This document shows positions 1 to 64,000 of a stretch of DNA of 64,000 nucleotides, one piece after another. Origin of the DNA: an uncultured Candidatus Peribacteria bacterium (lineage in GTDB: Bacteria; Patescibacteriota; Gracilibacteria; UBA1369; GWF2-33-10). The position numbers and the translations under genes are program-made. Numbering within the stretch: position 1 is the first letter of the stretch; each line of letters starts with the position of its first letter. The notes below the pieces were generated by a model. It ran no database searches and was not told the origin of the DNA. It saw nothing but the letters and a program-made list of their open reading frames with translations. The DNA is taken from contig CAZEDK010000001.1 in the NCBI GenBank assembly GCA_964511025.1, positions 24,191-88,190 on the forward strand, written 5' to 3'.

Positions 1-1560
1 CTGATTTACAAGCACGTCTTCAAAACGATAAGCTACAACTGATTGACCACCTATCTGAAAATCCCAAACCGACTGGCATGAATCTCCTACACCATCTGTA
101 TTATCATCCTCTTGTAAAGCATTGACATCATCAGGACAATTATCAGTCGAATCAGCAACCATATCGAAATCACTATCAATCAAAGCATCACAAGCATCCG
201 GCACGCTATCAAGATCCACATCTATTGCATCGTCATATCCCTCGCACTGATCTAAAGTATCTATTACGATGTCGCCATCAGTATCTCTTTCGCTCGGACC
301 ACAACCAACTACATTCACTTGAGAAATTTCTGAAGCATCAGTATTCATACATTCGTCAGCACTATCAGCAATGCCATCTTGATCAGTATCAATAATAGGA
401 TCAATACAGTCCGGTATATTATCGTAATCTAAATCTATTGTGTCATTTTGTCCATCACATACATCATAATCGTCAACCACTCCATCATTATCAGAATCAA
501 AATCACATAGATCTCCAACTCCATCTTGATCAGTATCGCTTTGCTCCAAATTATAATCATAAGGACAATTGTCAACACTATCAGTTACAATATCGAAGTC
601 TGAATCTATTTCAGCAGTACCGGTCAAATCCAGAGAAAGCCCATTCCCATCAGAAGAAACAAAATCAAATAAATCCGTAAAAATCTTATAAGTTTCTCCA
701 TCACCCATATTGTCCTCTGTAGCCAAGAAACTAAATGACATATAACAAAGTTCTCCAGGAAAAATGACTTCATCACAATTCAAAGATCCATCAGCATCGA
801 CTCTCCGCGCTATATTAAAAGGACCTGCAATATCACCGACAGCAACATCAAAAAAATCATAATTCACTTGAGGATTGGCTTCTTTATTACCTGTGTTTTT
901 CAAAGCTAAACCAATAGTGGTACCGACGCCCAAAGCTTGAGGCTCATCTTCAGTCAAATTCAAACTTGTCACGACTGTCATTAAATCATTAATATCAACA
1001 AATTCCCATTTTGATCCTAATCCAAGACCTCTAGCATTAATATCTCTAGTAGCACCAAATTCATCAGTCAAACGCAATGTTGCATTAAATTCTCTACCTT
1101 CAAACGGCGCAAAATTAAATCTTAAAACTGCAGTAGAAGCAGCTGCAGCATCTATTGTTGCCAAAGATGCGTTAGATAGTTCGCCATCAAAATCAAGTAA
1201 ATTAACAGTTCCTAGATTATTTAATGTATAAAAATCTTCAAGATCAAAATAAAAAGCATTACTATCCAGACCTATAAATTGCACCGTAAATGTCGCAGAA
1301 AAATCTGAAATAGAATTAATATCTACGGTTGCCGATTTCATTTCGCCAACAGTCACTTCAGCAAAATCTATATTATCTCTAGCTATAAGTTCATCTAGAT
1401 AAATATTAGCAAATTCAAATTCGTGCGAAATTTCATCGTTCGCATAAAGATCAATCCAGCTCTTGAAAGCAATCAACATAAAAAAAGCTACACAAGTCAA
1501 AATAACAGCTTTAAAAGTTAAAGACTTAGACAGTTCGTTTGGAAAATATTTCTCTATCAT
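1..1560 (-). CDS. Secreted or membrane-anchored protein with thrombospondin type-3-like calcium-binding repeats (N-terminal 520 codons; the gene runs off the left edge)
   Basis: Absent from the ORF track because it is edge-truncated. The reverse strand is open from ATG (1560-1558) to base 1. Hand translation starts MIEKYFPNELSKSLTFKAVILTCVAFFMLIAFKSW (hydrophobic anchor). Further in it reads DNCPYDYNLEQSDTDQDGVGDLCDFDSDNDG, i.e. repeated DxDxDGxxDxxDxC units. Confidence 0.75.
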   Translation of the reverse strand, partial: MIEKYFPNELSKSLTFKAVILTCVAFFMLIAFKSWIDLYANDEISHEFEFANIYLDELIARDNIDFAEVTVGEMKSATVDINSISDFSATFTVQFIGLDSNAFYFDLEDFYTLNNLGTVNLLDFDGELSNASLATIDAAAASTAVLRFNFAPFEGREFNATLRLTDEFGATRDINARGLGLGSKWEFVDINDLMTVVTSLNLTEDEPQALGVGTTIGLALKNTGNKEANPQVNYDFFDVAVGDIAGPFNIARRVDADGSLNCDEVIFPGELCYMSFSFLATEDNMGDGETYKIFTDLFDFVSSDGNGLSLDLTGTAEIDSDFDIVTDSVDNCPYDYNLEQSDTDQDGVGDLCDFDSDNDGVVDDYDVCDGQNDTIDLDYDNIPDCIDPIIDTDQDGIADSADECMNTDASEISQVNVVGCGPSERDTDGDIVIDTLDQCEGYDDAIDVDLDSVPDACDALIDSDFDMVADSTDNCPDDVNALQEDDNTDGVGDSCQSVWDFQIGGQSVVAYRFEDVLVNQ

Positions 1561-1639
1561 ATATGAAATTTACAACTAAAAAAAGGGGCTTACTCTAGCA
1601 CCTTTATTTAAATATTGTCAACTATGTTTTTCTAGGATT

Positions 1640-2257
1640 TCAAGCAGCTTCTTTTGCTGGCTCTGCAGCTACAGGAGCAACTTCTGGTTGCGGCTCTTCT
1701 GCTGTTTCAGTCTTAGGCGCTGATACATTGACAATCACATCATCGGGAGCATCAAGTATTTCAACTGCCTGAGAAACAACTAAATCACTTACATGTACGC
1801 TTGTATGAAAATCCACAAGTTTAGTCACGTCAACTTCAATCTCATGAATCAAATCTTTTGGCAGACATTTAATCTCAACTTCATGCTTATGGTGCAGAAG
1901 TATTCCACCCAAATCAGCTACAGCAGGTGCTTTACCTGTTATAACAATAGGAACCATCGCATGAACCGGCTTATTTTTTTCAATTCTCAGAAAATCTATA
2001 TGCATAATATTATCAGTCACCGGATCATAATCAACGTCATGAACCAAAACATCAAGATGATCTAACCCTTCCCCGTCCAATTGAATTACAGTATTCGTAC
2101 CAGCTTTTGAATACATTTTACGAAAAGTCTGATAATCAACTTTCAAAGAAACAGCATCCTGTTTCGCTCCATAACAAACAGCAGGTATAAAGTTCTCAGC
2201 ACGTAAATATTTAGCATTTTTATCCCGCATAAATGCAGGAAGAATTATATTTTCCAT
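1640..2257 (-). CDS. rplY: 50S ribosomal protein L25 / general stress protein Ctc
   Basis: 205-aa ORF. The N-terminus (RAENFIPAVCYGAKQDAVSLKVDYQTF) and the acidic/Ala-Pro-rich C-terminal tail are typical of long-form L25/Ctc. Confidence 0.88.
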   Translation of the reverse strand: MENIILPAFMRDKNAKYLRAENFIPAVCYGAKQDAVSLKVDYQTFRKMYSKAGTNTVIQLDGEGLDHLDVLVHDVDYDPVTDNIMHIDFLRIEKNKPVHAMVPIVITGKAPAVADLGGILLHHKHEVEIKCLPKDLIHEIEVDVTKLVDFHTSVHVSDLVVSQAVEILDAPDDVIVNVSAPKTETAEEPQPEVAPVAAEPAKEAA

Positions 2258-2402
2258 TATTAATATTGTTCAAATTCAAAGGCAAAAGCGATTTTAAGTG
2301 ACTAATAAAAAAATTGCAATACCATCTTGATAAAAAAGTAAATTAGGCTAAACTTGTAAAGCTAAGTAGCATTATAAAATTTATAATTTAACAATTAATC
2401 AA

Positions 2403-2693
2403 ATGGGAATCTTTGATAAGGCAAAAGACATGTATAAATTACAAAAACAAGCCAAAGATATCAAAAAGAAATTAAAAAATATTCACATAGAAGCAACTGA
2501 AGACAATATAGTGATAGTAATCGACGGTCATCAAGAGGTTGTTTCGGTAAAAATCAACTCTGAAAAAATTGAAAATATAAAAAATCTGGAAAACTCTCTT
2601 ACAAAAGCCTTCAATAAAGCTATCAAAAAATCTCAAGAGATTGCGGCAGTTGAAATGAAAGATGTAATGGGCTCTATGGGACTATCTATGTAA
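2403..2693 (+). CDS. ybaB: YbaB/EbfC family nucleoid-associated protein
   Basis: 96 aa. Lys-rich N-terminal helix (KLQKQAKDIKKKL) followed by IEATEDNIVIVIDGHQEVVSVKI; size and layout match the YbaB/EbfC family. Confidence 0.8.
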   Translation: MGIFDKAKDMYKLQKQAKDIKKKLKNIHIEATEDNIVIVIDGHQEVVSVKINSEKIENIKNLENSLTKAFNKAIKKSQEIAAVEMKDVMGSMGLSM

Positions 2694-2741
2694 ATTTTGA
2701 ATGCTAAATTTTGAATTTCCCGCCAGAATGATTTGAACTAT

Positions 2742-3824
2742 ATGAATAAAAACAAATACACTTTCGGGCTGGTGAATTTTAAAAAAGCACATTGTAGATC
2801 TTTTAAGAAAGATCATTATATTGTTAGAAAAGTGATAATAGGATTAGTTTTAATTTTTCTCATTAGTTTTTTTTGGTATCAACGAGCTATCAATAAACCG
2901 ATTGATCAAAATGACAGAACTAATATCCAATTTATCATAAACAGAGGCGAAAGTAGTAGCACTATTTTAAATAAATTAACACAGCAGCATCTTATAAGAA
3001 GTAAGTTAGCTTTAATGATATATTCAAAAATAAATAATGATTTTGCAACAGAAATAAAGGCTGGAAATTACATTTTAAAAAAATCTTTCAGCGCTGTAGA
3101 AATCATCACAATTCTGACAAGCAACTTAAATAGTCAAGAACTAACAATCACAATTCCGGAAGGATATAAGATAGAAGAAATAGCTGAGTATTTGGAGAAA
3201 TTAGCTCCAAATTTTTCCAGTCAAGATTTTAAAAATGCGGCTCAAATGAAAGAAGAATACTCAAATTATAGTTTTTTAGTCAATTTAAAGAATGGAGACA
3301 GTTTAGAAGGATATCTTTTTCCGGATACGTATAATATATTTGCTAATGCCAGATCGGAAGATATTATCATAAAAATGCTGAATAATTTTGAAGATAAAGT
3401 AGATCAAAATTTACGCAATGAAATTTTGGAACAAGGCAGAACCCTCAATGATATAGTTATTTTAGCCTCGATCATTGAAAAAGAATCTCCGACAAATGAT
3501 ATGTATAAAATCGCCGGAGTGTTCTGGAATCGTCTCAAGGCAGGTTATCGTTTAGAATCGGATGCGACAGTAAACTATGTACTTGGTACAAATAATTTAC
3601 AACCAAGCTTCGAAGCTACGGAAGTACAGCATCCGTACAACACTTATGAAAACGCAGGACTACCTCCGGGACCAATATCTAATCCAGGGTTAAATGCAAT
3701 CAAGGCGGCAATATTTCCCGAAAATCATTCATATTACTTTTTCCTTTCCAAAAAGAACAAAGAAACTGTTTTCTCAAAAACATTTGAAGAACATTTACAA
3801 AACAAAGCAAAATATCTAGATTAA
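2742..3824 (+). CDS. mltG: Endolytic murein transglycosylase MltG (YceG-like)
   Basis: N-terminal TM segment. Motifs LEGYLFPDTY, ASIIEKE, VFWNRL and LPPGPISNPG are typical of MltG. The track ORF starts at TTG 2733; the ATG at 2742 is preferred. Confidence 0.9.
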   Translation: MNKNKYTFGLVNFKKAHCRSFKKDHYIVRKVIIGLVLIFLISFFWYQRAINKPIDQNDRTNIQFIINRGESSSTILNKLTQQHLIRSKLALMIYSKINNDFATEIKAGNYILKKSFSAVEIITILTSNLNSQELTITIPEGYKIEEIAEYLEKLAPNFSSQDFKNAAQMKEEYSNYSFLVNLKNGDSLEGYLFPDTYNIFANARSEDIIIKMLNNFEDKVDQNLRNEILEQGRTLNDIVILASIIEKESPTNDMYKIAGVFWNRLKAGYRLESDATVNYVLGTNNLQPSFEATEVQHPYNTYENAGLPPGPISNPGLNAIKAAIFPENHSYYFFLSKKNKETVFSKTFEEHLQNKAKYLD

Positions 3825-5389
3825 TTTTTTACAATCACAAAACTTAGTTCATTAGTTTTGTTGCCATTTTCATCCAAACCATAAACTGTAAAATAGTTTT
3901 CTCCAGGATTGAGAGTGTTAAATTCAGGTTTAGCGTAATAAGTCCAGGAACTGTCACCCGGATTAAACAAAGTCAACTCCCACCCATTCACCAAAATTTT
4001 TTGTACAGTGCCTGATACGGTTCCAAATACCTGCACTTTATCCGAACTGGTTTCATATCTATTATCCACATTTGTCTCACCGTTAAAAGAAGAGATTCCA
4101 ATTTCTGTTGTCTGCGTAGATTCCTGCAAAGGTTCTGTTGTTTCTACAGGCTCTGTATTTTCTGTGGGCTGAATAGTCTCTTCAGTGTCCAAAGAAGATT
4201 CCTCTATTTCTTGATTCAAAATACCTTCAGGAACTATAATTTCCAAATATATTTTTTCAGAAGCTTTTCCATTTTTATCTTTGGCGAAAATTGTATAAGT
4301 ATTTTTACCTTCACTCAAATTATTCAAACTACTGGAAGCAAAGTACGACCAAGACTGACCACCTGCCTTAAATTTTTGAAGAGTATAATAATCTTTTACC
4401 CCGATACCATTAACCGCCTCTACAGTTATACTTTGCGCATATCCATTTACAGTACCTTGTATATAAATACTATCAGCGTTTAAAGTATAAGATGCTTGTT
4501 TCGGATTAGTAACGTATAGCACTGGAGGATTATCTGGTTCAGGAGGGACCGTTTGATCTTCTATAATATTTTCTGTAGTCTGAGTTTCTTCCTCAATTTC
4601 ATCAGTATTTTTTGGTATCGCTATAAAATCAGTAGGGTTGGCATCTTCTTTCATATTCCACGCATACCAATCCATATCTTCCCATTCATTTGAAATAGCA
4701 ACAATGAGATCCACCACTTTTCTTTCGATAATATCTGAAAGAGCCTGATCAGTTAAACTTAATTCCTGACCCACTCTGACAATATAACTTTCTATAATGG
4801 CGGATTTAGCTTCTTCTATATTTTCAAGGACATCAAACTGTACATTGCCTTGCAATACACGCAACGTTTCATATTCTCTATTTTCCAGAGCAAAAATCGT
4901 ACCAATCGAATAAATTTTACTATTCTCTGTAGTAAAAGTATAATCACCTTCCAGACTGATTTTGTTCATCCATATATCACCATACGAGAGATAAATTTGG
5001 GACACGATTCCATCCTCTTTATAATGATCAAGTTCCTTAACTATAATTTGTGAATTTTCATTCAATCTTACTATATTACCATCATTAAACTGCAAAACAG
5101 CTCTTGTATCCTCTCCTGTTCTTACAGTATCTCCGGCAAAAAGGACTGTATTATTATATGCATGTATCCAGCTACTTTGCTCTGTAGCTAAGATTTCCAA
5201 ATTTTCACCAATGGCATAAAGGACAATTCTTTTATTCAAATCAATAGTATTCCCACCCTTAAATGCAAATATAAGCTGAAAAACCAAAACAACTATGATC
5301 CCAAGACAAATAATAACAACAAAAGGGAACAAAAATTCCTTCCTTTGTCTCTTCCTGCGATAATTATATTGTGGAGTTAAATAATTCAT
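3821..5389 (-). CDS. Membrane-anchored protein with a FecR-like domain and two C-terminal Ig-like repeats (function unknown)
   Basis: N-terminal TM helix (FLFPFVVIICLGIIVVLVFQLIF). FecR-like signature VRTGEDTRAVLQFNDGNIVRLNENSQIIV. Two internally similar beta-rich C-terminal modules (…GTVNGYAQSITV… / …GTVSGTVQKILV…). Confidence 0.6.
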   Translation of the reverse strand: MNYLTPQYNYRRKRQRKEFLFPFVVIICLGIIVVLVFQLIFAFKGGNTIDLNKRIVLYAIGENLEILATEQSSWIHAYNNTVLFAGDTVRTGEDTRAVLQFNDGNIVRLNENSQIIVKELDHYKEDGIVSQIYLSYGDIWMNKISLEGDYTFTTENSKIYSIGTIFALENREYETLRVLQGNVQFDVLENIEEAKSAIIESYIVRVGQELSLTDQALSDIIERKVVDLIVAISNEWEDMDWYAWNMKEDANPTDFIAIPKNTDEIEEETQTTENIIEDQTVPPEPDNPPVLYVTNPKQASYTLNADSIYIQGTVNGYAQSITVEAVNGIGVKDYYTLQKFKAGGQSWSYFASSSLNNLSEGKNTYTIFAKDKNGKASEKIYLEIIVPEGILNQEIEESSLDTEETIQPTENTEPVETTEPLQESTQTTEIGISSFNGETNVDNRYETSSDKVQVFGTVSGTVQKILVNGWELTLFNPGDSSWTYYAKPEFNTLNPGENYFTVYGLDENGNKTNELSFVIVKN

Positions 5390-5438
5390 TGAAATATAAA
5401 TATACCTAGGAAGAAGATTATCATATCAATATCGTATA

Positions 5439-6884
5439 TTACAAACCCATTTCTCGTTTTATCGCATTAACATCTCTCACGAGCGAATAATCCTTTCTAA
5501 GTAATTGATCTATTTTGTCACAAGCGTGCATTACAGTCGTATGATTCTTCCCTCCAAATTCAGTTCCGATTTTCTCAAAAGAATAATTTAACTCCTTTCT
5601 AGCCAAATACATAGACAGTTGACGAGGTCTTAAAATTTCTCTTTTTCTCAAATCTCCTTTGATATCATTACCGGTAATCCTGTAATAACTCGACACAATA
5701 TCAATAACATCATAAACCGTTCTGGCAATACCTTTTTCCGGCACATAATCATAGTTGGAACCTTTTATTTCAACATGTGAATCGAATTTAAGAAGATATC
5801 TCCCAACCATTTTGACAGTAGGTGTTGTATTTTCCAATTTCGCTTTTGCTATCGCTTGCATCAATATTCCTTCAAGAGTTCTTACGTTATCCTGCACATT
5901 ATAAGCAATAAATTCGAGTACTTCCAAAGGAATAATTGCCTGCTGTTCAAGTGATTTCATCTGCAATATCGCAAGCCTGGTTTCATAATCCGGAGCACTT
6001 ACGTCAACCATCATACCCATTTCAAATCGACTCCGGAGCCTGTCTTCTATACCTTTGAGTTCTCTCGGTGATTTGTCGCTACTAAGTATTATTTGTTTGT
6101 GATTGTTATAAAGTTCATCAAAAGTATGAAAAAATTCTTCCTGTGTTCTTTCACGAGAGCCAAGAAATTGAATATCATCAATAATTAAACAATCAATATT
6201 TCTATACTTTTTCTTAATATCACCCATTTTGAAAGTTCGAATACCTTCAACTATTTCATTTACAAAATTCTCAGCAGTCGTATAAACAACAGAATAATGA
6301 GGAAAATTCTCTAAAATCGCATTTCCTGTCGCATGCAACAAATGCGTTTTACCGAGTCCAACTCCACCATATATAAACAAAGGATTGTAATTGCCGCCAG
6401 GCTTATGTGAAACAGCACTGCACGCAGCATGAGCCAAACGAGTCCCCTGCCCTACAACAAAACTTTTCAAAGAATATCTGCAATTGATTTTTTTACTTCT
6501 GATCCCATGAATATTAACTTCATCTTTGTTTGGTAATTTCCTTGGAGAAGGCTTCACATCCTCTTTTATTTTCATATCGCTTTTTTTGATACGAAAAACT
6601 TCCGTATTATCAGGATCAATAAAACTTTCATGCACTTCATATTCAACAGATTCAATAGCCGGATCATATTGAGATAAAACTTGGCATACAACATGATGAT
6701 ATCTGGATAAAATCCATTCTTGTGCATATATATTTGAAAGACCAATAACGCAAACACCACCTTGAATTTTAATAATCGCACTATTGTTAAACCAAGTTAC
6801 AAACATCACTCTATTAGCTACACCTTTTTCAATGTCAACAAGACAAGCTTTCCAAAAAGCCTTATTTGAAGCAAATTGATGCAT
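5439..6884 (-). CDS. dnaA: Chromosomal replication initiator protein DnaA
   Basis: Walker A GGVGLGKTHLLHA, Walker B CLIIDDIQFL, and the C-terminal DNA-binding signature GGKNHTTVMHACDKI. Confidence 0.97.
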   Translation of the reverse strand: MHQFASNKAFWKACLVDIEKGVANRVMFVTWFNNSAIIKIQGGVCVIGLSNIYAQEWILSRYHHVVCQVLSQYDPAIESVEYEVHESFIDPDNTEVFRIKKSDMKIKEDVKPSPRKLPNKDEVNIHGIRSKKINCRYSLKSFVVGQGTRLAHAACSAVSHKPGGNYNPLFIYGGVGLGKTHLLHATGNAILENFPHYSVVYTTAENFVNEIVEGIRTFKMGDIKKKYRNIDCLIIDDIQFLGSRERTQEEFFHTFDELYNNHKQIILSSDKSPRELKGIEDRLRSRFEMGMMVDVSAPDYETRLAILQMKSLEQQAIIPLEVLEFIAYNVQDNVRTLEGILMQAIAKAKLENTTPTVKMVGRYLLKFDSHVEIKGSNYDYVPEKGIARTVYDVIDIVSSYYRITGNDIKGDLRKREILRPRQLSMYLARKELNYSFEKIGTEFGGKNHTTVMHACDKIDQLLRKDYSLVRDVNAIKREMGL

Positions 6885-6962
6885 AGTTTTTTCTAAGGGA
6901 TGAAATACTATCGAAAAAAAAATACAAGTTCAAGTACTCTTAGACATAAAAAATTCAAACTG

Positions 6963-7328
6963 TCATCTAAAATCACCCATTCTATCCAAAATCGCCTCTA
7001 TCGCAGCAAATATTTGAGAATAATATTTTGACTCCAGCTTCCCAATTTTTCTGATAATTCTTCTTTTATCGGCAACTCTTATTTGATCAAACATTAGTTT
7101 TGACATTTCTTCCAAGCCATTTTCTTTATTTGCACTGACAACTATTTCAAATGGATAAATCTTATTAACTTTTTTTGAAGTGAATGGAGCCAATAATACG
7201 GTTTGTGAAAAATTTAACCCGGCATTTGTCTGCAATATCAAACACGGTCTTAAACCTGCCTGCTCAACACCGCAAACAGGATCTAAACTCACAAAACAAA
7301 TATCAAATTGTCTTATATTATTAAGCAT
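6963..7328 (-). CDS. mazF: MazF/PemK-family endoribonuclease toxin
   Basis: 121 aa. FDICFVSLDPVCGVEQAGLRPCLILQTN matches the MazF/PemK N-terminal signature. The start overlaps the upstream antitoxin stop by 8 nt. Confidence 0.85.
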   Translation of the reverse strand: MLNNIRQFDICFVSLDPVCGVEQAGLRPCLILQTNAGLNFSQTVLLAPFTSKKVNKIYPFEIVVSANKENGLEEMSKLMFDQIRVADKRRIIRKIGKLESKYYSQIFAAIEAILDRMGDFR

Positions 7329-7554
7329 TTTCTCTTTGTTTAATTAAACGAGAATAATCATCGAAATCTAGCATAGCAAGCTTAATATCTTCTTCATCTC
7401 TAGACAAAAATCCCTCAATCATGCGCTGCTGCAATATAAATTTTCTATAAATATCCAAAGCTGTATTGATTTGCTCAGATTTATTTTGATAAGAATCAAG
7501 AAATTGCTTATTTGCACGAGTCGCTGAGAATGAAGTGACAACTGTATTTGCCAT
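7321..7554 (-). CDS. Putative antitoxin partner of the MazF-like toxin
   Basis: 77-aa ORF immediately upstream of, and overlapping, the toxin gene. Called from position and size only. Confidence 0.6.
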   Translation of the reverse strand: MANTVVTSFSATRANKQFLDSYQNKSEQINTALDIYRKFILQQRMIEGFLSRDEEDIKLAMLDFDDYSRLIKQRENA

Positions 7555-7692
7555 AATTTAATAGTAAATACTATAAGTACTTGATAGTATACATAGCTAA
7601 TAAGCTAAAATCAAGAAAAAAACTTAAAAAGCTTTACTCATGTAAAATATAAGTGTAAAATCTACTTACAAATTATAATTAAATATATACGT

Positions 7693-7929
7693 ATGAATCA
7701 TGCTATCACAACAACATTGTCAGAACCGATATATCATTTCTTAAAAGAAGAATCCAAAGCACAAAAAACATCGCTCAAGGCTATTATTGAATCTGCACTC
7801 AAAGAATATAAAAAGAAAAAAATTATAAGAGAAGTTGAAGAAGCTTTCAAAGATCCTGAAAGACAAAAGGAGCAAAGAGAAATTTGTAGTCAATTTCGAG
7901 AAGTTCAACTTCAGTCTTTAAGACTTTAA
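7693..7929 (+). CDS. Putative ribbon-helix-helix antitoxin of the second MazF-like module
   Basis: 78 aa. TTTLSEPIYHFLKEESKAQKTSLKAIIESALKEY looks RHH/CopG-like. It ends 2 nt before the toxin start. A TATAAT sits at 7674-7679. Confidence 0.6.
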   Translation: MNHAITTTLSEPIYHFLKEESKAQKTSLKAIIESALKEYKKKKIIREVEEAFKDPERQKEQREICSQFREVQLQSLRL

Positions 7930-7931
7930 TT

Positions 7932-8294
7932 ATGGAAATCAAAAAATATGATATCTGGCTCGCCGATCTGAGTCCAAAAAAAGGTTCAACACAATCAGGA
8001 GTTAGACCTTGTATAATTTTACAAAGCAATCTTTTTAATAAAAATTCCAGCACTGTAATTTTAGTGGCACTTAGCACAAAAAAAATAAAACTTTATTCAA
8101 ATGAATTTATTATCAACGCTTCTTTATCAAATGGACTCAAAGAAAATTCAAGATTTCTAGGCAATCAGATAATTACACTAGATAAAAATTATATTCTCAA
8201 AAAACTAGGTTCACTCGAAGAAAAGTATTACAGCAAAGTCTATGAAGCACTAAATCTCTCACTCGATTTAGAAAATATGTTTTTGGAGTATTAG
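7932..8294 (+). CDS. mazF: MazF/PemK-family endoribonuclease toxin (second copy, divergent from the first module)
   Basis: 120 aa. YDIWLADLSPKKGSTQSGVRPCIILQSN parallels the first toxin. The last base of its TAG stop (G at 8294) is the first base of the inserted MITE. Confidence 0.85.
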   Translation: MEIKKYDIWLADLSPKKGSTQSGVRPCIILQSNLFNKNSSTVILVALSTKKIKLYSNEFIINASLSNGLKENSRFLGNQIITLDKNYILKKLGSLEEKYYSKVYEALNLSLDLENMFLEY

Positions 8295-8453
8295 GGTCTT
8301 GGCAAAAAATAAAACACCTACCTTGCACTATCTTTAGCTTTATTTTCTTTGTTGCAAATCCAGTCATTTATCTCGATAAACTCCTGTATTTGAACAAAAG
8401 AATCTAAAACAAAATCTAGCACAATTTAGGTATCTTATTTTTTACCAAGACCC
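8294..8453. mobile_element. MITE-like element, family 1, copy 1 (160 bp, about 27-bp terminal inverted repeats, TTA direct duplication)
   Basis: Ends are GGGTCTTGGCAAAAAATAAAACACCTA … TAGGTATCTTATTTTTTACCAAGACCC. It is flanked by TTA (8291-8293) and TTA (8454-8456). It differs at only 4 of 160 positions from the reverse complement of 38688-38847. Confidence 0.78.
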
Positions 8454-8556
8454 TTAAGCTTTTTTGAAACTTTTCCGAATTTCAAATAGTGTTAAACTAT
8501 GATATAATTAATAGAAGAGTTCTTTTGAGTAACTACTCACCGCTATTTGCATTCTT

Positions 8557-8689
8557 GTTTGTCATTCCAGACCTGATCTGGAATCCAGTAGGGTAAACTT
8601 GTTTGTATTTCAAATCTAAACAATGTTTCAAGGCTATCGCAACATAATGCGCAATTCCTAGATCCCAGACTGGATCTGGGATGACAAAC
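8557..8689. mobile_element. MITE-like element, family 2, copy A (hairpin-terminated, 133 bp)
   Basis: Left end GTTTGTCATTCCAGACCTGATCTGGAATCC. Right end GATCCCAGACTGGATCTGGGATGACAAAC, the inverted counterpart. Each end is itself an 8-bp-stem hairpin. The internal blocks (CAGTAGGG.AAACT, TATTTCAA, AGGCTATCGC) are shared with 12918-13040. Confidence 0.65.
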
Positions 8690-8739
8690 AATAAAGTTAA
8701 TAAGTTACAAAAAGCAGTGAGCAGTTACCATAAAGTAGT

Positions 8740-8768
8740 TTGACAAAGAGCCAAACTAATGATATAAA
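8740..8768 (+). promoter_or_regulatory. Near-consensus sigma70-type promoter upstream of the 1363-aa ORF
   Basis: TTGACA (8740-8745), a 17-nt spacer ending in TG, then TATAAA (8763-8768), about 42 nt upstream of the ATG at 8810. Confidence 0.5.
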
Positions 8769-8809
8769 TTAAGCTCTAAAAATGAATTTAATAAATTTTT
8801 AACAATCAC

Positions 8810-11800
8810 ATGGGAGCAGCAAATACATCAACACCAGAAGGTAAAGAAAACCAATCATCTGTAGCACCGCTCAAAAGTTTAGACGATACTACAGACACAG
8901 AGGCTAATCCAACACCAGACAATAATGACGAGGGCGATTGTTTTATCGATTATGCGGATGAGTCTTCGCTTGAACCGATGCCGGCGAATGATACGCCTGC
9001 AGCAGAAACAAAAGTTGCCGAAGAAGTAAGAACGGAAGTAGCTGAAGTAGCGACAACAGCTATCGATATTCCAGCACTCAATCCATATCCTGAGATATTT
9101 ACATGGGAAGAGAAAGAAAACGCTAAATTTGCTGATTTACCAAATCATGAAAGACTCGCCATATCAAAATACCCTTATTTAATGGATCTTCTTCGTAATT
9201 TTGCTTTTTGCACATATACTTACAACCCAATAGAAAATATTGATTCTGTGAGTATTTCTTTTGGAAATGAAGAATTTCCACCAATGGATACATCTTCAAG
9301 TCTTGGGATGATGATGGCTAATGCAATAATACAAAAAATATATGAAACCATTGGCGTTGGCAGTGAGACAGTCACTAAAAGAACAGAAGATGAGAATGAA
9401 AAATTGCATTTAACTTGTAATGTACATACAAATTCTCAACAACCAAATATAGCAAAAATAACAGACCCAGCTAACAACAAGATAGGATTTGATGCCTTAT
9501 TATTAACAGTGGATCAATTCAGACAAAATAACAATCAAGGAACAACCATTACAGGAATATCTCTCACCTATGGCGAAGGAGCTATATTAGAGTTTCCAAT
9601 GGATAGACCTGATGAACCTCTGATGCTTGAGTGTATGCTTAGATTATTTTTCGATAAAACCGCGATACAAACATTATACAATGAAATAAAAGACAAAAAA
9701 CCTAAATATGAGCAGTGGCAAAAAAAAAGAAAAGGGACATATCCGCAAATTGCAATAATTTATCATCCAGCAGAATTAGATATCGATGAAAATAGCTTCG
9801 AACGTCTAAGCTCTCTACTAGAGCCTCAATTAGTCCAAAATGAAAGATGGAGTCAAGTTCAAGCAATTACTCTTGAAACCAATGGTGATGACCGGAAGAG
9901 TGCATTTGATTTGACTAACAATAACGAATTAAACACAGCAGAAACATTTTTAGAAAAAAATCCAGAAGCGATTTTGTCGGATTATACGATTAATGGAGAG
10001 ACAATATACGCAGGAGATTTATTAACGGAAGATGAGTTAGGGGAAACTCCAGCAGCATGGGAAGGAGCAGAAAAAATCGCAAGAGGTGAACAAGTTGAAC
10101 CGCTTGCATTGCTAGCTGCAGTTTCAGCAGATCACAGTGTTACCGCAAATCCACTTAACGCTAACCCGGAGTCAACAACAGGTGGGTCAAAAAAGACAAT
10201 TGTAATTAGACATAACCCTGAGAATGATGCAGATGGTAGAAGATTCCAATGGCAACCCGCAGACATTGGAAAAGTAATTAGAATAAAAAAGGCACCAACA
10301 CCAACTTTACAGAATCAAGCAGGTATTATAGGTGATGATATGTCTACATCTAGCCCAGCACGATTTGGCACTGAAAAGCCTCTGCAACCCAAAAATGAAG
10401 TTTTAGCTAGTTTGAATGAGGCTCACGATACTTCAAGGGCGATGAATGAAGAAGGCAAACAATTAGGACGACAAGCTTTTACAGCTTTATCAGGCACACC
10501 TGACTCAGTATCAGGATATTCTACAAATAATGATTCACCACTTAGAATAGCTCATGCACCTGCGCCATGGGAAAATGGAAAAGAGTTGATATACGGTAAA
10601 GTTAAGCCGCCACAATCTATTTTATATCGAACTATCGCACCGCCATGGGAACCCGATACTATAGCTGTTACAATACAGCATTCTTCAAAACGACAGCCAC
10701 CAAAACCTATAATATTACAAGGCGCTGCAATCAATCCAGTAGCATATCAAACATTGCCTGAGTCGAGCATAAAGAAAAAGAATACAATAGTAGATATTGC
10801 TAGCTCGGATTTTTTGCCACCACCTTCTGCATTTAGCCCCCCTGACAAACAGAAACAGGCGAATCTCCCCAGCAGTAGCGGTCAAAATGGTAGTTCAGTC
10901 TACATAGTTCCTATTGCCAAACCAGCAAAAGATTCAACATCTAATACAGCTCTTCAAGTACCAACAAACGGAGGTAGTTTGCCTCCTGCGTTAAAATCTT
11001 CAACTAGATCCCAAGTCACATCGCAAAGAGCAGAACAAAATGAAGCAAATCAACTATCAAGCAAGCTAGCGAAGCTTCTTGGTAGCCAATCTACCCCATT
11101 GAACCCAAAACAATCTGGCTCTAAGCCTTCTGCATCACAAAAGAAAGAAGCACCTACAGGAACAGCTCCTTCTGTCGCATCAACGACAACTCCAAAAAAT
11201 GCACCGCCAACAGCTTCACTGCCAACCATAAAACCAACAGATACTCCAGCAGAAAAACAATTAACTTTTAGAACAGACGACGCTAACTCTACAAGCACCA
11301 TATCCCCAGTCCCACGATCACAAGACACACACTTAGCAGAAAGAAGGCGCGGTTTGCCAAAATGGGGTTACGCTATAGCTGCGACAGTTCTTTTTGGTCT
11401 TGGCGCTTTGGGAATACATTTACGCTCATCTGATATTCAAGTTGCAAGTAATGATGCTCCAACACCAACTCCAATAATTGCAAAAGCTGATCCAGTACCG
11501 GTTGTCAGTCGAGACTCTTCGTCGCCTCAGAGTGACACAAGGGACAGTGCTTCAAGTGCTACAGCAGAAAAAACAGATAGTTCTGTAATAACAGCACCTG
11601 CTAGCACTGAAGGAGCACAAACTGTTACCATCAACACAACTCGCAGGAAAAAAGCAGATCAAGTTTACGCCAAGATGTTAAAAGCTGCAGAAGAGAGTAA
11701 CATGAAATTAAAACCATTTTTGGAACAGTTTTTATCACCAAAGGCGAATCAAGCTCTTGGCGCGCGAGGTATTTCATTATCAGACTTTAATTCGAAGATG

Positions 11801-12901
11801 ACAACAGCAGGCTTAGCAATACCAACTGGCTCATCTCCACTTGATAATGTAACATTTGGCAACAACAAAGAAGCTTCAGCACTTGCGATGACATGGTCAA
11901 TGAATTCAGTTTATAATGTGAGCTCATCATATCCAAATGATGGAAAAGTTCATAAATCAATGGATGATTTCACGCGTGCTACAAGCATTCAACTAGCTGA
12001 ATTAAATGGAATATTTGATGACAAACAAGAAGCAACAGCTAGCTTAGAAATTGATGCAGTTAGCCCCCTTGACACCAGCCCGCCCGCCTGTACCGATTCG
12101 GGCAGGACTACATTCTGGCAAGAAGGGGGGCAGGGGGGATTTGATCCACAAACCGTTGTAAATGCCGACAACAGCAGTCCTGATCTAAGTACAGATAATG
12201 GATTACATGCAAATAGTGATACAAAAGCAGATCACAAAGTAAATTCCGCCCAATCAGCCATTTATCTGCCACTAAATAACGAGAAAGGTAGTCCGGAACA
12301 AATTAATGTAGTAGCAAATGCTATAAAAAACCGACCAACTAATGGTGCTGTTGAATTTGCTTTGCAAGACGGTACAGTAGTTTGTTATGCACCTACAGGA
12401 GTATATTCTGTATTTAACAAAGATGGCACACCAAATAACAGTTCACCTTATCTAGCAAGGCTCAACAGCAAAAAACCTGAAAACGCAGCAAGGTCGTTAA
12501 GGTCTAATCGAGACAATCCACTTGCAGGAGTATCATTTGAAGGATCTGCACCAATAGGCTATGCAACAATTGCACAACGTCAATTTATTGACGGCATCAT
12601 AGCTCAAGAAGAACCTGTGATTCATACCTATACAGATACTGACGACGATGCTGAACCGACATCTTCTGAAGAACCTGCAAACAGTCTTCTAGCACAAACT
12701 ACGAACGATCCATTTTTCCAAGAACTGGATAACAAAATAGACAGCTTATTGGCATCGCTAGAAAGCCCCCTTGACAAAGGGGGTCAGGGGGATTTCCCCA
12801 ACAATGGTAGCCTAATTGGCAGTTCGGATGCTTATGTTGTGGCTACAGCGAAAAACGAAGGAGTAAGCGATGTCAATTTTGGAGAGATTTTTGATGCGTG
12901 A
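8810..12901 (+). CDS. Large orphan protein (1363 aa): low-complexity, Pro/Ser/Thr/Ala-rich, one central TM helix, no recognisable domain
   Basis: An uninterrupted 4.1-kb ORF in an AT-rich genome cannot be chance. It has its own strong promoter. The TM segment WGYAIAATVLFGLGALGIHL is encoded at about 11351-11422 and is preceded by RRRGLPK. The second half is visibly richer in G+C than the neighbouring genes. Confidence 0.8.
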   Translation: MGAANTSTPEGKENQSSVAPLKSLDDTTDTEANPTPDNNDEGDCFIDYADESSLEPMPANDTPAAETKVAEEVRTEVAEVATTAIDIPALNPYPEIFTWEEKENAKFADLPNHERLAISKYPYLMDLLRNFAFCTYTYNPIENIDSVSISFGNEEFPPMDTSSSLGMMMANAIIQKIYETIGVGSETVTKRTEDENEKLHLTCNVHTNSQQPNIAKITDPANNKIGFDALLLTVDQFRQNNNQGTTITGISLTYGEGAILEFPMDRPDEPLMLECMLRLFFDKTAIQTLYNEIKDKKPKYEQWQKKRKGTYPQIAIIYHPAELDIDENSFERLSSLLEPQLVQNERWSQVQAITLETNGDDRKSAFDLTNNNELNTAETFLEKNPEAILSDYTINGETIYAGDLLTEDELGETPAAWEGAEKIARGEQVEPLALLAAVSADHSVTANPLNANPESTTGGSKKTIVIRHNPENDADGRRFQWQPADIGKVIRIKKAPTPTLQNQAGIIGDDMSTSSPARFGTEKPLQPKNEVLASLNEAHDTSRAMNEEGKQLGRQAFTALSGTPDSVSGYSTNNDSPLRIAHAPAPWENGKELIYGKVKPPQSILYRTIAPPWEPDTIAVTIQHSSKRQPPKPIILQGAAINPVAYQTLPESSIKKKNTIVDIASSDFLPPPSAFSPPDKQKQANLPSSSGQNGSSVYIVPIAKPAKDSTSNTALQVPTNGGSLPPALKSSTRSQVTSQRAEQNEANQLSSKLAKLLGSQSTPLNPKQSGSKPSASQKKEAPTGTAPSVASTTTPKNAPPTASLPTIKPTDTPAEKQLTFRTDDANSTSTISPVPRSQDTHLAERRRGLPKWGYAIAATVLFGLGALGIHLRSSDIQVASNDAPTPTPIIAKADPVPVVSRDSSSPQSDTRDSASSATAEKTDSSVITAPASTEGAQTVTINTTRRKKADQVYAKMLKAAEESNMKLKPFLEQFLSPKANQALGARGISLSDFNSKMTTAGLAIPTGSSPLDNVTFGNNKEASALAMTWSMNSVYNVSSSYPNDGKVHKSMDDFTRATSIQLAELNGIFDDKQEATASLEIDAVSPLDTSPPACTDSGRTTFWQEGGQGGFDPQTVVNADNSSPDLSTDNGLHANSDTKADHKVNSAQSAIYLPLNNEKGSPEQINVVANAIKNRPTNGAVEFALQDGTVVCYAPTGVYSVFNKDGTPNNSSPYLARLNSKKPENAARSLRSNRDNPLAGVSFEGSAPIGYATIAQRQFIDGIIAQEEPVIHTYTDTDDDAEPTSSEEPANSLLAQTTNDPFFQELDNKIDSLLASLESPLDKGGQGDFPNNGSLIGSSDAYVVATAKNEGVSDVNFGEIFDA

Positions 12902-12917
12902 TTACCTTGTCATTCTA

Positions 12918-13040
12918 GTTTGTCATTCCTGCGCAGGCAGGAATCCAGTAGGGCAAACTATCTGTGTATTTCAAGTTACAAAGGCTATCGCGATGTAATT
13001 AGCAGTTCTGGATCCCAGATCGGAGTCTGGGATGACAAAT
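12918..13040. mobile_element. MITE-like element, family 2, copy B (123 bp), same orientation as copy A
   Basis: Ends are GTTTGTCATTCCTGCGCAGGCAGGAATCC … GATCCCAGATCGGAGTCTGGGATGACAAAT. It is flanked on both sides by ATTACCTTGTCATTC (12901-12915 and 13039-13053), which suggests insertion into a pre-existing solo hairpin unit. Confidence 0.65.
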
Positions 13041-13046
13041 TACCTT

Positions 13047-13071
13047 GTCATTCCTGCGAAGACAGGAATCC
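13047..13071 (+). repeat. Solo hairpin repeat unit (GTCATTCC-loop-GGAATCC), 15 nt from the GIY-YIG stop codon
   Basis: GTCATTCCTGCGAAGACAGGAATCC. It belongs to the same family as the left ends of the family-2 MITEs. Confidence 0.7.
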
Positions 13072-13086
13072 AATAGAGTCAACTGT

Positions 13087-13374
13087 CTAGAAATCTTCAT
13101 ACAAATCCTTCCAGCACGGATTCTCTTTTTCAATCAAATTTAACTTCCAAAGTCTTTTCCATGCTTTCATTTGTTTTTCTCTCTCAATAGCAAAATTGAT
13201 ATTTTCAAATTCTTCGTACCACACTAAATTTTTTACTTTGTATTTCTTTGTAAAGCCATCAATCAAACCTTCTTTGTGTTCATAAATTCTTCTTGATAAA
13301 TCATTTGTTACACCAATATACAAAGTTCCATTCTTTTTACTAGCTAAAATGTAGACATAGTATTTGTTAGACAT
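13087..13374 (-). CDS. Small GIY-YIG nuclease family protein (UPF0213/URI-domain type)
   Basis: 95 aa. YYVYILASKKNGTLYIGVTNDLSRRIYEHK carries the GIY…YIG motifs and the conserved R and E. ATG start at 13374. Confidence 0.9.
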   Translation of the reverse strand: MSNKYYVYILASKKNGTLYIGVTNDLSRRIYEHKEGLIDGFTKKYKVKNLVWYEEFENINFAIEREKQMKAWKRLWKLNLIEKENPCWKDLYEDF

Positions 13375-13613
13375 TTATTTAATTTATAATTCTGGATTCC
13401 AGCCTTTGCTGGAATGACATAGTCACGATCAACACCCCTCTCAGCAAGCGTATCCAGATATAGCTCTATCGCCTCTATTATATTATATTTTGCTTCTTCA
13501 AAAGTATCGCCTTCACTAATACAACCTGGCAAATCCGGCACTTCAGCTGTAAAACCGCCTTCTTCCTGAGCAGTAAAAATCACTTCAAATTGAAACTGTT
13601 TTTTCTTTTTCAT
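13344..13613 (-). CDS. HicB-like (UPF0150) antitoxin-family protein; orphan, with a C-terminal tail encoded by the hairpin repeat
   Basis: FEVIFTAQEEGGFTAEVPDLPGCISEGDTFEEAKYNIIEAIELYL is a typical HicB N-terminal domain. No HicA-like ORF is adjacent. The last about 25 residues (…VIPAKAGIQNYKLNK…) come from the repeat and overlap the GIY-YIG start by 31 nt. Confidence 0.7.
   Translation of the reverse strand: MKKKKQFQFEVIFTAQEEGGFTAEVPDLPGCISEGDTFEEAKYNIIEAIELYLDTLAERGVDRDYVIPAKAGIQNYKLNKCLTNTMSTF
13394..13418 (-). repeat. Solo hairpin repeat unit in inverted orientation, 19 nt upstream of the GIY-YIG start
   Basis: GGATTCCAGCCTTTGCTGGAATGAC is the reverse complement of GTCATTCCAGCAAAGGCTGGAATCC. 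It also encodes the VIPAKAGIQ tail of the HicB-like ORF. Confidence 0.7.
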
Positions 13614-13791
13614 TCAACATGCAATAAATATTTGTACGCTACAAATGTTAGCTTATAAAACAATAACTACCAATTAAAAAATTAATTTATCACTATCCAC
13701 TCTTTTTAAAAAGAGAGGGGACGACCCGCCTGAACGTAGTCGGGCAGGAGGGGTGAGTTGTATTGCTTGCAAATTATTTTTCAGGCATGTC

Positions 13792-15222
13792 TCACTTAAA
13801 CAACCTCAAAATATCGTTATATGTTACCATCAAGATAAGCAGCAAAAGCAAAAAATATCCTATTTGATGAGCAACTGCTTCAAGCTTGGCATCAGCTCTT
13901 TTGCCACGTATAACTTCAATAATAATAAAAAGCAATCTACCACCATCGAGAGCTGGGATTGGAAGTATATTCAATACCGCCAAACTTAGCGACAAAAGTG
14001 CAGTAAGCCTAATAAGAGAATTGAAGCCTTCACTTGCCGACGCATAAACCATTTGAGCTATACCAACCGGTCCTGAAACTTCTTGAGGCACGTCGCCTTC
14101 CGATAGAATTTTTTTGAAAAACCCGGTAATACCAATAAATGTCGCCTTAGAGAGCCTTTTGATTTCAATAACTGACTCTTTTGATGCCTGCAAAGGCGAT
14201 AATTTAATATCTTTTATGTTTTTGACGTGATATCCAACAACTTTTTCCTGCAAAGAGAAATTGTATAATGACAAATCATAATTAGGACTTAAAACAATAC
14301 CAATCTTGCCATCTTCAGGTACTTTTAGATTAATTACTTCAGCGTTTCCATCTAAATTTTCAACGCTATAACTAACATCCTGACCTTTGTTTTTTAAATT
14401 AAACTCCAAAACATCCTTCACATCAAATATAGTTTGTCCATTCAAAGCGGTTAAATAATAACCAGCCTGAAACCCCGACTCTGCTGCGATACCATTGTTA
14501 TCTACTTCTTGAATCCCTACTTTGATTGGCAATTTCAATTCTATTACTTCATCTTTGTATACTCCATTTGTTAAACGTTTTACTGTCAAAGTTGATGGCG
14601 ATTTTGTTTTGATAGCATCATAAAAATCGCTAATACCAAAAATAGCCTTGTCATCAATTTTCCATATTATGTCATTATTCTTTAAACTAAACACATTTTC
14701 TTCATTAGATTTCAAAATTACATACAGATTTGATATCATCACAGTATCTTTACTTTGCGTTTGATCAAAAAGACTTAGCTGCGAAGCAAGTTCTAACTCA
14801 ATTTGACCACTACTTATCGCGCTTAAAACATCGTTTTCTGAAACAATTAGCGGTTTCATTCCGATAACAAAACCAACAAATATCAAAAAATATGCTAGTA
14901 AAAAATTCATCATTACTCCTCCGCACACAATAAGCACCCTATCTCTAACCGATTTACCAATAAAACTTCTATCACTTTTCAAAGCTTTTTTGTCAGCGAT
15001 ATCTTCACCATAAAGCCTTACAAAACCACCAAAGGGTATAGCATTAATTGAATATATGGTTTCTCCATATTTCTTCCCAAAAATTTTTGGAGGCAATCCA
15101 AAACCAAATTCTTCCACTTTGACCCCAGCCCTTTTTGCCATCAGGAAATGCCCTCCTTCGTGAATAAGAATCAACAAAGAAAAGATTATAAAGAAAGCAA
15201 TGATTGATAATAATATACTCAT
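13792..15222 (-). CDS. rseP: RIP zinc metalloprotease RseP (site-2 protease, M50 family)
   Basis: HEGGHFLMAKRAGV (HExxH) near the N-terminus, PDZ-like middle region, and C-terminal LNILPIPALDGGRL. The track ORF starts at TTG 15264; the ATG at 15222 is preferred. Confidence 0.9.
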   Translation of the reverse strand: MSILLSIIAFFIIFSLLILIHEGGHFLMAKRAGVKVEEFGFGLPPKIFGKKYGETIYSINAIPFGGFVRLYGEDIADKKALKSDRSFIGKSVRDRVLIVCGGVMMNFLLAYFLIFVGFVIGMKPLIVSENDVLSAISSGQIELELASQLSLFDQTQSKDTVMISNLYVILKSNEENVFSLKNNDIIWKIDDKAIFGISDFYDAIKTKSPSTLTVKRLTNGVYKDEVIELKLPIKVGIQEVDNNGIAAESGFQAGYYLTALNGQTIFDVKDVLEFNLKNKGQDVSYSVENLDGNAEVINLKVPEDGKIGIVLSPNYDLSLYNFSLQEKVVGYHVKNIKDIKLSPLQASKESVIEIKRLSKATFIGITGFFKKILSEGDVPQEVSGPVGIAQMVYASASEGFNSLIRLTALLSLSLAVLNILPIPALDGGRLLFIIIEVIRGKRADAKLEAVAHQIGYFLLLLLILMVTYNDILRLFK

Positions 15223-15270
15223 AAAATCTAATAACAAGATAAAAAGAAATAATTCAAAATTCAAGATTTC

Positions 15271-15831
15271 TCAAACTTTCATAATGTCAACTTCTTTTTT
15301 CTTCATCATCTCATCAATTTCCTGATTAGCATTGTCAACAGTATCCTGAAGTTTTTTTTCTGCACCCCTTTGCTCATCTTCAGTGATCAAACTATCCGCT
15401 TTCAATTGTTTAAATTTGTTATGAGCATCCTGTCGAGAATTTCTAATTGCAATTTTGGTCTCTTCAGACATTTTGTGAATCACTTTTACAAGATCTCGCC
15501 TCCTTTCTTCAGTAAGAGGCGGCACATTCAAAATCACAGCAAGTCCGTTGTTGACAGGATTAAGTCCAAGCCCGCTATCTCTAATAGCTTTTTCTATACC
15601 TGCCAGCATTGATTTATCCCAAGGCTGGATTTGAAGAGTCTTTGCGTCAGGCACGCTTATATTTGCAAGATTTTTTAAAGGCTGTTTAGCTCCGTAATTT
15701 TCTACTTCTATAGGCTCAACAAGGCTTGGCACAGCTCTTCCTGCCTGCAAACGTGCAAATTCAGAAGCTAGATGCGCAACTGCTTTTTTAAAAGCATCTT
15801 TAGTTTGATCAAGACATTGTTGTATTGACAT
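15271..15831 (-). CDS. frr: Ribosome recycling factor
   Basis: 186 aa. LQAGRAVPSLVEPIEVENYG and NVPPLTEERRRDLVK are typical Frr sequences. It lies in conserved pyrH-frr synteny. Confidence 0.95.
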   Translation of the reverse strand: MSIQQCLDQTKDAFKKAVAHLASEFARLQAGRAVPSLVEPIEVENYGAKQPLKNLANISVPDAKTLQIQPWDKSMLAGIEKAIRDSGLGLNPVNNGLAVILNVPPLTEERRRDLVKVIHKMSEETKIAIRNSRQDAHNKFKQLKADSLITEDEQRGAEKKLQDTVDNANQEIDEMMKKKEVDIMKV

Positions 15832-15859
15832 AATTGTGATATTTAAATTTTATAAATTT

Positions 15860-16564
15860 TTAATTGATAATGGTTCCTATTGTTTCTCCAGTGGCTGCTT
15901 TTTTCATATTACCATTTTTTGTAAGATCAAAAATCAAGATAGGCAATTTACCATCTCTGCATAGAGCTACAGCTGTCGCATCAATAAATCCCAAGTTTTT
16001 TGATAATACATCATTATATGTCATCTTTTCAGATTTGATCGCGTCTTCGTATTTCATTGGGTCTTTGTCATAGACTCCATCAACTTTTGTAGCCTTGAGA
16101 AGCACGTCACAATTAAGCTCAAGAGCCCGCAAAGCAGCCGCCGAATCAGTAGTAAAATATGGATTGCCAGTACCGCCACTTAATATCACAACTCGTCCTT
16201 TGTCCAAATGAATTCTTGTTCTTCTTACAACATATTCCTGCACTAACTGAGGAATTGGCATAGCGGAGCAAACCCGAACTTCCAGCCCTTGCAGTTCCAA
16301 TTCATGCTGCATAGCTACTGCGTTCATGATAGTAGACAGCATTCCAAGTCCATCAGATGTAACTCTATCAAGACCTGTGCCAACATTGTCGCGATATCTC
16401 CATATATTGCCAGCGCCAATAACTATAGCAACTTCTATACCCTCTTTTGTTATCGAAACTATTTGCTCGCAAATATCTTTCAACACTTCGAAATCAATCC
16501 CCATTTCCTTTTGCCCCAACAAAACTTCACCGGAAAGTTTTATCATTACTCGTTTATATTTCAT
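15860..16564 (-). CDS. pyrH: UMP kinase
   Basis: 234 aa. KRVMIKLSGE, VIGAGNIWR and GGTGNPYFTTDSAAALRA are PyrH signatures. Confidence 0.95.
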   Translation of the reverse strand: MKYKRVMIKLSGEVLLGQKEMGIDFEVLKDICEQIVSITKEGIEVAIVIGAGNIWRYRDNVGTGLDRVTSDGLGMLSTIMNAVAMQHELELQGLEVRVCSAMPIPQLVQEYVVRRTRIHLDKGRVVILSGGTGNPYFTTDSAAALRALELNCDVLLKATKVDGVYDKDPMKYEDAIKSEKMTYNDVLSKNLGFIDATAVALCRDGKLPILIFDLTKNGNMKKAATGETIGTIIN

Positions 16565-16579
16565 TTTAAGAATGTTGAA

Positions 16580-16924
16580 TTATTTCATAATAATATACGC
16601 AATTAGCACACCCAGAATAAGCCCAATACCAACCAAAGTCCATCTCTGATAAATTGTCTCTTTTTCTTCATCAGCATTCGCTAAATCAGCAAGTAAATTT
16701 GCGTTAATAATAATTTCTTCATCAGCATTTTTTTCTACCACATCAACAAAACTATGTTTCGCAACCAACTCAACGAATTTTCCAAATTTAATGATAACCT
16801 TAGTCTCTGCGCTCACTTCAACTTTTTTTACTAAAACGTCTTCTTCAATATGATGCACCTTAAACCCAACTTTCTCATCAGGATTTTTTTCTTCCGGAAT
16901 AGATTTTAAATTAATATCTGACAT
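16580..16924 (-). CDS. Hypothetical C-terminally anchored small protein
   Basis: 114-aa ORF with an ATG start. Acidic body with a C-terminal TM helix (WTLVGIGLILGVLIAYIIM). No recognisable family. Confidence 0.5.
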   Translation of the reverse strand: MSDINLKSIPEEKNPDEKVGFKVHHIEEDVLVKKVEVSAETKVIIKFGKFVELVAKHSFVDVVEKNADEEIIINANLLADLANADEEKETIYQRWTLVGIGLILGVLIAYIIMK

Positions 16925-16953
16925 TGTACATAGCGATTAGCAATTGGCGACTC

Positions 16954-17157
16954 CTCTCAGTTCTCAACTCTCAGTTCTCAACTCTCAGCTCTCAGCTCTC
17001 AGCTCTCAACTCTCAGTTCTCAGCTCTCAGTTCTCAGCTCTCAGTTCTCAACTCTCAGTTCTCAGCTCTCAGTTCTCAGCTCTCAGCTCTCTCAGTCCCA
17101 AAGGGACCCCCTTGGGGCTCTCAGCTCTCAGCTCTCAGTTCTCAACTCTCAGTTCTC
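16954..17157. repeat. Heptanucleotide tandem array (CTCAGYT/CTCAACT, about 29 units) split by a GC-rich palindrome
   Basis: Read directly: ctcagtt ctcaact ctcagtt ctcaact ctcagct ctcagct … The central sequence CCCAAAGGGACCCCCTTGGGG lies at about 17097-17117. The array produces the spurious SQLSALSSQ ORFs in the track. Confidence 0.9.
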
Positions 17158-18166
17158 TATAAAAACCCTGCGCTATTTTACCTGCATTTTCCAATAACTG
17201 CAAAGCAGATTGAAAAGTTTGCATACCTTCTTTTTGTCCAATTTGCATTAACGAATAAATTTGTTTTGTTTTACCTTCGGCAATGCAGTTTTTGATACCG
17301 CTGCTTGCCATCATCACTTCACACGCAAGTATTCTGCGACTGTTATCTTTCGAAGCTATCAAATTTTGCGAAACAACACCTGCCAAAGTTGAAGACAGTT
17401 GCGTTTTGACCTGAACCTGCTGTGCTTCAGGAAAAACATCAATGATCCTGTCAATAGTTTGAGGTGCATCAATTGTATGCAAAGTTGAGAAAACCAGATG
17501 ACCGGTTTCAGCAAGAGTCAAAGCCGCTGAAATTGTTTCATAGTCACGCATTTCACCAATCATGACAACATCAGGATCCTCCCTGAGAGAAGATCTTATA
17601 GCATCCAAAAATGAAGAAGTATGATGACCTACCTCTCTTTGTGTAATCATAGCTTTTTTGCTTGTATGAAGAAATTCAATTGGGTCTTCGACAGTTACTA
17701 TGTGACAGGCTCTGTTTTGATTAATTAGATCAATAAGAGAAGCCAAAGTAGTACTTTTACCATTACCTGTAGGACCTGTAACCAGAACTAAACCTTTATT
17801 TAGAGTTGCAAAAGTTTTAACTGAATCCGGTAAATTCAAAGTGTTAATGTCTGGTACAACAGTTGGTATCACTCGAAAAGCCATGCAGTATCCTAAATAA
17901 TCATTATAAATATTGACTCGAAACCTTCCAAGTCCAGGAAGCTCGTAAGCTATATCAAGATCATGTTTAATAGAAAAACTATCTTTTTTATCACCCAAAA
18001 TTTCATCAATAAAAGCTTTGACATCTTCCGATTTAAGAGCGTCAATATTTGATGGGCGATATAAACTGCCATTACTAAGTCTTATTGTTGGCACGTGAGC
18101 AGCTTTAAAATGCACATCAGAAGCTTTGTGCTCTACAACTTGTTTGAGAATTTCTTTAAAATCCAT
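17135..18166 (-). CDS. pilT: Type IV pilus retraction ATPase PilT
   Basis: 343 aa. Walker A GPTGNGKSTT, MIGEMRD, and FSTLHT (His box). The size and the absence of an N-terminal GspE domain fit PilT. Confidence 0.9.
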   Translation of the reverse strand: MDFKEILKQVVEHKASDVHFKAAHVPTIRLSNGSLYRPSNIDALKSEDVKAFIDEILGDKKDSFSIKHDLDIAYELPGLGRFRVNIYNDYLGYCMAFRVIPTVVPDINTLNLPDSVKTFATLNKGLVLVTGPTGNGKSTTLASLIDLINQNRACHIVTVEDPIEFLHTSKKAMITQREVGHHTSSFLDAIRSSLREDPDVVMIGEMRDYETISAALTLAETGHLVFSTLHTIDAPQTIDRIIDVFPEAQQVQVKTQLSSTLAGVVSQNLIASKDNSRRILACEVMMASSGIKNCIAEGKTKQIYSLMQIGQKEGMQTFQSALQLLENAGKIAQGFYRELRVEN

Positions 18167-18221
18167 TTAGAAAGCTTATTAAATCCTAGTATTATAGCAA
18201 AAAATATAGCTTTTATCTATC

Positions 18222-18252
18222 AAAAAAGCTGTAGATTGCTCTACAGCTTTTA
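18222..18252 (-). terminator. Intrinsic terminator downstream of groEL
   Basis: The minus strand reads AAAAGCTGTAGAGCAATCTACAGCTTTTTT: an 8-bp stem AGCTGTAG/CTACAGCT followed by a T-run. It lies between the groEL stop (18302) and the pilT start (18166). Confidence 0.6.
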
Positions 18253-18301
18253 TCTTCACCTTAATACTTAATACTAACCCCATTATACTTAATACGACTC
18301 T

Positions 18302-19987
18302 CTACATCATTCCCCCCATTCCACCCATTCCGCCCATAGCTCCACCTGGCATCATTTCTTTCTCTTCTTTTTGCATATCAGTAATCGCGCACTCCATTGT
18401 AAGAAGGATCGCGGCGATAGATGCTGCATTTTGAAGAGCGCTTCTTGTCACCATCTTCGGATCAATTATTCCGGCAGAGATCATATCAACCATCTCACTC
18501 TTAGCCGCATCAAAACCATAACCGGCTTTGGCCTCTTTCACTTGATTTACAATGACATCACCTTTTTCACCGCTATTGAAAGCAATTTGATAACAAGGCG
18601 CTTCCAAAGCTTTTCTTACAAGATGTATACCTGTTGTCTCATCATCTTCTTCACCTTCCATACTTTCAAGAATTTTACTTGCTTGAAGAAGTGCAGTACC
18701 TCCTCCTGCAACGATTCCTTCACTAACCGCAGCTTTTGTAGCAGACAAAGCGTCTTCAATTCTGTGTTTCTTTTCTTTTAATTCTACTTCAGTTGCCGCA
18801 CCAACCTTGATAACAGCAACTCCTCCCGCAAGCTTAGCAAGTCTTTCTTGTAATTTTTCTCTATCAAAATCAGAATTTGTGATTTCTATCGCTTTTTTAA
18901 TTTGATTAATTCTATCTTCTACATTTTGTTTTGCTCCGGCTCCATCAACAATCGTTGTATTATCTTTTGTTACAACAATTCTACGTGCCTGGCCAAGATA
19001 ACTCTTAACCCTAGCGATTACATCATTCGGCTCTTCTCCTTCTTTTGGTTCACCTATCTTATCCAATTTCAAACCAAGTTCTTCAGAAATCACTTCTCCA
19101 CCTGTAAGAGCAGCAATATCTTTTAACATTTCTTTTCTCCTATCTCCAAACGCCGGAGCCTTGACTGCAACGACATGAAATGTACCTCTAAGTTTATTGA
19201 CAACCAGAGTTCCCAAGGCTTCACCATCAAGATCTTCGGAAATCATTACAAGTTCTTTTTTACCACCCTGAGCTACAGCTTCAAGTACAGGTAAAATTTC
19301 TTGAATTGAGCTGATTTTTTTGTCCGTGATTAATATATCAACATTTTCATATATAGCCTCCATACTTCCAGTATCTGTAACAAAATATGGAGATATATAA
19401 CCTTGATCAAATTGCATCCCTTCAACAACATCCATCTCAAGACCTAATGTTTTGCCTTCTTCCACAGTAATCACTCCATCTTTGCCAACTTTATCCATTG
19501 CCTCTGAAATGATTTTACCTACTTCCTTATCTTGTGCAGAAATAGTAGCGACTTGAGCTATTTCATCACTTAACGTAATTTTTTTAGCCATTTTAGCAAG
19601 TTCTTCCACTATGATGTCAACCGCTTTATGAATACCTTTTTTGAGAACCATAGGATTCGCGCCTGCTGCAACATTTCTAACCCCTTCATGAATCATTGCA
19701 TCAGCAAGCACTGTTGCAGTAGTAGTACCATCACCAGCAATATCATTTGTTTTACTCGCCGCTTCTTTTACAAGCTGAGCTCCCATATTTTCCCATTTAT
19801 TTTCAAATTCTATTTCTTTTGCAATGGTAACTCCATCGTTCGTTATAGTCGGAGCTCCATATTTTTTATCAATTAAAACGTTTCGACCCTTAGGCCCCAT
19901 TGTAACACGTACGGCATCAGTAAGTTTGCGTACTCCTGCTACAACCTTTTGACGAGCATCGTCACCGAATGCAATTTGTTTTGACAT
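18302..19987 (-). CDS. groL: Chaperonin GroEL
   Basis: 561 aa. [12 protein letters not shown] and the GGM-repeat C-terminus ([10 protein letters not shown]). Confidence 0.98.
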
Positions 19988-20047
19988 AGTGTGGAAATTA
20001 TAAATTTTGAATTAATTCTTTAAAATTGATAGCCAATAGCTAACAGC

Positions 20048-20356
20048 TTATTTCTCAATTACCGCTTGAACACTATCGTATTCAATTACCAAATATTCGT
20101 GACCATCTATTTGAAAATTATTTGGACCATATTTACTAAACAAAACAATGTCTCCAACTTTTAGATCCAACTGCTCTCTTTGACCATTTTCCAAAGTTTT
20201 ACCAGGTCCAACTGCAATAACTTCACCTTGTTCAGGTTTTTCTTTTGACACGGTATCAGGAATAATAATCCCTGAAGCTGTCGTTTTGCTGTTGTCTCTT
20301 GGTTTCAAAACAACCCTACTGCCCAAAGGCTTGATAGGACATTTTACAGATGTCAT
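20048..20356 (-). CDS. groS: Co-chaperonin GroES
   Basis: 102 aa. IKPLGSRVVLKP… GDIVLFSKYG are typical of GroES. It lies directly upstream of groEL. Confidence 0.95.
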   Translation of the reverse strand: MTSVKCPIKPLGSRVVLKPRDNSKTTASGIIIPDTVSKEKPEQGEVIAVGPGKTLENGQREQLDLKVGDIVLFSKYGPNNFQIDGHEYLVIEYDSVQAVIEK

Positions 20357-20384
20357 ATATTCTAAAAATTAAGGAATATTTTCA

Positions 20385-20411
20385 TTAGCACTCAAATAGA
20401 CCAAGTGCCAA
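20385..20411. promoter_or_regulatory. CIRCE-like inverted repeat upstream of groES
   Basis: TTAGCACTC-N9-AAGTGCCAA compared with the consensus TTAGCACTC-N9-GAGTGCTAA. The left arm is perfect and the right arm matches 7/9. It starts 29 nt upstream of the groES start. Confidence 0.5.
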
Positions 20412-20500
20412 TTCAGTATATTTAGTAGCTCAATCTAAGTCAAGCTTTTTTATAAATGCCCCCTACCCATTATACTTAATACCTACCCCTAATCCCCTCA

Positions 20501-22030
20501 TCACATCGCATAAGCTTCCGCTCTTTTTTCCCTAATGATATGCACCTCAACAAGCCCCTGATAATCAGCTTCTCCCATTATCTTTTGTACTATTTCCATA
20601 GATAACTTCTTCGCTCTCAAATCATCTATATCTTCAGGATTTACAAAAACCCTCACTTTTCTACCGCTTTGTATAGCATAAACACTTTCAACACCTTCGA
20701 AGCTTTTGGCAATTGATTCAAATTCAGACAATCTCTTGATAAAACTTTCAAGATTTTCTTTTTTCGCTCCAGGCCTATTACTTGAAATTTCTTTCGCAGC
20801 CATCACGACAAAAGCTTCCGCCGATTGGGCTTTCACATTTGGATTTTGAGCTTCTACTATATGAATAATTTCAGGACTTAAATTGAATTTTCTAAGTATA
20901 TCTGCGCTTATTTGAGCATGACTACCTCGAACCTCATGATCAACAGCTTTACCTATCGCATGCAATAATCCGGCTTTTTTTGCCAAATCAGCGTTTGCTC
21001 CAACAGCTTCAGCAATACCTTCAGCCAAAAAAGCAGTCTCAATAGAATGTTTTAATGCATTTTGTCCATAAGAGGTACGAAATCTAAGGCGACCAAGTAT
21101 TTTCAATAAATTGGGTGGAAGGCCGGTTACCCCACTTTCAAAAGCAGCCTTTTCGCCAAGATCTTTTATGAGTATCAAGGTGTCTTTTTTCACCTTATCA
21201 ACAATTTCTTCAATTTTTGCTGGATGAATACGACCATCCGCCACTAATTGCTCAAGTGAAGTTTTTGCAACATACCTTCTGATAGGATCAAAACATGAAA
21301 TCAATATTGAGCCGGGCGTATCATCTACTATAACATCAACTCCAGTAATACGTTCAAAAGCATTTATATTCCTACCTTCTCTACCTATAATTCTTCCCTT
21401 TAGCTCATCACTTTCCAACTGAATAGTGGTTGTAGTGGTTTCAGAAACAACCTCGGCTGAATACTTCTGAATAGCTTCCGCAATCAACATGCGAGCTTTA
21501 TCATTCATTTCTTTTTTCATATCATCTTCCAATCTTTCTATATGTTTTAAAATATCGCCACGAGACTCATCTTCAACTTTCGCAAAAAGGATTTCTCTCG
21601 CTTCATCTTTTGATAAATTGGAAACCTTTTGAAGCTCTTCAGCTTGCTTGTTATATAATTTTTCAACCTCTACTTTTACTTCTCTCACTTTACTAATTTT
21701 AATCTCAAGCTCCTCTTTTGTCTTATCCAAAGTTTCTATTTTCTTCTCCATTTCCTCTTCTTTTCTGAGAAGTCTTTCTTCAGTTTTTCGAATCTCTAAA
21801 TACTTTTGCTGTTGCTCTCTTTGAGCTTCTTGACGCATTTTCAAAGCTTCATTTTGAGCTTGTGAAAGTGTTGTATGCATTTTTTTCTGTGAGATCTGAA
21901 ACTCTTCTTCTTGTTTTTCTCTCTCTTTTTCAAGTTTTTTCTGAAAAAGTAAACGATTCACAATAATTCCAATGACTATACCTAAGAAAATCCCCGGTAC
22001 AAATAGTACCACTGTTGCTGATGTAGGCAT
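20501..22030 (-). CDS. rny: Ribonuclease Y
   Basis: N-terminal TM helix, long Glu/Lys coiled coil, KH region (GRIIGREGRNINAFE) and HD domain (LLHAIGKAVDHE). The track ORF starts at TTG 22042; the ATG at 22030 is preferred. Confidence 0.93.
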   Translation of the reverse strand: MPTSATVVLFVPGIFLGIVIGIIVNRLLFQKKLEKEREKQEEEFQISQKKMHTTLSQAQNEALKMRQEAQREQQQKYLEIRKTEERLLRKEEEMEKKIETLDKTKEELEIKISKVREVKVEVEKLYNKQAEELQKVSNLSKDEAREILFAKVEDESRGDILKHIERLEDDMKKEMNDKARMLIAEAIQKYSAEVVSETTTTTIQLESDELKGRIIGREGRNINAFERITGVDVIVDDTPGSILISCFDPIRRYVAKTSLEQLVADGRIHPAKIEEIVDKVKKDTLILIKDLGEKAAFESGVTGLPPNLLKILGRLRFRTSYGQNALKHSIETAFLAEGIAEAVGANADLAKKAGLLHAIGKAVDHEVRGSHAQISADILRKFNLSPEIIHIVEAQNPNVKAQSAEAFVVMAAKEISSNRPGAKKENLESFIKRLSEFESIAKSFEGVESVYAIQSGRKVRVFVNPEDIDDLRAKKLSMEIVQKIMGEADYQGLVEVHIIREKRAEAYAM

Positions 22031-22379
22031 TTTAGTATACAAATTAAGGACTAAAGGTGCGCTTTAGCTCTTAAAGATATGCAATAAATTGGGCTATTTA
22101 AAAACATTTTTTCCTATACTATCAAGCTATTTTTTTTGAAAAATAACTATTTTATAACATTTTCTCCGCAAAGTTTTTAAACAAATTCGGTTTAAATTAA
22201 ATTTTCACAATATTAGGTCAACATTAATTTTTAATTCATTCTTAATTCAAACATCTTACGCCCAACAGTATTGATTCCTTTAAGACGAACGCTTATTTTT
22301 CTTAACTAACGGTTAGATTGTACAAAAATACCCAACAAAGGTCAACGAACATGAAAATAAGACTTGCGTAATAGAAAAT

Positions 22380-23558
22380 CTATTGCAAAACAGCAATCAA
22401 ATTATTCAAATCATCTAAATTTTTGATTAGAATTTTTTCTTTTGCTTTAAATGACTCAAAGAGTTTTTGCTGTTTTTCATTCATTTCAGATTGATATTTA
22501 ACTTCTATCAATCTTTTATCTTGTGTGAAAAAATCAATTTCTATCGTGTTTTCATATACATACACAGGATTCATTTTTTTTATCATTAAATAAACATAAT
22601 TTTCAAAAATAGCTCCTTTGTCTCTAAACCCATTAAATATCGTTCTGATGCCTAAATCACATGCATATATTTTATTTGGCGAAAGAATTCTCGTATTGGT
22701 TTTGCCGTAACGTTTGATTGAATATATTAAAAAGGTATCTTCAAACATGTTAAGATACCTTTTTGCGCTATCAACAGAGATTGACAATATATTTGCAATT
22801 TTATTAATACTAATTTGCTTTCCAGATCTTTCCATCAAAAGTAAGAATAAATCTTTTAAAATTTCAACATTTTTAATATTATAAAATGATGCTATATCTT
22901 TTTTTAAAATATCATCTATGAGTTCTTTAATGTATTCAATATTACCAGTTAAAACGTACTGAGGTATACCACCTGTCTGCATATAATCTTCAAAATAGAC
23001 ATCTCTCAAATTAGAATCTAATTTCGAAATTTGAATATTTTTGAAAAGCAAATATTCATCAAAATTTAAAGATAATATTTCCACAATGTTAGCTCGTCCA
23101 GTTATAAATGGTTTTTTTGATTTAAGTATTGAAGCACTTGAAGAAGAAGCAAAGATTTTTACATTTTGATTGTCAAAGATATTTTTAAGCTGTAATTCAA
23201 AATCTTCTTTATATGTAACTTCATCAAAAAATAAATATATTTTTTGATGAAATGGAATTCTGTTAATAGCTCTAAAATCCTCAATAATCTCAATAATACT
23301 TTTTTCTCTCAAAAGATAATCGTCTAAACTTACATAAAATAAATGTTTTGGATTAATTTGTTTACTCTCTATAAGATTGTTTATAAGAATTTTCATCAAA
23401 GTCGTTTTCCCAACCCTTCTTAATCCTGTAATCAAAGTTATACTATCCAAAGCGACCTCGCGCTGAAGAATTTGCAAATATTTCTGCCTGACTATATATA
23501 TTGAGGATTGAAAATCTTCTTCCCACCAAGGATTATACCTGAAATAAATTTCTTGCAT
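22380..23558 (-). CDS. AAA-type ATPase with a DUF4143-like C-terminal domain
   Basis: 392 aa. Walker A GLRRVGKTT, Walker B-like YLFFDEV. The layout is typical of AAA_14 plus DUF4143 ATP-binding proteins. Confidence 0.75.
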   Translation of the reverse strand: MQEIYFRYNPWWEEDFQSSIYIVRQKYLQILQREVALDSITLITGLRRVGKTTLMKILINNLIESKQINPKHLFYVSLDDYLLREKSIIEIIEDFRAINRIPFHQKIYLFFDEVTYKEDFELQLKNIFDNQNVKIFASSSSASILKSKKPFITGRANIVEILSLNFDEYLLFKNIQISKLDSNLRDVYFEDYMQTGGIPQYVLTGNIEYIKELIDDILKKDIASFYNIKNVEILKDLFLLLMERSGKQISINKIANILSISVDSAKRYLNMFEDTFLIYSIKRYGKTNTRILSPNKIYACDLGIRTIFNGFRDKGAIFENYVYLMIKKMNPVYVYENTIEIDFFTQDKRLIEVKYQSEMNEKQQKLFESFKAKEKILIKNLDDLNNLIAVLQ

Positions 23559-23726
23559 TTTTATTTTGTTAAAAATTATTGCACAGTAAATTTACTATAC
23601 GCTGTCATCGTACAATTTTGCAAGTTTTTGTGCGTTGCTGTCGTATAGTTTTAGAACTAGACAGCCCCAAAACGAAGTTATAGTATCTAAACAGAATCGA
23701 GAGTTGAAAATTCTATAAATAAAGAC

Positions 23727-24824
23727 ATGCAAACTTTTCTTATCATATTAGGACTTATCATCACTGGAGCTTTGGCTTATTTAATTGTTATTTTTCAAAA
23801 ATCACAAACTGAGAAAGAAGATCCAATGCAAAAACTAATGCTTGAAATGGTGAATAATCTTCGACGCGATTTAAATGAAAGTTCCGGAAAACAAAGAATA
23901 GAACTACAGCAACGTCTTGATAAAATTCACGAACAGATATCAAAACATCAACAAAATTCATCTGACACAATGCAAAAGCAATTTCATCAAAGTGCAAATA
24001 TTATAAAAGAAGTAACCGAGAAATTGACAAAACTCGACGAAACCAATAAGCAAGTTGTAGGTTTTGCCGAACAAATGAAAAGTCTTGAAAATATCCTCAA
24101 AAACCCAAAACAAAGAGGAATTCTTGGTGAATACATGCTGGAAACATTGTTAAATAATGTACTTCAGCCTACTCAGTATCAAATGCAATACAAATTCAAA
24201 AATGGTGAAATTGTTGATGCTGTAATATTCGTAAAAGATAAAATCATTCCAATTGACGCAAAATTTTCACTGGAAAAATACAACAAAATCATGGAAGAAA
24301 GTAACAGCGAAAGAAGAAAAGATTTAGAAACCGCTTTTAAAAACGATGTTAAAATCAGAATCGACGAAACTTCAAAATATATACGAGAAAACGAAGATAC
24401 AATGGAATTTGCATTTATGTTTATTCCCGCAGAAGGTGTTTATTACAACTTACTTATATACAACGTTGGCATGGACATCAACTCGCACAACCTAATTGAA
24501 TATGCTTTTAAGAAAAGAGTTATAATTGTCTCCCCTACGAGTTTTTATGCTTACTTGATTACCGTTTTACAAGGACTCAAAGCGTTACAGATAGAAGAAT
24601 CAGCGAAAGATATTAGAAAAAAAGTTGATGAACTTGCCAGGCACATGAAAGCTTATGAGCAATTTATGATGGAATTGGGCAAAAATCTTGGCACAACTGT
24701 AAATAAGTACAATACTGCACACAATGAATTCAGAAAAATCGATAAGGATATTTATAAAATTACTGAAGGAATACATGGAGGCAATGTCGAAATAATGATA
24801 CTGGACAAACCAAACATAGAATAA
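23727..24824 (+). CDS. rmuC: DNA recombination protein RmuC
   Basis: N-terminal TM helix, coiled coil, then QRGILGEYMLE, IPIDAKF and FMFIPAEGVY, which match the RmuC nuclease-like core. Confidence 0.85.
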   Translation: MQTFLIILGLIITGALAYLIVIFQKSQTEKEDPMQKLMLEMVNNLRRDLNESSGKQRIELQQRLDKIHEQISKHQQNSSDTMQKQFHQSANIIKEVTEKLTKLDETNKQVVGFAEQMKSLENILKNPKQRGILGEYMLETLLNNVLQPTQYQMQYKFKNGEIVDAVIFVKDKIIPIDAKFSLEKYNKIMEESNSERRKDLETAFKNDVKIRIDETSKYIRENEDTMEFAFMFIPAEGVYYNLLIYNVGMDINSHNLIEYAFKKRVIIVSPTSFYAYLITVLQGLKALQIEESAKDIRKKVDELARHMKAYEQFMMELGKNLGTTVNKYNTAHNEFRKIDKDIYKITEGIHGGNVEIMILDKPNIE

Positions 24825-24913
24825 AATATTTTACCAATTTTTTAAGTTCTTTGAAGGAAAATTGAAAACTTCTGTGATAAGAGTATCTCTTGAAGTTTTT
24901 AAATTTCACAATT

Positions 24914-27900
24914 ATGAACAAAAAAATTACTCTAATAATTTTATTAGCCATATTAAACTTAAGCATAATTAGCTATTCAATTTCACAAGCAAATTCTGAT
25001 TACGAAAATAAAATAATTATTAACGAAATCGCGGCATTTGAAGATTCAGGATCTGAATGGATAGAGATTTTAAATCTTTCAGAAAACGCAATTGATTTAA
25101 CCGGTTGGAAATTTTTTGAAGACAGTACAAAACATGGACTTTCAGTTTATAGCGGAGATTTAATTTTGGAAAGCGGTGAATATGCAATTATAGCAGATGA
25201 AGCTGAAACTTTTTCAATAAATCATCCTGAAGTCTCTGGAACGATTATAGATAGCTCTTGGACAAGTTTGAAGGAAAGCGGTGAAGAAATAGGATTAATT
25301 GATAGCGAAACAAATTATGTCGAATTATTTACTTATATCGAAGCTACAAATTTCTCACTTGAAAGAAAGAATCCATATTCTTCCATCTATAATTCTGAAA
25401 ATTGGCAAGAGCATTCAAATTCAGACAGCGCAGGATATCAAAACAGTAATTATTCGATCCCTGCAACAACAAGTAACCAAGGAGAATCTCAATCGGAAAC
25501 ACAACTGGAAATTCCAAACATTCAAGATCTTGAAATATCATTCAATGGAAATTTTATAAATATCAATTTTGAATTCGAAGATGAAGCTCAAAACACCTTA
25601 ATACTAAAATCTGTAAATGAAATTGATGCAACTGTCGATAACGGTAGCTCTTATCAAAAAGGAGATTTTTTAAATAACGCAGAAATCATTAGCGTCCAAA
25701 GCGAAAATGAATTTGATGATTACGATTTCGAAGAAAATCAAAAATATTTTTACAAAATTTTTAGTTATGATGAAGACTTCAATTACAGCGATGGTATCAA
25801 CGGAGAAATAACAATTTCAAATATTACAAATTCCGGAGATTTGATAATCAATGAATTCGTATCCAGTCCAAATGATAGCGAATTAGAATGGATAGAGCTT
25901 TTTAATACTACAGATAATGAAATAAATTTGGAAAATGTCTATTTGACGGATGGAAGCAATACAAAACATTTTTTAAGTGAATCTATAGACTCAAAAAATT
26001 ATAAAATTATTGAAAATTTGAAGTTTGCGTTAAATAATTCAGATGACACGATCAAATTATATAACAATTTTGAACAAGAAATTTATTCAATTTCCTATGG
26101 CAATACAACATTATCAGCTCCAGCAAAAGGTCAAAGTGCCGGACTATATGACAACAAATTTATTATTTTTTCTAATCCGACAAAAGGATATGAGAATAAA
26201 ATTATCAACAACAAAGCAAAAGCAATTATCAAAATACAAAGCGGATCTACTTCCGGCGAAGGCAGTGTAACTATAAATCTTGATGGCAGTGATTCTTACG
26301 ACATAGATGGCGATGAGTTAATCTATGAATGGGATTTTGGTGACGGAACAAAGTCTGACAAAGCAAATCCAAATAGTAAAACATACGAAAAGACAGGAGA
26401 ATATCTAATTTCTCTCAAAGTTACTGATATATGGCAGGAAACTGACATTGACACGCTTGAAATAACAGTCAAAGAAAAATCATCATCAAATAAAACAAAA
26501 AATACAAACAGCAAAAATAAAAAATCACAAAAAAGCAACAAAGAATCGTCAACAAACAACGAAAATAAAAGCGAAGAACCTATCATCTATGATGATTTTT
26601 CGAGCATAAAAATTACTGAATTTATGCCAAATCCAATAGATTCAGACAGTGGCAATGAATGGATAGAACTTTACAATGCAGGCTCAGACACGATTAGTTT
26701 GAATGGACTTCTTCTCGATGATAATGAAGATGGATCAAGCCCTTTTGATCTAAAAAATTACACTATTGCTACAAATTCATATATTGTTATCTATTCAAAA
26801 GATAGCGAGCTGACATTAAATCAATCTGAAGACAAAGTAAGACTGATTTCAAATAATGAAATCATTGATGAGGTTTCATATACCGAAGAAGCAGAAGAAG
26901 GATTTTCTTATGCGCTCATTGATGATAAATGGAAATGGCTGGAAACTGGCAGTCCTGGATACGAGAACACAATAAACGAGGAATATAATCAAGAATCAGA
27001 AGAAATGGATAATGACACTCAATCAGATCAGAATTTAGAAAATTTAGAAATCAAAAATTATTCAAATGCCATATTTATTTCAGAAGTTTTTCCAAATCCA
27101 AGCGGTAAAGACAGTAATCAAGAATGGATAGAATTATTTAACAGCGGTGACAATGTGGCAAACTTGAAAGATTTCAGTCTCGACGATAGCGAAGATGGTA
27201 GCAAAAAGTTCATTTTTAACGAAGGTATTTTTATAGAGCCATATTCTTATTTTTTAATTTATAGTTACGATTCAAAAATCAATCTAAATAATACCGAAGA
27301 TTCAGTACGATTATTTAATCCTGACAAGTTTATTGCTGATCAAATATATTATGAAGAAGCTCCCGAAAATCAAAGTTTTGCACGTTTTGATGGTAATTTT
27401 TTGTGGACTAACAAGCCAACACCAAATAGTATTAATATTTTAAGCGCAGAAAATGAAGAAGACAGTGAGAAAAATATTCAAAAATATCAAAATGGAAATA
27501 TAAGCGAGAATATATTTATAAGCGAAATCCTCCCAAATCCTGAAGGGACAGAAGTCGACAATGAATGGATAGAGATTTATAATAATGATAATAAGGACAT
27601 TAATCTTGGGAATTGGTATTTGATGGATAACAGCAAAAGTGAAAAAAAATACATTTTTCCTGATACAGTGATTTTAAAAGCAAACTCATACCTCATAATA
27701 CCACGCAAAAAATCAAAAATAGCACTCGACAACAGCAAAGATTCATTATATTTGTACGACTTTGATGAAGAGTTAAAATATTCCGTCAGTTATGAAAAAT
27801 CCATTGAAGGTGAAAGTTATGCTTTGGTCAGCATCAATGAAGAAATAGATAATGAAACTAAAGCCTCAATTGTTTATGCAAATGATATAGTGGAAAATAT

Positions 27901-28312
27901 TTGGACATGGATTGAGAAACCGACGCCTGGCAACAAAAACCCTATTTTTGATAAACTGGAAGGGCAAATCGTAGAAAAACTAGATAATTATTTTTATTTG
28001 CAAACTTCAAGTGGCAAAAAAATTCAAATTAATTTTGGAAATCTGGATATAGAAAGTGAACTTAAGAAAAGTATATTTGAAACAGGCACAAAAATTGAGC
28101 TTCTTGCCTCAAGTATAGATAAAACTACATTTGACCTCAAAGACTTCACAATACTTGAAACGGAAAAAGCTCAAAAATTAGAAAGTCAACAAAATTCTAA
28201 TCTATTTATTTTGATAACAGCATTTATTATTGGACTGATTATCGGCATTTGGAGATTAAAAGACACTGGAAAACTTAAACAATTAGCACAATTTTTCGCA
28301 GAAAAACTTTAA
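24914..28312 (+). CDS. Surface protein with five lamin-tail domains, one PKD-like domain, a C-terminal OB-like module and a TM anchor
   Basis: Signal-peptide-like N-terminus from ATG 24914 (the track starts at TTG 24890). The LTD signature occurs five times (…NE…EWIELxN…, e.g. ISEVFPNPSGKDSNQEWIELFNSGD). PKD-like YEWDFGDGT. C-terminal helix LFILITAFIIGLIIGIW. Confidence 0.85.
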   Translation: MNKKITLIILLAILNLSIISYSISQANSDYENKIIINEIAAFEDSGSEWIEILNLSENAIDLTGWKFFEDSTKHGLSVYSGDLILESGEYAIIADEAETFSINHPEVSGTIIDSSWTSLKESGEEIGLIDSETNYVELFTYIEATNFSLERKNPYSSIYNSENWQEHSNSDSAGYQNSNYSIPATTSNQGESQSETQLEIPNIQDLEISFNGNFININFEFEDEAQNTLILKSVNEIDATVDNGSSYQKGDFLNNAEIISVQSENEFDDYDFEENQKYFYKIFSYDEDFNYSDGINGEITISNITNSGDLIINEFVSSPNDSELEWIELFNTTDNEINLENVYLTDGSNTKHFLSESIDSKNYKIIENLKFALNNSDDTIKLYNNFEQEIYSISYGNTTLSAPAKGQSAGLYDNKFIIFSNPTKGYENKIINNKAKAIIKIQSGSTSGEGSVTINLDGSDSYDIDGDELIYEWDFGDGTKSDKANPNSKTYEKTGEYLISLKVTDIWQETDIDTLEITVKEKSSSNKTKNTNSKNKKSQKSNKESSTNNENKSEEPIIYDDFSSIKITEFMPNPIDSDSGNEWIELYNAGSDTISLNGLLLDDNEDGSSPFDLKNYTIATNSYIVIYSKDSELTLNQSEDKVRLISNNEIIDEVSYTEEAEEGFSYALIDDKWKWLETGSPGYENTINEEYNQESEEMDNDTQSDQNLENLEIKNYSNAIFISEVFPNPSGKDSNQEWIELFNSGDNVANLKDFSLDDSEDGSKKFIFNEGIFIEPYSYFLIYSYDSKINLNNTEDSVRLFNPDKFIADQIYYEEAPENQSFARFDGNFLWTNKPTPNSINILSAENEEDSEKNIQKYQNGNISENIFISEILPNPEGTEVDNEWIEIYNNDNKDINLGNWYLMDNSKSEKKYIFPDTVILKANSYLIIPRKKSKIALDNSKDSLYLYDFDEELKYSVSYEKSIEGESYALVSINEEIDNETKASIVYANDIVENIWTWIEKPTPGNKNPIFDKLEGQIVEKLDNYFYLQTSSGKKIQINFGNLDIESELKKSIFETGTKIELLASSIDKTTFDLKDFTILETEKAQKLESQQNSNLFILITAFIIGLIIGIWRLKDTGKLKQLAQFFAEKL

Positions 28313-29478
28313 AAGGTGACAGTCAACCAATTGACATAGCTCCAAGCTCTTTCAAAATTTCCAGTTGATGGGATCAAGATATATTGACCTGTGCTACTGG
28401 TAGTTGAAGTAAATAAAGATTCTTCGATATCTTCATTATTTATGGAAAAACTTTTCATTCTATTATCTAAAATATTTCCTTTACTAAGCGTATAATCACC
28501 ATAACTATCCATATATTGCATAGTTTCAAATACTCCAAGATCAGTATTCATAAGATCATTAACAGACTTAATCAGCGAAAAAGCAGAGTCCACATTCGCC
28601 ATTATTCCTCTATTTTTGATTTCCATTGAAGCTTGTGCTATAAAATCTTGCTGACGAGCAGATCTTTCAAAATCACTATCCGCATGTCTGGTGCGCAAAT
28701 ATTTCAAAGTTTTTTCGGCATCAAAATTCTGTTTACCTGCCTCTACAGAAAAAACAATATATCCACCTTTTGAATCAGGATACGCATTGTCATAAATAGC
28801 TTTTGGAACATCAATTTCGAAACCTTCAGGGAAAACAATATCAAAAATTTTGACAAAAGAATCCAAATTAACTGCAAGATATTTTTCAACTACTACGCCC
28901 GTAATATTCATAACAGCTTCGCGCATTTTTTCTTCGCCATAAGAATAATAAATTTCATTAATTTTTCTACCCTCGTAATAAATATCTCTTGGTATGCTTA
29001 TCAGCAGTACACGTTTCTGATCTTCCAAAATTCTAACTAACATAATCGTATCACTTAAACTGCCATGCATACCTACAATCAAAATATCAAGAACACCGTC
29101 ACTGACTGGAATATCCTTATTTGATTGTAAAGCTTTTCCTGTTAAATCTAATTTAAGCTGAGTCTCATCAAGTATAGACTGCAAATCCGCACTCTTGTTT
29201 GAAAAAATATCCATATTATGCGATATCTCAACGAGGCTGGAATATAATGTTTTTAAATGTTTTTGATTTTCCAAAATTGTACTATTGAGAAGCTCTTTGT
29301 CTTGATTCAATTTTCCGACTTCATCATAGAGTGCATCAATTTGTTTTTTCGCTTGCGCTTGATATTTGACAGTTTTGAAAGAAATTATCAAAAAAGCTAT
29401 AGTCATTGCGGTTAACGCAATAATAATCGCATAAATTGATATTTTTAAACCGATCAATTGTTTTTTATTTTCAAACAT
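28309..29478 (-). CDS. LytR-CpsA-Psr (LCP) family cell-envelope phosphotransferase
   Basis: TM anchor plus coiled coil, then ILIVGMHGSLSDTIMLVRI… LLISIPRDIYY and LKYLRTRHADSDFERSARQQ, which are LCP signatures. The track starts at TTG 29502; the ATG at 29478 is preferred. Confidence 0.85.
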   Translation of the reverse strand: MFENKKQLIGLKISIYAIIIALTAMTIAFLIISFKTVKYQAQAKKQIDALYDEVGKLNQDKELLNSTILENQKHLKTLYSSLVEISHNMDIFSNKSADLQSILDETQLKLDLTGKALQSNKDIPVSDGVLDILIVGMHGSLSDTIMLVRILEDQKRVLLISIPRDIYYEGRKINEIYYSYGEEKMREAVMNITGVVVEKYLAVNLDSFVKIFDIVFPEGFEIDVPKAIYDNAYPDSKGGYIVFSVEAGKQNFDAEKTLKYLRTRHADSDFERSARQQDFIAQASMEIKNRGIMANVDSAFSLIKSVNDLMNTDLGVFETMQYMDSYGDYTLSKGNILDNRMKSFSINNEDIEESLFTSTTSSTGQYILIPSTGNFERAWSYVNWLTVTF

Positions 29479-29488
29479 ATTTTTTGAA

Positions 29489-32077
29489 TTATCCACCTCC
29501 AACTTTCAAATTACTCACATCAATTTCTTGCTCTGCTGTAATACCTATTCTTGCTATAATTTCTTGATCAACAAAAATTTTCTTCCTGCCATATTTCATC
29601 CTTGAATATTGCTTCACAATTTGTGCTACTTTTTCGTTTTTATTGGTTTCATCCCAAACAGTTTCAAGGGAAAATGGTCTTGAAGTGGTATTTTTTATAT
29701 TTAATTTAATATAAGCTTTGTAATTTGAAATACCTATAATATCAGATTCTGTAAGCAATGGAGCGTATTCTTTCGCTAGATATTCAGCATCTTCAGCACC
29801 AATTTTGAAAGACATCATTGTACCCACGTTACCAAAAACAGCATCTCTAATTTGCGTATTAGTCGCTCCTGACTTCGAAATCGTAAGCTGGTTAATATAT
29901 TGATGAGCCATAATAAGCGCAAGTTTATACTTACGAGCTTCTGATAAAATAGAACAAAAACTATCCGTTGCAAAATTTTGAAATTCATCCACGTACATAT
30001 AAAAAGGCCATCTTTTTTCTTGCGGAGTGTCAACTCTACTCATCGCAGCCATCTGCAGTCTTGACACACAGATCAAACCAAGAAGTTGAGTATTCAAATC
30101 CCCTATTTTACCTTTTGATAGATTAATAAGCAAAATCTTTTTATCATCCATACACTCACGAAAATTAAAAGCCGACTTAGTCTGACCTATTGTATTACGC
30201 ATTATAGAATTCGTAATAAATGGTCCAAATTTTGAAGAAAAATACGGTATCATCTCCTGACGCTCTCGCTCTCCAGTATTAGCATACTCATGTGTCCAAA
30301 ACGATTTAACAACGGGATTTGTTATTTTTGCAACTTTGTATTTCATAAAATCTTCATCCACAAAAATTCTTGGTACATCAAGAAGTGTTGCACCTTCTTC
30401 TTTGTCTTCCATAAGCGTCAAACATGCATTTCGAAAATAATGCTGAATACGAGGTCCAAATATTTCATCACCAAAAAGTTTGATAAATATTTCAGTTGCC
30501 TGACTTGATGCCATATCCATTTGTTCCGGATTATCGGCTTCTAATATGTTCAAACCCATTGGGCGCTCCTGATCCGCAGGATCAAAAACAATTACATCTT
30601 TCGCTCTTTCTTTTGGAACATAACGAAGCATATCCTCAACAAGATCACCGTGAGGATCAATAACACAAACACCATCACCATTAAGCATGTCTTGCCGAGC
30701 CAAATAATTTAAAAATACTGACTTACCTGAACCTGATTTTCCTATACAATAATGATGCCTAGTCCTATCATCAGGCAACATATGAACTTCTTTTTTCATA
30801 CCACGAAACGAATTATAACCAAGCAAAACTCCTTGCTGAGGAGCATCAGGAGGGGCTGGAAGCACTCTGTAATCAAGCCATTTAATTACCGGCGACATAT
30901 TGTATCGACTACTAGGAAAATGATATATAGATGCAAGTTCGTCAGGAACCATTATTGAATTTTTTTCACCGAACCATAGAAGCCTTTTTTTGAAATTATG
31001 ATAAAGAATTGGATTGTTAACACAATCAACAGGTACAATACGTCTATTTTGGAAATAATTTAAATCTGGAGATTTAAAAAGATTAAATCCGAGGACGATA
31101 CTGTCACATATTTGCTGAGCACGAAATTTAGTGGGCGATGATGCAATGATACGAACACAGGTATCAAAACCAACTTGTTGAGCTTTTTCACCTATAGATT
31201 TCGCTTGTTCTTCTTTTGTTTGCAACATACGAACATAAGAATCTCCGGACGAAGCTCCAGGGGCATTTGTCTTGTTAAGATTAACTTTTTCCACTCCAAC
31301 AAACAATGCTCCCAGAATTTTAAAAACAATTCCTAATATAGGGATCCTCATCAGTAAATTAGCAGGACTTTCTTTGTGCTTATCTTTACCTTTAAAAATT
31401 TTCGTACCCATTTCTTCAGCTTTTTTTCGCCATTTACCACTGTTTGGATTTGAAATTATTTGTATGACAGCGGTTTCATCATCTTCTAATTTAGATAATA
31501 CATTTGTTATATCATTAATCGGATCGTTTTCTACTGTTTTAAAAGTTTTTATTGGATACCAAAATGGCCTCACTAAATAGAGAAAATATCCTTTCATTTT
31601 ATTGCCTTTCGGAACAGCTTCATAAGGTTCTACATATTGGACATCGGCATCCGAATAATAAGAAGTAATCTGCTTTTCAACCATTTCTTTATAATATTCG
31701 TAAGTAACCACATAAAAATAAACCATCTTTTTGCGTACAACTAATTCAAAAGACACCATATCCAAATTAAAAATGAAAGCTCTAATCGTATTCCAAAGAT
31801 TAAGCTCTCTGATTTCGTGAATATTACGAAAAAACTGCGACATAATACCAATCTTTTCACGAAAATCTTTCTCTGTATCTTTTTCTCTATCTTTCTGAGT
31901 GTCACTCCTCGGAAGCATTACCTGCATATACACCAAATGCCTTGCCATAAGATTTGCACGCACAAAACGCATCCAAAAGATAGACTGCTTGAAAACAATG
32001 TATATAATAGGTATTGCTATAAGAATAATAAGCGGATGAGTGCTTGAGAAATCGATAATTATTTGGACGAGATTCAC
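29489..32077 (-). CDS. Membrane-associated P-loop ATPase of the TraD/VirD4/TrwB (type IV coupling protein-like, HerA-FtsK superfamily) type
   Basis: 862 aa. N-terminal hydrophobic segments, Walker A IGKSGSGKSV, VIDPHGDL, and Walker B-like YMYVDEFQNF followed by ALIMAHQYINQL. GTG start at 32077; an alternative ATG is at 31972. Confidence 0.72.
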   Translation of the reverse strand: MNLVQIIIDFSSTHPLIILIAIPIIYIVFKQSIFWMRFVRANLMARHLVYMQVMLPRSDTQKDREKDTEKDFREKIGIMSQFFRNIHEIRELNLWNTIRAFIFNLDMVSFELVVRKKMVYFYVVTYEYYKEMVEKQITSYYSDADVQYVEPYEAVPKGNKMKGYFLYLVRPFWYPIKTFKTVENDPINDITNVLSKLEDDETAVIQIISNPNSGKWRKKAEEMGTKIFKGKDKHKESPANLLMRIPILGIVFKILGALFVGVEKVNLNKTNAPGASSGDSYVRMLQTKEEQAKSIGEKAQQVGFDTCVRIIASSPTKFRAQQICDSIVLGFNLFKSPDLNYFQNRRIVPVDCVNNPILYHNFKKRLLWFGEKNSIMVPDELASIYHFPSSRYNMSPVIKWLDYRVLPAPPDAPQQGVLLGYNSFRGMKKEVHMLPDDRTRHHYCIGKSGSGKSVFLNYLARQDMLNGDGVCVIDPHGDLVEDMLRYVPKERAKDVIVFDPADQERPMGLNILEADNPEQMDMASSQATEIFIKLFGDEIFGPRIQHYFRNACLTLMEDKEEGATLLDVPRIFVDEDFMKYKVAKITNPVVKSFWTHEYANTGERERQEMIPYFSSKFGPFITNSIMRNTIGQTKSAFNFRECMDDKKILLINLSKGKIGDLNTQLLGLICVSRLQMAAMSRVDTPQEKRWPFYMYVDEFQNFATDSFCSILSEARKYKLALIMAHQYINQLTISKSGATNTQIRDAVFGNVGTMMSFKIGAEDAEYLAKEYAPLLTESDIIGISNYKAYIKLNIKNTTSRPFSLETVWDETNKNEKVAQIVKQYSRMKYGRKKIFVDQEIIARIGITAEQEIDVSNLKVGGG

Positions 32078-32090
32078 AATTCAAAATTTG

Positions 32091-32996
32091 ATGAAATCTC
32101 TATATTATAGCAGAAAAAAATATTTTTATCACGATCGAATGAATCAGCTTTTATATATCAAGCCAAAAACAAAAGCAAAAGGAAAGCGAAATAGTTTCAA
32201 GATTTCTTCGTATAAAAATCAAATTTTCAAACCCGGAGAAGGAACTAAAAAAATCAAAAAAATACATAATTTTATTCGCAATTTTTTCATATTAGCCCTG
32301 ATTTGTACTACAATTTATTATTTTTTCTTTTCAGATAAATTCTTGATTGAAAATATCAATATAGAAATCGAAGGAGAAAAATCTATTCAAGAAGAAGACA
32401 TCTTAGACGTATTAGATAAATTTAAATATAAAAATATTTTTTTAGTGGATAAAAATGCAATGATCAAAGATTTAGAACCATTTTTAATAAATATAGCTTT
32501 TTTTGATATCAGAAGATCAATCCCAAACAAACTGATTATCAAAATTGTCGAATATAAAGAAATTGCAAATTTGAGCATAGAATTAGATGGAATAGAAAAA
32601 AAATTCATTATGAATCAAAATGCTCAAGTCAGTCGTGAAAATCTTGCAGAAGAGAATTTGCCAACAATTTATCTCAAAAGTTCCAAACAAACTGCTGAAA
32701 ATGTGTTTACAATGACAAAAGAAGAATTACAATATATAATCAATGCAAAAAGTTACTTTGAAGAAAAATTTAGCATAATAGTAAGATATATTGATTATTA
32801 CCAAATTGAACGAGAAATCCACCTGATGACTGAAAAAGAATTCTCAGTATGGCTTGATATCGATCAACCATACCTAACACAAATCCATGCGCTAAAAGTA
32901 GCAGCATCGAAACTTGATATTTTCACCACTCCTCTTGAATATATTGATTTAAGAGTAAGCAATGGACAAAAAATTATATATCGAAGAAAAAATTAA
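32091..32996 (+). CDS. ftsQ: FtsQ/DivIB-like cell division protein (POTRA domain)
   Basis: Basic cytoplasmic N-terminus and a TM helix (FFILALICTTIYYFFF), followed by FLIENINIEIEGEKSIQEEDILDVL…IFLVD, which looks POTRA-like. The start is uncertain (GTG 32040, ATG 32091 or ATG 32139). Confidence 0.7.
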   Translation: MKSLYYSRKKYFYHDRMNQLLYIKPKTKAKGKRNSFKISSYKNQIFKPGEGTKKIKKIHNFIRNFFILALICTTIYYFFFSDKFLIENINIEIEGEKSIQEEDILDVLDKFKYKNIFLVDKNAMIKDLEPFLINIAFFDIRRSIPNKLIIKIVEYKEIANLSIELDGIEKKFIMNQNAQVSRENLAEENLPTIYLKSSKQTAENVFTMTKEELQYIINAKSYFEEKFSIIVRYIDYYQIEREIHLMTEKEFSVWLDIDQPYLTQIHALKVAASKLDIFTTPLEYIDLRVSNGQKIIYRRKN

Positions 32997-33086
32997 TTAA
33001 TTTTTTCACAACTATTATTTGATTTTTCAAGTTATTAAACTAAAATAGCATTGCTAAGAAAATTTATTCTTTTTTTAAAAAACAAC

Positions 33087-33575
33087 ATGGCTGAATTTTC
33101 ATTTGATATTGTCTCCGAATTTGATTTTCAAGAACTTAGAAATGCTATAGATCAAACAAAAAGAGAGACCTCTACAAGATTTGATCTCAAAGATTCCGAT
33201 ATAGAAATTGAACTAAATCAAGACGCAATTGATCTTAATATTGCAAGCGAACACCAATCCGATGCTGTACTTGGAATCGTGATTCAAAAAATAGTAAACA
33301 GAAAGATTTCACCAAAAATACTTGATCCGCAAAAAATAGAAGCATCAGGAGGGATGCGATTTCGTCAAAGTATCAAACTAATCAAATCGTTAGACCAAGA
33401 AAATGCGAAAAAAATCTCAAAATTCATTCGAGATAATTTTCCAAAAGCAAAAGCGAGTATACAAGGAGATACCGTAAGAATTAGCTCAAAAAGCAAAGAT
33501 GATCTGCAGGCTGTTATGAATGGAGTAAAAAACATAGGAATTGAAGTGCCGCTACAATTTACAAATTACAGATAA
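33087..33575 (+). CDS. yajQ: YajQ family (UPF0234) nucleotide-binding protein
   Basis: MAEFSFDIVSEFDFQELRNAIDQTKRETSTRFDLKDS is a classic YajQ N-terminus. About 162 aa from ATG 33087. Confidence 0.9.
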   Translation: MAEFSFDIVSEFDFQELRNAIDQTKRETSTRFDLKDSDIEIELNQDAIDLNIASEHQSDAVLGIVIQKIVNRKISPKILDPQKIEASGGMRFRQSIKLIKSLDQENAKKISKFIRDNFPKAKASIQGDTVRISSKSKDDLQAVMNGVKNIGIEVPLQFTNYR

Positions 33576-33583
33576 TGCAGTTG

Positions 33584-33624
33584 TTAGTTATTAGTCTTTA
33601 GTTATTAGTCTTTAGTCTTTAGTT
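33584..33624. repeat. Heptanucleotide tandem array (TTAGTTA/TTAGTCT, about 6 units) abutting a start codon
   Basis: ttagtta ttagtct ttagtta ttagtct ttagtct ttagtt, immediately followed by the ATG at 33625. Confidence 0.85.
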
Positions 33625-34044
33625 ATGGAAAGAATAAATACAGTTGGAGGAATTTTATACAGAATTGAGAATGATAAAATTTTATATTTATTACTTCAAT
33701 ATCCTGATAAAGCATGGGGATTTCCAAAAGGGATTCAAGATGAAGGCGAAACTCTTGAACAAACCGCAAAACGAGAAATCTGGGAAGAAACAGGAATAAA
33801 AAATATCGAATTAAACGTAAATCATAAATTTGAATTCGATTATTTTTGCACTTACAACGACATTAAATATCATAAATTCGCTACTCTTTTTTTGGCAAAA
33901 TCTGACACAAAAGAAATCATAATTTCAGATGAGCACTTAGATTCCGAGTGGCAGACTTTTGAAAAAGCTTTGAAGAAATTAACTTATGAAAATAATAAAG
34001 AGATTTTGAGAAAAGCTAATTCTATTTTGTTAAAAATTCGTTAA
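33625..34044 (+). CDS. NUDIX hydrolase
   Basis: NUDIX box GFPKGIQDEGETLEQTAKREIWEETGI. Confidence 0.85.
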   Translation: MERINTVGGILYRIENDKILYLLLQYPDKAWGFPKGIQDEGETLEQTAKREIWEETGIKNIELNVNHKFEFDYFCTYNDIKYHKFATLFLAKSDTKEIIISDEHLDSEWQTFEKALKKLTYENNKEILRKANSILLKIR

Positions 34045-34127
34045 AAATCGAAAGTTTTTAGAAAAAACCACTTTCAACAGTTGAAAAATTAAAATATAAT
34101 TAGGCATATAAAATTAAATTTAACTTT

Positions 34128-34478
34128 ATGGGCGAAATAGAATTTCAAAAAATCGTCATTGAAACCTTATACAGAATTGAAAAAGATGTTTCCGGACTGA
34201 AACAAGATGTTTCCGGACTGAAACAAGATGTTTCCGGACTGAAACAAGATGTCTCTGTGCTACAAGAAGATGTATGTAGTTTGAAATCAGGATTTAGCAG
34301 ACTTGAAACAAAAGTAGATAAACTAGATTACGAAATGAAAGATGAAATGAATAAAATGAGAAACAGTATCGATAAAATGCGTGATGAAATGCATGAAAAT
34401 TTCGAATACGTAGAAACACTCATAAATCAAGCTTTTGATAGAATTTCTATATCATTAAGCCATGAACAACGAATCTAA
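34128..34478 (+). CDS. Small coiled-coil protein with a tandem heptad repeat (DVSGLKQ)x3
   Basis: 116-aa ORF with an ATG start. Three perfect 21-bp units at 34185-34247, followed by two degenerate units. Confidence 0.55.
   Translation: MGEIEFQKIVIETLYRIEKDVSGLKQDVSGLKQDVSGLKQDVSVLQEDVCSLKSGFSRLETKVDKLDYEMKDEMNKMRNSIDKMRDEMHENFEYVETLINQAFDRISISLSHEQRI
34185..34247 (+). repeat. Perfect 21-bp tandem repeat x3 inside the coding sequence (GATGTTTCCGGACTGAAACAA)
   Basis: Read directly. Diverged fourth and fifth units follow, to about 34289. Confidence 0.9.
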
Positions 34479-34490
34479 ATTAATTTATTT

Positions 34491-37340
34491 ATGATCCACA
34501 CCCTTTCCACCTTCCCAAAAGATCCAAACATTGATTATAAAGGAATCGGTTTACTTAATGACGCTCAAGAATTTCTCAAAATCAAAACTATTTCAGAAAT
34601 AAGAGCTGTTAAGAAGTTTTATCTCGAAGGTGTGAATGATGAAGAACTTTTGAAATTAAAAGATAAATTACTGGTTGAAGAAGTTTGGCAAGATTTCACG
34701 GTTGATAAAGATTTTTATAACAATCATCCAAATAAAATTGAAGTAGCTTTCAGAAAAGGCATGATGAACCCTGAGGTTCGAAGTCTTCTTGAAACCGCAC
34801 ATGAATTAGGTGTAACAAATTTACAAGCTGCAGATACATGCTGGGTCTACTATTTCTTTGGAAAAAATATAGATCAGAAAGAAATAGATAGCGTGATCAA
34901 TAAACTTGTAATGAATTCAACTACTGAAGAGATCAGAAAAGAGAATCCAGTAACACTTATAATTGAAGGATCAGAACACGAAATTGAAATTGTAAAAGTA
35001 AGAGAAATGAGTGATGAAGAACTTATGAAACTTTCAAAAAACACATTGTTTTTGACGCTCGATGAAATGCATACGATACAGAATTTCTTCAAGAATTTAG
35101 GTCGAGATCCATATGACTGTGAACTTGAAGTTTTGGCACAAAGCTGGTCAGAACACTGCGGACATAAGACTTTCAAAGCCAAACTTACAATCGACGGAAA
35201 AGAAGTTGAACCTCTATATCGAAGGCTCAAAAATGCGACGAAAGAAATCAATCACCCAAATGTAGTTTCAGCTTTCGTGGATAATTCCGGAGTGTGGAAA
35301 TTTGATGATAATTATGGAATATGTGGGAAAGTTGAGACTCACAATTCTCCTTCTGCTCTAGATCCATTTGGTGGAGCTGCAACAGGTAGCGGTGGAGTTT
35401 TCAGAGACATTGTTGGAACTGGTAAAGGAGCGAAAACAATTGCTTCAACTGATATATTTTGTGTAGGACAACCTGATATGGATGAATCTAAAATTCCAGA
35501 AGGATGCAAACATCCAAGATTTATTTTAAAAGGTTTGGTACGAGGTGTTTCCTCTTATGGGAATCCAATGGGTATTCCTACAACCAATGGCTCAGTACAT
35601 TTCCACGAAGATTTCAGATGCAAACCTACTGTAATTGTTGGAGCTTATGGATTAATAAAATTAGATAGAGCACAAAAAGGAGAAGCACAGGCTGGAAATT
35701 TGATCATGACTCTTGGTGGGAAAACAGGTCGTGATGGAATTCATGGCGCTACTTTTTCAAGCGCTGAAATGACAGGTGAAACATCTACAGTCAATTCTAC
35801 AGCAGTTCAAATTGGAGATCCGATTCAAGAAAAAAAAGTTTTTGATGCGATTTTGGATTTATCTGATCAGAATTTGATTAACGCAATTACAGATTGCGGG
35901 GCTGGAGGATTCTCATCAGCAATTGGTGAAATGGGAGCTATCACTGGAGTTGATGTTGAAATTTCAAAAGCTCCTCTCAAGTATAATGGACTTGCTCCAT
36001 GGGAAATCTGGCTTTCTGAGAGTCAAGAAAGAATGATCATTGCTGTTGATGGAAATAATTTAGATAAAATTCAAAAAGTTCTAGACAAACACTCCGTTGA
36101 AGGAGTTGTTTTGGGTAAATGTACCGAAGATGCTCAGTTAAAAATTACTTATAAAGGCAAAACTCTCGTTGATCTTCCAATGGAATTTGTTCATGAAGGA
36201 CTTAGTCAATTGAATCTTGAAGCGCATTTTGAAAAATCGAATTTTCCAGATCCGAGCGAAAATGAACTTATAAAAGAAAACTATACAGAAAGTTTACACA
36301 AAGTTTTGTCTCACCCGAATGTGTGCAGCAAAGAACCAATAATTGTAAGATATGATCACAATGTTCAGGGTACGGAAGTTCAGATGCCAATTTGTGGAAA
36401 CAAACATATTGGAGTCAATAATTCCAGCGTCCTTGAGCCTATTTTGGGTCATGGCAAGGGAATGATTATTTCTCATGGTTTAAATCCAATTTTAAATCGT
36501 ATTGATCCATATTTAGGTTCAAAATGGGCAATTTTTGAAGCTGTTTCCAACGCAATTTGCCAAGGAGCAAATCCCGAAAACACAGCTCTTATCGATAATT
36601 TCATTTGGCCAAAACCTGATAGTAAATTCATCGCTGACTTAAGTTTATCGATTGATGCCTGCTGTGATGTTTCAAAAATTTTCAAAATGCCATTTATATC
36701 TGGCAAAGACAGTCTGAGCTCGACATACAGAAAAGGTGATTTGACCGTTCATATTCCACCTGTGCTTTGTATTTCAACATTTGGGGTGGTGGATGATATT
36801 ACTAAAACAATTTCATCTCCATTCAAGAAAGCAGGGAATAAAATTTTATTAATTGGCGAGACAAAAGCTGAAATGGGAGGATCAATTTATTATGATATTA
36901 ATGGATACATTGGATCAAAAGTCCCAGATATCAATACTCAAATAGCATTAAAAACGTACAAAGCAATTTACAAAGCAATTCAGGAAGGTTTGATTAAATC
37001 TTGCCAAGATGTGAGTGAAGGAGGATTAGCGACAGCTGTGACTGAAATGTGTTTTGGATTTGATCTATGTGCTGAAATTGAATTAAATAAACTCTCAGTT
37101 CTCAGTTCTCAGTTCTCAGTTCTATTCTCAGAGAGTCCCGCCAGATTCATTTGCGAGGTAGAGACAAAAGATCTTTTGTCTCTAAAAGAAATTTTTGGAG
37201 ACATAGCTGTGAATATTATTGGTGAAATAAATAATTCAGATGAAATCGTTTTCAAAAGTAATGATGAAATTTTAATTCAAGATAAACGAGCAAATTTCAA
37301 AAAATCATGGCAACAACCAATGAGGAAGGTGTTTGGATAA
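34491..37340 (+). CDS. purL: Phosphoribosylformylglycinamidine synthase subunit PurL, with an N-terminal extension resembling PurS
   Basis: 949 aa. WSEHCGHKTF, ETHNSPSALDPFGGAATG and GKDSLS are PurL signatures. The extra about 200 N-terminal residues are discussed in the findings. Confidence 0.93.
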   Translation: MIHTLSTFPKDPNIDYKGIGLLNDAQEFLKIKTISEIRAVKKFYLEGVNDEELLKLKDKLLVEEVWQDFTVDKDFYNNHPNKIEVAFRKGMMNPEVRSLLETAHELGVTNLQAADTCWVYYFFGKNIDQKEIDSVINKLVMNSTTEEIRKENPVTLIIEGSEHEIEIVKVREMSDEELMKLSKNTLFLTLDEMHTIQNFFKNLGRDPYDCELEVLAQSWSEHCGHKTFKAKLTIDGKEVEPLYRRLKNATKEINHPNVVSAFVDNSGVWKFDDNYGICGKVETHNSPSALDPFGGAATGSGGVFRDIVGTGKGAKTIASTDIFCVGQPDMDESKIPEGCKHPRFILKGLVRGVSSYGNPMGIPTTNGSVHFHEDFRCKPTVIVGAYGLIKLDRAQKGEAQAGNLIMTLGGKTGRDGIHGATFSSAEMTGETSTVNSTAVQIGDPIQEKKVFDAILDLSDQNLINAITDCGAGGFSSAIGEMGAITGVDVEISKAPLKYNGLAPWEIWLSESQERMIIAVDGNNLDKIQKVLDKHSVEGVVLGKCTEDAQLKITYKGKTLVDLPMEFVHEGLSQLNLEAHFEKSNFPDPSENELIKENYTESLHKVLSHPNVCSKEPIIVRYDHNVQGTEVQMPICGNKHIGVNNSSVLEPILGHGKGMIISHGLNPILNRIDPYLGSKWAIFEAVSNAICQGANPENTALIDNFIWPKPDSKFIADLSLSIDACCDVSKIFKMPFISGKDSLSSTYRKGDLTVHIPPVLCISTFGVVDDITKTISSPFKKAGNKILLIGETKAEMGGSIYYDINGYIGSKVPDINTQIALKTYKAIYKAIQEGLIKSCQDVSEGGLATAVTEMCFGFDLCAEIELNKLSVLSSQFSVLFSESPARFICEVETKDLLSLKEIFGDIAVNIIGEINNSDEIVFKSNDEILIQDKRANFKKSWQQPMRKVFG
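37092..37133 (+). repeat. Heptanucleotide array (CTCAGTT x4-5) inserted in frame near the purL 3' end
   Basis: ctctcagttctcagttctcagttctcagttctattctcag encodes LSVLSSQFSVLFS. It belongs to the same unit family as 16954-17157 and 61651-61702. Confidence 0.85.
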
Positions 37341-37348
37341 AAAAATCT

Positions 37349-37377
37349 TTGACTGCAGAAAAACAATGATCTATACT
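37349..37377 (+). promoter_or_regulatory. Promoter of vapBC, with an adjacent 12-bp palindrome
   Basis: TTGACT (37349-37354), 17 nt, TATACT (37372-37377), followed by the perfect palindrome TGATATATATCA (37379-37390). Confidence 0.5.
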
Positions 37378-37404
37378 GTGATATATATCATCTAAAATAA
37401 TATC

Positions 37405-37632
37405 ATGGAAACTGCAAAAATATTTACAAATGGAAGAAGCCAAGCCGTAAGACTTCCAAAAGCATTTAGGTTTGACGGTGAGGAGGTTTTTATTAGTAAG
37501 ATAAAAGATATGGTCATTTTGACTCCAAAAACAAATAAATGGGATAAGATGAGAGAAAGTTTGGGTCAATTTTCAGATGATTTTATGATAGAAAGGAATC
37601 AACCTGAGCAGCAAATTAGAGAAAATTTATAA
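37405..37632 (+). CDS. vapB: VapB antitoxin (AbrB/SpoVT fold)
   Basis: METAKIFTNGRSQAVRLPKAFRFDGEEVFISK is the typical AbrB-type VapB N-terminus. Confidence 0.85.
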   Translation: METAKIFTNGRSQAVRLPKAFRFDGEEVFISKIKDMVILTPKTNKWDKMRESLGQFSDDFMIERNQPEQQIRENL

Positions 37633-37643
37633 ATTTAAGGATT

Positions 37644-38042
37644 ATGGAATATTTACTTGATACTAATATTTGTGTTTACTTAATAAATAAAAAAAACTAT
37701 AAACTTATTGATAAATTTGAAAGCGTAGATACAGAAAATATAAATATTTCAGCTATTACAGTGAGTGAATTAGAATATGGAATAGCAAAAAGTGAGTATC
37801 CAAATAAAAATCGTTTGGCATTAAATACATTTTTAACTCCACTAAATATTCTACCTTACGCTAATCATGTAGCTATATTGTACGGTGAAATAAGAGCATA
37901 TTTAGAAAAAAGAGGACAAGTAATAGGACCTTTGGATATGCTAATAGGGGCTCATTGCCTTTCGCTAAATCTTACTCTTGTCACAAACAACGAAAAAGAA
38001 TTTAACCGTATACCGAATTTGAGGGTTGAGAATTGGATTTGA
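37644..38042 (+). CDS. vapC: VapC PIN-domain ribonuclease toxin
   Basis: MEYLLDTNICVYL (first acidic PIN residue), SAITVSELEYG, and LTLVTNNEKEF near the C-terminus. Confidence 0.9.
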   Translation: MEYLLDTNICVYLINKKNYKLIDKFESVDTENINISAITVSELEYGIAKSEYPNKNRLALNTFLTPLNILPYANHVAILYGEIRAYLEKRGQVIGPLDMLIGAHCLSLNLTLVTNNEKEFNRIPNLRVENWI

Positions 38043-38048
38043 AATAAA

Positions 38049-38101
38049 AAATTTTAAAAATCATGGCAAGAGCTTATGAAAAAGGTGTTTGGATAAAAAA
38101 A
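38049..38101 (+). repeat. Duplicate of the purL 3' tail (direct repeat of 37293-37346)
   Basis: AAAAATCATGGCAA…AAGGTGTTTGGATAAAAAAAT is shared between the two sites. The copy still reads KSWQELMKKVFG-stop, against KSWQQPMRKVFG-stop at the true purL end. Confidence 0.75.
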
Positions 38102-38161
38102 TATTGTATAAAAGCTAAAATGTGGCTATTATATAGTTAGCATATATTTATCACACATAAA

Positions 38162-38431
38162 ATGACTACACAACTATCAATCAAAACAGATCCAAGGATT
38201 AAACAAGCCGCATCAAAACGGGCTGAATATGAAGGGATGACGCTAACCGCAATAGTAAATGTTTTTTTACGAGAGTATGCACATGGTAAATTTCAATTAA
38301 GTTTTATGAATATTGAAAATCAGCAACTATCAAAAGAATCTATTATGGAGTTTGATGAGATTTTTAAAAGTAAAAAAATTGTATCAAAGGCAAATCAAAT
38401 ATCACAGTATCTAAATAATCATAAATTGTAA
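38162..38431 (+). CDS. Putative antitoxin-like small protein (possible RHH)
   Basis: 89 aa. TTQLSIKTDPRIKQAASKRAEYEGMTLTAIVNVFLREY looks like an RHH/antitoxin. Its stop overlaps a downstream ATG (TAATG). Confidence 0.5.
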   Translation: MTTQLSIKTDPRIKQAASKRAEYEGMTLTAIVNVFLREYAHGKFQLSFMNIENQQLSKESIMEFDEIFKSKKIVSKANQISQYLNNHKL

Positions 38432-38686
38432 TGTTAATTTTAACTGAGTTTTTTCAAAAATATGAGTTAAATAAAGTTTCTAAATATTTTGACATAAAAG
38501 ATATTCAAATTCAAAGAAAATTATTTCATCCCAATCATTATTAGGCTGAAAAAAGATAAACTTATCGGTGAGAATTTATCTTTGAATAACAAATTGGCAG
38601 AAGCAAAAATCATATATAATCTCGAAATGATATTTGAAGATTTAAAAAATGATAAATATAGAAAACTACCTTTATAAAATTCCGTT
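38431..38686 (+). pseudogene. Possible degraded toxin partner (short ORF interrupted by a stop or frameshift)
   Basis: The ATG overlaps the antitoxin stop. It reads MLILTEFFQKYELNKVSKYFDIKDIQIQRKLFHPNHY-stop. A second frame then continues LKKDKLIGENLSLNNKLAEAKIIYNLEMIFEDLKNDKYRKLPL. No family was recognised. Confidence 0.25.
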
Positions 38687-38687
38687 A

Positions 38688-38847
38688 GGGTCTTGGCAAA
38701 AAATAAGATACCTAAATTGTGCTAGATTTTGTTTTAGATTCTTTTGTTCAAATACAGGAGTTTATCGAGATAAATGACTGAATTTGCAACAAAGAAGATA
38801 ACGCTAAAGATAGTGCAAGGTAGGTGTTTTATTTTTTGCCAAGACCC
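38688..38847. mobile_element. MITE-like element, family 1, copy 2 (inverted relative to copy 1)
   Basis: Flanked by TTA (38685-38687) and TTA (38848-38850). 156 of 160 positions are identical to the reverse complement of 8294-8453. Confidence 0.78.
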
Positions 38848-38852
38848 TTAGA

Positions 38853-38925
38853 CCTGACTCTTGTCACAAACAACGAAAAAGAATTTAACCGTATACCGAA
38901 TTTGAAAGTTGAGAATTGGGTTTAA
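38853..38925 (+). pseudogene. 3' fragment of a second vapC gene
   Basis: CCTGACTCTTGTCACAAACAACGAAAAAGAATTTAACCGTATACCGAATTTGAAAGTTGAGAATTGGGTTTAA is about 90% identical to vapC 37971-38042 and includes the stop. Only the last about 24 codons are present. Confidence 0.7.
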
Positions 38926-39596
38926 ATCTCTTTTGCTATTTTATGTAAACTTGCAATTATGTCAGCCTCAGTGGCATCTGCAGGAAGTATTTTATATCCA
39001 GAATTTTCTTTCGCGTATTGTTCATCTTTAACAGCTAACTGACTATCATCTCCAAAATTTTTTGCTTCATATAGATTACCATCCGTATCAAGTATACAAG
39101 AAAAACAATCTCCTGCATCTCCCCTATTCAAATCTGTACATTCTTCAGACAAATTAAATGGAAAACATTGAATAGCAAAAATCGTTGCTGTAGTTCCTAC
39201 ATTTGCCTGTCTTTCTGTTAGACCATCGTGCCTTGTCAGTTTATAGTCTTTATCATCAATTTTTATCAGTTTAAAAGGTTCTCCACATCTTACAACGCAT
39301 TCTAATCCTGTCAATTTTGCTACTAATTCTTTATCTATTTGAAATAGAGGCTCAAACTGTTTCACAAGACGTCTGTCTTTTAACCTTGCAGCAATATCTT
39401 CTCTTCCATTTCTACTAAACAATTCAGCGTAACCTTCCCTTAATTCTTTCGTTATAGGAGCTTGACGATTTTTTAACTCACAATATTTAGCTTCAAGCCA
39501 AGCTCTTGCTTTTCTAGCATCGCCATGAGCCTCTTTATCTAAAAATTCTTGAAAAGCTTCTGGAGATTGAAATTGTTGTAAAGACTGTTTAACCAT
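38922..39596 (-). CDS. Orphan Cys-containing 224-aa protein (function unknown)
   Basis: ATG start and a clean ORF on the strand opposite to the pur operon. Cys pairs at CVVRC and DCFSC. No recognisable motif. Confidence 0.6.
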   Translation of the reverse strand: MVKQSLQQFQSPEAFQEFLDKEAHGDARKARAWLEAKYCELKNRQAPITKELREGYAELFSRNGREDIAARLKDRRLVKQFEPLFQIDKELVAKLTGLECVVRCGEPFKLIKIDDKDYKLTRHDGLTERQANVGTTATIFAIQCFPFNLSEECTDLNRGDAGDCFSCILDTDGNLYEAKNFGDDSQLAVKDEQYAKENSGYKILPADATEADIIASLHKIAKEI

Positions 39597-39744
39597 AAAT
39601 TTATTAATTTAGCAAATAAATAACACATATAGCATAACATCTCTCTCTCTCTGTCAACATTAATCCAAATTTATGTTGTAATATCGTTTCCACCATCAAT
39701 CTAAATCTTTTATAATAATAGCGAGACTCACACAAAATTTGCTA

Positions 39745-39770
39745 AAAACTAAAGACTAACAACTAAAAAC
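39745..39770. repeat. Short heptanucleotide array (reverse complement of TTAGTTG/TTAGTCT/TTAGTTT) just upstream of purQ
   Basis: aaaaactaaagactaacaactaaaaac. Same unit family as 33584-33624, in the opposite orientation. Confidence 0.7.
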
Positions 39771-39777
39771 TTCCCCC

Positions 39778-40548
39778 ATGCCCCCAAAAGTCGGAATAAT
39801 ATTTACGGAAGGAAACAATCGAGATCAGGAAAGCTCTTATGCATTTGAAACTGCTGGAGCTGCAACTGAGCTTGTTTACTTGAATGAACTTAAAAACAAA
39901 GAAAAGAAATTAGACGATTATCAGATTTTGTTTTTACCTGGTGGGTTTACTTACGGGGACGATTTATTCTCAGCAAAAATTTGGGCTGCGAAATTAATGG
40001 CTTATTGCGAAGATCAATTAGCTAAATTTATTAACTCTGACAAACTTATAATTGGAGTGTGTAATGGATTTCAATGTTTGGTTCGACTTGGACTTCTCCC
40101 TTACGGCAATCTTGGAAAAATCGAAGCAACACTGACAAATAACGCTTCAGGACATTTCGAAGGAAGATGGATCAATGCAAAAATTGAAAAATCAAATTGT
40201 ATATTTACAAAAGGAATGGAAGGCAAGATATTAAGACTTCCTACATCTCACTGCGAAGGCAGATTTCTAGCACCTGAAATAGATTTGGAAAAAATAGAAA
40301 AATCAAATCAGGTTGTTATGCGTTATGTAGATGAAAATGGGAATCCAACACAAAATTATCCGCAAAATCCCAATGGATCAACGAATGCCATAACCGGTAT
40401 ATGTTCGCCAAATGGAAAAGTTTTTGGACTGATGCCTCATCCTGAATGCAATACAAAATGGAATCATTTTCCTAATTGGAATAATAAAAATGAAAGAGGA
40501 GGAGAAGCTTTGGAAATATTTCAAAATGCAGTCAGTTATTTTAAATAA
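39778..40548 (+). CDS. purQ: Phosphoribosylformylglycinamidine synthase glutaminase subunit PurQ
   Basis: LPGGFTYGDD, GVCNGFQ (nucleophile Cys) and MPHPE are class I amidotransferase and PurQ signatures. Confidence 0.93.
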   Translation: MPPKVGIIFTEGNNRDQESSYAFETAGAATELVYLNELKNKEKKLDDYQILFLPGGFTYGDDLFSAKIWAAKLMAYCEDQLAKFINSDKLIIGVCNGFQCLVRLGLLPYGNLGKIEATLTNNASGHFEGRWINAKIEKSNCIFTKGMEGKILRLPTSHCEGRFLAPEIDLEKIEKSNQVVMRYVDENGNPTQNYPQNPNGSTNAITGICSPNGKVFGLMPHPECNTKWNHFPNWNNKNERGGEALEIFQNAVSYFK

Positions 40549-41120
40549 TGAAGTTTACAATTGCAATTCTTGCCTCGGGAGGTGGAACTGATGCTCCATC
40601 AATTATTGAAATGTGTAAGCAAGAAAATATACATGTTGCATGTATTTTCAGCAATAAACCAAAGAATGGCGCTCTAGAAAAAGCAAAATTTTATAATATT
40701 GAAGGCGTTTATCTCGATGCAAAAGGTAAAACAAGAGAACAATATGACAAAGAAACTGTGAAAATTTTACAAGATAGAAATGTAGACCTAGTATGTTTAG
40801 TTGGATATATGCGAATTCTTAGTCCGTACTTTGTTCGTCAATTCCCAAATAAAATTTTAAATGTGCACCCGTCACTAATCCCAAAATATATAGGCATGAT
40901 GGGAGATGATATTCACAAAAAAGTAATAGAAAATGGAGATAAAGAAACTGGCATGACAATTCATATAGTAGATGAAGATGTTGATACTGGTGAAATCATC
41001 TGTCAAAAATCTGTTAAGGTTGGCAAGGCTGAAACAGTAGAATCATTGAGAAAAAAAGTTCAGGATTTAGAGAAAAAATGGTATCCGGAAGTAGTGAAGG
41101 ATTTTTTCAGGGTGTTTTGA
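40548..41120 (+). CDS. purN: Phosphoribosylglycinamide formyltransferase PurN
   Basis: ILASGGGT, LNVHPSLIP, and GMTIHIVDEDVDTGEII. The start overlaps the purQ stop (TAATG). Confidence 0.92.
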   Translation: MKFTIAILASGGGTDAPSIIEMCKQENIHVACIFSNKPKNGALEKAKFYNIEGVYLDAKGKTREQYDKETVKILQDRNVDLVCLVGYMRILSPYFVRQFPNKILNVHPSLIPKYIGMMGDDIHKKVIENGDKETGMTIHIVDEDVDTGEIICQKSVKVGKAETVESLRKKVQDLEKKWYPEVVKDFFRVF

Positions 41121-41172
41121 CGTTGAGACTGTAGATTATCATTAAGATTCAAAGAACTTGCAGTAACTTCAC

Positions 41173-41216
41173 ATATTAGTGTATACTGTACTCATGAGTA
41201 CAGTATACACTAATAT
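41173..41216. promoter_or_regulatory. 44-bp perfect palindrome centred on the probable AbiEi start codon (candidate operator or RNA hairpin)
   Basis: ATATTAGTGTATACTGTACTCA|TGAGTACAGTATACACTAATAT, checked base by base. The centre lies between 41194 and 41195, and the ATG is at 41194-41196. Confidence 0.6.
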
Positions 41217-41763
41217 AACAGGAAAAAGAATTGCCATTCTTGCCAAAATGAACGAAGAAATTTTTCACATTCATGATCTTGCTTTATTATGGAGAATTAA
41301 AGATAAAAACCTAGTTCACACTACCCTCAAAAGATATTGCAAATACGGAATTATAAATCGTATTTACAAAGGCTTTTATTCACTTAAAAAAACTATAGAT
41401 CTTGATCCTTATTTGCTTGGGATAAAAGCCATACACAATTATGCATACATAAGTACGGAAACTATACTCGTAAAAGAGGGCATAATTAGTCAAATCATAC
41501 CAAAGATAACTTTAATAAGCTCTAAATCCACAAAATTTCAAATAGGATCAAACAACTATGCAAGCAGGCAATTAAAAGATATTTTTTTATATAATTCAAC
41601 AGGTATTGAAGAAAAAAATGGGATACAAATAGCTACAAAAGAAAGAGCAATCGCAGATCTTTTATATTTCAACCCAAGAGCATATTTAGATACTCGAGAT
41701 CTAATAAACTGGAAAAAAGTTAAATCCATTCAAAAAGAAATAGGCTACACTTCAAATCTTTAA
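41194..41763 (+). CDS. AbiEi-family type IV antitoxin (transcriptional regulator)
   Basis: Sits immediately upstream of an AbiEii toxin gene. The winged-helix-like N-terminus and size (about 190 aa) fit AbiEi. The start is GTG 41179 (track) or ATG 41194. Confidence 0.75.
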   Translation: MSTVYTNITGKRIAILAKMNEEIFHIHDLALLWRIKDKNLVHTTLKRYCKYGIINRIYKGFYSLKKTIDLDPYLLGIKAIHNYAYISTETILVKEGIISQIIPKITLISSKSTKFQIGSNNYASRQLKDIFLYNSTGIEEKNGIQIATKERAIADLLYFNPRAYLDTRDLINWKKVKSIQKEIGYTSNL

Positions 41764-41778
41764 ATTTTATAAATACTT

Positions 41779-42528
41779 ATGATTACACCAAATCCACACG
41801 ATGCAATACACAAAGCTTGGCTCTATAGATTACTTATTAACCTAAATGAAAATGAAATTATAAATAGAATGTATGCTTTCAAAGGGGGAACCTGTGCAGC
41901 TATGAGAGGTTTACTAAATAGGTTCTCAGTCGATTTGGATTTTGAAATAATAGAATTTATGACAGAAATAGAAATGCTAACTTTTCGTAAGGAATTAGAA
42001 AAAATCTTCAACAAACTAAACTTAAAAATCAAAGATCAAAGCAAAACAGTACCACAATACTTTTTAAAATATGAAAACAAAGAAAATCAACGAAATACAA
42101 TTAAATTAGATTTCATACCAAAAACTGCTAAATCAAATGAGTATGAGTTAGTAAGATTCCATGAAATAGATAGAATAATAAATTGTTATACTATTGAAAC
42201 AATGTTTGCAAACAAGCTAGTAGCTATAATTGATAGATATGAAAAACACAAAATAATTGCAGGGCGAGATCTTTACGATATCCATTATTTTTTTATTCAA
42301 GGTTTTAAGTTTAACGAGCGAATAATAAAAGAAAGAACCAAATTAAATACAGTAAAATTTTTTCAAAAATTAATAAGTTTCGTAGAAAAACAAATAACTC
42401 AAACTATAATAACCCAAGATTTAAGCTATCTCATTGAAGCAAAGGAATTCCAAAAAATAAGAAAAACTCTCAAAGAAGAAACCTTGATGTTTTTAAAAGA
42501 TCAACTTATCCTACAATCATCCAAATAA
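41779..42528 (+). CDS. AbiEii/AbiGii-family nucleotidyltransferase toxin
   Basis: FKGGTCAAMRGLLNRFSVDLDFE is the nucleotidyltransferase motif of AbiEii (GG…S.D.DF). 249 aa. Confidence 0.88.
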   Translation: MITPNPHDAIHKAWLYRLLINLNENEIINRMYAFKGGTCAAMRGLLNRFSVDLDFEIIEFMTEIEMLTFRKELEKIFNKLNLKIKDQSKTVPQYFLKYENKENQRNTIKLDFIPKTAKSNEYELVRFHEIDRIINCYTIETMFANKLVAIIDRYEKHKIIAGRDLYDIHYFFIQGFKFNERIIKERTKLNTVKFFQKLISFVEKQITQTIITQDLSYLIEAKEFQKIRKTLKEETLMFLKDQLILQSSK

Positions 42529-42550
42529 TATATACTAAATACTTTAAAAA

Positions 42551-43594
42551 GTGGCAACATACGCAGAAGCTGGCGTTGATATTGAAAAAGGCGACAAATG
42601 TTCAGCCCTTGCTTATGCTGCCGCGAAAAGAACTTTTGCAGGTCGCGAAGGTAAAATTGGATCTGGAGTTGTAATCGAAGGTGGCTTTACCGGAATGATG
42701 GATTTTGGTGATTTTTATATTGTTCAGAATTGTGACGGAGTTGGCACAAAGACTCTGGTTGCAAAAATGATGAACAAATATGATACACTTGGTTATGATC
42801 TGCTGGCAATGGTTGCAGATGACATGATTGTAGTTGGAGCTGAATGTATTTCCATTACAAATACTATCGACATATATCCGGCTGATGAAAATGCTATTTG
42901 CGAATCAATGAAAGGCCTTGAAAAAGCATGTTTAGAAGAAAAAATTGTAATTCCTGGCGGAGAAATTGCAGAACTCAGCGGGATTATTGAGAAAGGCGCT
43001 TTTAGCTGGAATACTGATGGAATTGGAATTTTGGAAAAAGATAAATATATTGATACAAAAGATATTAAACCTGGAGATCTTGTGATTGGACTTGAAAGTA
43101 GCGGTATACATTCAAATGGCTTAAGTTTAGCTAGATATGTGTTGAGAGAAAAATATGGAGAAAATTGGGCAAAAGAAGATTTTGGGAATGGAAAATTCTG
43201 GGGAGAAGTTATCCTTACGCCAACAAAAATTTATCACAGAGCTATTCTTGGTCTTACTGGAGAATACAAAGAAGCAAGAAAAGTGGAAATAAAAGGCATT
43301 TGTCATATAACAGGAGGTGGAATACCTGGCAATTTACCAAGAATTCTAAAAGCAACAGGATTCGGTGCAAATCTAGATAACTTAATAGAACCGCAAGAAG
43401 AGTTTAAAAAATTAATAGAAATCGGCAAGGTATCGCGAGCTGAAGCTTATAAAACCTGGAATATGGGAATAGGTATGGTGCTTGTTATAGATCCAAAAGA
43501 TGAAGAACTGGTAAAACATCATTTTATGACAAAAAACATCAAAGCTCAAAAAATTGGCGTAATTACAAAGAAAGAAGGGATTTTTATTAATTAA
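42551..43594 (+). CDS. purM: Phosphoribosylformylglycinamidine cyclo-ligase PurM
   Basis: YAEAGVDIEKGD, CDGVGTK, DDMIVVGAE and SSGIHSNGLSLAR. GTG start. Confidence 0.93.
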   Translation: MATYAEAGVDIEKGDKCSALAYAAAKRTFAGREGKIGSGVVIEGGFTGMMDFGDFYIVQNCDGVGTKTLVAKMMNKYDTLGYDLLAMVADDMIVVGAECISITNTIDIYPADENAICESMKGLEKACLEEKIVIPGGEIAELSGIIEKGAFSWNTDGIGILEKDKYIDTKDIKPGDLVIGLESSGIHSNGLSLARYVLREKYGENWAKEDFGNGKFWGEVILTPTKIYHRAILGLTGEYKEARKVEIKGICHITGGGIPGNLPRILKATGFGANLDNLIEPQEEFKKLIEIGKVSRAEAYKTWNMGIGMVLVIDPKDEELVKHHFMTKNIKAQKIGVITKKEGIFIN

Positions 43595-43639
43595 AATAAC
43601 ATAAGATAATTTCTTAATTTTTTACTTTTACATATAACA

Positions 43640-45406
43640 ATGAAAAATCCAAACAAAAATACTCACCCAATAAATGAAGGATTTGCAAATATTCACAAGA
43701 GAGGAAGTCGGATCGTTGCTGAAGGATATCACATGCTCCCAGCAGCTTCTCTCATGATAGCTGCAGGAGTTTTAAACAAAATTTCAGACAGGAAAAATCC
43801 ATTTATTACAGTAATCAACTCATTTACAACCCAAATTCCGGGCCATGCTCACCTTGATCAACTTGGGGATTTACTTGTCAAAGAATTAAAAGCAAAAGGT
43901 TATAATGTTTGGTATGCAAATGTGGGAGGATGTGTTGACGATGGAATTGCAATGGGACATTTTGGAATGAAATACTCACTTGCTTCACGTGAACTTATAA
44001 CGGATCAAATAGAAACAATTGTTGGAGCTCATCCTTGTGATGCTTGGATTGGGATTGGAAATTGCGATAAAATTGTACCGGGAATGCTCAATGCGATGGT
44101 AAGATTAAATATACCTTCTCTATATATCAGCGGTGGACCTATGCTTGCCGGTAAAAATAAATCTGATTTGATAACAGTATTTGAGGGAGTTGGAAAACAA
44201 TCTGCTGGCAAAATGAGTGAAGAAGATCTTACAAAATTAGCTGAAACATCGTGCAAAACCTGTGGAAGTTGTGCCGGAATGTTCACCGCAAATTCTATGA
44301 ATTGTCTTGCAGAGGTGATAGGACTTGCTTTGCCAGGCAACGGTTCTATCCCAGCAGCTAGATGGACAGACACAGAAAATCAAAAATGGGAAATAAATCC
44401 GGAAAGATTAGAATTATTTAAAAAAGCTGCACATACAATCAAATATATTTTAGAAAATGATATCAGACCTAGAGATATAGTTACAAAAGACTCCATCAAT
44501 AATGCTTTTATACTTGATGTAGCAATGGGAGGATCTACCAATACTGTACTTCATACTCTAGCTCTCGCACATGAAGCTGGAATCAATTACAACTTAGAAG
44601 AAATTAACAAAATTGCAGACAAAACTCCAAATATCTGCAAAGTTTCTCCATCAAGACCTGATGTACATGTCGAAGATGTTCATAGATGCGGTGGAATACC
44701 AGCATTGCTAAAAGCAATTTATGAAGATGGCCGTTCAACTTTAAATTTAAATCTTCCTACAGTTTATGGGACTCTTCACGATATCGTTATGAAAGCCCCA
44801 AAAGCAGATGGTGATGTAATAAGAGTTGGAAAAAATGCTTTTTCGCAAGTTGGAGGACTGGCAATCTTGTATGGGAATATTGCTCCACATGGTGCAGTTG
44901 TAAAAACAGCAGGAGTTGATCAAGATATGATGAATTTCAGAGGAAAAGCAAAAGTATATGAATCCCAAGAAGAATCTCTAAAAGGAATCCTTGATGGAGA
45001 AGTTTTGGATGGAGACATCGTTGTAATTCGCTTTGAAGGTCCAAAAGGGGGTCCCGGCATGCAAGAAATGCTATCCCCTACTTCGGCGTTAAAAGGTCGA
45101 GGAACTAGAGCCGCATTGATTACAGATGGAAGATTCTCGGGCGGAACAAGAGGACTTTGTATCGGACATATTTCACCGGAAGCAGCTGCGGGCGGACCTA
45201 TAGCAATTATACAAAATGGAGATATTATTGAAATTGATACCGAAAAAAGAACTATAAATTTAGATTTATCAGATGAAGAAATTGCGAGAAGACAGGAAAA
45301 TGTAAAACCATTTGAACCCAAAGTGAAAAAAGGCTGGCTTGGAAGATACAGTCAACATGTATTGAGTGCAAATTATGGCGCATGTATGGATAATGTGCTT
45401 GAATAA
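43640..45406 (+). CDS. ilvD: Dihydroxy-acid dehydratase (IlvD/Edd family)
   Basis: [35 protein letters not shown] and [12 protein letters not shown]. Confidence 0.92.
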
Positions 45407-45486
45407 TTTTACCAATTTTTTATTTTCGTTGAAGCAAAATTTTAGGATTGAATGGTATAAGGAGATAAAAATCTTTATACTTATTC

Positions 45487-46326
45487 ATGCAAAGTCAAAA
45501 ATCTCCTCAAATGCAAATAGCATTATTTCAAGATAAAAAGATTAGAAAAACGTTTCACAGCAATGAATGGTGGTTTGTTATTGAAGATGTAATCTTAGCC
45601 CTTATAGACTCAAATGATCCAAAACAATATATACAACGTATTAAGCAACGCGATTCAGAGCTAGCAAAAGGGTGGGTACAAATTGTACATACCCTTGAAA
45701 TCCAAACATCTGGCGGAAAACAAAAAATGCTTTGTGGCAATACAAAAGGCTTATTACGTATTATCCAATCCATACCATCACAAAAAGCAGAACCTTTTAA
45801 ACAATGGCTTGCAAAAGTCGGCTACGAAAGGATCAAAGAAATTGCAGACCCCGAACTTGCAATGAAAAGAACCAAAGATTTATACAAAGCAAAAGGTTAC
45901 AGCGAGGATTGGATAGAAAAAAGAATGCGAGGAATTGCAATAAGAGATGAGCTAACTCAAGAATGGAAAGAAAGAGGTGTAAAAGAAGGTATAGAATATG
46001 CAATTTTAACTTCAGAAATTTCAAAAGCCACTTTTGGAATTACTCCAAAAGAATATAAAAAATTAAAAAACCTAACAAACGAAAATCTTCGTGACCACAT
46101 GAATGACTTAGAATTAATTTTCAATATGCTTGGAGAAAAAGTAACAACAGAAATTTCCAAAAAAGAAAAACCAGATTCATTTGATGGCAACAAAAAAGTT
46201 GCAAAAAGAGGTGGTAATATAGCAGGCAATGCAAGAAAAGAAACTGAAAATGAGCTCAAAGAATCAATTGTTTCAAAAAATAATTATTTACAAAGTAAAA
46301 AAGTTGTCGAAAAAGAAAAAGATTGA
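45487..46326 (+). CDS. Bro-N domain protein (DinD/antirepressor-like)
   Basis: The N-terminal FQDKKIRKTFHSNEWWFVIEDVILAL … QSIPSQKAEPFKQWLAKV resembles the Bro-N DNA-binding domain. The C-terminal half is Lys/Glu-rich. Confidence 0.65.
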   Translation: MQSQKSPQMQIALFQDKKIRKTFHSNEWWFVIEDVILALIDSNDPKQYIQRIKQRDSELAKGWVQIVHTLEIQTSGGKQKMLCGNTKGLLRIIQSIPSQKAEPFKQWLAKVGYERIKEIADPELAMKRTKDLYKAKGYSEDWIEKRMRGIAIRDELTQEWKERGVKEGIEYAILTSEISKATFGITPKEYKKLKNLTNENLRDHMNDLELIFNMLGEKVTTEISKKEKPDSFDGNKKVAKRGGNIAGNARKETENELKESIVSKNNYLQSKKVVEKEKD

Positions 46327-46351
46327 GATGGTTGAATATAAATATTAGAAC

Positions 46352-46906
46352 ATGAAAACCATAATTATAATACACGGCACTAATGGATACCCTGAAGAAA
46401 ACTGGTTTCCATGGTTAAGAAATGAATTCAAAGCATATGGATACAAAACAATAATTCCACAATTTCCAACTCCAGATAATCAAGACCTGAAGCATTGGTG
46501 GAAAGTTTTTCAAAGGTACGAAAAATATTTAAATAAAGAAAGTGTAATAATAGGACATAGCTGTGGAGCAACATTTTTGCTTAGGGTACTTGAAAAAATT
46601 AAGGTTAAAATTAAAGTAACTGTTTTCGTTGCAGGCTCCATTGGCATTTTACCGGTAAAATATATGCATGTAGATGAAAAATTTATAAAAAATGGATTTG
46701 ATTGGAATAAAATTAGAAATTCAGCTGAAAATTTCATAGTATTTCACAGTGAGGATGATCCATATATTTGTATTGAGAACGGAGAAAAACTTGCTGAGAA
46801 TTTGGGAACAAAATTAATTAGATACAAAGATGCGGGACATTTTAACAGTAAGAGTGGATATATTGAGTTTGATGATTTGGCAAAGAAATTAAAACTTATT
46901 ATATAA
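46352..46906 (+). CDS. Small alpha/beta hydrolase (YdeN/RBBP9-like serine hydrolase)
   Basis: IIIIHGTNG, nucleophile elbow GHSCGA, and DAGHF near the C-terminus. 184 aa. Confidence 0.72.
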   Translation: MKTIIIIHGTNGYPEENWFPWLRNEFKAYGYKTIIPQFPTPDNQDLKHWWKVFQRYEKYLNKESVIIGHSCGATFLLRVLEKIKVKIKVTVFVAGSIGILPVKYMHVDEKFIKNGFDWNKIRNSAENFIVFHSEDDPYICIENGEKLAENLGTKLIRYKDAGHFNSKSGYIEFDDLAKKLKLII

Positions 46907-46950
46907 GGAGCCGTAACGAAATAACTTTCACATCTAAGGCGCATTAAGCA

Positions 46951-46979
46951 TTGTATTTATAAATACAAAATACTATAAT
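46951..46979 (+). promoter_or_regulatory. Promoter of the RelE-type TA module, overlapped by an 18-bp perfect palindrome
   Basis: TTGTAT (46951-46956), 17 nt, TATAAT (46974-46979). The palindrome TTGTATTTATAAATACAA spans 46951-46968. Confidence 0.5.
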
Positions 46980-47007
46980 ATCATATGATTATTTAATATT
47001 AAAATAT

Positions 47008-47235
47008 ATGAGCACTCTATCGGTTCCATTAACTCCGGAACTAGAAATAAAAATCAGCCAATTCATAAATCTAGGGATTGCTGTGAATAAAGCTGAATTT
47101 GCACGCAAAGCTATCGAAAAATATATAGAAAATCAAGCTGTAACAGAAGTCCTTAAAGCCGAACAAGAAGCGAATGAAGGTAAATTATTCAAAGGCGACT
47201 TAGATAAACTTGTTAAAAAACTAAATTTTGTATGA
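47008..47235 (+). CDS. Antitoxin of the RelE/ParE-type module
   Basis: 75 aa. Its stop overlaps the toxin start (ATGA). The N-terminal STLSVPLTPELE… looks like an RHH/Phd-type antitoxin. Confidence 0.65.
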   Translation: MSTLSVPLTPELEIKISQFINLGIAVNKAEFARKAIEKYIENQAVTEVLKAEQEANEGKLFKGDLDKLVKKLNFV

Positions 47236-47498
47236 TAGAAATTCTTTACACTCCAACTTTTATTAAAAGTTATTCAAAATTAGAAAAATACATTCAAGAA
47301 GAAACTAAAGAGAAAATAGAGCTTTTTAAAAATGCAACCAATCATAAATCGCTAACAGTTCATAAACTAAAAGGCAAATTAAAAGGCAGATACAGCTTTT
47401 CAATAAATTATAACCACAGAATAGTTTTCAAATATGGAGATAATAAAAATGAAGTATTTTTTTTGAATATAGGTGATCATAAGATATATGATATTTAA
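47232..47498 (+). CDS. RelE/ParE superfamily mRNA interferase toxin
   Basis: 88 aa. KLKGKLKGRYSFSINYNHRIVFKY…FFLNIGDHKIYD follows the RelE/ParE C-terminal pattern. Confidence 0.8.
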   Translation: MIEILYTPTFIKSYSKLEKYIQEETKEKIELFKNATNHKSLTVHKLKGKLKGRYSFSINYNHRIVFKYGDNKNEVFFLNIGDHKIYDI

Positions 47499-47745
47499 TA
47501 TTGAACATACTTGCAAAAAATGAAATTTAATCTTAACTTAAATATTAGCATCCAAATCTATTTATATAACATCATATATAATAAATCAAATTTCTTTCAA
47601 GATTAAAAAATTGATATTCAATCTCAGTAGTAGTAAACTAGAAGAGTTTTAATTCTTAATTTTTAACATATGGCTCAAGGTGAAATCAAAAAAGAGCAGA
47701 AAAAGAAAAAAATCGGAATAAAAGAAAGACAAGAAAGGAAAAAAG

Positions 47746-49512
47746 CTAAGAAGAAATAAATCCACCAACTTGAGTGTTCCACAGTTCGTAGTATAGACCT
47801 TTCTTATCAAGAAGAGTTTTGTGATTACCATCTTCTTTGATTTTTCCGTCTTCAATCACTATAATTCTGTCCATTCCCATAATCGTGGATAACCTATGCG
47901 CGATTACAATTGCTGTTTTATTTTCAAACAAAGCTTTGAGAGCTTTTTGAATCAATTTTTCAGACTTCGAATCAAGACTGCTTGTCGCTTCATCAAGAAT
48001 AATGATTGGAGCACTTTTCAAAATTGCACGCGCTATAGCAACTCTTTGCCTTTCACCACCAGAAAGCTTGATGCCCCTTTCTCCAACATAAGTATCATAT
48101 TTATATGGCAGTTTCTGTATAAATTCGTCAGCATAAGCAAGTTTGGACGCCTCAAACACCTCACGATCTGAAGCGTGTGGTTTCGCATAACGAATATTTT
48201 CCATAAGAGTTCTATGAAACAAAATCGGCTCTTGCGGAACCAAAGACAAATTAAATCTTAAACTTTCTTGTTTAACGTTTGCAATATCCTGATTGTCTAT
48301 TTTGATAGTACCCTTATTAATATCAAAAAATCGAAAAATAAGCTTAACAAGACTGGTTTTACCACCTCCTGAATGTCCTATTATAGCAACTTTTTCGCCG
48401 GCTTTAATTTTGAGAGAAAAATTTTTAAATACCTTTTGTGAATCGTTGTAAGAAAAATCAACATTATGAAAATCAATTTCACCTTTTGTGATTTTTAAAT
48501 CCTTTGCGCCTACTATATCCTTGATTTCATGTGGTTTATACAAAATCTCAATCATATCCTGGCTATCCGCCAGAGCCGCATAAATATCTTTTAAATTTCT
48601 ACCAAAATCCCAAAGACGCCCCATCAACTGAAACGAATAAGTCTGGATAAGAACTATATCACCAACCGTAAGTTTTCCTCCGTACCACAGCTTAACAGCG
48701 CAATACAAAATCAAAATTTCCAAAGCTACCATAAAAGCCGCCTGAACCGATTCGATTACGACACTAATATCCCACTCTTTTTTTGTTTTGATCTGATTTT
48801 CGAGCGAAACATCCTTGAATCCTTCGTGCTCAAGACATTGAGCAGAAAAAAGCTTAATATTTATATTATTTGTAATAGTATCAGCCAAAAAAGCACTAAC
48901 CTTCGTATCAGATTCGCTACGAGCAATGTCATACGGAAGTTTATAAAGCATAGCAAGATAATTTATCGCCATAAACAAAATCGCCCAAGTGCTAAAAATT
49001 AAACCGATACTATGATTAATTGTAAAAAGCACGATACTGGAAAAAATTATCCTCAGAAAAATAGGATAAAGCGCCCAATAATATTTATCAAAAATAGTTT
49101 CAAAACTTCTTACAAGCTTGGTAACTTTACGAACTAATGCTCCGGCAAAACTACTTGAGAAAAAGTTGTACGAATGTTTGTGAAGATAATCAAAACAATC
49201 ATCATAAATCTCACGCATAATAGTCGATTCAAAATATGTAATTGTAAAAGTAGCAACTCTATAAGAAGCCCAAACAAGAATTTGAAAAATCGCTATATGA
49301 AAAACGATATTAAGCAAATTTTTCACAACTTCGTCTGTAATAATAGCTCTATCAAGAGTGATAATGTCAAAAAAGTCTTTATAAAAAAACGGGACATAAA
49401 TCTCAAAAACCACAGCCAAAGTCATCGAAACAAAAAGCATGGCTAAGGCTTTCCATTTTTTAATGATAAATGAGAAAAAATATTTATAAGTTTGTTTTGT
49501 CGTTACTTGCAT
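47746..49512 (-). CDS. ABC exporter, fused permease and ATPase (MsbA/ABCB type)
   Basis: Six-TM N-terminal half. Walker A GHSGGGKTS, signature LSGGERQR, Walker B IIILDEATS. Confidence 0.92.
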   Translation of the reverse strand: MQVTTKQTYKYFFSFIIKKWKALAMLFVSMTLAVVFEIYVPFFYKDFFDIITLDRAIITDEVVKNLLNIVFHIAIFQILVWASYRVATFTITYFESTIMREIYDDCFDYLHKHSYNFFSSSFAGALVRKVTKLVRSFETIFDKYYWALYPIFLRIIFSSIVLFTINHSIGLIFSTWAILFMAINYLAMLYKLPYDIARSESDTKVSAFLADTITNNINIKLFSAQCLEHEGFKDVSLENQIKTKKEWDISVVIESVQAAFMVALEILILYCAVKLWYGGKLTVGDIVLIQTYSFQLMGRLWDFGRNLKDIYAALADSQDMIEILYKPHEIKDIVGAKDLKITKGEIDFHNVDFSYNDSQKVFKNFSLKIKAGEKVAIIGHSGGGKTSLVKLIFRFFDINKGTIKIDNQDIANVKQESLRFNLSLVPQEPILFHRTLMENIRYAKPHASDREVFEASKLAYADEFIQKLPYKYDTYVGERGIKLSGGERQRVAIARAILKSAPIIILDEATSSLDSKSEKLIQKALKALFENKTAIVIAHRLSTIMGMDRIIVIEDGKIKEDGNHKTLLDKKGLYYELWNTQVGGFISS

Positions 49513-49600
49513 AATAAAAAATATATTGCATTATATGATAACGTAATGATCACACAAAACGCAACAGTAAACATAATACGAAACAATGGAAAGAAAATCT

Positions 49601-49629
49601 TTGATTTTACATTACAAATGCATTATAAT
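49601..49629 (+). promoter_or_regulatory. Candidate promoter of dinJ-yafQ
   Basis: TTGATT (49601-49606), 17 nt, TATAAT (49624-49629). Confidence 0.45.
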
Positions 49630-49661
49630 TGTTATGTTTTTATACTTTATATGTTATTTAT

Positions 49662-49934
49662 ATGTCCAGTACCGTTTTACAACACCGCATAGAGAAAAAA
49701 CTAAAAGAAGAGGCTGAAAATATTCTTGGCATGCAGGGATTTAAGCCTTCTCAAGCAATTACTATTTTTTACACAGAGATTACCAGAGTCGGCGGATTCC
49801 CATTTATCCCATCAAAAATAGAAATTCCTAATAAACGATTAGCAAAAGCTATTAGAGAAGCCGAAAAAGGTATCGGCGTAGAAACATTTACGAGCAAAGA
49901 AAGCTTTTTTGAAAGTCTAAACAATCTTCAATGA
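49662..49934 (+). CDS. dinJ: RelB/DinJ family antitoxin
   Basis: From ATG 49662: MSSTVLQHRIEKKLKEEAENILGMQGFKPSQAITIFYTEI is typical of DinJ. Its stop overlaps the toxin start (ATGA). Confidence 0.85.
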   Translation: MSSTVLQHRIEKKLKEEAENILGMQGFKPSQAITIFYTEITRVGGFPFIPSKIEIPNKRLAKAIREAEKGIGVETFTSKESFFESLNNLQ

Positions 49935-50218
49935 GAAAGCCGGTACATACTAAAAATTTTAGGAAAGATTATTCTAAATTAGAAAAATCTGGCAATAAAA
50001 ATATGAATAAATTGAATAAAGTTCTTGGTGAATTAATTGACGGAAAACATTTAGATGTAAAATATAAAGATCATCCTTTGCATGCTGAATTTGAAGGATA
50101 TAGAGATTGTCATATCGAAGGCGATTGGGTATTGATTTATAAAATAGATAAAGATAACAATGACAATGAAATTATCATTTTTCATGCCACAGACAATCAT
50201 TCGAATTTATTTGATTAA
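49931..50218 (+). CDS. yafQ: YafQ family mRNA interferase toxin
   Basis: FRKDYSKLEKSG… YKDHPLHAEFEGYRDCHIEGDWVLIYKI… HATDNHSNLF matches the YafQ pattern. Confidence 0.88.
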   Translation: MRKPVHTKNFRKDYSKLEKSGNKNMNKLNKVLGELIDGKHLDVKYKDHPLHAEFEGYRDCHIEGDWVLIYKIDKDNNDNEIIIFHATDNHSNLFD

Positions 50219-51427
50219 TGTTTGAGATTTATCACGCGGTCTCACGCTCAGCACAATGACACCAGCAATCAAAGATATAGCAGCAATCATTAACATTGAA
50301 AACTGAACGCCAAAACTGTCTAGTGTGTAGCCAATAACTACACTCAACACAGCGAAACTAGCCCTTGAGATCAAGCTATCAAAAGAAAGAATAGTTGCTC
50401 TTTTTTCTGAACTTGAAATATGTATATTAATATAATCTCTCGTTAATGGAATATTGATACCAACGGCTATCATTTGGATAAATAAGAAAAGCAAAGCCAA
50501 CGGTGAACTAATTAATCCCATTCCTAAAAATGAAATAAATTCACAGACAATAAGTAAAATAATAATATATTTAAAAGCGACTATCTTTTCAATTTTGTGT
50601 GTTATCGAAGCAAACAAAGCTCCACCCAAACTAACAATCGTATCAACTATTCCAAACATAAATTGTGGCAAGAGCAAAAACATCAAAAACGGCTGCTGAA
50701 GAGAAATTAAATTCGCTCTTATAAGATTAAACATCAAAGCTGAATAAATAATGATCCAAAAAATATAGTTACTTTTAATAATTTCTTGAAAACTACAAAT
50801 TGCGTGTCTGAAATAAGAAAATAGATCTTTCTTTAAAATGTTTCCAGTATCTAGCGATGTCAAATTTGAATTCAAAATAGGTTCCTGAAATAAAACAGAA
50901 ATCACTGTACACAGTATCGCCATCAATAATGCAAACACATAAACATATTCAATATTAAAAAAATAAACTATCAAAGCCCCCACAGTACCACCTAAAGTAT
51001 TTCCAAGCAGATGCATACCATAAGACTTACCTTGTATTTTTTTAAATTTCGATTCTTCTTTCAAATTAAGCAGCGAATCATAAAGCAAAGCTGTTGTAGC
51101 TCCTGACGCGGTAGCTCGCGATAAAGAATAGAAGAACTCAGCAATCACGAATAAAACAAAGCTATGCGCAAAAAGAGAAGTTATCAAAGCTAATATTTTG
51201 ATTATTGAAGCCAAAATAATTGCAGTTTTCCTTCCCAACTTATCCGCCAAAACACCAGTTGGTATTTCAAAAAGTAAAAATGCAAAATAATAAATTCCTT
51301 GCGTCATGCCTATTTCAGAGAAAGTCAATCCCCTACTTTTCATGAACACAATATAAAACGGAACAAATGAAAAACTTAATCCGAAAAATAATTGAAACAG
51401 GTAGTATTTTAATACGTTTTTTTGCAA
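50207..51427 (-). CDS. MFS transporter
   Basis: 406 aa with about 12 predicted TM helices. GVLADKLGRK is the MFS loop 2-3 motif. TTG start. Confidence 0.85.
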   Translation of the reverse strand: MQKNVLKYYLFQLFFGLSFSFVPFYIVFMKSRGLTFSEIGMTQGIYYFAFLLFEIPTGVLADKLGRKTAIILASIIKILALITSLFAHSFVLFVIAEFFYSLSRATASGATTALLYDSLLNLKEESKFKKIQGKSYGMHLLGNTLGGTVGALIVYFFNIEYVYVFALLMAILCTVISVLFQEPILNSNLTSLDTGNILKKDLFSYFRHAICSFQEIIKSNYIFWIIIYSALMFNLIRANLISLQQPFLMFLLLPQFMFGIVDTIVSLGGALFASITHKIEKIVAFKYIIILLIVCEFISFLGMGLISSPLALLFLFIQMIAVGINIPLTRDYINIHISSSEKRATILSFDSLISRASFAVLSVVIGYTLDSFGVQFSMLMIAAISLIAGVIVLSVRPRDKSQTLIK

Positions 51428-51455
51428 AATGTTCTCTATTTAAAATCCATTCCGA

Positions 51456-52187
51456 CTATTTTTTCAATTCCTCTTCAATAATTGTTTCAAATGCAGAGAA
51501 AGGTTGAGCGCCTACGATTTTCTTGCCATTAATATAAAAAGTTGGCGTTCCTGATACCCCTATTGACCTGCCATAAGTCATATCATCTGAAACTTCAGTT
51601 GCGTACTGACCTTCATCCAAGCATTTATTGAAATCCGCTGTTTCAAGACCTAAGTCAGACGCATAAGCTTTGAAGGTATCAGAAGCTGTTTCTTGACCGC
51701 TCCATTCTGTGGTTTTTGAAAAAAGCATATCGTGCATACTCCAATATGCATCCTGATCTCCTGCGCATTCAGCAGCTTGAGCGGCAATAGCAGCTTGAGC
51801 ATGTCCACCAAGCGGAAAATCTCTATAAACAAATTTTACTTTTCCTGTGTCTATATATTTTGATTTGATTTCCGTGTATGCATCGTTAAAAAATCTGCTA
51901 CAAAAAGGACATTGAAAATCACTAAATTCGACAATAGTAACAGGAGCGTCTTTTTCTCCAAGGACTGCATCGTCATCAAGATCGACATCTATAGGCTCAT
52001 TTGTTGGCGGATTTTGCGCTATATCATTTTGTTGATTTTGATTTCCTCGAATGTCTTGCACTTTATCATCATCACCACTAATTTTTCCTTCAAGCAAATC
52101 ATAACCTTGCGTAAGAACTATCCCAATAAAAATTCCAGCCAACAACATCGTTGCAATTTTCCACGGATCCTCTTTTGATTTAAACAT
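51456..52187 (-). CDS. DsbA-family thiol:disulfide oxidoreductase, membrane anchored
   Basis: TM anchor, FSDFQCPFCSRF (CxxC), and GTPTFYINGKK. The track starts at TTG 52253; the ATG at 52187 is preferred. Confidence 0.85.
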   Translation of the reverse strand: MFKSKEDPWKIATMLLAGIFIGIVLTQGYDLLEGKISGDDDKVQDIRGNQNQQNDIAQNPPTNEPIDVDLDDDAVLGEKDAPVTIVEFSDFQCPFCSRFFNDAYTEIKSKYIDTGKVKFVYRDFPLGGHAQAAIAAQAAECAGDQDAYWSMHDMLFSKTTEWSGQETASDTFKAYASDLGLETADFNKCLDEGQYATEVSDDMTYGRSIGVSGTPTFYINGKKIVGAQPFSAFETIIEEELKK

Positions 52188-52523
52188 TTTTGAAATTTTA
52201 GATTTTAAATGCGTGGTTAATAATAACTTTGAAAAGAAGCTTTTAGCAATCAAATTAAGATAAAGCTTGCAAAGTTTATTTGCTGTACAGAGAAAATTGT
52301 GATATAATTACAGGATTTATTTATTTTTTAATAAATTTAAAAAACCTTTGCAAGCAAATAGAAACCTACAAATATTAAAAAAATTTGACTTTTATTCAAT
52401 TGTCTTATAAATTGTTTGAGCGTCGTAGACAGTAGGTATGTTTTTACAAAGAAAACTATAAATCCTACCGAGACATAAACCAATTGGGAATATTTCAAAT
52501 ATTTCGTTAAAGGTGAGTCTTTC

Positions 52524-52553
52524 AAATCTACTTCGCACAAAGTAGATTTTTTT
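52524..52553 (+). promoter_or_regulatory. Terminator-like attenuator hairpin in the rplJ (L10) leader
   Basis: AAATCTACTT-cgcaca-AAGTAGATTT (10-bp stem) followed by TTTT, ending 10 nt before the rplJ ATG. Upstream there is an extended -10 TGATATAAT (52300-52308) and a TTGACT (52385-52390). Confidence 0.5.
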
Positions 52554-52563
52554 AATTAAATTT

Positions 52564-53082
52564 ATGGCTATAACCCGTCAAAAAAAGGTAGAAATTCTAA
52601 ATGAACTTATAGAAGATCTAAAAAATGCTAAGTCCGCAGCGTTTACACAATATGCCGGTAGTACTGTCGCGCAAATTACAAAACTTAGAAGACAAGGAAG
52701 GCAAGCAAATGTAAAAGTAGTAATTGCAAAAAAAACCCTTATTCAAAAAGCCGCCAAAGAAAATGGATACGAAACAATACCAGAGAATATTATGGATGGA
52801 CCTATAGCAATAGCTTTTAGTCCTGACGAAGTTACCGCAGCAAAAATCATCAAAGCTTATGCAAAAGAAGTAGAAACAGTAAGACTTGTGGGAGGTTTAA
52901 TGGATGGGAAAGTCTTAAATAGAAAGCAAATTATGACTTTTGCAGATCTTCCAAGCAGAGACGAATTGCTATCAATATTTGTAGGAATGATTCAAAGTCC
53001 GCTAAGAAATTTCGCTTCTGCAATTTCCAGCCCGCTCTCTTCCATAGCTAGAGCATTCAAAGCTTACGGAGAGACAAAGTAG
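52564..53082 (+). CDS. rplJ: 50S ribosomal protein L10
   Basis: 172 aa. KKVEILNELIEDLKNAKSAAFTQYAG is typical of L10. It lies upstream of rplL. Confidence 0.95.
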   Translation: MAITRQKKVEILNELIEDLKNAKSAAFTQYAGSTVAQITKLRRQGRQANVKVVIAKKTLIQKAAKENGYETIPENIMDGPIAIAFSPDEVTAAKIIKAYAKEVETVRLVGGLMDGKVLNRKQIMTFADLPSRDELLSIFVGMIQSPLRNFASAISSPLSSIARAFKAYGETK

Positions 53083-53154
53083 AGTACAAAGGAAAAAGTA
53101 CAAAGGATAAAAAAACTTTATCCTTTATCCCTTATCCTTTTATCTTAAATCAAA

Positions 53155-53550
53155 ATGTCAGACGACACAACAAAAGTTGAGCTTTCAAAAGACGAGAAAG
53201 CTGTAATAGACGCTCTTGAAAAACTTAACGTTGTTCAAGTAAACAATGTAGTTAAATATATGGAGCAAGTATACGGTATTTCTGCTAGCGCTCCAGTTGC
53301 AGCCGTTGCTGCTCCTGTTGCAGTTGCCGCCGTGGAAGAAAAATCTTCTTTCAAAGTGAAAATTGTTTCATCAGGTGACAAGAAAATAGGTGTTATCAAG
53401 ATAGTTAGGGAACTTACAAATCTTGGTCTTGCCGAAGCAAAGAAAGTAGTTGACGACAACGCTGTTGTAAAAGAAAACGTAGCAAAAGCTGAAGCTGAAG
53501 AAATGAAAAAGAAATTAGAAGAAGCAGGTGCAACAGTTGAATTACAGTAA
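53155..53550 (+). CDS. rplL: 50S ribosomal protein L7/L12
   Basis: Ala-rich hinge and C-terminal KIGVIKIVRELTNLGLAEAKKVVD… EAEEMKKKLEEAGATVEL. Confidence 0.96.
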   Translation: MSDDTTKVELSKDEKAVIDALEKLNVVQVNNVVKYMEQVYGISASAPVAAVAAPVAVAAVEEKSSFKVKIVSSGDKKIGVIKIVRELTNLGLAEAKKVVDDNAVVKENVAKAEAEEMKKKLEEAGATVELQ

Positions 53551-53581
53551 AATAAAAAAGGTTTTTCCAATATTTCTATAA

Positions 53582-53620
53582 AAAAGCAAGCAGGCTATCT
53601 AGTAAAAGCTTGCTTTTTTT
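53582..53620 (+). terminator. Intrinsic terminator after rplL
   Basis: AAAAGCAAGC … GCTTGCTTTT (10-bp stem) followed by a T-run to 53620. The next promoter-like TGATATAAT overlaps its 3' end at 53619-53627. Confidence 0.7.
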
Positions 53621-53641
53621 GATATAATATTAGGATTTTCT

Positions 53642-54748
53642 ATGAAATATATGGACAATAATAATATTGAAAAAATATCTATCAAGCTTAGTTCTGACAA
53701 GGCAAACTCCGAACAAAGTCAAAAAACAGAGCACAAAAAAAATATTTTCATTAGTTTATTCACAAAACTAATAATATTTTTAGGGATTTTGAGCTTTGCG
53801 TATTTACAAATACAATTGCAGCCATCTATCGCACTGTTTGGACAAACGCAGGCAAAAAAGACTTTCAATATAGAAAATGAGATTTTGCAAAAACAAGCTG
53901 AAATCAATAGATTCAATTTGACAATCGCTGCTTACTCTATGGATGACTTTGCATTTGAAGCGGAAAATTATCTTTCTTTGCAGCGTCAAATTAATTCTAA
54001 TTTAACTACTGAAAATACAAAACAAAGTCTAAAAATGGAATTAGAAGCTACCGAAAGCAGCTTAATTACATCAATCACAGTTATCCAAAATGCATTATTA
54101 CAGCCATTATATTCGACAGGCTTAAAAAGTTCCGATATAGAAAGCAAATCAATCAAATTTACAGAAAATAATTTAAACGAATTTAAAAAAAAATTAGCAT
54201 CAGAACTAAGTAATGCAGAGAACAAGACTGAGATAAGATCTGAAATTCAAAATATTAACAATATTGCGTCATTACTCAAAAATAACGATTTACAAAGTTC
54301 AATAAAAAACTTCAACACTGAAAAACTAGAAATTGAGACAGTAGAAAAGCTGCTTTCACTATACTACAAGCAACAAACAAATAATTTATCAATTCTAAAA
54401 AATATTAGTAACAAAAAAATATTATGGATCAATATAATCAATGAAATTGACCTAGAGACAAAAACCGTAGATCCGCTATACGGCAGCACGCTTTCTGAAC
54501 GAATCGGTCAGATCAAGTATTCAAATTTCCAATTGGAAAAAGATAAAGAAGATAATGACAAAATTATAGTTAGCGGTGCGGTAAACACACCTGACGGGGT
54601 AAATTTCACAATTACTTCAGATCTAATAGATGCTTTTGAAAATTCAAAGATGTTCAAAGATGTCAACATGCGATCTTTTAGTAAAAAATTAAACGATGAA
54701 AATACTTACACAGGTAATTTTCGAATTGAATTTTCTTTAGAAAAATAA
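53642..54748 (+). CDS. Bitopic membrane protein, possible type IV pilus alignment component (PilN-like by position)
   Basis: 368 aa with a single TM helix (IFISLFTKLIIFLGILSFAYLQI) and a long coiled, Asn/Lys-rich ectodomain. First gene of the pilB-pilC operon. No sequence motif was recognised. Confidence 0.45.
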   Translation: MKYMDNNNIEKISIKLSSDKANSEQSQKTEHKKNIFISLFTKLIIFLGILSFAYLQIQLQPSIALFGQTQAKKTFNIENEILQKQAEINRFNLTIAAYSMDDFAFEAENYLSLQRQINSNLTTENTKQSLKMELEATESSLITSITVIQNALLQPLYSTGLKSSDIESKSIKFTENNLNEFKKKLASELSNAENKTEIRSEIQNINNIASLLKNNDLQSSIKNFNTEKLEIETVEKLLSLYYKQQTNNLSILKNISNKKILWINIINEIDLETKTVDPLYGSTLSERIGQIKYSNFQLEKDKEDNDKIIVSGAVNTPDGVNFTITSDLIDAFENSKMFKDVNMRSFSKKLNDENTYTGNFRIEFSLEK

Positions 54749-54749
54749 A

Positions 54750-55349
54750 ATGAAAAAAATAAATATCAATATCGGCTTGATTGCAACAATTATCGTAATC
54801 ATATTCGTAATTATTGCAAACGTTTATAGTTTTCAAAAAGTTTCAGTACTAAAAAATGACTACAATAATTTCAAAAATATTCAATCTGTAGTTGAACAAA
54901 ATTTCAACAAAAGTGAAACAGGTCTTACTGAATACAAAAACAATCAGAAAGTCGCAGAACTAAAAAACAAAGAATCAGTAAAAAATGTCATACCAAGCGC
55001 AGAAGAAATCACATCGCTAAATAGACAATTGGAAAAATATTTTAATTCCCTCAATTCCTCATCAAATCCTATATTCCTACAAAACATCAATTATGGACAG
55101 GCGATTGAAAACACAGAACAAGCAGGGTTGTTTACTATACCAATTTCTTTATCTTTTAATGGCGCAGATAAGAATTTTTATAAAACTATCGACTATCTAA
55201 CATCATCCGGTGATTTACAAAGAGAAACGAGGCTTATTGAAATAACAAAAATTAACGTAAACTGGAAAGGTCAAACATTGGAAGACAGCGGAATAGAAGT
55301 CTTTGATTTTGAAATCGAAGGGCTCGCGTATTTTTATAAAGCAATCTAA
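54750..55349 (+). CDS. Bitopic membrane protein, possible PilO-like pilus assembly component
   Basis: 199 aa. N-terminal TM helix (IGLIATIIVIIFVIIANVY) and a coiled segment. Translationally coupled between the upstream gene and pilB. Confidence 0.42.
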   Translation: MKKININIGLIATIIVIIFVIIANVYSFQKVSVLKNDYNNFKNIQSVVEQNFNKSETGLTEYKNNQKVAELKNKESVKNVIPSAEEITSLNRQLEKYFNSLNSSSNPIFLQNINYGQAIENTEQAGLFTIPISLSFNGADKNFYKTIDYLTSSGDLQRETRLIEITKINVNWKGQTLEDSGIEVFDFEIEGLAYFYKAI

Positions 55350-55351
55350 TC

Positions 55352-56581
55352 ATGCCGACATTTAGAGAAAATCTTCAAAACGCAATAATGGTGGGCAATA
55401 TCCCTGCTATTGTGATTAACATGGTAAGTGATGCTGTCGAACAAAGAGCAAGCGATATACACATAGAACCTTCAAAAAACGTCATCAGAATCAGATTTAG
55501 AGTTGATGGAGTCTTGCGAATTGTAGTGGAATATCCTCACAACCTTCACCCTGCAGTTGTCTCAAGAATTAAAATTTTATCAAATCTCAAAATTGACGAA
55601 CAAAGAATGCCACAGGATGGACGCGCTCAAGTCACAACCCAAGACAACAAAGAATTGGATTTACGTGTTTCAACTCTACCGACAATTCATGGAGAAAAAA
55701 TAGTAATGCGTATTCAAGATGAATCAAGAACTATCCCAACTTTGGAACAACTTGGCATTGAAGGATCGCCATTGGAAAGATTAAAAAAAAGCCTCGAAGA
55801 ACCTAATGGAATAATATTGACAAGCGGACCTACAGGTTCCGGTAAGACTACCACATTGTACGCATGTTTAAATATACTAAACAAAGCAGATGTAAATATT
55901 CTTACAATAGAAGATCCGGTGGAGATACAAATGGACGGATTAAATCAAAGCCAAGTACATCCTGATATTGACTACACTTTTGCAAGCGGACTAAGAACTG
56001 CGCTCAGACAAGATCCTGACATTATAATGGTAGGAGAAATTCGTGATAAAGAAACTATCAATATAGCAATAGAAGCATCACTGACAGGTCACTTAGTTTT
56101 GTCTACAATTCACACAAACAGTTCAATTGAGACTCTAACTCGTATCATTAATATGGGTATAGCTACTTTTTTGATGACATCGACTATAAGATGCATAATC
56201 GCACAAAGACTCGTGAGAAGAATTTGTCCTGAGTGCAAAAAACCGGCGGAATTTGATACTCGTACAGCAGAAGAGATCAAAGCAACAGTTTCAAAAATTC
56301 CAAATTTTGACACTAAAACTCTTGAAAATCTAATATTATTTGAGGCAGCAGGATGTGAAAAATGCAACAACATAGGTTACAAAGGTCGAATCGGTTTGTA
56401 TGAAGTATTACTAATGACAGACAGTCTTAGAAGATTAATTCTGGACGGCAGGTCAACAATTGATATAAAAGAAAAAGCAATTGCAGAGGGAATGATAACT
56501 TTGGAACAAACAGGATTCCTAAAAGCTATACAAGGACTAACAAGTCTTAGTGAGGTTTACAGAGTCGCTAATAAAGATTAA
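55352..56581 (+). CDS. pilB: Type IV pilus assembly ATPase PilB/GspE family (short form)
   Basis: ASDIHIEP, RVDGVL, Walker A GPTGSGKTTT, MVGEIRD, STIHTN, and a tetracysteine motif CPECK…CEKC. Confidence 0.9.
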   Translation: MPTFRENLQNAIMVGNIPAIVINMVSDAVEQRASDIHIEPSKNVIRIRFRVDGVLRIVVEYPHNLHPAVVSRIKILSNLKIDEQRMPQDGRAQVTTQDNKELDLRVSTLPTIHGEKIVMRIQDESRTIPTLEQLGIEGSPLERLKKSLEEPNGIILTSGPTGSGKTTTLYACLNILNKADVNILTIEDPVEIQMDGLNQSQVHPDIDYTFASGLRTALRQDPDIIMVGEIRDKETINIAIEASLTGHLVLSTIHTNSSIETLTRIINMGIATFLMTSTIRCIIAQRLVRRICPECKKPAEFDTRTAEEIKATVSKIPNFDTKTLENLILFEAAGCEKCNNIGYKGRIGLYEVLLMTDSLRRLILDGRSTIDIKEKAIAEGMITLEQTGFLKAIQGLTSLSEVYRVANKD

Positions 56582-56588
56582 TACAAAT

Positions 56589-57824
56589 ATGGAAGAAGTT
56601 AAAAAAAATACAGATATTTTTAATTTTGAAATTGAGGCAATTCCTGAAACTCTCAGCAGTGCAAAAGATCATAAAGCTAATAATTTTCGAGACAAGTTAA
56701 AATTCTTAGAATACACAAAAACCGGTCATCCAATAAAAGATTTTTTAGTTGGACTAAACGATCAGGTGGAAAATTTAAGCAAAGTAAAAGCAAAAGAAAA
56801 AGCAACTTTTTTTCGATTACTCGCTGTCATGATCAACGCAGGCATACCAATTGTTGAATCACTCACTGTACTTGCGAATCAAACTAAGAATCCAAGACTT
56901 AAAAAAAATATTTCAAAAATTGCTGATGAAATAAAAAAAGGAAGCAAATTATCAGAATCAATGAAAAAATATTCAGGTGTGTTCAATGAGTCCGATATAG
57001 GTATGATAGCAGCTGGTGAAATCTCCGGAAGATTGAATGGAGTACTGCAGGATATCGCAGCAGATACAGAAAAAAGCGCTTCACTAAAAGCAAAAATAAA
57101 AGGAGCGCTCACATATCCAATCGTGGTTATGTTCATTCTAGCTACTGCAATTACATTGCTAATGGTAATGGTAGTACCTCAAATCACTTCCCTATTCACA
57201 GGATCAGGTCAAGTGTTACCTCCAGCCACACAAATGCTAATAAATATCAGTGATTTTTTGAGAAATAATATACTTTTAGTGACACTGTCGCCATTTTTGT
57301 TAGTTGGCACGATGTCTCTTATCAGAAAAACCGAATTAGGTAAATATTATACTGATTTTTTGTTATTACTAATACCGGTATTTGGTCAATTGAATAGAAA
57401 AGCTGCGCTGAGCAGATTTAGCAGAATGATCAGCAACTTGCTCAAAAGTGGTATAAGTATAGTTGAAGCATTGATTATTACGGCAAATAGCATTGGCAAT
57501 GATGTATATAAAAGAAGAATAATCGTATCATCAAAAGATATAGCGCAAGGTATTCCTATGGGTGAAAATTTACGTGGCAATGAGCGTTTATTCCCAACAA
57601 TGGTCGTCAGTATGGTAGCTATAGGAGAACAAACAGGTGAAATTTCAACCGTTATGGATAAAATTGCAGATTTTTATGAAGAAGAAGTGGATTTAATGAG
57701 TAGCAATTTTTCAAAACTGCTTGAACCGTTAATATTAGTTGTCGTTGGTGTCACAGTAGGTGGAATAGTGGCTGCGGTAATGCAACCTATTATGTCTCTT
57801 ACGGATATGGCTGGCAGTATGTGA
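56589..57824 (+). CDS. pilC: Type IV pilus platform protein PilC/GspF family
   Basis: Two GspF-type repeats (FFRLLAVMINAGIPIVESL… / FSRMISNLLKSGISIVEAL…) and three TM segments. ATG 56589 is preferred over the track start 56550, which overlaps pilB. Confidence 0.9.
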   Translation: MEEVKKNTDIFNFEIEAIPETLSSAKDHKANNFRDKLKFLEYTKTGHPIKDFLVGLNDQVENLSKVKAKEKATFFRLLAVMINAGIPIVESLTVLANQTKNPRLKKNISKIADEIKKGSKLSESMKKYSGVFNESDIGMIAAGEISGRLNGVLQDIAADTEKSASLKAKIKGALTYPIVVMFILATAITLLMVMVVPQITSLFTGSGQVLPPATQMLINISDFLRNNILLVTLSPFLLVGTMSLIRKTELGKYYTDFLLLLIPVFGQLNRKAALSRFSRMISNLLKSGISIVEALIITANSIGNDVYKRRIIVSSKDIAQGIPMGENLRGNERLFPTMVVSMVAIGEQTGEISTVMDKIADFYEEEVDLMSSNFSKLLEPLILVVVGVTVGGIVAAVMQPIMSLTDMAGSM

Positions 57825-57833
57825 AAGAATAAA

Positions 57834-58418
57834 TCAAAGTTTATGTTGATGTATCATATTTACTAACAAATCTTTTAAAGCTTCACTATTTTTAATAGCA
57901 TTGTCATGAGCAAGTAAATTTTGTTGCCTAAGTATTTGCCGCTCAACTTCTTTTGGGTTGGATGCATTTGCTAGAATAAAAGAATTTCCAGTACCTATTT
58001 TCGAAACTTCTATATCACCAAATCCAAATATAGTCTGCGCAAAACCTTTCTTACTCCAGCTTACGCCTTCTATAGTTTGATACTCAATCCTACTGGACGC
58101 ATTATTAAAAAACCCATTCCATTCTACAATAAGCAGTGAAAGACTTGTAATTAACATTGCATCAAAATACCAATCCATTAATTCATAAACAAAAAACAGG
58201 ATACCAATGCCACCCCAAATAAGCATAATATATTTAGTAAGCGGAAATAAAAACCAAATAATTGCCGGCATTAAAATACCAAATAATATTTTTTTAAGGA
58301 GCGGTCGATAATGTGTCCAAAAATGTTTATGAGCTACAAATATTACTTTCTCATCAGCTTCCAAATAGCCTCTAAAGAGAAAAGTGCCAAAAATTCTTGA
58401 TATAAATGCAAAAAACAT
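57834..58418 (-). CDS. Membrane protein with a bacterial PH (bPH_2/YdbS-like) domain
   Basis: Two TM helices followed by LLIVEWNGFFNNASSRIEYQTIEGVSWSKKGFAQTIFGFGDIEV, which resembles the bPH fold. 194 aa. Confidence 0.55.
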   Translation of the reverse strand: MFFAFISRIFGTFLFRGYLEADEKVIFVAHKHFWTHYRPLLKKILFGILMPAIIWFLFPLTKYIMLIWGGIGILFFVYELMDWYFDAMLITSLSLLIVEWNGFFNNASSRIEYQTIEGVSWSKKGFAQTIFGFGDIEVSKIGTGNSFILANASNPKEVERQILRQQNLLAHDNAIKNSEALKDLLVNMIHQHKL

Positions 58419-58550
58419 TCTGTATAAATAATTTCACTTGGATTTTAACATTAATAATCCAAACATTTCAAACAACAAATTCCTTAGTTCGATCTATTTG
58501 ACGCTTGATATAGCTTTATTCTTAATATATGTTTTAGATACTTAATAAAA

Positions 58551-59225
58551 ATGGATCAAAACAATCAAAAATCATCTTATTTCAAAGATCTAGGACTGTT
58601 TATACTAGATATTTTGATTAATGCGGTTGTTATTATTGCTCTCGTCCTACTGATCAGAAAATATCTAATGGCCCCTTTTCAGGTTTACGGTCCATCCATG
58701 TGCGACACATTAAACTTTTACGAAGATAGCTGTAAACAAGCAGCAGGTGAATACTTAATCATTAACAAATTTATATATGAAGTGTTTTCAGGCAATCCAC
58801 AAAGAGGTGACATTATAGTATTCAAAGAGCCTGTCAAGGAGGAAGAATTTTATATTAAAAGAGTAATTGGTGTACCTGGCGATACGGTTATCCTTGAAGA
58901 TGGATTTGTATACATAAAAAATGAAAAATTTCCTAATGGAATCAAATTAGATGAAATTTCATATTTAAATGACATAAATTTTGGCAAAACAAAAGCTTTC
59001 AAAAAAACATTAACTCAATTCATTGTTCCGGAAAATTCTTATTTTGTCCTTGGTGATAATAGAACTGCAAGTGCAGATAGTAGACGTTTTTTTATGGATA
59101 ATGGTTCAACTGATACAAGCAAAGCTTTCATTAAAAAAGATTTAATAATGGGAAAAGCACTAGTGGTAATTTGGCCACCAAAAAATATCAGAATTTTGAG
59201 AAATCCAAACTATGGCGCGTTATAA
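58551..59225 (+). CDS. lepB: Signal peptidase I
   Basis: YGPSMCDTL (catalytic Ser), YIKRVIGVPGD (catalytic Lys box) and GDNRTASADSR. Confidence 0.92.
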   Translation: MDQNNQKSSYFKDLGLFILDILINAVVIIALVLLIRKYLMAPFQVYGPSMCDTLNFYEDSCKQAAGEYLIINKFIYEVFSGNPQRGDIIVFKEPVKEEEFYIKRVIGVPGDTVILEDGFVYIKNEKFPNGIKLDEISYLNDINFGKTKAFKKTLTQFIVPENSYFVLGDNRTASADSRRFFMDNGSTDTSKAFIKKDLIMGKALVVIWPPKNIRILRNPNYGAL

Positions 59226-60746
59226 AATCTGATCAATTCTAGGAAAAAGAATCTCAGGCTTTGAAATTTTATAAGTTTTTTCAAGAAAAGAATTTTTTGC
59301 AAAATATGAATCTTGTAAAATTTTTGAATTTTTGGCGTTTTTCAAAATAGAATCTAAAATAACAATCGCTTTTTTAGGAATATATGGTAAAAGCAAAAGG
59401 GCAATCACGTTTATCACTGAAAGCAAATCAAATAAAACCTGTTTCAGCTCTTCATTTTTGCTTTCTTTTGCAAGAATCCATGGTTTTTGTTGGTCAACAT
59501 ACAAATTTGCAAAATTAATAAGGGATATCACTTCTTCAATTGCCTTTTTTAAATCAAAATTAGCAAATTGCTTAGAATATCCAGCTACTATTTTCTGAAC
59601 TTCTATCACAACTGTAGCTGAGATAGATTCTGCAGATATTTCATTACCAAAATACTTCATAACCATTGCTGTAACTCTACTCAGCAAATTTCCCAAAGAA
59701 TTTGCCAATTCACTATTATAAATATCAAGAAACCTGTCCATAGCAAAATCCCCATCATCCAAAGTTGGTATCTCTCTAAGCAAATAATAACGCAACGCAT
59801 CAGTTCCATATTTAGCAGAGATTTCTATCGGATCAACTATATTGCCAAGAGTTTTACTCATTTTTTTCCCTTCACTTGTAACAAAGCCATGAACCATTAA
59901 GACTTTTGGCAAAGGAAGATTTACGGACATAAGCATTGCAGGCCAATAAATCGCATGAAATTTGATAATATCCTTACCAATCAAATTCACGTCATTTGGC
60001 CAAAATTTCTTATAATTTGGACCTTCGCTAAAGAAATCAAGACCGGTAATATAGTTAGAAAGAGCATCACACCAAACATACATGACGTGTGAATGATCTG
60101 ATGGAACTTCAACTCCCCAAGATAAAGAAGATTTCGGTCTGGAAAAACTTACATCGTCAAGCTCATCAAGCATATTCAAAACTTCACGTTTTCTAAATCG
60201 TGGATAAATTTGCAATTCATCAGACTCAATTTTTTGATGTATAGCTTCTTTGTATTTAGAAAGTCTAAAAAAATAATTCTCTTCTTCAAGCAAATCTGGA
60301 ACTCTATCGTGATTTTCACATTTACCATCAATTAAATCTTTTCCCAACTTAAATGACTCACATCCATAACAATAAAGACCGCTATGCTTTTTTTTATAAA
60401 TATCTCCAGCATTTTCAAGCATTGTCCAAAGTTTCTGAGCGCCTTTTTTCAACATTTCATCACTTGTTCTATAAAAAAGTTCATTTGATAGATCAAGCTT
60501 AGAACATAAATCCGTAAAATAATTTAGATTTTTATTTACCAAATCTTGCGGTGATAAATTTTCGTCTTTTGCGGTTTTTGCAATTTTGATGCCGTGCTCA
60601 TCTGTGCCCGTAGAATACAGAACTTCATCCCCTATCATTCTGTGATATCTTGCAAGACAATCGGCCTGCACAAATTCCAAAGCGTGACCCAAATGAGGTT
60701 TCGCATTAGGATAAGCAATTGCGGTTGAAATATAAAATTTCGACAT
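59220..60746 (-). CDS. metG: Methionyl-tRNA synthetase (short form, without the C-terminal tRNA-binding domain)
   Basis: AYPNAKPHLGHA (HIGH), CxxC knuckles (CYGC…C.NH) and KMSKTLGN (KMSKS). Confidence 0.95.
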   Translation of the reverse strand: MSKFYISTAIAYPNAKPHLGHALEFVQADCLARYHRMIGDEVLYSTGTDEHGIKIAKTAKDENLSPQDLVNKNLNYFTDLCSKLDLSNELFYRTSDEMLKKGAQKLWTMLENAGDIYKKKHSGLYCYGCESFKLGKDLIDGKCENHDRVPDLLEEENYFFRLSKYKEAIHQKIESDELQIYPRFRKREVLNMLDELDDVSFSRPKSSLSWGVEVPSDHSHVMYVWCDALSNYITGLDFFSEGPNYKKFWPNDVNLIGKDIIKFHAIYWPAMLMSVNLPLPKVLMVHGFVTSEGKKMSKTLGNIVDPIEISAKYGTDALRYYLLREIPTLDDGDFAMDRFLDIYNSELANSLGNLLSRVTAMVMKYFGNEISAESISATVVIEVQKIVAGYSKQFANFDLKKAIEEVISLINFANLYVDQQKPWILAKESKNEELKQVLFDLLSVINVIALLLLPYIPKKAIVILDSILKNAKNSKILQDSYFAKNSFLEKTYKISKPEILFPRIDQIL

Positions 60747-60859
60747 TTACTTAGATTACAAAAGTTATAGACTGATATAATCATACATTAATGAAAGCTT
60801 GAAGGATAGAGTTTTGTATGATAAGTTTTTTGCAGGTATGTCTTTTTGAAAGCTTTTTC

Positions 60860-60934
60860 GGCGACGTCGCCAAGTGGTAAGGCATCGGTTTGCAAAACCG
60901 CTACACGTCGGTTCGATCCCGACCGTCGCCTCCA
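60860..60934 (+). tRNA. tRNA-Cys (GCA)
   Basis: Hand-folded. Acceptor GGCGACG/CGTCGCC, T arm GTCGG-TTCGATC-CCGAC, anticodon loop TTGCAAA, and an encoded CCA. Confidence 0.88.
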
Positions 60935-60939
60935 ATCTT

Positions 60940-61002
60940 AAAATACAGGGATTAGGGATAAAAATACAGGGATTAGGGATAAAAATACAGGGATTAGGGA
61001 TA
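60940..61002. repeat. 21-bp tandem repeat x3 (AAAATACAGGGATTAGGGATA) between the two tRNA genes
   Basis: Read directly; the period is 21 (TACAGGG at 60944, 60965 and 60986). Each unit contains the heptamers AGGGATT and AGGGATA. Confidence 0.9.
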
Positions 61003-61077
61003 AGTATAAAGTATTAAGGGAAATGTGGAAGAAAAGCCCTTTATACATTATACCAATCCCTATATACTTAAAAAAAT

Positions 61078-61166
61078 GCCCGGATGGCGGAATTGGTAGA
61101 CGCGCAGGACTTAAAATCCTGTTTCCGTTTGCGGAAGTGTGGGTTCGATTCCCACTCCGGGCACCA
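61078..61166 (+). tRNA. tRNA-Leu (TAA), class II with a long variable arm
   Basis: Hand-folded. Acceptor GCCCGGA/TCCGGGC, anticodon stem CAGGA/TCCTG with loop CTTAAAA, variable arm TTCCG-TTTG-CGGAA, T arm GTGGG-TTCGATT-CCCAC, and an encoded CCA. Confidence 0.88.
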
Positions 61167-61178
61167 GAATAAAAAATT

Positions 61179-62126
61179 CTAGAATCTATTTATAACACTC
61201 CCTCCACCTATAGCAATAGCATGAGACGCATTTTTTGGCACATATACTTCAATTTCATGTTCTTTTAAAAGTTTCCTGATTGCATCCAAAATCTCTTCCA
61301 TCAAAATCAATTTTCCGACCAATATCACTTCTTTTACCATATAAGCTTTTGTGGCAAATATGATATTGGTTGCTATAGCCTGAGCAACTAAATTAACTAT
61401 ACCTACAGCTAAATCAGCCTTACTAAAATCAATATTTCTAACTAATTTCCCCAAATTTGAAGCTGTATTATCTTGCGACACAATACCTATTGAAGATCCA
61501 ACTATCTCACCAACACTTAAATCTACTTTTTTAATATCCCCCTTTTTAAACATTTCCTTCAGCTTCAAAATATCTGTTTCACCAAGTATTTCTTTGCACA
61601 AACCCAAAAAAGTTCCACCACCAATCCCCGTGCCACCAATATGCTGGACAGAGAGCTGAGAGCTGAGAGCTGAGAACTGAGAACTGAGAACTGAGAACTG
61701 AGTTCGCGGAGTATTTACTTCCACCTCAGCTCTCAGCTCCCCGCCAGAATGATGTCGGGCTGGTCGACTCTCAGTTCTAACTAAAACCATACATGTCCCC
61801 GTCCCCATACTAACCGTCAAGAACTTATCTTCTCTCAAATCATTTTTTGCTAAATAATAAGCTCCTCTGCCGATAGCATCTATTTCTGGAATTTTAGTTA
61901 TATCTATATTAGATATGCTATTTTCAAAAAATTGTGTTTTACCACCTGTAATAAATATTTTATCTATATTTTTCAAAGAAATTTTGCTTTTTGTAAAAAA
62001 ATCTCTTACCGAATTAACAGATTTAAACTGAAGCGCTTCAAAACTCTTTATTTCATTTATTAAAGAATTTTTCCATACAACCATATCAACAGTAGACGCC
62101 CCAAAATCAAAAGAATAATACTTCAT
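61179..62126 (-). CDS. coaW: Type II pantothenate kinase-like ASKHA ATPase (CoaW/fumble family) carrying an in-frame repeat insertion
   Basis: DFGASTVD (phosphate-1), ITGGK, VSMGTGTC and GGTGIGGGTFLGL, plus a C-terminal AIAIGGG. The order matches staphylococcal-type PanK. About 40 extra residues lie between GTGT and GGTGIGGG. Confidence 0.78.
   Translation of the reverse strand: MKYYSFDFGASTVDMVVWKNSLINEIKSFEALQFKSVNSVRDFFTKSKISLKNIDKIFITGGKTQFFENSISNIDITKIPEIDAIGRGAYYLAKNDLREDKFLTVSMGTGTCMVLVRTESRPARHHSGGELRAEVEVNTPRTQFSVLSSQFSALSSQLSVQHIGGTGIGGGTFLGLCKEILGETDILKLKEMFKKGDIKKVDLSVGEIVGSSIGIVSQDNTASNLGKLVRNIDFSKADLAVGIVNLVAQAIATNIIFATKAYMVKEVILVGKLILMEEILDAIRKLLKEHEIEVYVPKNASHAIAIGGGSVINRF
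61645..61781. repeat. Composite repeat insertion inside coaW (heptamer array, inverted arm, GC-rich 24-nt core)
   Basis: AGCTGAG/AACTGAG x7 at 61651-61702. Inverted arm CTCAGCTCTCAGCTC at 61725-61739. Core CCCGCCAG-N7-TCGGGCTGG at 61740-61763. CTCTCAGTTCT at 61768-61778. Confidence 0.85.
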
Positions 62127-62269
62127 AAAAATTCATAATTAACCTAATTAAACAACGATAAAAAAAAATTGCAAGGAGTCTTATCATATTTCATTTTCCA
62201 AAAAGCTCTAAAGCACATAGAATGTAAACCGTCTTTACAGACCTTTTACTTAAAATTTAAAATTTTATC

Positions 62270-64000
62270 ATGCCAAAACCGTTTATAGCTATAATAGTAA
62301 GCATATTTGCCATCCTATATGCCATTATTTTGATCAAGCAAATACTTGCAAAAAACAGTGGTAATCAAAAAATGCAAGATATTTCGTCAGCTATCGAAGA
62401 TGGAGCTATGGCCTTTATACATAGAGAATATAAAACAATTGCAATTTTTTCTATTATCGTATTTTTGCTACTTGGTTTCGGTTTATCAAACAAAGAATAC
62501 AACACCGGATATTTAACAGCCATATCTTTCTTGGTTGGAGCTATACTATCTGCAGTTTCCGGCTTTGTCGGGATGAAAACAGCCGTCAAAACAAATGTAA
62601 GGACTACTCAAGGCGCAAAAAATAGTCTATCTGAAGCTTTTTCCATAGCTGTCAAAGGTGGCGTCGTAAGTGGTCTTTTTATAGCAAGTTTGGGACTGCT
62701 TGGACTTTCTAGCTTGTATTATATTTTTCAAGTAAAAATGGGCATCCCAGTAGAATCCACAATGCAAATACTCGTCGGACTAGCGCTTGGCGGTTCTTTG
62801 ATCTGTCTTTTTGCAAGAATAGCCGGAGGAATATACACAAAAGCTGCTGATGTTGGAGCCGATTTGGTTGGCAAAGTAGAAGCCGGTATCCCTGAAGATG
62901 ACCCAAGAAATCCTGCCGTAATTGCAGATAATGTTGGTGACAACGTTGGAGATTGTGCAGGTATGGCAGCAGATCTTTTTGAAACATACGTGGTTACACT
63001 TATAGCTTGTATGATTATTGGCGCAGGATTATTTAATCAAGTAGGTGAAAGTGCGATTATGCTACCTCTTATTATAGGCGCAATATCAATAATAGGTTCT
63101 ATATTTGCTACATTTTTTATCAAAATTGGGAAAGACAAAAAAATCATGAAAGCTTTATACAAGGGTCTTATAGCAAATGGAGCATTTTCCGCTCTAGGTT
63201 TTTATATAGCTATCAAAGTCATGTTCAATGGAGATATTTATATTTTCTTAGCTTCGCTTGTTGGTCTTGTGGTAACTGGATTAATTTTCGTTGCAACTGA
63301 ATATTACACCGCAACTCAATTTGGACCAGTAAGAAGAATAGCAAAAGCCTCAGAAACAGGCGCAGGAACTAATATTATATTTGGTATCGGCGAAGGTTTT
63401 ATGAGTGTTTTGCCTATTTTACTTATAATAGTGGCGGGCATTATCCTTTCATTCATATTTGGTGAAAGATCTTCGCTTGCAAGTGGAATATATGGAATAG
63501 CATTAGGTGGAGTATCAATGTTGTCTGTAGCCGGCATGATAGTTGCATTGGATTCGTATGGTCCTATTACTGACAATGCAGGTGGTATAGCTGAAATGGC
63601 TGAACTGCCTGAAAGTGTAAGAAAAATTACAGACGCGCTTGATGCTGTTGGAAATACAACAAAAGCAGTAACAAAAGGTTACGCTATAGGTTCAGCTGCT
63701 TTTGCCGCAGTAATTATGATGCAGGCTTACGCAAATGAACTTGGCAAAAATGTCGTTGAAGGTAATTTCACATTTGATTTAGCAAACCCTAAAGTGCTTA
63801 TAGGAGTTCTTATTGGCGCGTCAATACCTTTTGTATTTTCTTCATTCTGTATGACTTCCGTAGGCAAAGCGGCGAATACTGTAGTGATAGAAGTAAGGAG
63901 ACAATTTCGAGAAATCAAAGGTATCATGGAAGGAACTAACAAGCCAGAATATGCTACCTGCGTAGATATAGTGACAAAAGCCGCTCTGAAAGAAATGATT
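62270..64000 (+). CDS. hppA: Membrane-bound H+/K+-translocating pyrophosphatase (N-terminal 577 codons; runs off the right edge)
   Basis: Absent from the ORF track because it is edge-truncated. Hand translation: [24 protein letters not shown]… and [55 protein letters not shown], the canonical PPase motif. Confidence 0.93.

Follow-up and report, generated by a model that had tools for sequence, protein, structure and literature searches.

Why does the end of purL occur a second time in the purL-purQ junction, behind a toxin gene? We analysed this junction within a 64,000-nucleotide stretch of DNA (the window). It holds vapBC genes and the remains of a second type II toxin-antitoxin (TA) cassette. 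A preliminary description had taken this as serial gain of TA cassettes, either at an integron-like attachment site regenerated with each cassette or by homologous capture. We consider it somewhat better than an even chance that the junction is a recombination hotspot, at which two alternative TA haplotypes were joined by homology on one side and by an illegitimate joint on the other.

Results

The purL gene (34491–37340, plus strand) encodes a PurSL-type FGAM synthase of 949 aa with Pfam AIRS, AIRS_C and FGAR-AT linker matches. The protein shares 71% amino acid identity with PurL of the Peregrinibacteria MAGs L001 and L002. It is followed by a promoter-like pair, TTGACT-17-TATACT (37349–37377, plus strand; 10/12 in the promoter scan), and, 3′ of this, by a perfect palindrome, TGATATATATCA (37379–37390, plus strand), which is a candidate VapB operator. 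The vapB gene (37405–37632, plus strand) encodes an AbrB/SpoVT-type antitoxin of 75 aa (Pfam MazE_antitoxin, 37.7 bits; NCBIfam VapB equivalog, 114.6 bits with a cut-off of 100). The vapC gene (37644–38042, plus strand) encodes a PIN-domain toxin of 132 aa (Pfam PIN, E = 2e-19; NCBIfam tRNA(fMet)-specific endonuclease VapC equivalog, 188.2 bits with a cut-off of 140). The purL-vapB-vapC segment of L001 and L017 is colinear with positions 37146–38046, and the 64-nt spacer, the −10 hexamer of the vapBC promoter and the palindrome are all shared, the last two being conserved in L001.

The second cassette begins with ORF89 (38162–38431, plus strand), which is intact and has no working toxin partner. 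This is probably a RelB/DinJ/ParD-like antitoxin. NCBIfam RelB_ParD and RelB_DinJ match at E of about 1e-4, below their cut-offs, and the copies in the window and in relative L014 were matched independently. These copies are 90% identical in amino acids, and ORF89 has a dN/dS of about 0.1. Its AF2 model is of low confidence (pLDDT 57). The L014 copy overlaps with the 5′ end of a 122-aa gene that is intact there. By alignment and three-frame translation, the homologue of this gene in the window is a toxin pseudogene (38431–38677, plus strand) with a 121-nt internal deletion and a frameshift. BLAST blocks at 38042–38509 and 38513–38679 correspond to 6–473 and 599–765 of L014, and the dead toxin is 88–91% identical to the L014 gene.

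The purL tail forms a direct repeat of 58 nt (37292–37349 and 38048–38105; 83% identity by repeat search). BLAST of the window against itself aligned the two copies at 84.5% over 58 nt (E = 2e-9 to 2e-12); the 64 kb contain no further copy of the tail. Copy A (37292–37349, plus strand) comprises the functional purL tail of about 55 nt, the stop codon and 9–10 nt beyond. Copy A′ (38048–38105, plus strand) lies after vapC and has its colinear counterpart in the purL end of L014. Two identical blocks are common to both copies, AAAAATCATGGCAA (14 nt) and AAGGTGTTTGGATAAAAAAAT (21 nt, the longest). The blocks coincide with conserved tail codons (K-S-W and K-V-F-G-stop), the majority of them invariant in the PurL alignment; coding constraint thus accounts for them, and no site is needed as their cause. 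Read in the purL frame, A′ translates as K S W Q E L M K K V F G stop. An in-frame TAA immediately precedes KSW, and Leu stands where Pro is invariant in three aligned PurL sequences, so A′ is a dead fragment. The repeated tail, both blocks and the diverged PurL reading had all been reported in the preliminary description, and our searches recovered each of them. The copy A′ adjoins the cassette boundary exactly, and a local tandem duplication unrelated to such boundaries, which had been raised there as a counter-explanation, is therefore not the cause. The L014 tail is about equally close to A (85%) and A′ (88%), as counted by eye.

The end of vapC is repeated as well. Copy B (37966–38043, plus strand) is the tail of the intact vapC. 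Copy B′ (38849–38926, plus strand) is the tail remnant of a second vapC allele, stop included, and the two are 91% identical over 78 nt by repeat search and 93% over 73 nt by BLAST. The two repeats interleave in the order A..B A′..B′. The identity of B′ to the vapC tail of L001 and L017 is 83–87%. B and B′ differ at five positions, and B′ has the L001 base at four of these (one-sided binomial p of about 0.19, not significant). A palindromic MITE-like element of 162 bp (38687–38848), recognised as an inverted repeat with TTA at both flanks, is inserted in B′. It has probably split off the first 8 nt of the remnant (38679–38686, plus strand), as judged from a weak by-eye alignment with vapC after removal of the element. 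A second copy of the element (8293–8454) is in the opposite orientation, 97.5% identical and flanked by TAA. The RNA fold of the element has −78.5 kcal/mol (z = −11). The vapC-tail repeat, the toxin pseudogene and the MITE had gone unnoticed earlier.

Both −35/−10 pairs of the preliminary description are present at an equal offset, each beginning 9 nt past its stop codon (that of purL or of A′), but the second, TTGTAT-17-TATTAT (38104–38132, plus strand), is weak (8/12) and fails the scan threshold. The region has 12 promoter-like sites, with 13.1 expected from shuffles, so a promoter call alone weighs little. The same positions carry TTGCTT-17-TATACT in L001 and TTGTAA-17-TATTAT in L014, and this conservation lends support to both putative promoters.

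Towards purQ, ORF224 (38922–39596, minus strand; from the ORF list) is convergent with the cassettes; it matched no Pfam, NCBIfam or PHROG family. It is followed by the 5′ remnant of a different minus-strand gene (39604–39735) that is intact as ORF106 in L014, as seen by BLAST and ORF comparison (39622–39718 against L014 1076–1174, 73%; extended to 39622–39900). A promoter-like TTTCCA-18-TATAAT (39687–39716, plus strand; scan 10/12) may serve purQ, which lies 3′ of it (39778–40548, plus strand) and encodes the glutamine amidotransferase subunit (Pfam GATase_5, E = 4e-82).

Comparison of the junction across relatives, proposed in the preliminary description, gave empty, single-cassette and two-cassette states. 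The purL-purQ gap is 0–15 nt in most of about 85 relatives, and in clade members L096, L097 and L098. The junction of L002 is empty (118 nt), that of L001 and L017 holds vapBC alone (gap of 1241 nt in L017), and that of the window holds both cassettes (2441 nt). L014 probably has the RelB-like antitoxin and the 122-aa toxin alone. We grade this state as probable because only 58 nt of the L014 contig precede the purL stop, and its first base lies about 5 nt from the equivalent of the left edge of A′; the upstream context is read from five purL-matching nucleotides and the intact reading frame. The comparison rests on four occupied or empty haplotypes from distant relatives (PurL 71%, PurQ 80% at best).

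The purL tail of L014 is in frame for 19 codons, has all seven of the residues that do not vary among the aligned PurL tails, and leads directly into the antitoxin and the intact toxin. Positions 38042–38679 of the window, from A′ through the dead toxin, are colinear with it at 88–89% identity. The cassette of L014 ends in a remnant of its own antitoxin's tail; in the window, the sequence behind the second cassette is the tail of vapC and not that of purL. In the single-cassette genomes L017 and L014 we found no second purL tail after the cassette (longest matches of at most 9 nt, at chance level). Between the window and L014, pS is 0.34 for ORF89 versus 0.62 for the adjacent purQ (Fisher p = 4e-4). 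From this and the identity of the dead toxin we conclude that the sharing of the cassette block is younger than the divergence of the two genomes.

The joint J1 (38042–38047, plus strand) connects the vapC stop and its flank to the purL-tail fragment. Homology to the vapBC of L001 and L017 stops at 38046 and homology to L014 begins at 38042, with 4 nt (AAAT) common to both sides. J2 was placed at about 38678–38681 (plus strand) by a weak by-eye alignment. The joints have only 2–4 nt of shared sequence. All three informative joints (J1, J2 and the toxin/antitoxin-tail joint of L014) lie at most 5 nt from a toxin stop codon, and on the toxin side the window and L014 share one endpoint. Random illegitimate joining does not predict this clustering, which the short intergenic spacers of a compact genome could produce. 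The three tail remnants are 55–85 nt long, and their identities to the intact partners are 84% (A/A′), 93% (B/B′) and 75% (O/O′ in L014). This divergence is too high for fresh target duplications and fits different alleles.

Discussion

We propose that the purL-purQ junction of this Peregrinibacteria (CPR) lineage carries small, promoter-bearing type II TA islets as alternative "alleles", and that the window would represent two such haplotypes head to tail. Unit 1 would consist of purL tail A, vapB and vapC ending in tail B, and unit 2 of purL tail A′, the RelB-like antitoxin, the dead toxin and vapC tail B′. DNA of the other haplotype would enter the cell from a related lineage and find a homologous anchor in purL on the left, or on the right in the side from the vapC tail to purQ. 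The opposite side would be joined illegitimately at a microhomology of a few bases, that is, by homology-facilitated illegitimate recombination. A cassette would thereby be added, not replaced, and the gene copy that was displaced would leave its truncated tail as a scar. At least two events may be recorded. At J2 the RelB-like cassette would have displaced most of an earlier vapBC, leaving B′, and at J1 the vapBC unit and the RelB-like unit would have become adjacent, leaving A′. The older cassette would have eroded later, with the toxin losing 121 nt, the MITE landing in B′ and the antitoxin staying under purifying selection; the minus-strand gene further right would also have been partly replaced. 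Most likely, recombination left the extra purL and vapC tails behind as scars, and they do not form a reusable attachment site. We infer the recombination route, the order and direction of the events and the uptake of DNA. The window has type IV pilus ATPase and platform genes and RmuC, which would be compatible with such uptake. An intermediate with purL, the RelB-like cassette and a vapC-tail remnant was not found among the relatives compared.

The order A..B A′..B′ is formally also that of a tandem duplication. A unit of 756 bp that begins with the purL tail and ends with the vapC stop could have been duplicated in situ through a single illegitimate joint, J1. Within the second copy, the RelB-like cassette would later have taken the place of the interior, vapB and most of vapC, with A′ and B′ as the ends left. 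The copy spacings are similar (756 and 883 nt), and the duplication itself needs a single joint. However, A′, the spacer, the antitoxin and the toxin form one unbroken 88% block with L014, whose tail reads as a real purL end; A′ therefore travels with the RelB-like cassette and not with vapBC. Replacement of the interior also needs a crossover within the 55-nt tail, although far longer purL homology is available at the first copy, and B has four of the five changes relative to the L001 outgroup despite being the copy under selection. The illegitimate joint J2 is still required, so this explanation is not more parsimonious, and we regard it as unlikely.

We consider site-specific capture very improbable. 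Here the purL tail would be an integron-like or phage-like attachment site; with each cassette a replacement tail would arrive and restore the site, and the recombinase would be encoded elsewhere. Direct repeats with the 14-nt and 21-nt blocks do flank vapBC, both cassette types begin about 12 nt or less from the purL stop and share AAAAAAT-TTG there, the remnants are of similar length, and the joints adjoin toxin stop codons. The single-cassette genomes had already weakened this reading, since L017 and L014 hold a cassette without a second purL tail. Recombinase domains, including those of integrases and transposases, were not found in the ORFs of at least 120 aa in the 64-kb window. The cassettes share no end site (a vapC tail in the window, an antitoxin tail in L014), and the purL-tail motif is absent elsewhere in the window. 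The ATAAAAAAT motif at J1 occurs at background frequency (14 found, 10.3 expected), the identical blocks lie on conserved PurL codons, and a copy divergence of 7–25% does not suit att cores. As in integron arrays, new cassettes would stand beside a fixed point with older ones further off, but there is no intI, attI or attC here, and the cassettes carry their own promoter-like sequences. Elements that integrate at a gene 3′ end and supply a replacement end include those in tRNA genes and the lambdoid phage 21 and e14, which use icd. Such elements carry an integrase gene of their own, and each site they occupy has the repeat on its flanks. The window resembles them in its intact gene end, insert and displaced gene end, but has no integrase among its ORFs of at least 120 aa, and the repeat does not occur at each occupied site. 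Of the preliminary description, serial gain at a variable junction thus stands, and its homologous-capture alternative comes close to the joined-haplotype reading; the integron-like, regenerated site is not supported.

An assembly chimera, in which the assembler concatenated a vapBC strain and a RelB-like strain through the shared purL tail, is the least probable explanation. In its favour, the source of the window is a metagenome-assembled genome, relatives carry the two haplotypes separately, and an independent Logan contig (L095, identical PurQ) breaks inside ORF224. Against it, the order needs J1, a 4-nt overlap absent from both single haplotypes that a k-mer assembler cannot make without spanning reads, the longest A/A′ identical block is 21 nt, and the in-frame stop and Pro-to-Leu change of A′ fit a pseudogene fragment and not the functional purL of a second strain.

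The closest parallels to joined haplotypes are polymorphic-toxin loci with sequential or C-terminal displacement. In Vibrio cholerae T6SS effector-immunity arrays, sequential displacement was attributed to homology-facilitated illegitimate recombination and explicitly contrasted with integrons (Kirchberger et al. 2017, PMC5361080); further such loci, the "orphan" arrays of Rhs and CDI, are cited in the same paper. As in the joined-haplotype reading, a conserved gene is followed there by alternative toxin/protector modules, and the arrival of a new module pushes its predecessor downstream together with part of the conserved sequence. The displaced module loses its toxin but keeps its protective gene, and no recombinase is involved (here, none in ORFs of at least 120 aa). 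In contrast, the anchor here is the housekeeping gene purL and not the constant part of a toxin. Each module is an intracellular type II TA system that brings its own promoter, no more than two units make up the array, and the vapC tail is a scar beside the upstream-gene tail. In natural transformation, one homologous anchor and a joint at a microhomology of a few bases give insertions, deletions or duplications beside the anchor, as proposed here (de Vries & Wackernagel 2002; Prudhomme et al. 2002; Meier & Wackernagel 2003, as cited in PMC5361080; also PMC3240628); the mechanism here is deduced from the scars alone.

Chromosomal TA islets between core genes have been described as very small, TA only and without mobility genes (PMC13617665, Mol Biol Evol 2026, in the parts available to us). 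They are proposed there to spread via homologous recombination at flanking core genes, and to erode when the toxin turns defective and the system then decays. Those parts report presence, absence and pseudogenes, and not alleles stacked between duplicated core-gene tails; here the host is a CPR bacterium, and the islets lie inside the pur operon. The TA-only insert, a proposed recombination at a core gene and a toxin defect before decay are common to both. With its toxin dead and its antitoxin at a low dN/dS, the second cassette matches this published course of islet erosion and flanking-core-gene recombination.

The purL–purQ junction

The pur operon in the window runs on the plus strand from purL (34491-37340) through purQ (39778-40548), purN (40548-41120) and an AbiEi/AbiEii-like pair (41179-42528) to purM (42551-43594). 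Between purL and purQ lie vapB (AbrB type; 37405-37632) and vapC (37644-38042), both on the plus strand; these genes, like those of the operon, are placed by the ORF list and domain searches. The ORF list adds ORF89 (38162-38431, plus strand) and ORF224 (38922-39596, minus strand); the latter has no family match among Pfam, NCBIfam and PHROG profiles. purQ lies 2.4 kb from purL, behind this convergent gene, and is probably read from its own promoter (predicted at 39687-39716), which is needed because the insertions separate purL and purQ, a pair closely joined for translation in most relatives. Rfam gave no match in 37200-39800 even at E <= 1, and no terminator-like sites were found in the region scanned. 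The window PurL has 71% identity to the PurL of L001 (MFXJ01000016) and of L002 (MFXK01000016), both Candidatus Peregrinibacteria MAGs, which places the window in a CPR bacterium.

The AbiEi/AbiEii pair between purN and purM is a second toxin–antitoxin (TA) insertion in the same operon, and a perfect 44-nt palindrome (41173-41216; ATATTAGTGTATACTGTACTCATGAGTACAGTATACACTAATAT) spans the predicted start of the AbiEi-like ORF. dnaA (5439-6884) is adjoined by two MazF/PemK-type toxin genes (6963-7328, minus strand; 7932-8294, plus strand). Counting these, vapBC, a RelB-like remnant and AbiE, the 64 kb of this small genome contain five or more loci of TA type. A 7-nt tandem repeat, TCTCAGT / CTCAGTT (GAGAACT when read from the opposite strand), is found at 37093-37131 within purL (~6 units), at 16954-17157 (~20 plus 6 units) and at 61651-61702 (~7 units). 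The purL array lies in a stretch in which the PurL of relatives differs, and since a unit is 7 nt long, gaining or losing one within a gene would cause a frameshift. The purL coding sequence also holds a perfect 26-nt palindrome (37159-37184), ~150 nt upstream of the stop. A ~130-nt direct repeat (75% identity; 8550-8688 and 12911-13039) stands on both sides of a 1363-aa ORF (8810-12901) without a Pfam domain. A perfect 21-nt tandem repeat (AAAATACAGGGATTAGGGATA, three units, 60940-61003) lies between tRNA genes at 60860-60931 and 61078-61163.

Interleaved gene tails

The 3' tail of purL (A, 37292-37349) is repeated after vapC (A', 38048-38105) with 83-84% identity over 58 nt (repeat search; BLAST E = 2e-12). 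The 14-nt and 21-nt identical blocks reported in the preliminary description are present, and the duplicate reads as KSWQELMKKVFG-stop, as claimed there. The blocks sit on conserved codons of the PurL tail, most of them invariant in the alignment. A' is dead: there is an in-frame TAA just upstream of KSW, and where the PurL alignment has an invariant Pro the copy has Leu. No third copy of the tail was found in the 64 kb.

Each copy had been described as followed at the same offset by a −35/−10 pair. Both pairs, at 37349-37377 and 38104-38132, do begin 9 nt past the respective stop, but only the first (TTGACT-17-TATACT, 10/12) passes a promoter scan. The region holds 12 promoter-like sites against 13.1 in shuffled sequences, that is, no excess. 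The conservation of each hexamer pair in the matching relative is better support for these putative promoters than the consensus match. Past the first ~12 nt the two spacers, IG1 and IG2, are ~52% identical in AT-rich DNA, which is not convincing as homology.

A second gene tail is repeated in the same stretch. The intact tail of vapC (B, 37966-38043) recurs at 38849-38926 (B'), with 91% identity over 78 nt in the repeat search and 93% over 73 nt by BLAST. The order is A, vapB, vapC ending in B, A', ORF89 with its downstream sequence, and B'. At four of the five positions at which B and B' differ, B' has the base of L001, which is suggestive but not significant.

A MITE-like element of 162 bp with 80-nt inverted arms (38687-38848) is inserted in this vapC-tail remnant. 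The RNA fold has an energy of −78.5 kcal/mol (z = −11). A second copy, 97.5% identical and in the opposite orientation, is found at 8293-8454. The element ends in GGGTCTTGG...CCAAGACCC, and the flanks, TTA/TTA at 38687-38848 and TAA/TAA at 8293-8454, look like 3-bp target duplications. It thus has the marks of a MITE: short and non-coding, with terminal inverted repeats, two near-identical copies and an apparent target-site duplication. No transposase partner was found in the window. The copy at 8293-8454 adjoins the mazF-like gene at 7932-8294, whose TAG stop appears to be completed by the first base of the element.

To the right of ORF224, 39604-39735 (minus strand) is what is left of the 5' end of another minus-strand gene, which is intact as ORF106 in L014, a relative's locus. 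The remnant is a 43-codon ORF, the N-terminus of the ORF106 homologue, the remainder having been replaced by ORF224. Since ORF224 stands in place of most of that homologue, the right half of the junction has turned over too. This remnant, the MITE, the interleaved vapC-tail repeat and a toxin pseudogene (see below) were missed in the preliminary description; its observation of a duplicated purL tail is confirmed, and these features extend it.

The two cassettes

In the first cassette, VapC is a PIN-domain protein (Pfam E = 2e-19) and scores 188.2 bits with the NCBIfam tRNA(fMet)-endonuclease VapC equivalog, for which the cut-off is 140. VapB is of the AbrB/MazE type (Pfam 37.7 bits; NCBIfam 114.6 bits, cut-off 100). 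vapB lies directly upstream of vapC in the same operon, with a gap of 11 nt, and the pair is probably still active as a type II TA system that regulates itself. The stretch 37146-38046 is colinear with purL–vapBC of the relative L017 at 73% identity. The window shares with vapBC of L001 and L017 a 64-nt spacer, the −10 hexamer and a perfect palindrome, TGATATATATCA, which is likely a VapB operator. Relative to L001, pS is 0.53 for vapC, 0.60 for vapB and 0.67 for purL. vapBC has thus diverged about as far as the housekeeping genes, so it either has long resided in the wider clade or was transferred long ago.

In the second cassette, ORF89 is probably a RelB/DinJ/ParD-like antitoxin; it matches these NCBIfam families at E = 1e-4 to 2e-4, with 21-23 bits, under the cut-offs of 45-60, and Pfam RelB at E = 0.11. 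An AF2 single-sequence model (pLDDT 57) was too poor for a fold search. The sequence after ORF89 (38431-38677) is a toxin pseudogene with a 121-nt internal, frameshifting deletion relative to an intact 122-aa gene in L014. The intact protein has no significant match in Pfam, NCBIfam, PHROG or PDB sequences.

Two stretches of the window, 38042-38509 (L014 6-473) and 38513-38679 (L014 599-765), match L014 colinearly with 88-89% identity. This makes a single block of A', the spacer, ORF89 and the dead toxin, which in L014 comes after the end of purL. The purL tail in L014, of which 19 codons are available, is in frame throughout, and none of the tail residues invariant in the PurL alignment has changed. 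The first bases of L014 match purL and not the end of vapC; the contig begins ~5 nt from the equivalent of the left edge of A', so this upstream context amounts to a few nucleotides.

Between the window and L014, pS is 0.34 for ORF89 (dS 0.45) and 0.62 for the adjacent purQ (dS 1.29; Fisher's exact p = 4e-4), and the fragments of the dead toxin are still 88-91% identical. The RelB-like block thus became common to the two lineages well after they diverged. ORF89 is intact despite the dead toxin, with dN/dS of ~0.1, a substitution pattern that indicates purifying selection. By analogy with orphan immunity genes, the orphan antitoxin may protect against re-entry of the matching toxin, an anti-addiction role.

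The junction in relatives

In most of ~85 PurSL-type loci from genomes and metagenomes, purQ begins within 0-15 nt of purL. The same spacing is seen in three loci of the wider clade found via PurQ (L096, L097, L098). In the nearer clade the junction is expanded, differently in each lineage. It is empty, with 118 nt, in L002, L018 and L019. In L001, L015, L016 and L017 it holds vapB-vapC and a minus-strand ORF100 before purQ (gap 1241 nt). L014, the closest relative, with a PurQ 80% identical to that of the window, has the purL tail, an ORF89 homologue (90% aa identity), the intact 122-aa toxin gene, a 67-nt antitoxin-tail remnant, the minus-strand ORF106 and purQ. The remnant (L014 763-829) lies directly after the toxin stop and is 75% identical to the intact antitoxin tail; like A' and B' it is a gene-tail scar, the third of its kind. 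Instability upstream of purQ also shows in two loci of the clade in which purQ is not preceded by purL: L099 (1-263) has at least 263 nt of non-coding DNA, and in L100 (3-383) a gene other than purL, Bro/DinD-like by eye, ends at the purQ start.

A comparison of this junction across related genomes had been proposed as a check on serial gain of TA cassettes. Empty, single-cassette (vapBC only or RelB-like only) and double-cassette states are all seen, and they support such gain at a purL–purQ hotspot. The exact VapC, VapB and ORF89 proteins of the window returned 0 contigs on look-up, and no independent assembly of the joints was recovered. A homologue search with the PurL C-terminus gave distant, partial proteins at <=54% identity. 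None of the relatives from the metagenome scan came closer than 69%, and the relatives compared are too distant for mapping a recombination breakpoint in purL or purQ.

Origin of the tails

We consider the tails to be most likely the scars of recombination between alternative junction haplotypes. DNA of a related lineage would enter, pair by homology on one side and join illegitimately on the other. The incoming cassette would be added, and the truncated tail of the displaced copy would be left behind. Two events are needed to give both A' and B'. In one, a RelB-like cassette would have taken the place of most of a vapBC, leaving B'; in the other, a vapBC unit and a RelB-like unit would have been brought together, giving A'. 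The joint between the vapC stop and A' (38042-38047) has an overlap of AAAT (38042-38045) and that between the toxin pseudogene and B' (~38680) one of ~2-3 nt (~38678-38681); with a G+C content of 25-35%, chance alone could also produce overlaps this short. The tail copies diverge by 7-25%, which fits different alleles and would not suit att cores or targets duplicated recently.

Neither A nor A' is clearly nearer to the L014 tail, and polarizing them with L014, L001 and L002 as outgroups gave no direction, the informative positions splitting evenly. Either event may have come last, and the anchor may have been on either side. Type IV pilus genes and RmuC are present in the window and are compatible with DNA uptake, though no proof of it.

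The same pattern has been described for T6SS effector–immunity and Rhs/CDI orphan arrays, where an arriving module shifts its predecessor downstream along with part of the conserved gene before it (PMC5361080). [quoted passage not shown] The window has the counterparts: a fragment of the upstream gene (A', 38048-38105) before the older cassette, an intact ORF89 beside a toxin with a 121-nt frameshifting deletion, and alternative modules at one locus, in that relatives are empty, vapBC-only or RelB-like-only. In Rhs, CDI and T6SS arrays, however, the upstream sequence is the constant part of a secreted toxin or its delivery gene, whereas here it is purL, which encodes a purine-biosynthesis enzyme. 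The locus therefore works like such an array and is not a member of these families. In recent work, chromosomal TA islets are described as lacking mobility genes, with integration by recombination at flanking core genes proposed and erosion beginning with the toxin (PMC13617665). The window locus also fits this picture.

The preliminary description had read the repeat as a recombination or attachment site regenerated with every cassette, in a small integron-like or homologous-capture hotspot. A regenerated attachment site predicts a copy of the purL tail after each cassette; four observations go against it, and the integron-like reading is not supported. L017, with vapBC, and L014, with the RelB-like cassette, have no second purL tail, whereas a site-specific element in a gene 3' end leaves an attL/attR direct repeat at every occupied site. 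The cassette ends all differ, being the purL tail, the vapC tail for the second cassette of the window, and the antitoxin tail in L014. An integron has attC-type end sites and promoterless cassettes; here both cassettes have promoter-like sequences of their own. An integron also carries an intI tyrosine recombinase beside its array, but among the ORFs of >=120 aa in the 64-kb window none has an integrase, transposase or resolvase domain. An A-rich motif at the joints (ATAAAAAAT) was tried as a mark of cassette ends and rejected, with 14 occurrences against 10.3 expected; the A-rich nonamer of the vapC–A' joint is thus at background frequency in the window.

Tandem duplication in situ of the unit from the purL tail to vapC, followed by replacement of the interior of the second copy, is formally possible. 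It would save no illegitimate joint, and it leaves unexplained why A' belongs to an L014-type block. An assembler chimera of two haplotypes is unlikely: the vapC–A' joint is in neither single haplotype, only 4 nt are in common there, and A' shows the decay of a pseudogene. We think it improbable that a dedicated mechanism moves sharply bounded TA cassettes into the last 55-85 nt of whichever gene precedes them and supplies a replacement tail ("tail-swapping" insertion). Three observations hint at it: purL and vapC in the window and the antitoxin gene in L014 have each left a tail remnant independently; all three informative joints are <=5 nt from a toxin stop codon; and the toxin-side endpoint is the same in the window and L014 with differing downstream partners. 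Short spacers in a compact genome are a simpler explanation.

Conclusion

Read as recombination between junction haplotypes, the purL–purQ locus is a clear new example of a known process of displacement, recombination scars and TA islet turnover, in an unusual host and within a biosynthetic operon. It does not overturn current views. Sequential displacement, so far a feature of secreted polymorphic toxins, is extended here to type II TA modules that act inside the cell and have a housekeeping gene as their anchor, and the locus gives a concrete case of a cassette exchanged between lineages more recently than their genomes diverged. Gene callers and checks of assemblies can be misled by such duplicated tails. 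With no mobile-element machinery visible among ORFs of >=120 aa in the 64 kb, the locus is a compact, readable record of selfish TA islets gained, stacked and eroded within a biosynthetic operon that is essential to its host, an uncultured CPR bacterium with a streamlined genome.

Follow-up and report, generated by a model that had tools for sequence, protein, structure and literature searches.

An AbiEi/AbiEii pair lies between purN and purM

The window analyzed here, a stretch of 64,000 nt from an uncultured Candidatus Peribacteria bacterium, carries a two-gene cassette flanked by genes for purine biosynthesis. On the forward strand, the upstream neighbor purN (40548..41120), which encodes a formyltransferase (Pfam PF00551 at 1.9e-51), is followed by abiEi (41194..41763; PADLOC PDLC02255 at 2.4e-25), abiEii (41779..42528), which encodes a DUF1814 nucleotidyltransferase toxin of 249 aa recognized by Pfam (PF08843) and PADLOC, and the downstream neighbor purM (42551..43594), which encodes AIR synthase (Pfam PF00586 and PF02769). 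abiEi and abiEii lie on one strand with the antitoxin gene first and are separated by a 15-nt gap. purM begins with a GTG codon 22 nt past the abiEii stop codon; GTG 42551 is the earliest possible purM start, with a stop codon in the purM frame at 42545 to 42547. We note that the purN start overlaps the purQ stop.

The assignment of the AbiEi protein is based on profile and fold comparisons. Eighteen PADLOC AbiEi models match the protein, the model named above being the best, and the NCBIfam model TAA_AbiEi matches at 2.5e-16 with 59.9 bits, which is under its cut-off of 150. The Pfam AbiEi models gave no match, and neither did a PDB sequence search with an AbiEi profile, so that a fold search was needed instead. 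The AlphaFold model of AbiEi has a mean pLDDT of 90.7, and with this model as query, Foldseek placed Streptococcus agalactiae AbiEi (6Y8Q) on top (E 5.9e-6), with ranks 1 to 4 occupied by 6Y8Q and 1ZEL over 186 to 216 aligned columns. AbiEii matches PF08843 at 1.8e-21 (score of 77.6 bits, cut-off 22.5; profile positions 14 to 225 of 238) and PADLOC AbiEii at 5.3e-22, and its sequence has weak matches in the PDB to the nucleotidyltransferases 4O8S and 4OK0. Thus, PADLOC, Pfam, and AlphaFold/Foldseek agree with the preliminary description that an AbiEi/AbiEii pair is physically located between purN and purM.

The same description took purN and purM to be normally adjacent. This does not hold in this lineage, in which the gene order is variable among relatives: in the nearest relative, ilvC precedes purM; a 70%-identical purN on a metagenome contig has clpB next to it; and a contiguous purQ-purN-purM arrangement was found in just 1 of ~30 genomes of the same order.

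A perfect 44-bp palindrome is centered on the abiEi start codon

As described earlier, a perfect 44-bp palindrome (41173..41216, listed without strand) is centered within the abiEi ATG. Its two arms, 41173 to 41194 and 41195 to 41216, are 22 nt each, 100% complementary, and separated by a spacer of 0 nt, and the dyad center falls between A41194 and T41195, inside the ATG at 41194 to 41196. The right arm corresponds to abiEi codons 1 to 7 (M-S-T-V-Y-T-N). In the AlphaFold model, AbiEi residues 1 to 7 have no regular secondary structure and residues 1 to 3 have a pLDDT of <50. The RNA fold of 41150 to 41240, which the preliminary description had proposed to predict, has a free energy of −30.8 kcal/mol (z = −6.4), and the DNA fold of the 44-mer has one of −17.2 kcal/mol (z = −8.2).

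The palindrome is the longest perfect palindrome of the whole 1.56-Mb genome (32.6% GC), the runner-up having arms of 18 nt. Elsewhere in the genome, the half-site has a single chance match with three mismatches, which falls in the coding region of a nucleotidyltransferase on contig C9. We estimate that 22 complementary positions are expected ~2e-6 times per genome at the genome base composition. Because the palindrome is the longest in the genome, its half-site is otherwise unique, and its expected count is this low, a chance origin is excluded. A repeat family or the end of a mobile element was likewise ruled out by the uniqueness of the half-site. The nine other AbiEi homologues of the genome do not carry the same element; they have different palindromes (among them one with 15-nt arms at C61:3450-3480 and one with 17-nt arms upstream of the copy on contig C13) or none.

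The palindrome overlaps a predicted promoter and start site

The left arm includes a predicted −10 hexamer (TATACT; 41182..41187, forward strand) that is separated by 6 nt from the A of the ATG. A −35 hexamer (TTGCAG; 41158..41163, forward strand) can be read from the sequence farther upstream, with 18 nt between it and the −10 hexamer. This −35 hexamer is weak, with 3/6 matches; TTGACA at 17 nt prevails among the orthologues. The promoter in the window also lacks the TGn extended −10 found in the family consensus. Because the left arm holds the −10 box, the transcription start is predicted to coincide with the A of the ATG (41194, forward strand), the 7th nt after the −10 hexamer, and the abiE mRNA is probably leaderless, with transcription starting at or next to this position. 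The first 27 nt of a transcript from 41194 are predicted to be unstructured. We note that the predicted leaderless mRNA has no room for a Shine-Dalgarno sequence upstream of abiEi; in this genome, Shine-Dalgarno-like motifs precede only ~3% of long open reading frames.

The position of the start codon is supported by the protein. The invariant R12 and the helix formed by residues 8 to 18 need a start upstream of codon 8, and 41194 is the sole in-frame ATG there. Two other start codons were considered and rejected. ATG 41250 lies downstream of the codons for R12 and helix 8 to 18, and the ATG at the dyad is common to the orthologues. GTG 41179 is located immediately 5′ of the −10 hexamer and thus before the predicted transcription start.

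The dyad is conserved and its halves covary in orthologous loci

For a comparison of repeat position with AbiE loci elsewhere, as the preliminary description had suggested, we used 77 orthologous loci with a usable start from Peregrinibacteria, other phyla of the candidate phyla radiation (CPR), and Chloroflexi, in which the proteins are 43 to 61% identical. The dyad GTT-N4-TAT(A/C)CTGTAC-N6-GTACAG(G/T)ATA-N4-AAC is present in 74 of the 77. In the window, the conserved core (41182..41207, without strand) reads TATACTGTAC-N6-GTACAGTATA, a segment in which conservation reaches 2.0 bits per position and the halves covary across the family. The outer elements are ATT at 41175..41177, corresponding to the family consensus GTT at −20 to −18, and AAT at 41212..41214, which is AbiEi codon 7 (Asn) and corresponds to the consensus AAC at +18 to +20. 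ATT and AAT pair with each other, so that the window differs from the family GTT/AAC by a symmetric double change. We note that the window copy is perfect over 22 bp compared to a family median of ~14/22 pairs.

With the two halves in register 0, 72.7% of the pair cells are complementary, compared to 30 to 50% when one half is slid by 1 to 3 nt. The half-site covariation score is 0.213 compared to 0.143 for shuffled data, and none of 500 shuffles reached 0.213, in a test that is inflated by the kinship of the sequences. Alternative pairs occur at several positions, i.e., A:T in 29 loci and C:G in 15 at −10/+10, C:G in 44 and A:T in 13 at −9/+9, and G:C in 54 and A:T in 7 at −7/+7. An RNA hairpin would be expected to produce covariation of the arms just as well.

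Dyad positions −13 to −8 read TAT(A/C)(C/A)T in 72 of 73 loci (TATCCT in 25, TATACT in 21, and TATAAT in 19), and a −35 hexamer with at least 5/6 matches to TTGACA is located 16 to 19 nt upstream (mode 17) in 46 of 73, compared to 2.3% in shuffled controls. The ATG spans the dyad center in 35 loci, starts 1 nt past the center in 25, and lies 10 to 28 nt downstream in 14; in 60 orthologues, the distance from the end of the −10 hexamer to the ATG is 6 or 8 nt. The geometry between promoter and dyad is thus fixed while the position of the ATG varies, and therefore, the element belongs with the promoter and transcription start.

The outer GTT/AAC pair is conserved in all three classes of loci, A, B, and C. 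The AAC is an Asn codon in class A, in which Asn7 is conserved among the proteins, spans GAA-CTn in class B, and is part of the noncoding leader in class C; the leadered orthologues lack the N-terminal residues that the right arm encodes. Because the outer pair and the right half are kept in three reading contexts, the constraint acts on the nucleotide sequence and not on the protein. Of 73 orthologous loci, 69 have an AbiEii gene next to abiEi on its downstream side, mostly at a spacing of −35 to +28 nt (mode −4).

The palindrome is a likely operator for AbiEi

Based on these data, we consider it likely that the palindrome is the AbiEi operator that controls abiEi and abiEii and that it forms a unit with the core promoter and the start codon of a leaderless mRNA. 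Among the roles suggested in the preliminary description, that of an operator is favored: the dyad travels with the gene into ~70 unrelated genomic contexts, keeps its register, and has covarying halves. The binding protein would most likely be AbiEi itself, by analogy with the AbiEi proteins that have been studied. The description also stated that AbiEi proteins autoregulate by binding inverted repeats in their promoters. Such autoregulation has been shown in S. agalactiae and for Rv2827c. In the 74 loci, a conserved and covarying dyad overlaps the −10 box and the predicted start; binding and repression by AbiEi are predictions here.

In the mechanism that we propose, AbiEi, which has a winged helix-turn-helix N-terminal domain, would occupy the two half-sites of 20 to 22 bp as two monomers, on the model of the S. 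agalactiae protein. Bound AbiEi would mask both the −10 box and the transcription start, thereby switching the operon off in negative autoregulation. RNA polymerase would initiate at the A of the ATG (41194) or right beside it and generate the leaderless mRNA, from which the toxin may be translated by coupling or reinitiation after abiEi. The invariant of this arrangement would be the coincidence of the dyad center with the transcription start; in most family members the ATG would be there as well, and the dyad would thus sit on the start codon because the layout is leaderless.

Alternative explanations for the palindrome

An RNA-level role appears improbable to us. According to this explanation, the 44 nt on read-through transcripts from purQ-purN form a hairpin of 20 to 22 bp with the AUG at its apex that blocks abiEi translation and possibly draws a double-strand-specific RNase or stalls the polymerase, either as the main function of the palindrome or as a second function, on top of that of an operator, that insulates the cassette against transcription of the host operon. 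The hairpin is very stable, as given by the RNA fold above; in the window, it lies within an operon and is the strongest of 73 family members, and the covariation of the half-sites also fits RNA pairing. Read-through from purN is plausible because no terminator-like site was found in the gap between purN and the cassette and this gap is only 52 nt. However, the −10 box is within the left arm in all but one of the 73 loci, placing the start at the dyad center, and therefore, the cassette's own transcript cannot hold the left arm. Moreover, most orthologues have just ~14 of the 22 pairs, no U-tract is present 3′ of the stem, and, in the family as a whole, hairpin strength is unrelated to the presence of a codirectional upstream gene (mean ΔG −11.7 versus −12.3 kcal/mol). 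The prediction from insulation that longer palindromes should lie behind codirectional upstream genes was also rejected, with no difference across the family. A scan against Rfam returned chance hairpin matches only, far under the gathering scores.

We assign a still lower probability to the explanation that the dyad is bound by a protein other than AbiEi alone, such as a host regulator or an AbiEi-AbiEii complex, or that it is recognized as an extruded cruciform instead of as linear duplex. A perfect palindrome of 44 bp can extrude as a cruciform under supercoiling, for which the DNA fold above gives the hairpin energy, and a stable AbiEi-AbiEii complex has been reported in a recent preprint. 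However, conservation of the sequence of the stem is strong and reaches 2 bits per position, which a structure-only signal would not need; in S. agalactiae, neither repression nor the band shift was affected by the toxin (PMC3985639); and the co-occurrence of the dyad with this AbiEi clade across phyla argues for a binder encoded by the cassette.

Finally, that the palindrome is the scar of an insertion event or a recombination site (a hairpin-type site or a target duplication) at the cassette junction between purN and purM is hardly credible, even though the cassette is set in a purine gene cluster and gene order near purN and purM is fluid among relatives, because 74 loci with unrelated flanks keep the same dyad at the same distance from the −35 hexamer, either at the start codon or no more than 28 nt upstream of it; the dyad is therefore internal to the cassette and part of its own promoter in every orthologue. 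In addition, no second copy is present at the far end of the cassette or elsewhere in the genome, and no recombinase gene adjoins the cassette.

Implications of a proposed operator fused to promoter and start codon

AbiE is a widespread toxin-antitoxin and phage defense family, the regulation of which has been dissected in just two organisms, both with leadered transcripts and with operators upstream of the coding sequence. In the AbiE clade of CPR phyla and Chloroflexi, by contrast, promoter, operator, and start codon appear to form one fixed unit with half of the operator inside the coding sequence. The general picture of how AbiE works is unchanged by these findings. They provide a 40-bp consensus operator for testing by EMSA, and the three classes together with the covarying half-sites represent a natural operator series for studies of AbiEi specificity. 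The abiE mRNA is also a candidate for leaderless translation in CPR bacteria, in a genome that is nearly without Shine-Dalgarno motifs, and the dyad can be used as an annotation rule that places the start codon of these abiEi genes.

More tentatively, and with more doubt than confidence on our side, the ~60-nt unit of −35, −10, dyad, and ATG may represent a self-contained, host-independent, and context-insulated expression unit. It would act as promoter and operator at the DNA level, would need no ribosome-binding site, and would bury the AUG in a hairpin on foreign read-through transcripts, so that the self-repressed transcripts of the cassette itself would be the sole source of the antitoxin and the coupled toxin. 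If true, this would explain the movement of one AbiE clade between CPR phyla and Chloroflexi as well as the residence of AbiE inside a purine biosynthesis gene cluster, and it would be a case of an operator that determines the N-terminal peptide of the repressor acting on it.

Comparison with known systems

In the literature that we searched, no leaderless, start codon-centered operator is reported for AbiE. Leaderless transcripts of autoregulated repressors are known from lambda cI expressed from pRM, from the C-protein genes of restriction-modification systems, and from the mostly leaderless toxin-antitoxin transcripts of Mycobacterium tuberculosis (PMC10491246, PMC4824078, PMC8485053). The abiE operon would share with these a leaderless repressor mRNA, an operator that abuts or overlaps the start, and a compact unit of promoter, operator, and start codon, all of which are predicted here. 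The protein families involved differ from AbiE. To our knowledge, the dyad is not centered on the start codon in any of these systems, and none has a half-operator in the coding sequence that constrains the N-terminus.

Closer relatives are S. agalactiae AbiEi and Rv2827c of M. tuberculosis, both of which repress their own promoters via 23-bp inverted repeats that overlap the promoter and the transcription start. Repression of transcription in S. agalactiae results from cooperative binding of two AbiEi monomers (Dy et al. 2014, PMC3985639; Beck et al. 2020, PMC7319586). Rv2827c-Rv2826c, of the MenAT family (1ZEL), is a structural homologue at Foldseek rank 3 with a TM-score of 0.57 normalized to the query. 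Similar to what we propose for AbiEi, Rv2827c is an autorepressor, and the 23-bp inverted repeats on which it acts extend across promoter and transcription start (PMC7319586). It differs in having four repeats, arranged as two pairs with 13-bp gaps, in showing negative or no cooperativity, in that every repeat is upstream of the start codon, and in its larger C-terminal domain (PMC7319586).

The system most similar to that in the window is S. agalactiae AbiE (6Y8Q), with which it shares an antitoxin-first bicistronic operon, the two-domain AbiEi fold, a DUF1814 toxin, and, as predicted here, two inverted half-sites of ~22 to 23 bp over the core promoter and transcription start. The two AbiEi proteins are ~18% identical. 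A likeness of the family half-site to S. agalactiae IR1 and IR2 that was seen by eye failed in PWM scoring (p = 0.95 and 0.61). At the junction of abiEi and abiEii, the genes overlap by 4 nt in S. agalactiae, whereas the window has the 15-nt gap. The S. agalactiae repeats have four mismatches over 23 bp and a 3-bp spacer (N3), whereas those in the window are perfect over 22 bp with no spacer. The left repeat covers the −35 in S. agalactiae (IR1) and the −10 in the window. Finally, transcription starts 26 nt before the ATG of an mRNA with a ribosome-binding site in S. agalactiae and is predicted to start at the ATG itself in the window, and the right half-site, which is noncoding in S. agalactiae, makes up the first seven codons of abiEi in the window.

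A perfect 44-bp palindrome centred on the abiEi start codon

The inverted repeat ATATTAGTGTATACTGTACTCA|TGAGTACAGTATACACTAATAT at 41173-41216 consists of two 22-nt arms with zero spacer, and its centre falls between A41194 and T41195, within the ATG at 41194-41196, which bears out the preliminary description. Within this 1.56-Mb, 32.6% GC genome (G000), which belongs to the Peregrinibacteria (CPR), no other perfect palindrome is as long, the runner-up having arms of 18 nt. The repeat far exceeds chance expectation. The fold calculation proposed earlier gave an RNA folding energy of −30.8 kcal/mol (z = −6.4) in a 91-nt context; as single-stranded DNA, the palindrome folds with −17.2 kcal/mol (z = −8.2). 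A genome-wide search with the half-site returned no other copy, save one 3-mismatch chance match within a coding region. We note that at least seven G000 contigs carry dispersed perfect palindromes built on GTAGAGACAAA...TTTGTCTCTAC with 14-17-nt arms (C61:167-194, C60:3117-3144, C36:16744-16771, C30:15179-15212, C4:19945-19974, C14:35343-35374, and C81:86-117), which resemble a REP- or MITE-like element of G000.

The two genes behind the palindrome had been taken for an AbiEi/AbiEii pair, and PADLOC recognizes both. abiEii (41779-42528) encodes an AbiEii/DUF1814 nucleotidyltransferase (Pfam PF08843, 77.6 bits with a cut-off of 22.5; PADLOC 5.3e-22), and abiEi (41194-41763) hits 18 AbiEi models of PADLOC, with a best value of 2.4e-25. 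The abiEi ORF had no match in a Pfam search and matches NCBIfam TAA_AbiEi below the model cut-off. An AlphaFold model of AbiEi built on 71 orthologues (mean pLDDT 90.7) has S. agalactiae AbiEi 6Y8Q (E 5.9e-6) and M. tuberculosis Rv2827c 1ZEL as its top PDB matches. Based on toxin family, modelled antitoxin fold, gene order, and the putative inverted-repeat operator, we assign the module to the AbiE systems, which a 2026 preprint reclassified as type VII. G000 contains about ten AbiEi homologues including the window copy, the nine others being at C23:10391-10885, C61:520-945, C61:3494-3781, C40:4786-5256, C10:37975-38424, C6:31886-32299, C53:4525-4944, C72:2029-2232, and C13:32432-32911. Unrelated inverted repeats of their own lie upstream of two of these paralogues (C61:3450-3480, 15-nt arms; the C13 copy, 17-nt arms), suggesting that operators have diversified among them.

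The dyad is conserved at abiEi starts

To follow the position of the repeat at other AbiE loci, as had been proposed, we first examined seven close orthologues in genomes belonging to the same order, and then extended the comparison to 80 loci in a collection of species-representative genomes. These orthologues (43-61% protein identity) derive from Peregrinibacteria, Gracilibacteria, Moranbacteria, Saccharibacteria, WWE3, Parcubacteria, and Anaerolineales/Chloroflexi, and of the 77 loci whose start could be used, 74 have the same dyad adjoining the abiEi start. The family consensus, GTT-N4-TAT(A/C)CTGTAC-N6-GTACAG(G/T)ATA-N4-AAC, spans ~40 bp; in the window, the outer pair is ATT/AAT instead of GTT/AAC, a symmetric double change. 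When 72 dyads were aligned without gaps, 72.7% of pair cells were complementary at register 0 versus 30-50% at registers slid by 1-3 nt, and the covariation score was 0.213 versus 0.143 for shuffles, none of 500 reaching 0.213. Clear double changes occur in the core, with A:T in 29 and C:G in 15 loci at −10/+10, C:G in 44 and A:T in 13 at −9/+9, and G:C in 54 and A:T in 7 at −7/+7.

Three loci have particular features. At L078:1501- (CAYRJF010000052), the abiEi orthologue is broken after 47 codons and is probably a pseudogene, with the promoter-dyad unit intact (18-nt arms, 3 mismatches). In a Chloroflexia MAG (L137:1495-2871, CAVPJC010000001), the orthologue continues as one ORF of 459 aa, downstream of which there is no distinct AbiEii match; it may be a fusion or have a partner of another family. 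Locus L080 (JBHHYD010000035) has a separate palindrome, ATACAAAAAAGAACTTGTCCTCA tg TGAGGACAAGTTCTTTTTTGTAT, with perfect 23-nt arms ~84 nt upstream of abiEi and upstream of the cassette promoter, and this palindrome resembles a bidirectional terminator.

The dyad centre coincides with the predicted transcription start

In 72 of 73 loci, a −10 hexamer occupies the dyad from −13 to −8 (TATCCT in 25, TATACT in 21, TATAAT in 19). In 46 of the 73, it is preceded at 16-19 nt (mode 17) by a −35 element that agrees with TTGACA at five or more of its six positions, compared with 2.3% for shuffled flanks; 28 loci have a perfect TTGACA. The consensus also contains the TGn extended −10 motif. The canonical +1, the seventh base past the hexamer, immediately precedes the dyad centre, so the family invariant, as predicted from these motifs, is that the dyad centre is the transcription start. 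In the window, TTGCAG (41158-41163) and TATACT (41182-41187) are separated by 18 nt, and the ATG follows after six nt. In 35 loci including the window (class A), the A of the ATG is the predicted +1 base and the protein begins M-S-T; in 25, mostly from Chloroflexi (class B), the ATG begins 2 nt later and the N-terminus is M-Y-R-I; in 14 (class C), it lies 10-28 nt downstream of the same unit. The dyad would thus be centred on the start codon because most family members are predicted to be leaderless.

At the window locus, transcription would begin at the A of ATG 41194, yielding a leaderless mRNA. The first 27 nt of this transcript are predicted to be unstructured, it has no space for a Shine-Dalgarno (SD) sequence upstream of the ATG, and in G000, only ~3% of 884 long ORFs, called crudely, are preceded by an SD-like motif (GGAG/GAGG/AGGA at −16 to −5); these points all fit a leaderless transcript. 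ATG 41194 is taken as the start because the next ATG lies downstream of the invariant R12, the nearly invariant L16, and helix 8-18. Genome-wide, −10-like hexamers placed so that exactly 6 nt separate them from an ATG are in small excess (26 versus roughly 14 background). Together with the scarcity of SD-like motifs, this suggests that G000 initiates SD-independently, with some leaderless genes.

The right arm encodes codons 1-7 in class A, where AAC/AAT specifies the conserved Asn7; in class B, the reading frame is offset by 2 nt, giving GAA-CTn; and in class C, it forms an untranslated leader, the proteins lacking the residues it encodes elsewhere. Its conservation in all three contexts indicates that the constraint acts on nucleotide sequence, not protein. 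In the AbiEi model, residues 1-7 precede helix 8-18 without regular secondary structure, and residues 1-3 have pLDDT <50. Because the arm is conserved in every reading context, and the residues it encodes are absent from class C proteins and lack regular structure in the model, the N-terminal peptide appears largely operator-dictated.

Alternatives to an operator

An RNA hairpin, as a by-product or second layer at the unusually perfect window copy, is an unlikely account of the palindrome. The cassette's own transcript, predicted to begin at the dyad centre, would lack the left arm; therefore, a hairpin could form only on read-through from purN. There is no terminator-like site between purN and the cassette. 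Across the family, hairpin strength is independent of a co-directional upstream gene (−11.7 versus −12.3 kcal/mol). Recognition by another binder, or as a cruciform, is disfavoured by the strong conservation of arm sequence. The suggestion of an insertion scar is rejected, since the dyad lies within the cassette itself across about 70 unrelated contexts and has no second copy at the 3' junction.

purN and purM around the cassette

purQ and purN lie upstream of the cassette and purM and ilvD downstream, with a gap of 52 nt from the purN stop to the palindrome and one of 22 nt from the abiEii stop to the GTG that starts purM. The cassette thus physically separates purN from purM, as described, but the adjacency assumed to be normal is not conserved in the lineage. 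Among the relatives compared, purQ-purN-purM is contiguous only in genome G009. In G001, of the same family, ilvC precedes purM and two small ORFs lie between purM and ilvD (L005 = G001:C29, 2550-3421); in G039, an ORF on the opposite strand separates purN from purM (L025 = G039:C9, 2587-3492); locus L144 (2488-3866) has small/orphan ORFs between purQ and purN; and a metagenome contig with a 70%-identical purN reads purL-purQ-[two ORFs]-purN-clpB. Insertion into a once-contiguous purN-purM pair is plausible, and across this order the junctions of these biosynthetic genes seem to receive accessory genes quite generally. A promoter-like site (TAGAAA-16-TATAAT, 10/12 matches) lies at 42383-42410 in the 3' part of abiEii, ~140 nt before purM, and could give purM transcription free of cassette repression. 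The options for purM are read-through from purQ-purN, the self-repressed abiE promoter, or this internal site.

Comparison with known AbiE operators

The S. agalactiae operator comprises two 23-bp inverted repeats with a 3-bp spacer, to which two monomers of AbiEi bind cooperatively; the repeats span the −35 to just beyond +1, and transcription starts 26 nt before the ATG (PMC3985639, PMC7319586). Rv2827c binds four 23-bp repeats straddling its own promoter (PMC7319586). Since known AbiEi operators are paired 23-bp repeats, a 2 × 22-bp dyad at the abiE promoter has the form expected of one. By this analogy, and given its family-wide conservation, the operator role is the favoured one of those proposed: the palindrome is probably an AbiEi operator fused to the core promoter and start codon of a leaderless abiE operon. 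The window differs from the studied systems in its single zero-spacer dyad, in a left half covering the −10 instead of the −35, in a right half within coding sequence, and in its predicted leaderless transcript; the half-site of its family is unrelated to that of S. agalactiae. Full-text literature searches found no paper on a leaderless or start-codon-centred AbiE operator. Functional analogues are the leaderless TA transcripts of M. tuberculosis, lambda cI, and C-protein genes. The regulatory principle is known and the architecture at this locus new; the chief value of the finding lies in an operator consensus for the whole family and in a leaderless design that can be tested in CPR bacteria.

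What the first reader, a model, noticed from the sequence alone, without database searches (positions are those of the whole stretch)
61645..61781. About 40-codon composite repeat inserted in frame into the catalytic core of a type II pantothenate kinase-like gene
In staphylococcal-type PanK, about 12 residues separate GTGTS from GGIGTGGG. Here 51 residues do: MVLVRTESRPARHHSGGELRAEVEVNTPRTQFSVLSSQFSALSSQLSVQHI.

The extra DNA consists of:
- Seven heptamer units.
- A 15-nt inverted arm able to pair with the heptamer units.
- The 24-nt GC-rich core also found at 12083 and 13725.

The ORF remains open. This resembles the in-frame palindromic elements described in Rickettsia, but it is built from heptamer arrays. 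Either the enzyme tolerates a large surface loop at this point, or the gene is being inactivated or phase-varied.
Basis: partly seen in the sequence, partly recalled or inferred. Interest (0 to 1): 0.7.

Follow-up and report, generated by a model that had tools for sequence, protein, structure and literature searches.

The report
Repeat-built loop in pantothenate kinase
An otherwise intact pantothenate kinase gene of an uncultured Peregrinibacteria bacterium carries an in-frame stretch of about 40 codons of repetitive DNA (7-base tandem repeats plus a small GC-rich palindrome) at the tip of a surface hairpin; it is most likely a tolerated by-product of this lineage's unusual tendency to grow 7-base repeats, not a new function.

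Summary
Window 61179-62126 (-) encodes a 315-aa type II pantothenate kinase. It has 50 residues between GTGT and the invariant His162. In 107 orthologues this stretch is 10-29 residues, with modes at 11 and 16.

The extra DNA (about 61644-61778) consists of:
- (GAGAGCT)3(GAGAACT)4,
- a 22-nt spacer,
- an inverted (CTCAGCT)2 arm,
- a 24-nt GC core,
- 1.5 further inverted units.

The gene looks functional. The ORF is open and 66 of 70 highly conserved columns are kept. The AlphaFold core is confident and matches S. aureus PanK-II (TM 0.83-0.87). The insert is a low-confidence excursion from a beta-hairpin tip.

1. The insert is not one event. The nearest relative (52% identity) already has the same GC core at the same loop tip, read in a different frame and without these heptamers.
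2. Other Peregrinibacteria PanK genes carry unrelated 7-nt arrays in the same loop. Period-7 tracts are about 20-fold over-represented in this lineage.
3. The GAGAACT/GAGAGCT unit recurs at two more loci in the window and in many phyla. It is one base from the published TAACTGA repeats.

Verdict: a tolerated in-frame repeat accretion, RPE-like in outcome and SSR-like in origin. Phase variation remains possible but untested.

The parts
61179..62126 (-). Type II pantothenate kinase gene (315 aa), intact ORF containing the insert
   Evidence: ORF. Pfam Fumble PF03630 at 67.1 bits against a cut-off of 28.5. NCBIfam PRK13317 at 161 bits in two stretches. Model pLDDT 90.3. Foldseek best hits are S. 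aureus PanK-II with TMt 0.83-0.87. 66 of 70 conserved columns are kept.
61644..61778 (-). Whole in-frame repeat composite: codons 119-161 (RTES...LSVQ), between Val118 and His162
   Evidence: Alignments A1 and A2 give a loop of 50 aa against 10-29 aa in 107 orthologues. pLDDT is about 50 for residues 121-157. RNA fold is -63 kcal/mol, z -5.1.
61651..61702 (+). Heptamer array (GAGAGCT)3(GAGAACT)4+; on the coding strand it reads TQFSVLSSQFSALSSQLS in the stop-free orientation
   Evidence: TRF: 7.4 copies, 97% matches. Perfect period-7 tracts at 61651-61675 and 61670-61702. Frame analysis.
61703..61724 (.). Spacer TTCGCGGAGTATTTACTTCCAC, the loop of the long hairpin (peptide VEVNTPR); possibly partly native loop sequence
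   Evidence: Sequence. Fold. Its origin is not resolved.
61725..61739 (+). Inverted arm CTCAGCTCTCAGCTC (2.1 units), which pairs with the array
   Evidence: TRF. Pairing in the MFE structures.
61740..61763 (+). GC-rich imperfect-palindrome core CCCGCCAGAATGATGTCGGGCTGG (peptide RPARHHSGG on the coding strand)
   Evidence: The same arms lie at the orthologous loop tip in relative L125/L001 (CCAGCCCGA-AGT-TCTGGCGGG), read in another frame as ASPKFWR.
61768..61778 (+). Terminal 1.5 heptamer units CTCTCAGTTCT (codons RTES), in the same orientation as the 15-nt arm, so the core is embedded in a short array
   Evidence: Sequence.
16954..17157 (+). Second locus of the same heptamer family: about 26 units (CTCTCAG/TTCTCAG/CTCTCAA) split by the GC hairpin GTCCCAAAGGGACCCCCTTGGGGC. 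It supplies the last 8 codons and the TGA stop of the pilT-like gene (17135-18166 -)
37093..37131 (+). Third locus: (TCTCAGT)x5.9 in frame in purL (34491-37340 +), peptide LSVLSSQFSVL. It abuts the conserved LFSES motif, whose codons already contain TTCTCAG
   Evidence: The alignment to T. thermophilus PurL shows about 5 extra residues there.
12083..12106 (+). Second copy of the GC core. It lies inside about 49 nt that interrupt the loop of another hairpin element (AGCCCCCTTGAC|AAGGGGGGCAGGGGGGATTT), in frame in a 1363-aa ORF; an uninterrupted copy of that host element is at 12762-12795
13725..13748 (+). Third copy of the GC core, intergenic

Best explanation
The gene is a working type II pantothenate kinase. 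One surface beta hairpin, between the PHOSPHATE-2 motif GTGT and the His162-GGTGxGGG motif, has accumulated non-functional repetitive DNA in at least two steps.

Step 1 (inferred from comparison). A 21-24-nt GC-rich imperfect palindrome became lodged at the hairpin tip. This palindrome is a small dispersed module that also occurs in other places in this genome and in some phage contigs. It was either already in this loop in the common ancestor with the RIFOXYB2_FULL_32_7 lineage, or it inserted there twice.

Step 2 (inferred). In this genome, heptanucleotide simple-sequence arrays of the genome's own GAGAACT/GAGAGCT family grew around and next to the core, in both orientations. The likely routes are 7-nt replication slippage, template switching or gene conversion from other arrays. 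The result is an imperfect palindrome of about 135 nt.

Why it survives. Selection on the enzyme keeps only configurations that are in frame and stop-free. The long array lies in the orientation that has no stop in any frame (SVLSSQF). The short forward-orientation pieces happen to be read in frames without TGA.

What it makes. The product is a low-complexity, probably disordered excursion of about 40 aa, far from the ATP/pantothenate cleft. The most likely effect on the cell is neutral or slightly deleterious. A side effect is that gaining or losing 1-2 units would switch the gene off.
For: Shown:
- Open ORF.
- All 22 invariant columns and 66 of 70 columns with at least 85% conservation are retained; the orthologue median is 68 and the range 55-70.
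- AlphaFold2 mean pLDDT is 90.3, and only residues about 121-157 are low.
- Fold match to S. aureus PanK-II with TMt 0.83-0.87.
- Synteny with the divergent H+-PPase gene is conserved. In relatives, PanK is followed by panB-panC-coaBC.
- The loop is naturally length-variable, 10-29 aa.
- The same GC core lies in the same loop of the 52%-identical relative. 19 of 19 arm bases are identical, while neighbouring third-codon positions are scrambled and the reading frame differs.
- Unrelated heptamer arrays occupy the same loop in L127 (GGCATGA/GGCAGAA), L205 (GTCAAAA) and L207.
- Perfect period-7 tracts: 7 against 0.25 expected in the window, 9 against 0.4 in 71 kb of Peregrinibacteria relatives, and 3 against 0.6 in 537 kb of distant PanK loci. 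Periods 8-12 show no excess.
- The same unit family occurs at two other loci in the window.
- The forward orientation has TGA in all frames and the reverse orientation is open.
- The core behaves as a separable module: it is nested in another element at 12083.

From the literature:
- Heptamers are the most over-represented long SSR class in bacteria, and slippage is the proposed cause (Mrazek 2007, as cited in PMC4679880 and PMC4692102).
- Large inserts are tolerated in apicomplexan and other eukaryotic type II PanKs (PMC8366970).
Against: - No enzymatic, transcript or read-level data exist, so function is inferred from conservation only.
- NCBIfam equivalog scores are below cut-off (161 against 234). 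The clade as a whole is divergent, and the insert splits the match.
- The residue aligned with the substrate-positioning Arg of S. aureus PanK is His162 and directly abuts the insert. The return strand (LSVQ-H) is itself repeat-encoded, so some perturbation of the active site cannot be excluded.
- The exact identity of the core arms between two distant species could mean a nucleotide-level function rather than junk.
- The slippage or template-switch origin is not demonstrated. A general link between these arrays and neighbouring hairpins was tested in 127 arrays from other phyla and not found.
- The rest of the genome could not be inspected for a second PanK.
Confidence: 0.66

Rival explanations
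1. Contingency (phase-variable) locus. The 7-nt array inside the ORF is kept because gain or loss of units switches PanK, and hence CoA synthesis from salvaged pantothenate, ON and OFF in a subpopulation.
For: - The unit length is not a multiple of 3.
- The array has 7.4 units at 97% identity, with perfect tracts of 25 and 33 nt.
- Changes of +-7 or +-14 nt give stops at residues 177-191, and +-21 nt keeps the frame.
- Heptanucleotide SSR phase variation is documented in Haemophilus (PMC8262952).
Against: - The target is a housekeeping enzyme, not a surface or restriction-modification gene.
- The same arrays occur in purL and after pilT, with no common theme.
- Other Peregrinibacteria have short, decayed arrays in the same loop, which looks like drift rather than a maintained switch.
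- The array is a mix of two unit variants, which lowers slippage.
Confidence: 0.12
2. The GC core, with or without its repeat flanks, is a functional nucleic-acid element placed inside the gene. Candidates are a protein-binding site, an RNA structure controlling translation or decay, or a recognition hairpin for a mobilising enzyme. On this reading the peptide it encodes is incidental.
For: - The core arms are identical (19 of 19 bases) in two species whose PanK proteins are 52% identical. The reading frames and peptides differ (RPARHHSGG against ASPKFWR), while flanking synonymous sites have diverged.
- The window has 3 copies against 0 expected.
- Near-identical cores occur in phage contigs L276/L311. 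One is 23 of 24 identical to window 13725. They sit next to heptamer arrays and just upstream of start codons.
- L215 and L241 also show the core next to period-7 arrays.
- The mRNA hairpin is strong.
Against: - The core alone folds weakly, at -7 to -10 kcal/mol, with two symmetric mismatches.
- No Rfam family matches.
- The copies lie in unrelated contexts: two ORFs and one intergenic region.
- The association with heptamer arrays in viral loci is modest: about 5-6 independent cases against about 1.7 expected. Most viral matches are probably chance hits in GC-rich DNA (median GC 64%).
- No candidate partner protein was identified.
Confidence: 0.13
3. The gene is a young pseudogene, or is on its way to inactivation. 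The insert has crippled the enzyme, and the open frame is a coincidence of recent origin.
For: - The insert abuts His162 and replaces the native return strand of the hairpin.
- L127 shows that repeat arrays can overwrite a conserved motif of this gene (AIGRGG replaced by AIGVEYG).
- panB, panC and coaBC are not next to the gene here, unlike in relatives.
Against: - There are no frameshifts or stops across 948 nt in a 33% GC genome.
- Conservation at invariant positions is as good as in orthologues.
- The model is confident.
- The array is in the only orientation without stops.
Confidence: 0.07
4. Assembly artefact. Reads from the other heptamer arrays of the genome were mis-joined into the PanK contig.
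For: The source is a metagenome-assembled genome. The same repeat occurs at three or more loci in 64 kb. The exact protein exists once in the database.
Against: - Both flanks continue the same gene in the same frame.
- The array (52 nt) is shorter than a read.
- The GC-core part is independently confirmed at the same site in a relative that was assembled four times from different samples.
Confidence: 0.02

Closest known systems
Rickettsia palindromic elements (RPEs; Ogata et al. 2000, as summarised in PMC10969869)
   Same: Both are hairpin-forming repeats of about 100-150 nt inserted in frame into unrelated housekeeping genes of a small AT-rich genome. Both add a peptide at positions compatible with the fold.
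   Different: RPEs are discrete families that move as whole units and encode a conserved peptide. Here only the modules recur (heptamer arrays and the 24-nt core), the composite is unique in the window, and most of it is simple-sequence DNA. The organism is a CPR bacterium, not Rickettsia. Sequence similarity to RPEs was not tested.
TAACTGA heptamer direct repeats of Beggiatoaceae, Cyanobacteria and Bacteroidetes (MacGregor 2015, PMC4679880), and long heptameric SSRs in general (Mrazek 2007; GGGAATC/GGGGATT repeats, PMC4692102)
   Same: - Both are tandem 7-nt units.
- The unit GAACTGA/GAGCTGA differs by one or two bases from TAACTGA.
- The forward orientation gives stops in all three frames, and the reverse gives an S/L/V/Q-rich peptide (SVLSSQF against LSVISYQ).
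- Occasional in-ORF copies lie at protein peripheries.
- Arrays supply stop codons of upstream genes (pilT here).
- Inverted pairs occur.
- One Planctomycete array (L006) mixes both units.
   Different: MacGregor found no GAACTGA direct repeats in Beggiatoa. Here the array is internal to an enzyme domain and is combined with a GC palindrome. The distribution found here (more than 120 loci, mostly Acidobacteriota, plus Verrucomicrobia, Planctomycetes, cyanobacteria and others) appeared in none of the papers searched here.
REP/BIME-type repetitive palindromes and MITEs
   Same: The GC core is a short, GC-rich, imperfect palindrome that is dispersed, sometimes tandem (L224, L276), and can nest inside other hairpin elements. 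The composite has inverted heptamer termini.
   Different: Two of the three window copies are inside ORFs. There is no 5' GTAG. No RAYT or transposase was seen in the window. No target-site duplication is present.
Lineage-specific inserts in type II PanKs (eukaryotic Ins1/Ins2, PfPanK2/TgPanK inserts; PMC8366970)
   Same: These are large loop insertions in the Fumble/PanK-II fold that are compatible with activity.
   Different: Those inserts are not simple-sequence or palindromic DNA, and they lie in other loops.

Membership tests
Type II pantothenate kinase (Fumble, PF03630; ASKHA fold) | Significant match to the family profile above the curated cut-off | tested here: met
   Pfam PF03630 at 67.1 bits against 28.5. 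Only the C-terminal half is matched, because the insert splits the protein.
Type II pantothenate kinase (Fumble, PF03630; ASKHA fold) | NCBIfam equivalog cut-off (PRK13317 / TIGR00555) | tested here: not met
   161.1 bits against 234, and 86.4 against 247.6. The match is in two stretches, and the CPR/archaeal clade is divergent from the staphylococcal and eukaryotic seeds.
Type II pantothenate kinase (Fumble, PF03630; ASKHA fold) | ASKHA motifs PHOSPHATE 1 (DxGxST), PHOSPHATE 2 (GTGT) and ADENOSINE (GGTGxGGG), and the catalytic Glu | tested here: met
   D7-G9-S11-T12, E81, G108-T111 and G164-G171 are all in invariant or nearly invariant columns of 108 sequences.
Type II pantothenate kinase (Fumble, PF03630; ASKHA fold) | Substrate-positioning Arg (the 'Arg' of PMC8366970 S7 Fig; Arg113 in S. 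aureus from memory) | tested here: not met
   The aligned residue is His162, invariant in all 108 members of this clade. This is a clade feature, not a defect of this gene.
Type II pantothenate kinase (Fumble, PF03630; ASKHA fold) | Fold equal to solved PanK-II structures | tested here: met
   Foldseek top 21 hits are all S. aureus PanK-II, E about 1e-19, TMt 0.83-0.87.
Type II pantothenate kinase (Fumble, PF03630; ASKHA fold) | CoA-pathway genomic context | tested here: inconclusive
   Relatives have PanK-Yip1-panB-panC-coaBC. In the window only the divergent H+-PPase neighbour is conserved, with tRNA genes and metG downstream.
Rickettsia palindromic elements | In-frame insertion of a palindromic repeat into unrelated protein-coding genes | tested here: met
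   PanK, purL and the 1363-aa ORF.
Rickettsia palindromic elements | The whole element recurs as a unit (a family with a conserved peptide) | tested here: not met
   Only the heptamer arrays and the 24-nt core recur, and no second copy of the composite is in the window.
Rickettsia palindromic elements | Sequence similarity to RPE-1..10 consensus; Rickettsia host | not tested
   No RPE sequences were on hand. The organism is Peregrinibacteria by its protein neighbours.
MITE | Terminal inverted repeats | tested here: met
   On the coding strand, AGAACTGAGAG at the 5' end against CTCTCAGCTCT near the 3' end.
MITE | Target-site duplication and multiple full-length copies | tested here: not met
   The flanks GTTTTAGTT| and |CATATTGG share no direct repeat, and this is the only full copy.
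Long heptanucleotide SSR (TAACTGA-like) | Three or more tandem 7-nt units, in excess over chance | tested here: met
   7.4 units. 29 pattern matches against 0 expected. Period-7 tracts 7 against 0.25 expected.
Long heptanucleotide SSR (TAACTGA-like) | Unit related to TAACTGA, with the same coding properties | tested here: met
   GAACTGA/GAGCTGA gives ELRTEN* forward and SVLSSQF reverse (table in PMC4679880). Mixed arrays occur in L006.
Long heptanucleotide SSR (TAACTGA-like) | Predominantly intergenic, just upstream of start codons | tested here: not met
   This copy is internal to an ORF. The 17-kb array is intergenic. A different heptamer array (33579-33626) does end at a start codon.
REP / RAYT system | Short GC-rich imperfect palindrome, dispersed | tested here: met
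REP / RAYT system | Extragenic location, conserved GTAG, cognate RAYT gene | tested here: not met
   Two of three copies lie in ORFs. There is no conserved GTAG. No Y1 transposase was found among window ORFs of at least 130 aa. The rest of the genome was not seen.
Phase-variable contingency locus | Intragenic SSR whose unit is not a multiple of 3 | tested here: met
Phase-variable contingency locus | Length polymorphism in the population | not testable with these tools
   No reads are available, and the exact protein exists once in the database.

The most novel reading that the evidence does not exclude
A conserved GC-rich imperfect palindrome (CCCGCCWG-N3-8-TCGGGCWGG) and heptanucleotide tandem arrays form a previously undescribed composite repeat system. 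It would be shared by Peregrinibacteria (CPR) and some phages. The core would be maintained at nucleotide level, even inside an essential gene and independently of reading frame. It would either nucleate or recruit 7-nt arrays on its flanks, implying a dedicated binding protein or polymerase-stalling mechanism rather than random slippage.
Probability: 0.15. Interest if true: 0.7.

Novelty: new variant of a known kind. Interest (0 to 1): 0.45.

Why it matters
- It shows that in a CPR lineage, 7-nt simple-sequence arrays and small GC palindromes invade essential enzyme genes and survive as in-frame surface loops, repeatedly at the same permissive hairpin of PanK. This extends the 'selfish DNA in coding regions' picture from Rickettsia to candidate-phyla bacteria, and from transposed units to slippage-grown arrays.
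- It flags a family-wide excess of heptamer repeats in Peregrinibacteria.
- It flags a wide, undescribed distribution of GAGAACT/GAGAGCT arrays, especially in Acidobacteriota.
- It gives a concrete case, identical core arms read in two frames, where nucleotide-level constraint inside a coding loop can be tested.
- Practically, such inserts split profile matches (the NCBIfam match here comes in two stretches and falls below its cut-off) and can mislead annotation of MAGs.

Tried and rejected
- 'Empty-site' allele: a close relative lacking the insert was sought. The best database relative is only 52% identical. The exact protein is a singleton and is not in the contig index.
- Rfam, at gathering threshold on the whole window and at permissive threshold on 61500-61900: only tRNAs and meaningless miRNA-hairpin hits.
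- Hypothesis that CTGAGAR arrays generally sit beside stable hairpins: the MFE of 50-nt flanks of 127 arrays was compared with 381 control windows. There was no enrichment, and the flanks were if anything less structured. Rejected as a general rule.
- Base-pair covariation reading of the A/T swap in the core: in the best hairpin register the two W positions do not pair with each other. They pair only in a weak 4-bp alternative. With two independent states this is uninformative.
- The viral-contig scan for the core returned mostly single hits in GC-rich contigs (median GC 64%), i.e. largely chance. Only the lower-GC contigs (L215, L241, L276/L311) were informative.
- Other PanK types or CoA genes in the window: none among ORFs of at least 130 aa. 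This says nothing about the rest of the genome.
- Literature for residue-level roles in S. aureus PanK: nothing retrievable beyond PMC8366970.
Full report
**What is there**

The minus-strand ORF 61179-62126 encodes 315 aa. It matches Pfam Fumble (67.1 bits, cut-off 28.5). It matches the NCBIfam type II pantothenate kinase model PRK13317 at 161 bits in two stretches, below the equivalog cut-off of 234. It also matches S. aureus PanK-II chains in the PDB, again in two pieces that end at residue 113 and resume at 159.

S. aureus has 12 residues between GTGTS and GGIGTGGG.

The exact protein is in the public collection once, from an NCBI assembly on a 95-kb contig. Its relatives are Candidatus Peregrinibacteria, and the nearest (P0002, RIFOXYB2_FULL_32_7) is 52% identical.

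**Anatomy of the extra DNA on the + strand**

| Coordinates | Element |
|---|---|
| 61651-61702 | (GAGAGCT)3(GAGAACT)4+, 7.4 units at 97% |
| 61703-61724 | spacer |
| 61725-61739 | CTCAGCTCTCAGCTC, the inverted arm |
| 61740-61763 | CCCGCCAGAATGATGTCGGGCTGG, the GC core |
| 61764-61767 | TCGA |
| 61768-61778 | CTCTCAGTTCT |

- The core is thus embedded in a short array of one orientation, and the long array lies in the opposite orientation.
- The coding-strand RNA folds into one long hairpin (-63 kcal/mol, z = -5.1).
- No direct repeat flanks the composite.
- The long array is read in the orientation that has no stop in any frame (SSQFSVL/SSQLSAL). The opposite orientation has TGA in all three frames every 21 nt.

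**Is it more than orthologues have?**

In an alignment of 108 sequences, the stretch from GTGT to the invariant His is 10-29 residues in 107 orthologues (modes 11 and 16) and 50 here. The insert is therefore an outlier, but in a loop that is naturally variable.

**Is the gene alive?**

- All 22 invariant columns are kept, and so are 66 of 70 columns with at least 85% conservation. The orthologue median is 68 and the minimum 55. The four deviations are G>A, G>A, A>T and A>G.
- AlphaFold2 with this alignment gives mean pLDDT 90.3 and pTM 0.86. Only residues about 121-157 are near 50. They emerge between strands 111-118 and 158-165.
- Foldseek's best 21 PDB hits are S. aureus PanK-II, with TM normalised by target of 0.83-0.87.
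- The divergent H+-PPase neighbour is conserved in relatives. There, PanK is followed by Yip1, panB, panC and coaBC, so the family is a genuine CoA-pathway kinase.
- In the window, tRNA-Leu, tRNA-Cys and metG lie downstream instead.
- No type I or III PanK occurs among window ORFs of at least 130 aa.
- Large inserts are known to be tolerated in other type II PanKs (PMC8366970).
- A caveat: the residue aligned with the substrate-positioning Arg is His162. It is invariant in this clade, directly follows the insert, and the return strand LSVQ is itself repeat-encoded.

**The insert is not one event**

The nearest relative's PanK (L001/L125, a 33% GC genome) has GCCAGCCCGAAGTTCTGGCGGG at the same hairpin tip.

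- Aligned with the window, the arms CCAGCCCGA...TTCTGGCGGG are identical (19 of 19). Third-codon positions in the flanking conserved codons differ.
- The peptides differ because the frames differ: ASPKFWR against RPARHHSGG.
- Removing those 21 nt would give the relative a loop of 15 aa, close to the modal 16.
- The relative has no GAGAACT units. Its core is flanked only by AT-rich period-7 mini-tracts (AAATGAA x2.7, AAAAATT x2.3), which may be native lysine-rich strands.

So the core is either ancestral and constrained at nucleotide level, or it re-inserted at the same site. The heptamer arrays came later and only in this genome.

**The modules elsewhere in the window**

- The heptamer family occurs at 16954-17157. 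There, about 26 units are split by a different GC hairpin, and they provide the last eight codons and the TGA stop of a pilT-like gene.
- It also occurs at 37093-37131, in frame in purL. It adds about 5 residues next to the conserved LFSES motif, whose codons already contain TTCTCAG. This is a possible seed or microhomology.
- The GC core occurs at 13725 (intergenic) and at 12083. At 12083 it lies in about 49 nt that interrupt the loop of another hairpin element, AGCCCCCTTGAC|AAGGGGGG.CAGGGGGATTT. An intact copy of that element is 700 nt downstream in the same 1363-aa ORF.
- The core is therefore a separable module that can sit inside other structures.

**A lineage property**

Other Peregrinibacteria PanK genes carry period-7 arrays of unrelated sequence in the same loop:
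- L127: (GGCATGA)2(GGCAGAA)2.
- L205/P0008: about six GTCAAAA units, giving KSKIKSQKSGQNSK.
- L207/P0047: a decayed AGWAGNN array.

L127 also has inverted arrays, (GAATACG)4-spacer-(CGAAATT/CGGTATT)4.7, that overwrite the conserved AIGRGG motif.

Perfect period-7 tracts of at least 2.4 units:

| Sequence set | Observed | Expected |
|---|---|---|
| Window | 7 | 0.25 |
| 71 kb of Peregrinibacteria loci | 9 | 0.4 |
| 537 kb of distant PanK-II loci | 3 | 0.6 |

No excess appears at periods 8-12. The excess is thus specific to heptamers and strongest in this lineage.

**The unit elsewhere**

Most are Acidobacteriota. Others are Verrucomicrobia, Planctomycetes, cyanobacteria, Bacteroidota, Vibrio, Pseudoalteromonas, Omnitrophica and Chloroflexi.

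- Most arrays are intergenic or at gene ends.
- About 10% have an inverted partner within 300 nt. L071 forms a terminator-like hairpin right after a stop codon.
- In L006, TCAGTTC, TCAGTTA and TCAGTTT units are mixed in one array. This links the family to the TAACTGA repeats described in Beggiatoaceae, cyanobacteria and Bacteroidetes. For those repeats the same stop and peptide properties, and occasional peripheral in-ORF copies, were noted (PMC4679880).
- Heptamers are reported as the most over-represented long SSRs in bacteria, and polymerase slippage is the proposed cause (cited in PMC4679880 and PMC4692102).
- Seven viral contigs also carry the array.

**Core plus heptamers in phages**

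A viral-contig scan for the core gave mostly chance hits in GC-rich DNA. The lower-GC contigs were more telling.

- L276/L311 (43% GC) have three cores. One is 23 of 24 identical to window 13725. Each lies beside ATTCGTA/TACGAAT heptamer arrays and just upstream of a start codon.
- L215 and L241 show the core beside period-7 arrays too, and the L241 unit is GTGAACT.
- Overall there are 5-6 independent adjacencies against about 1.7 expected. This is suggestive, not conclusive.
- A general link between CTGAGAR arrays and neighbouring hairpins in other phyla was tested and not found.

**Mechanism**

Shown:
- The gene is intact and conserved.
- The insert is a disordered-looking excursion at a variable hairpin tip.
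- The modules are dispersed repeats.
- The core predates the arrays.
- The lineage is prone to heptamer tracts.

Inferred:
- The arrays grew by 7-nt slippage, template switching or conversion from sister arrays.
- Purifying selection filtered for in-frame, stop-free configurations.
- The peptide has no function.

A consequence is that changes of one or two units truncate the protein at residues 177-191, while three units keep the frame. Stochastic OFF variants are expected, but whether this is exploited is unknown.

**Comparison and novelty**

In outcome this is like Rickettsia palindromic elements (PMC10969869). In substance it is a heptanucleotide SSR accretion around a REP-like palindrome. 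It fails the tests for a unit-copy RPE or MITE: there is no second full copy and no target-site duplication. It also fails the tests for a REP/RAYT system: copies lie in ORFs, there is no GTAG, and no RAYT was seen.

I rate it a new variant of a known kind, of moderate interest. The more novel reading, a conserved core-plus-heptamer system shared with phages, is not excluded, but it rests on few independent cases.

Noticed in passing
window 16954-17157: A long array of about 26 units of the same heptamer (CTCTCAG/TTCTCAG/CTCTCAA, 14-nt super-period at 93%). It is interrupted by the GC hairpin GTCCCAAAGGGACCCCCTTGGGGC. It encodes the last 8 codons and the TGA stop of the pilT-like ATPase, and it creates spurious ORFs of 72-123 aa.
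   Followed up: partly
window 37093-37131: Heptamer array in frame in purL (LSVLSSQFSVL). It sits directly upstream of the conserved LFSES motif, whose own codons contain TTCTCAG, which suggests seeding from native sequence or microhomology-guided conversion.
   Followed up: partly
window 12055-12140 and 12762-12795: An 'SPLDKGGQGDF'-type GC hairpin element occurs twice in one 1363-aa ORF. The first copy has its loop interrupted by about 49 nt carrying the GC core. This is a nested insertion, still in frame.
   Followed up: partly
window 33579-33626: A second heptamer family (TTAGTCT/TTAGTTA, 6.6 units) ends exactly at the ATG of a NUDIX gene. This resembles the start-codon-proximal TAACTGA repeats of Beggiatoaceae.
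   Followed up: no
window 60940-61003: A perfect 21-nt x3 tandem repeat, AAAATACAGGGATTAGGGATA (three 7-nt sub-units, with GGGAT motifs), lies between tRNA-Cys and tRNA-Leu.
   Followed up: no
window 8544-8702, 12920-13088, 13344-13613: Copies of a hairpin element, TTGTCATTCC(T/A)G...CAGGAATCCAG. One contributes the C-terminal 'VIPAKAGIQ...' tail of a small HicB-like ORF.
   Followed up: no
window 8288-8465 and 38676-38853: A 178-nt sequence is present twice in inverted orientation (94%). It is itself internally palindromic (38687-38848). 78-nt direct repeats lie nearby, around a PIN-domain gene (37966-38043 / 38849-38926).
   Followed up: no
window 34178-34273: A 21-nt tandem repeat (TGAAACAAGATGTTTCCGGAC, 3.6 copies at 98%) lies about 220 nt upstream of purL.
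   Followed up: no
window 5439-6884: A dnaA gene is present, so the window lies near the replication origin.
   Followed up: no
L127 5259-5341 (metagenome contig Ga0156435_101): Another Peregrinibacteria PanK has inverted heptamer arrays, (GAATACG)4-spacer-(CGAAATT/CGGTATT)4.7, in frame. They replace the nearly invariant AIGRGG segment, so that gene may be impaired.
   Followed up: partly
L276 701-758 and 3378-3464 (IMGVR_UViG_3300025326_000485; L311 is a near-duplicate): A phage structural-gene region has three copies of the same GC core, two of them in tandem. They sit next to ATTCGTA/TACGAAT heptamer arrays, immediately upstream of start codons.
   Followed up: partly
L005-L124 (GTDB genomes): (CTGAGAR)n arrays are widespread, mostly in Acidobacteriota but across at least 10 phyla. 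Some form inverted pairs that flank 70-130-nt centres (L005, L019, L093) or terminator-like hairpins (L071).
   Followed up: partly
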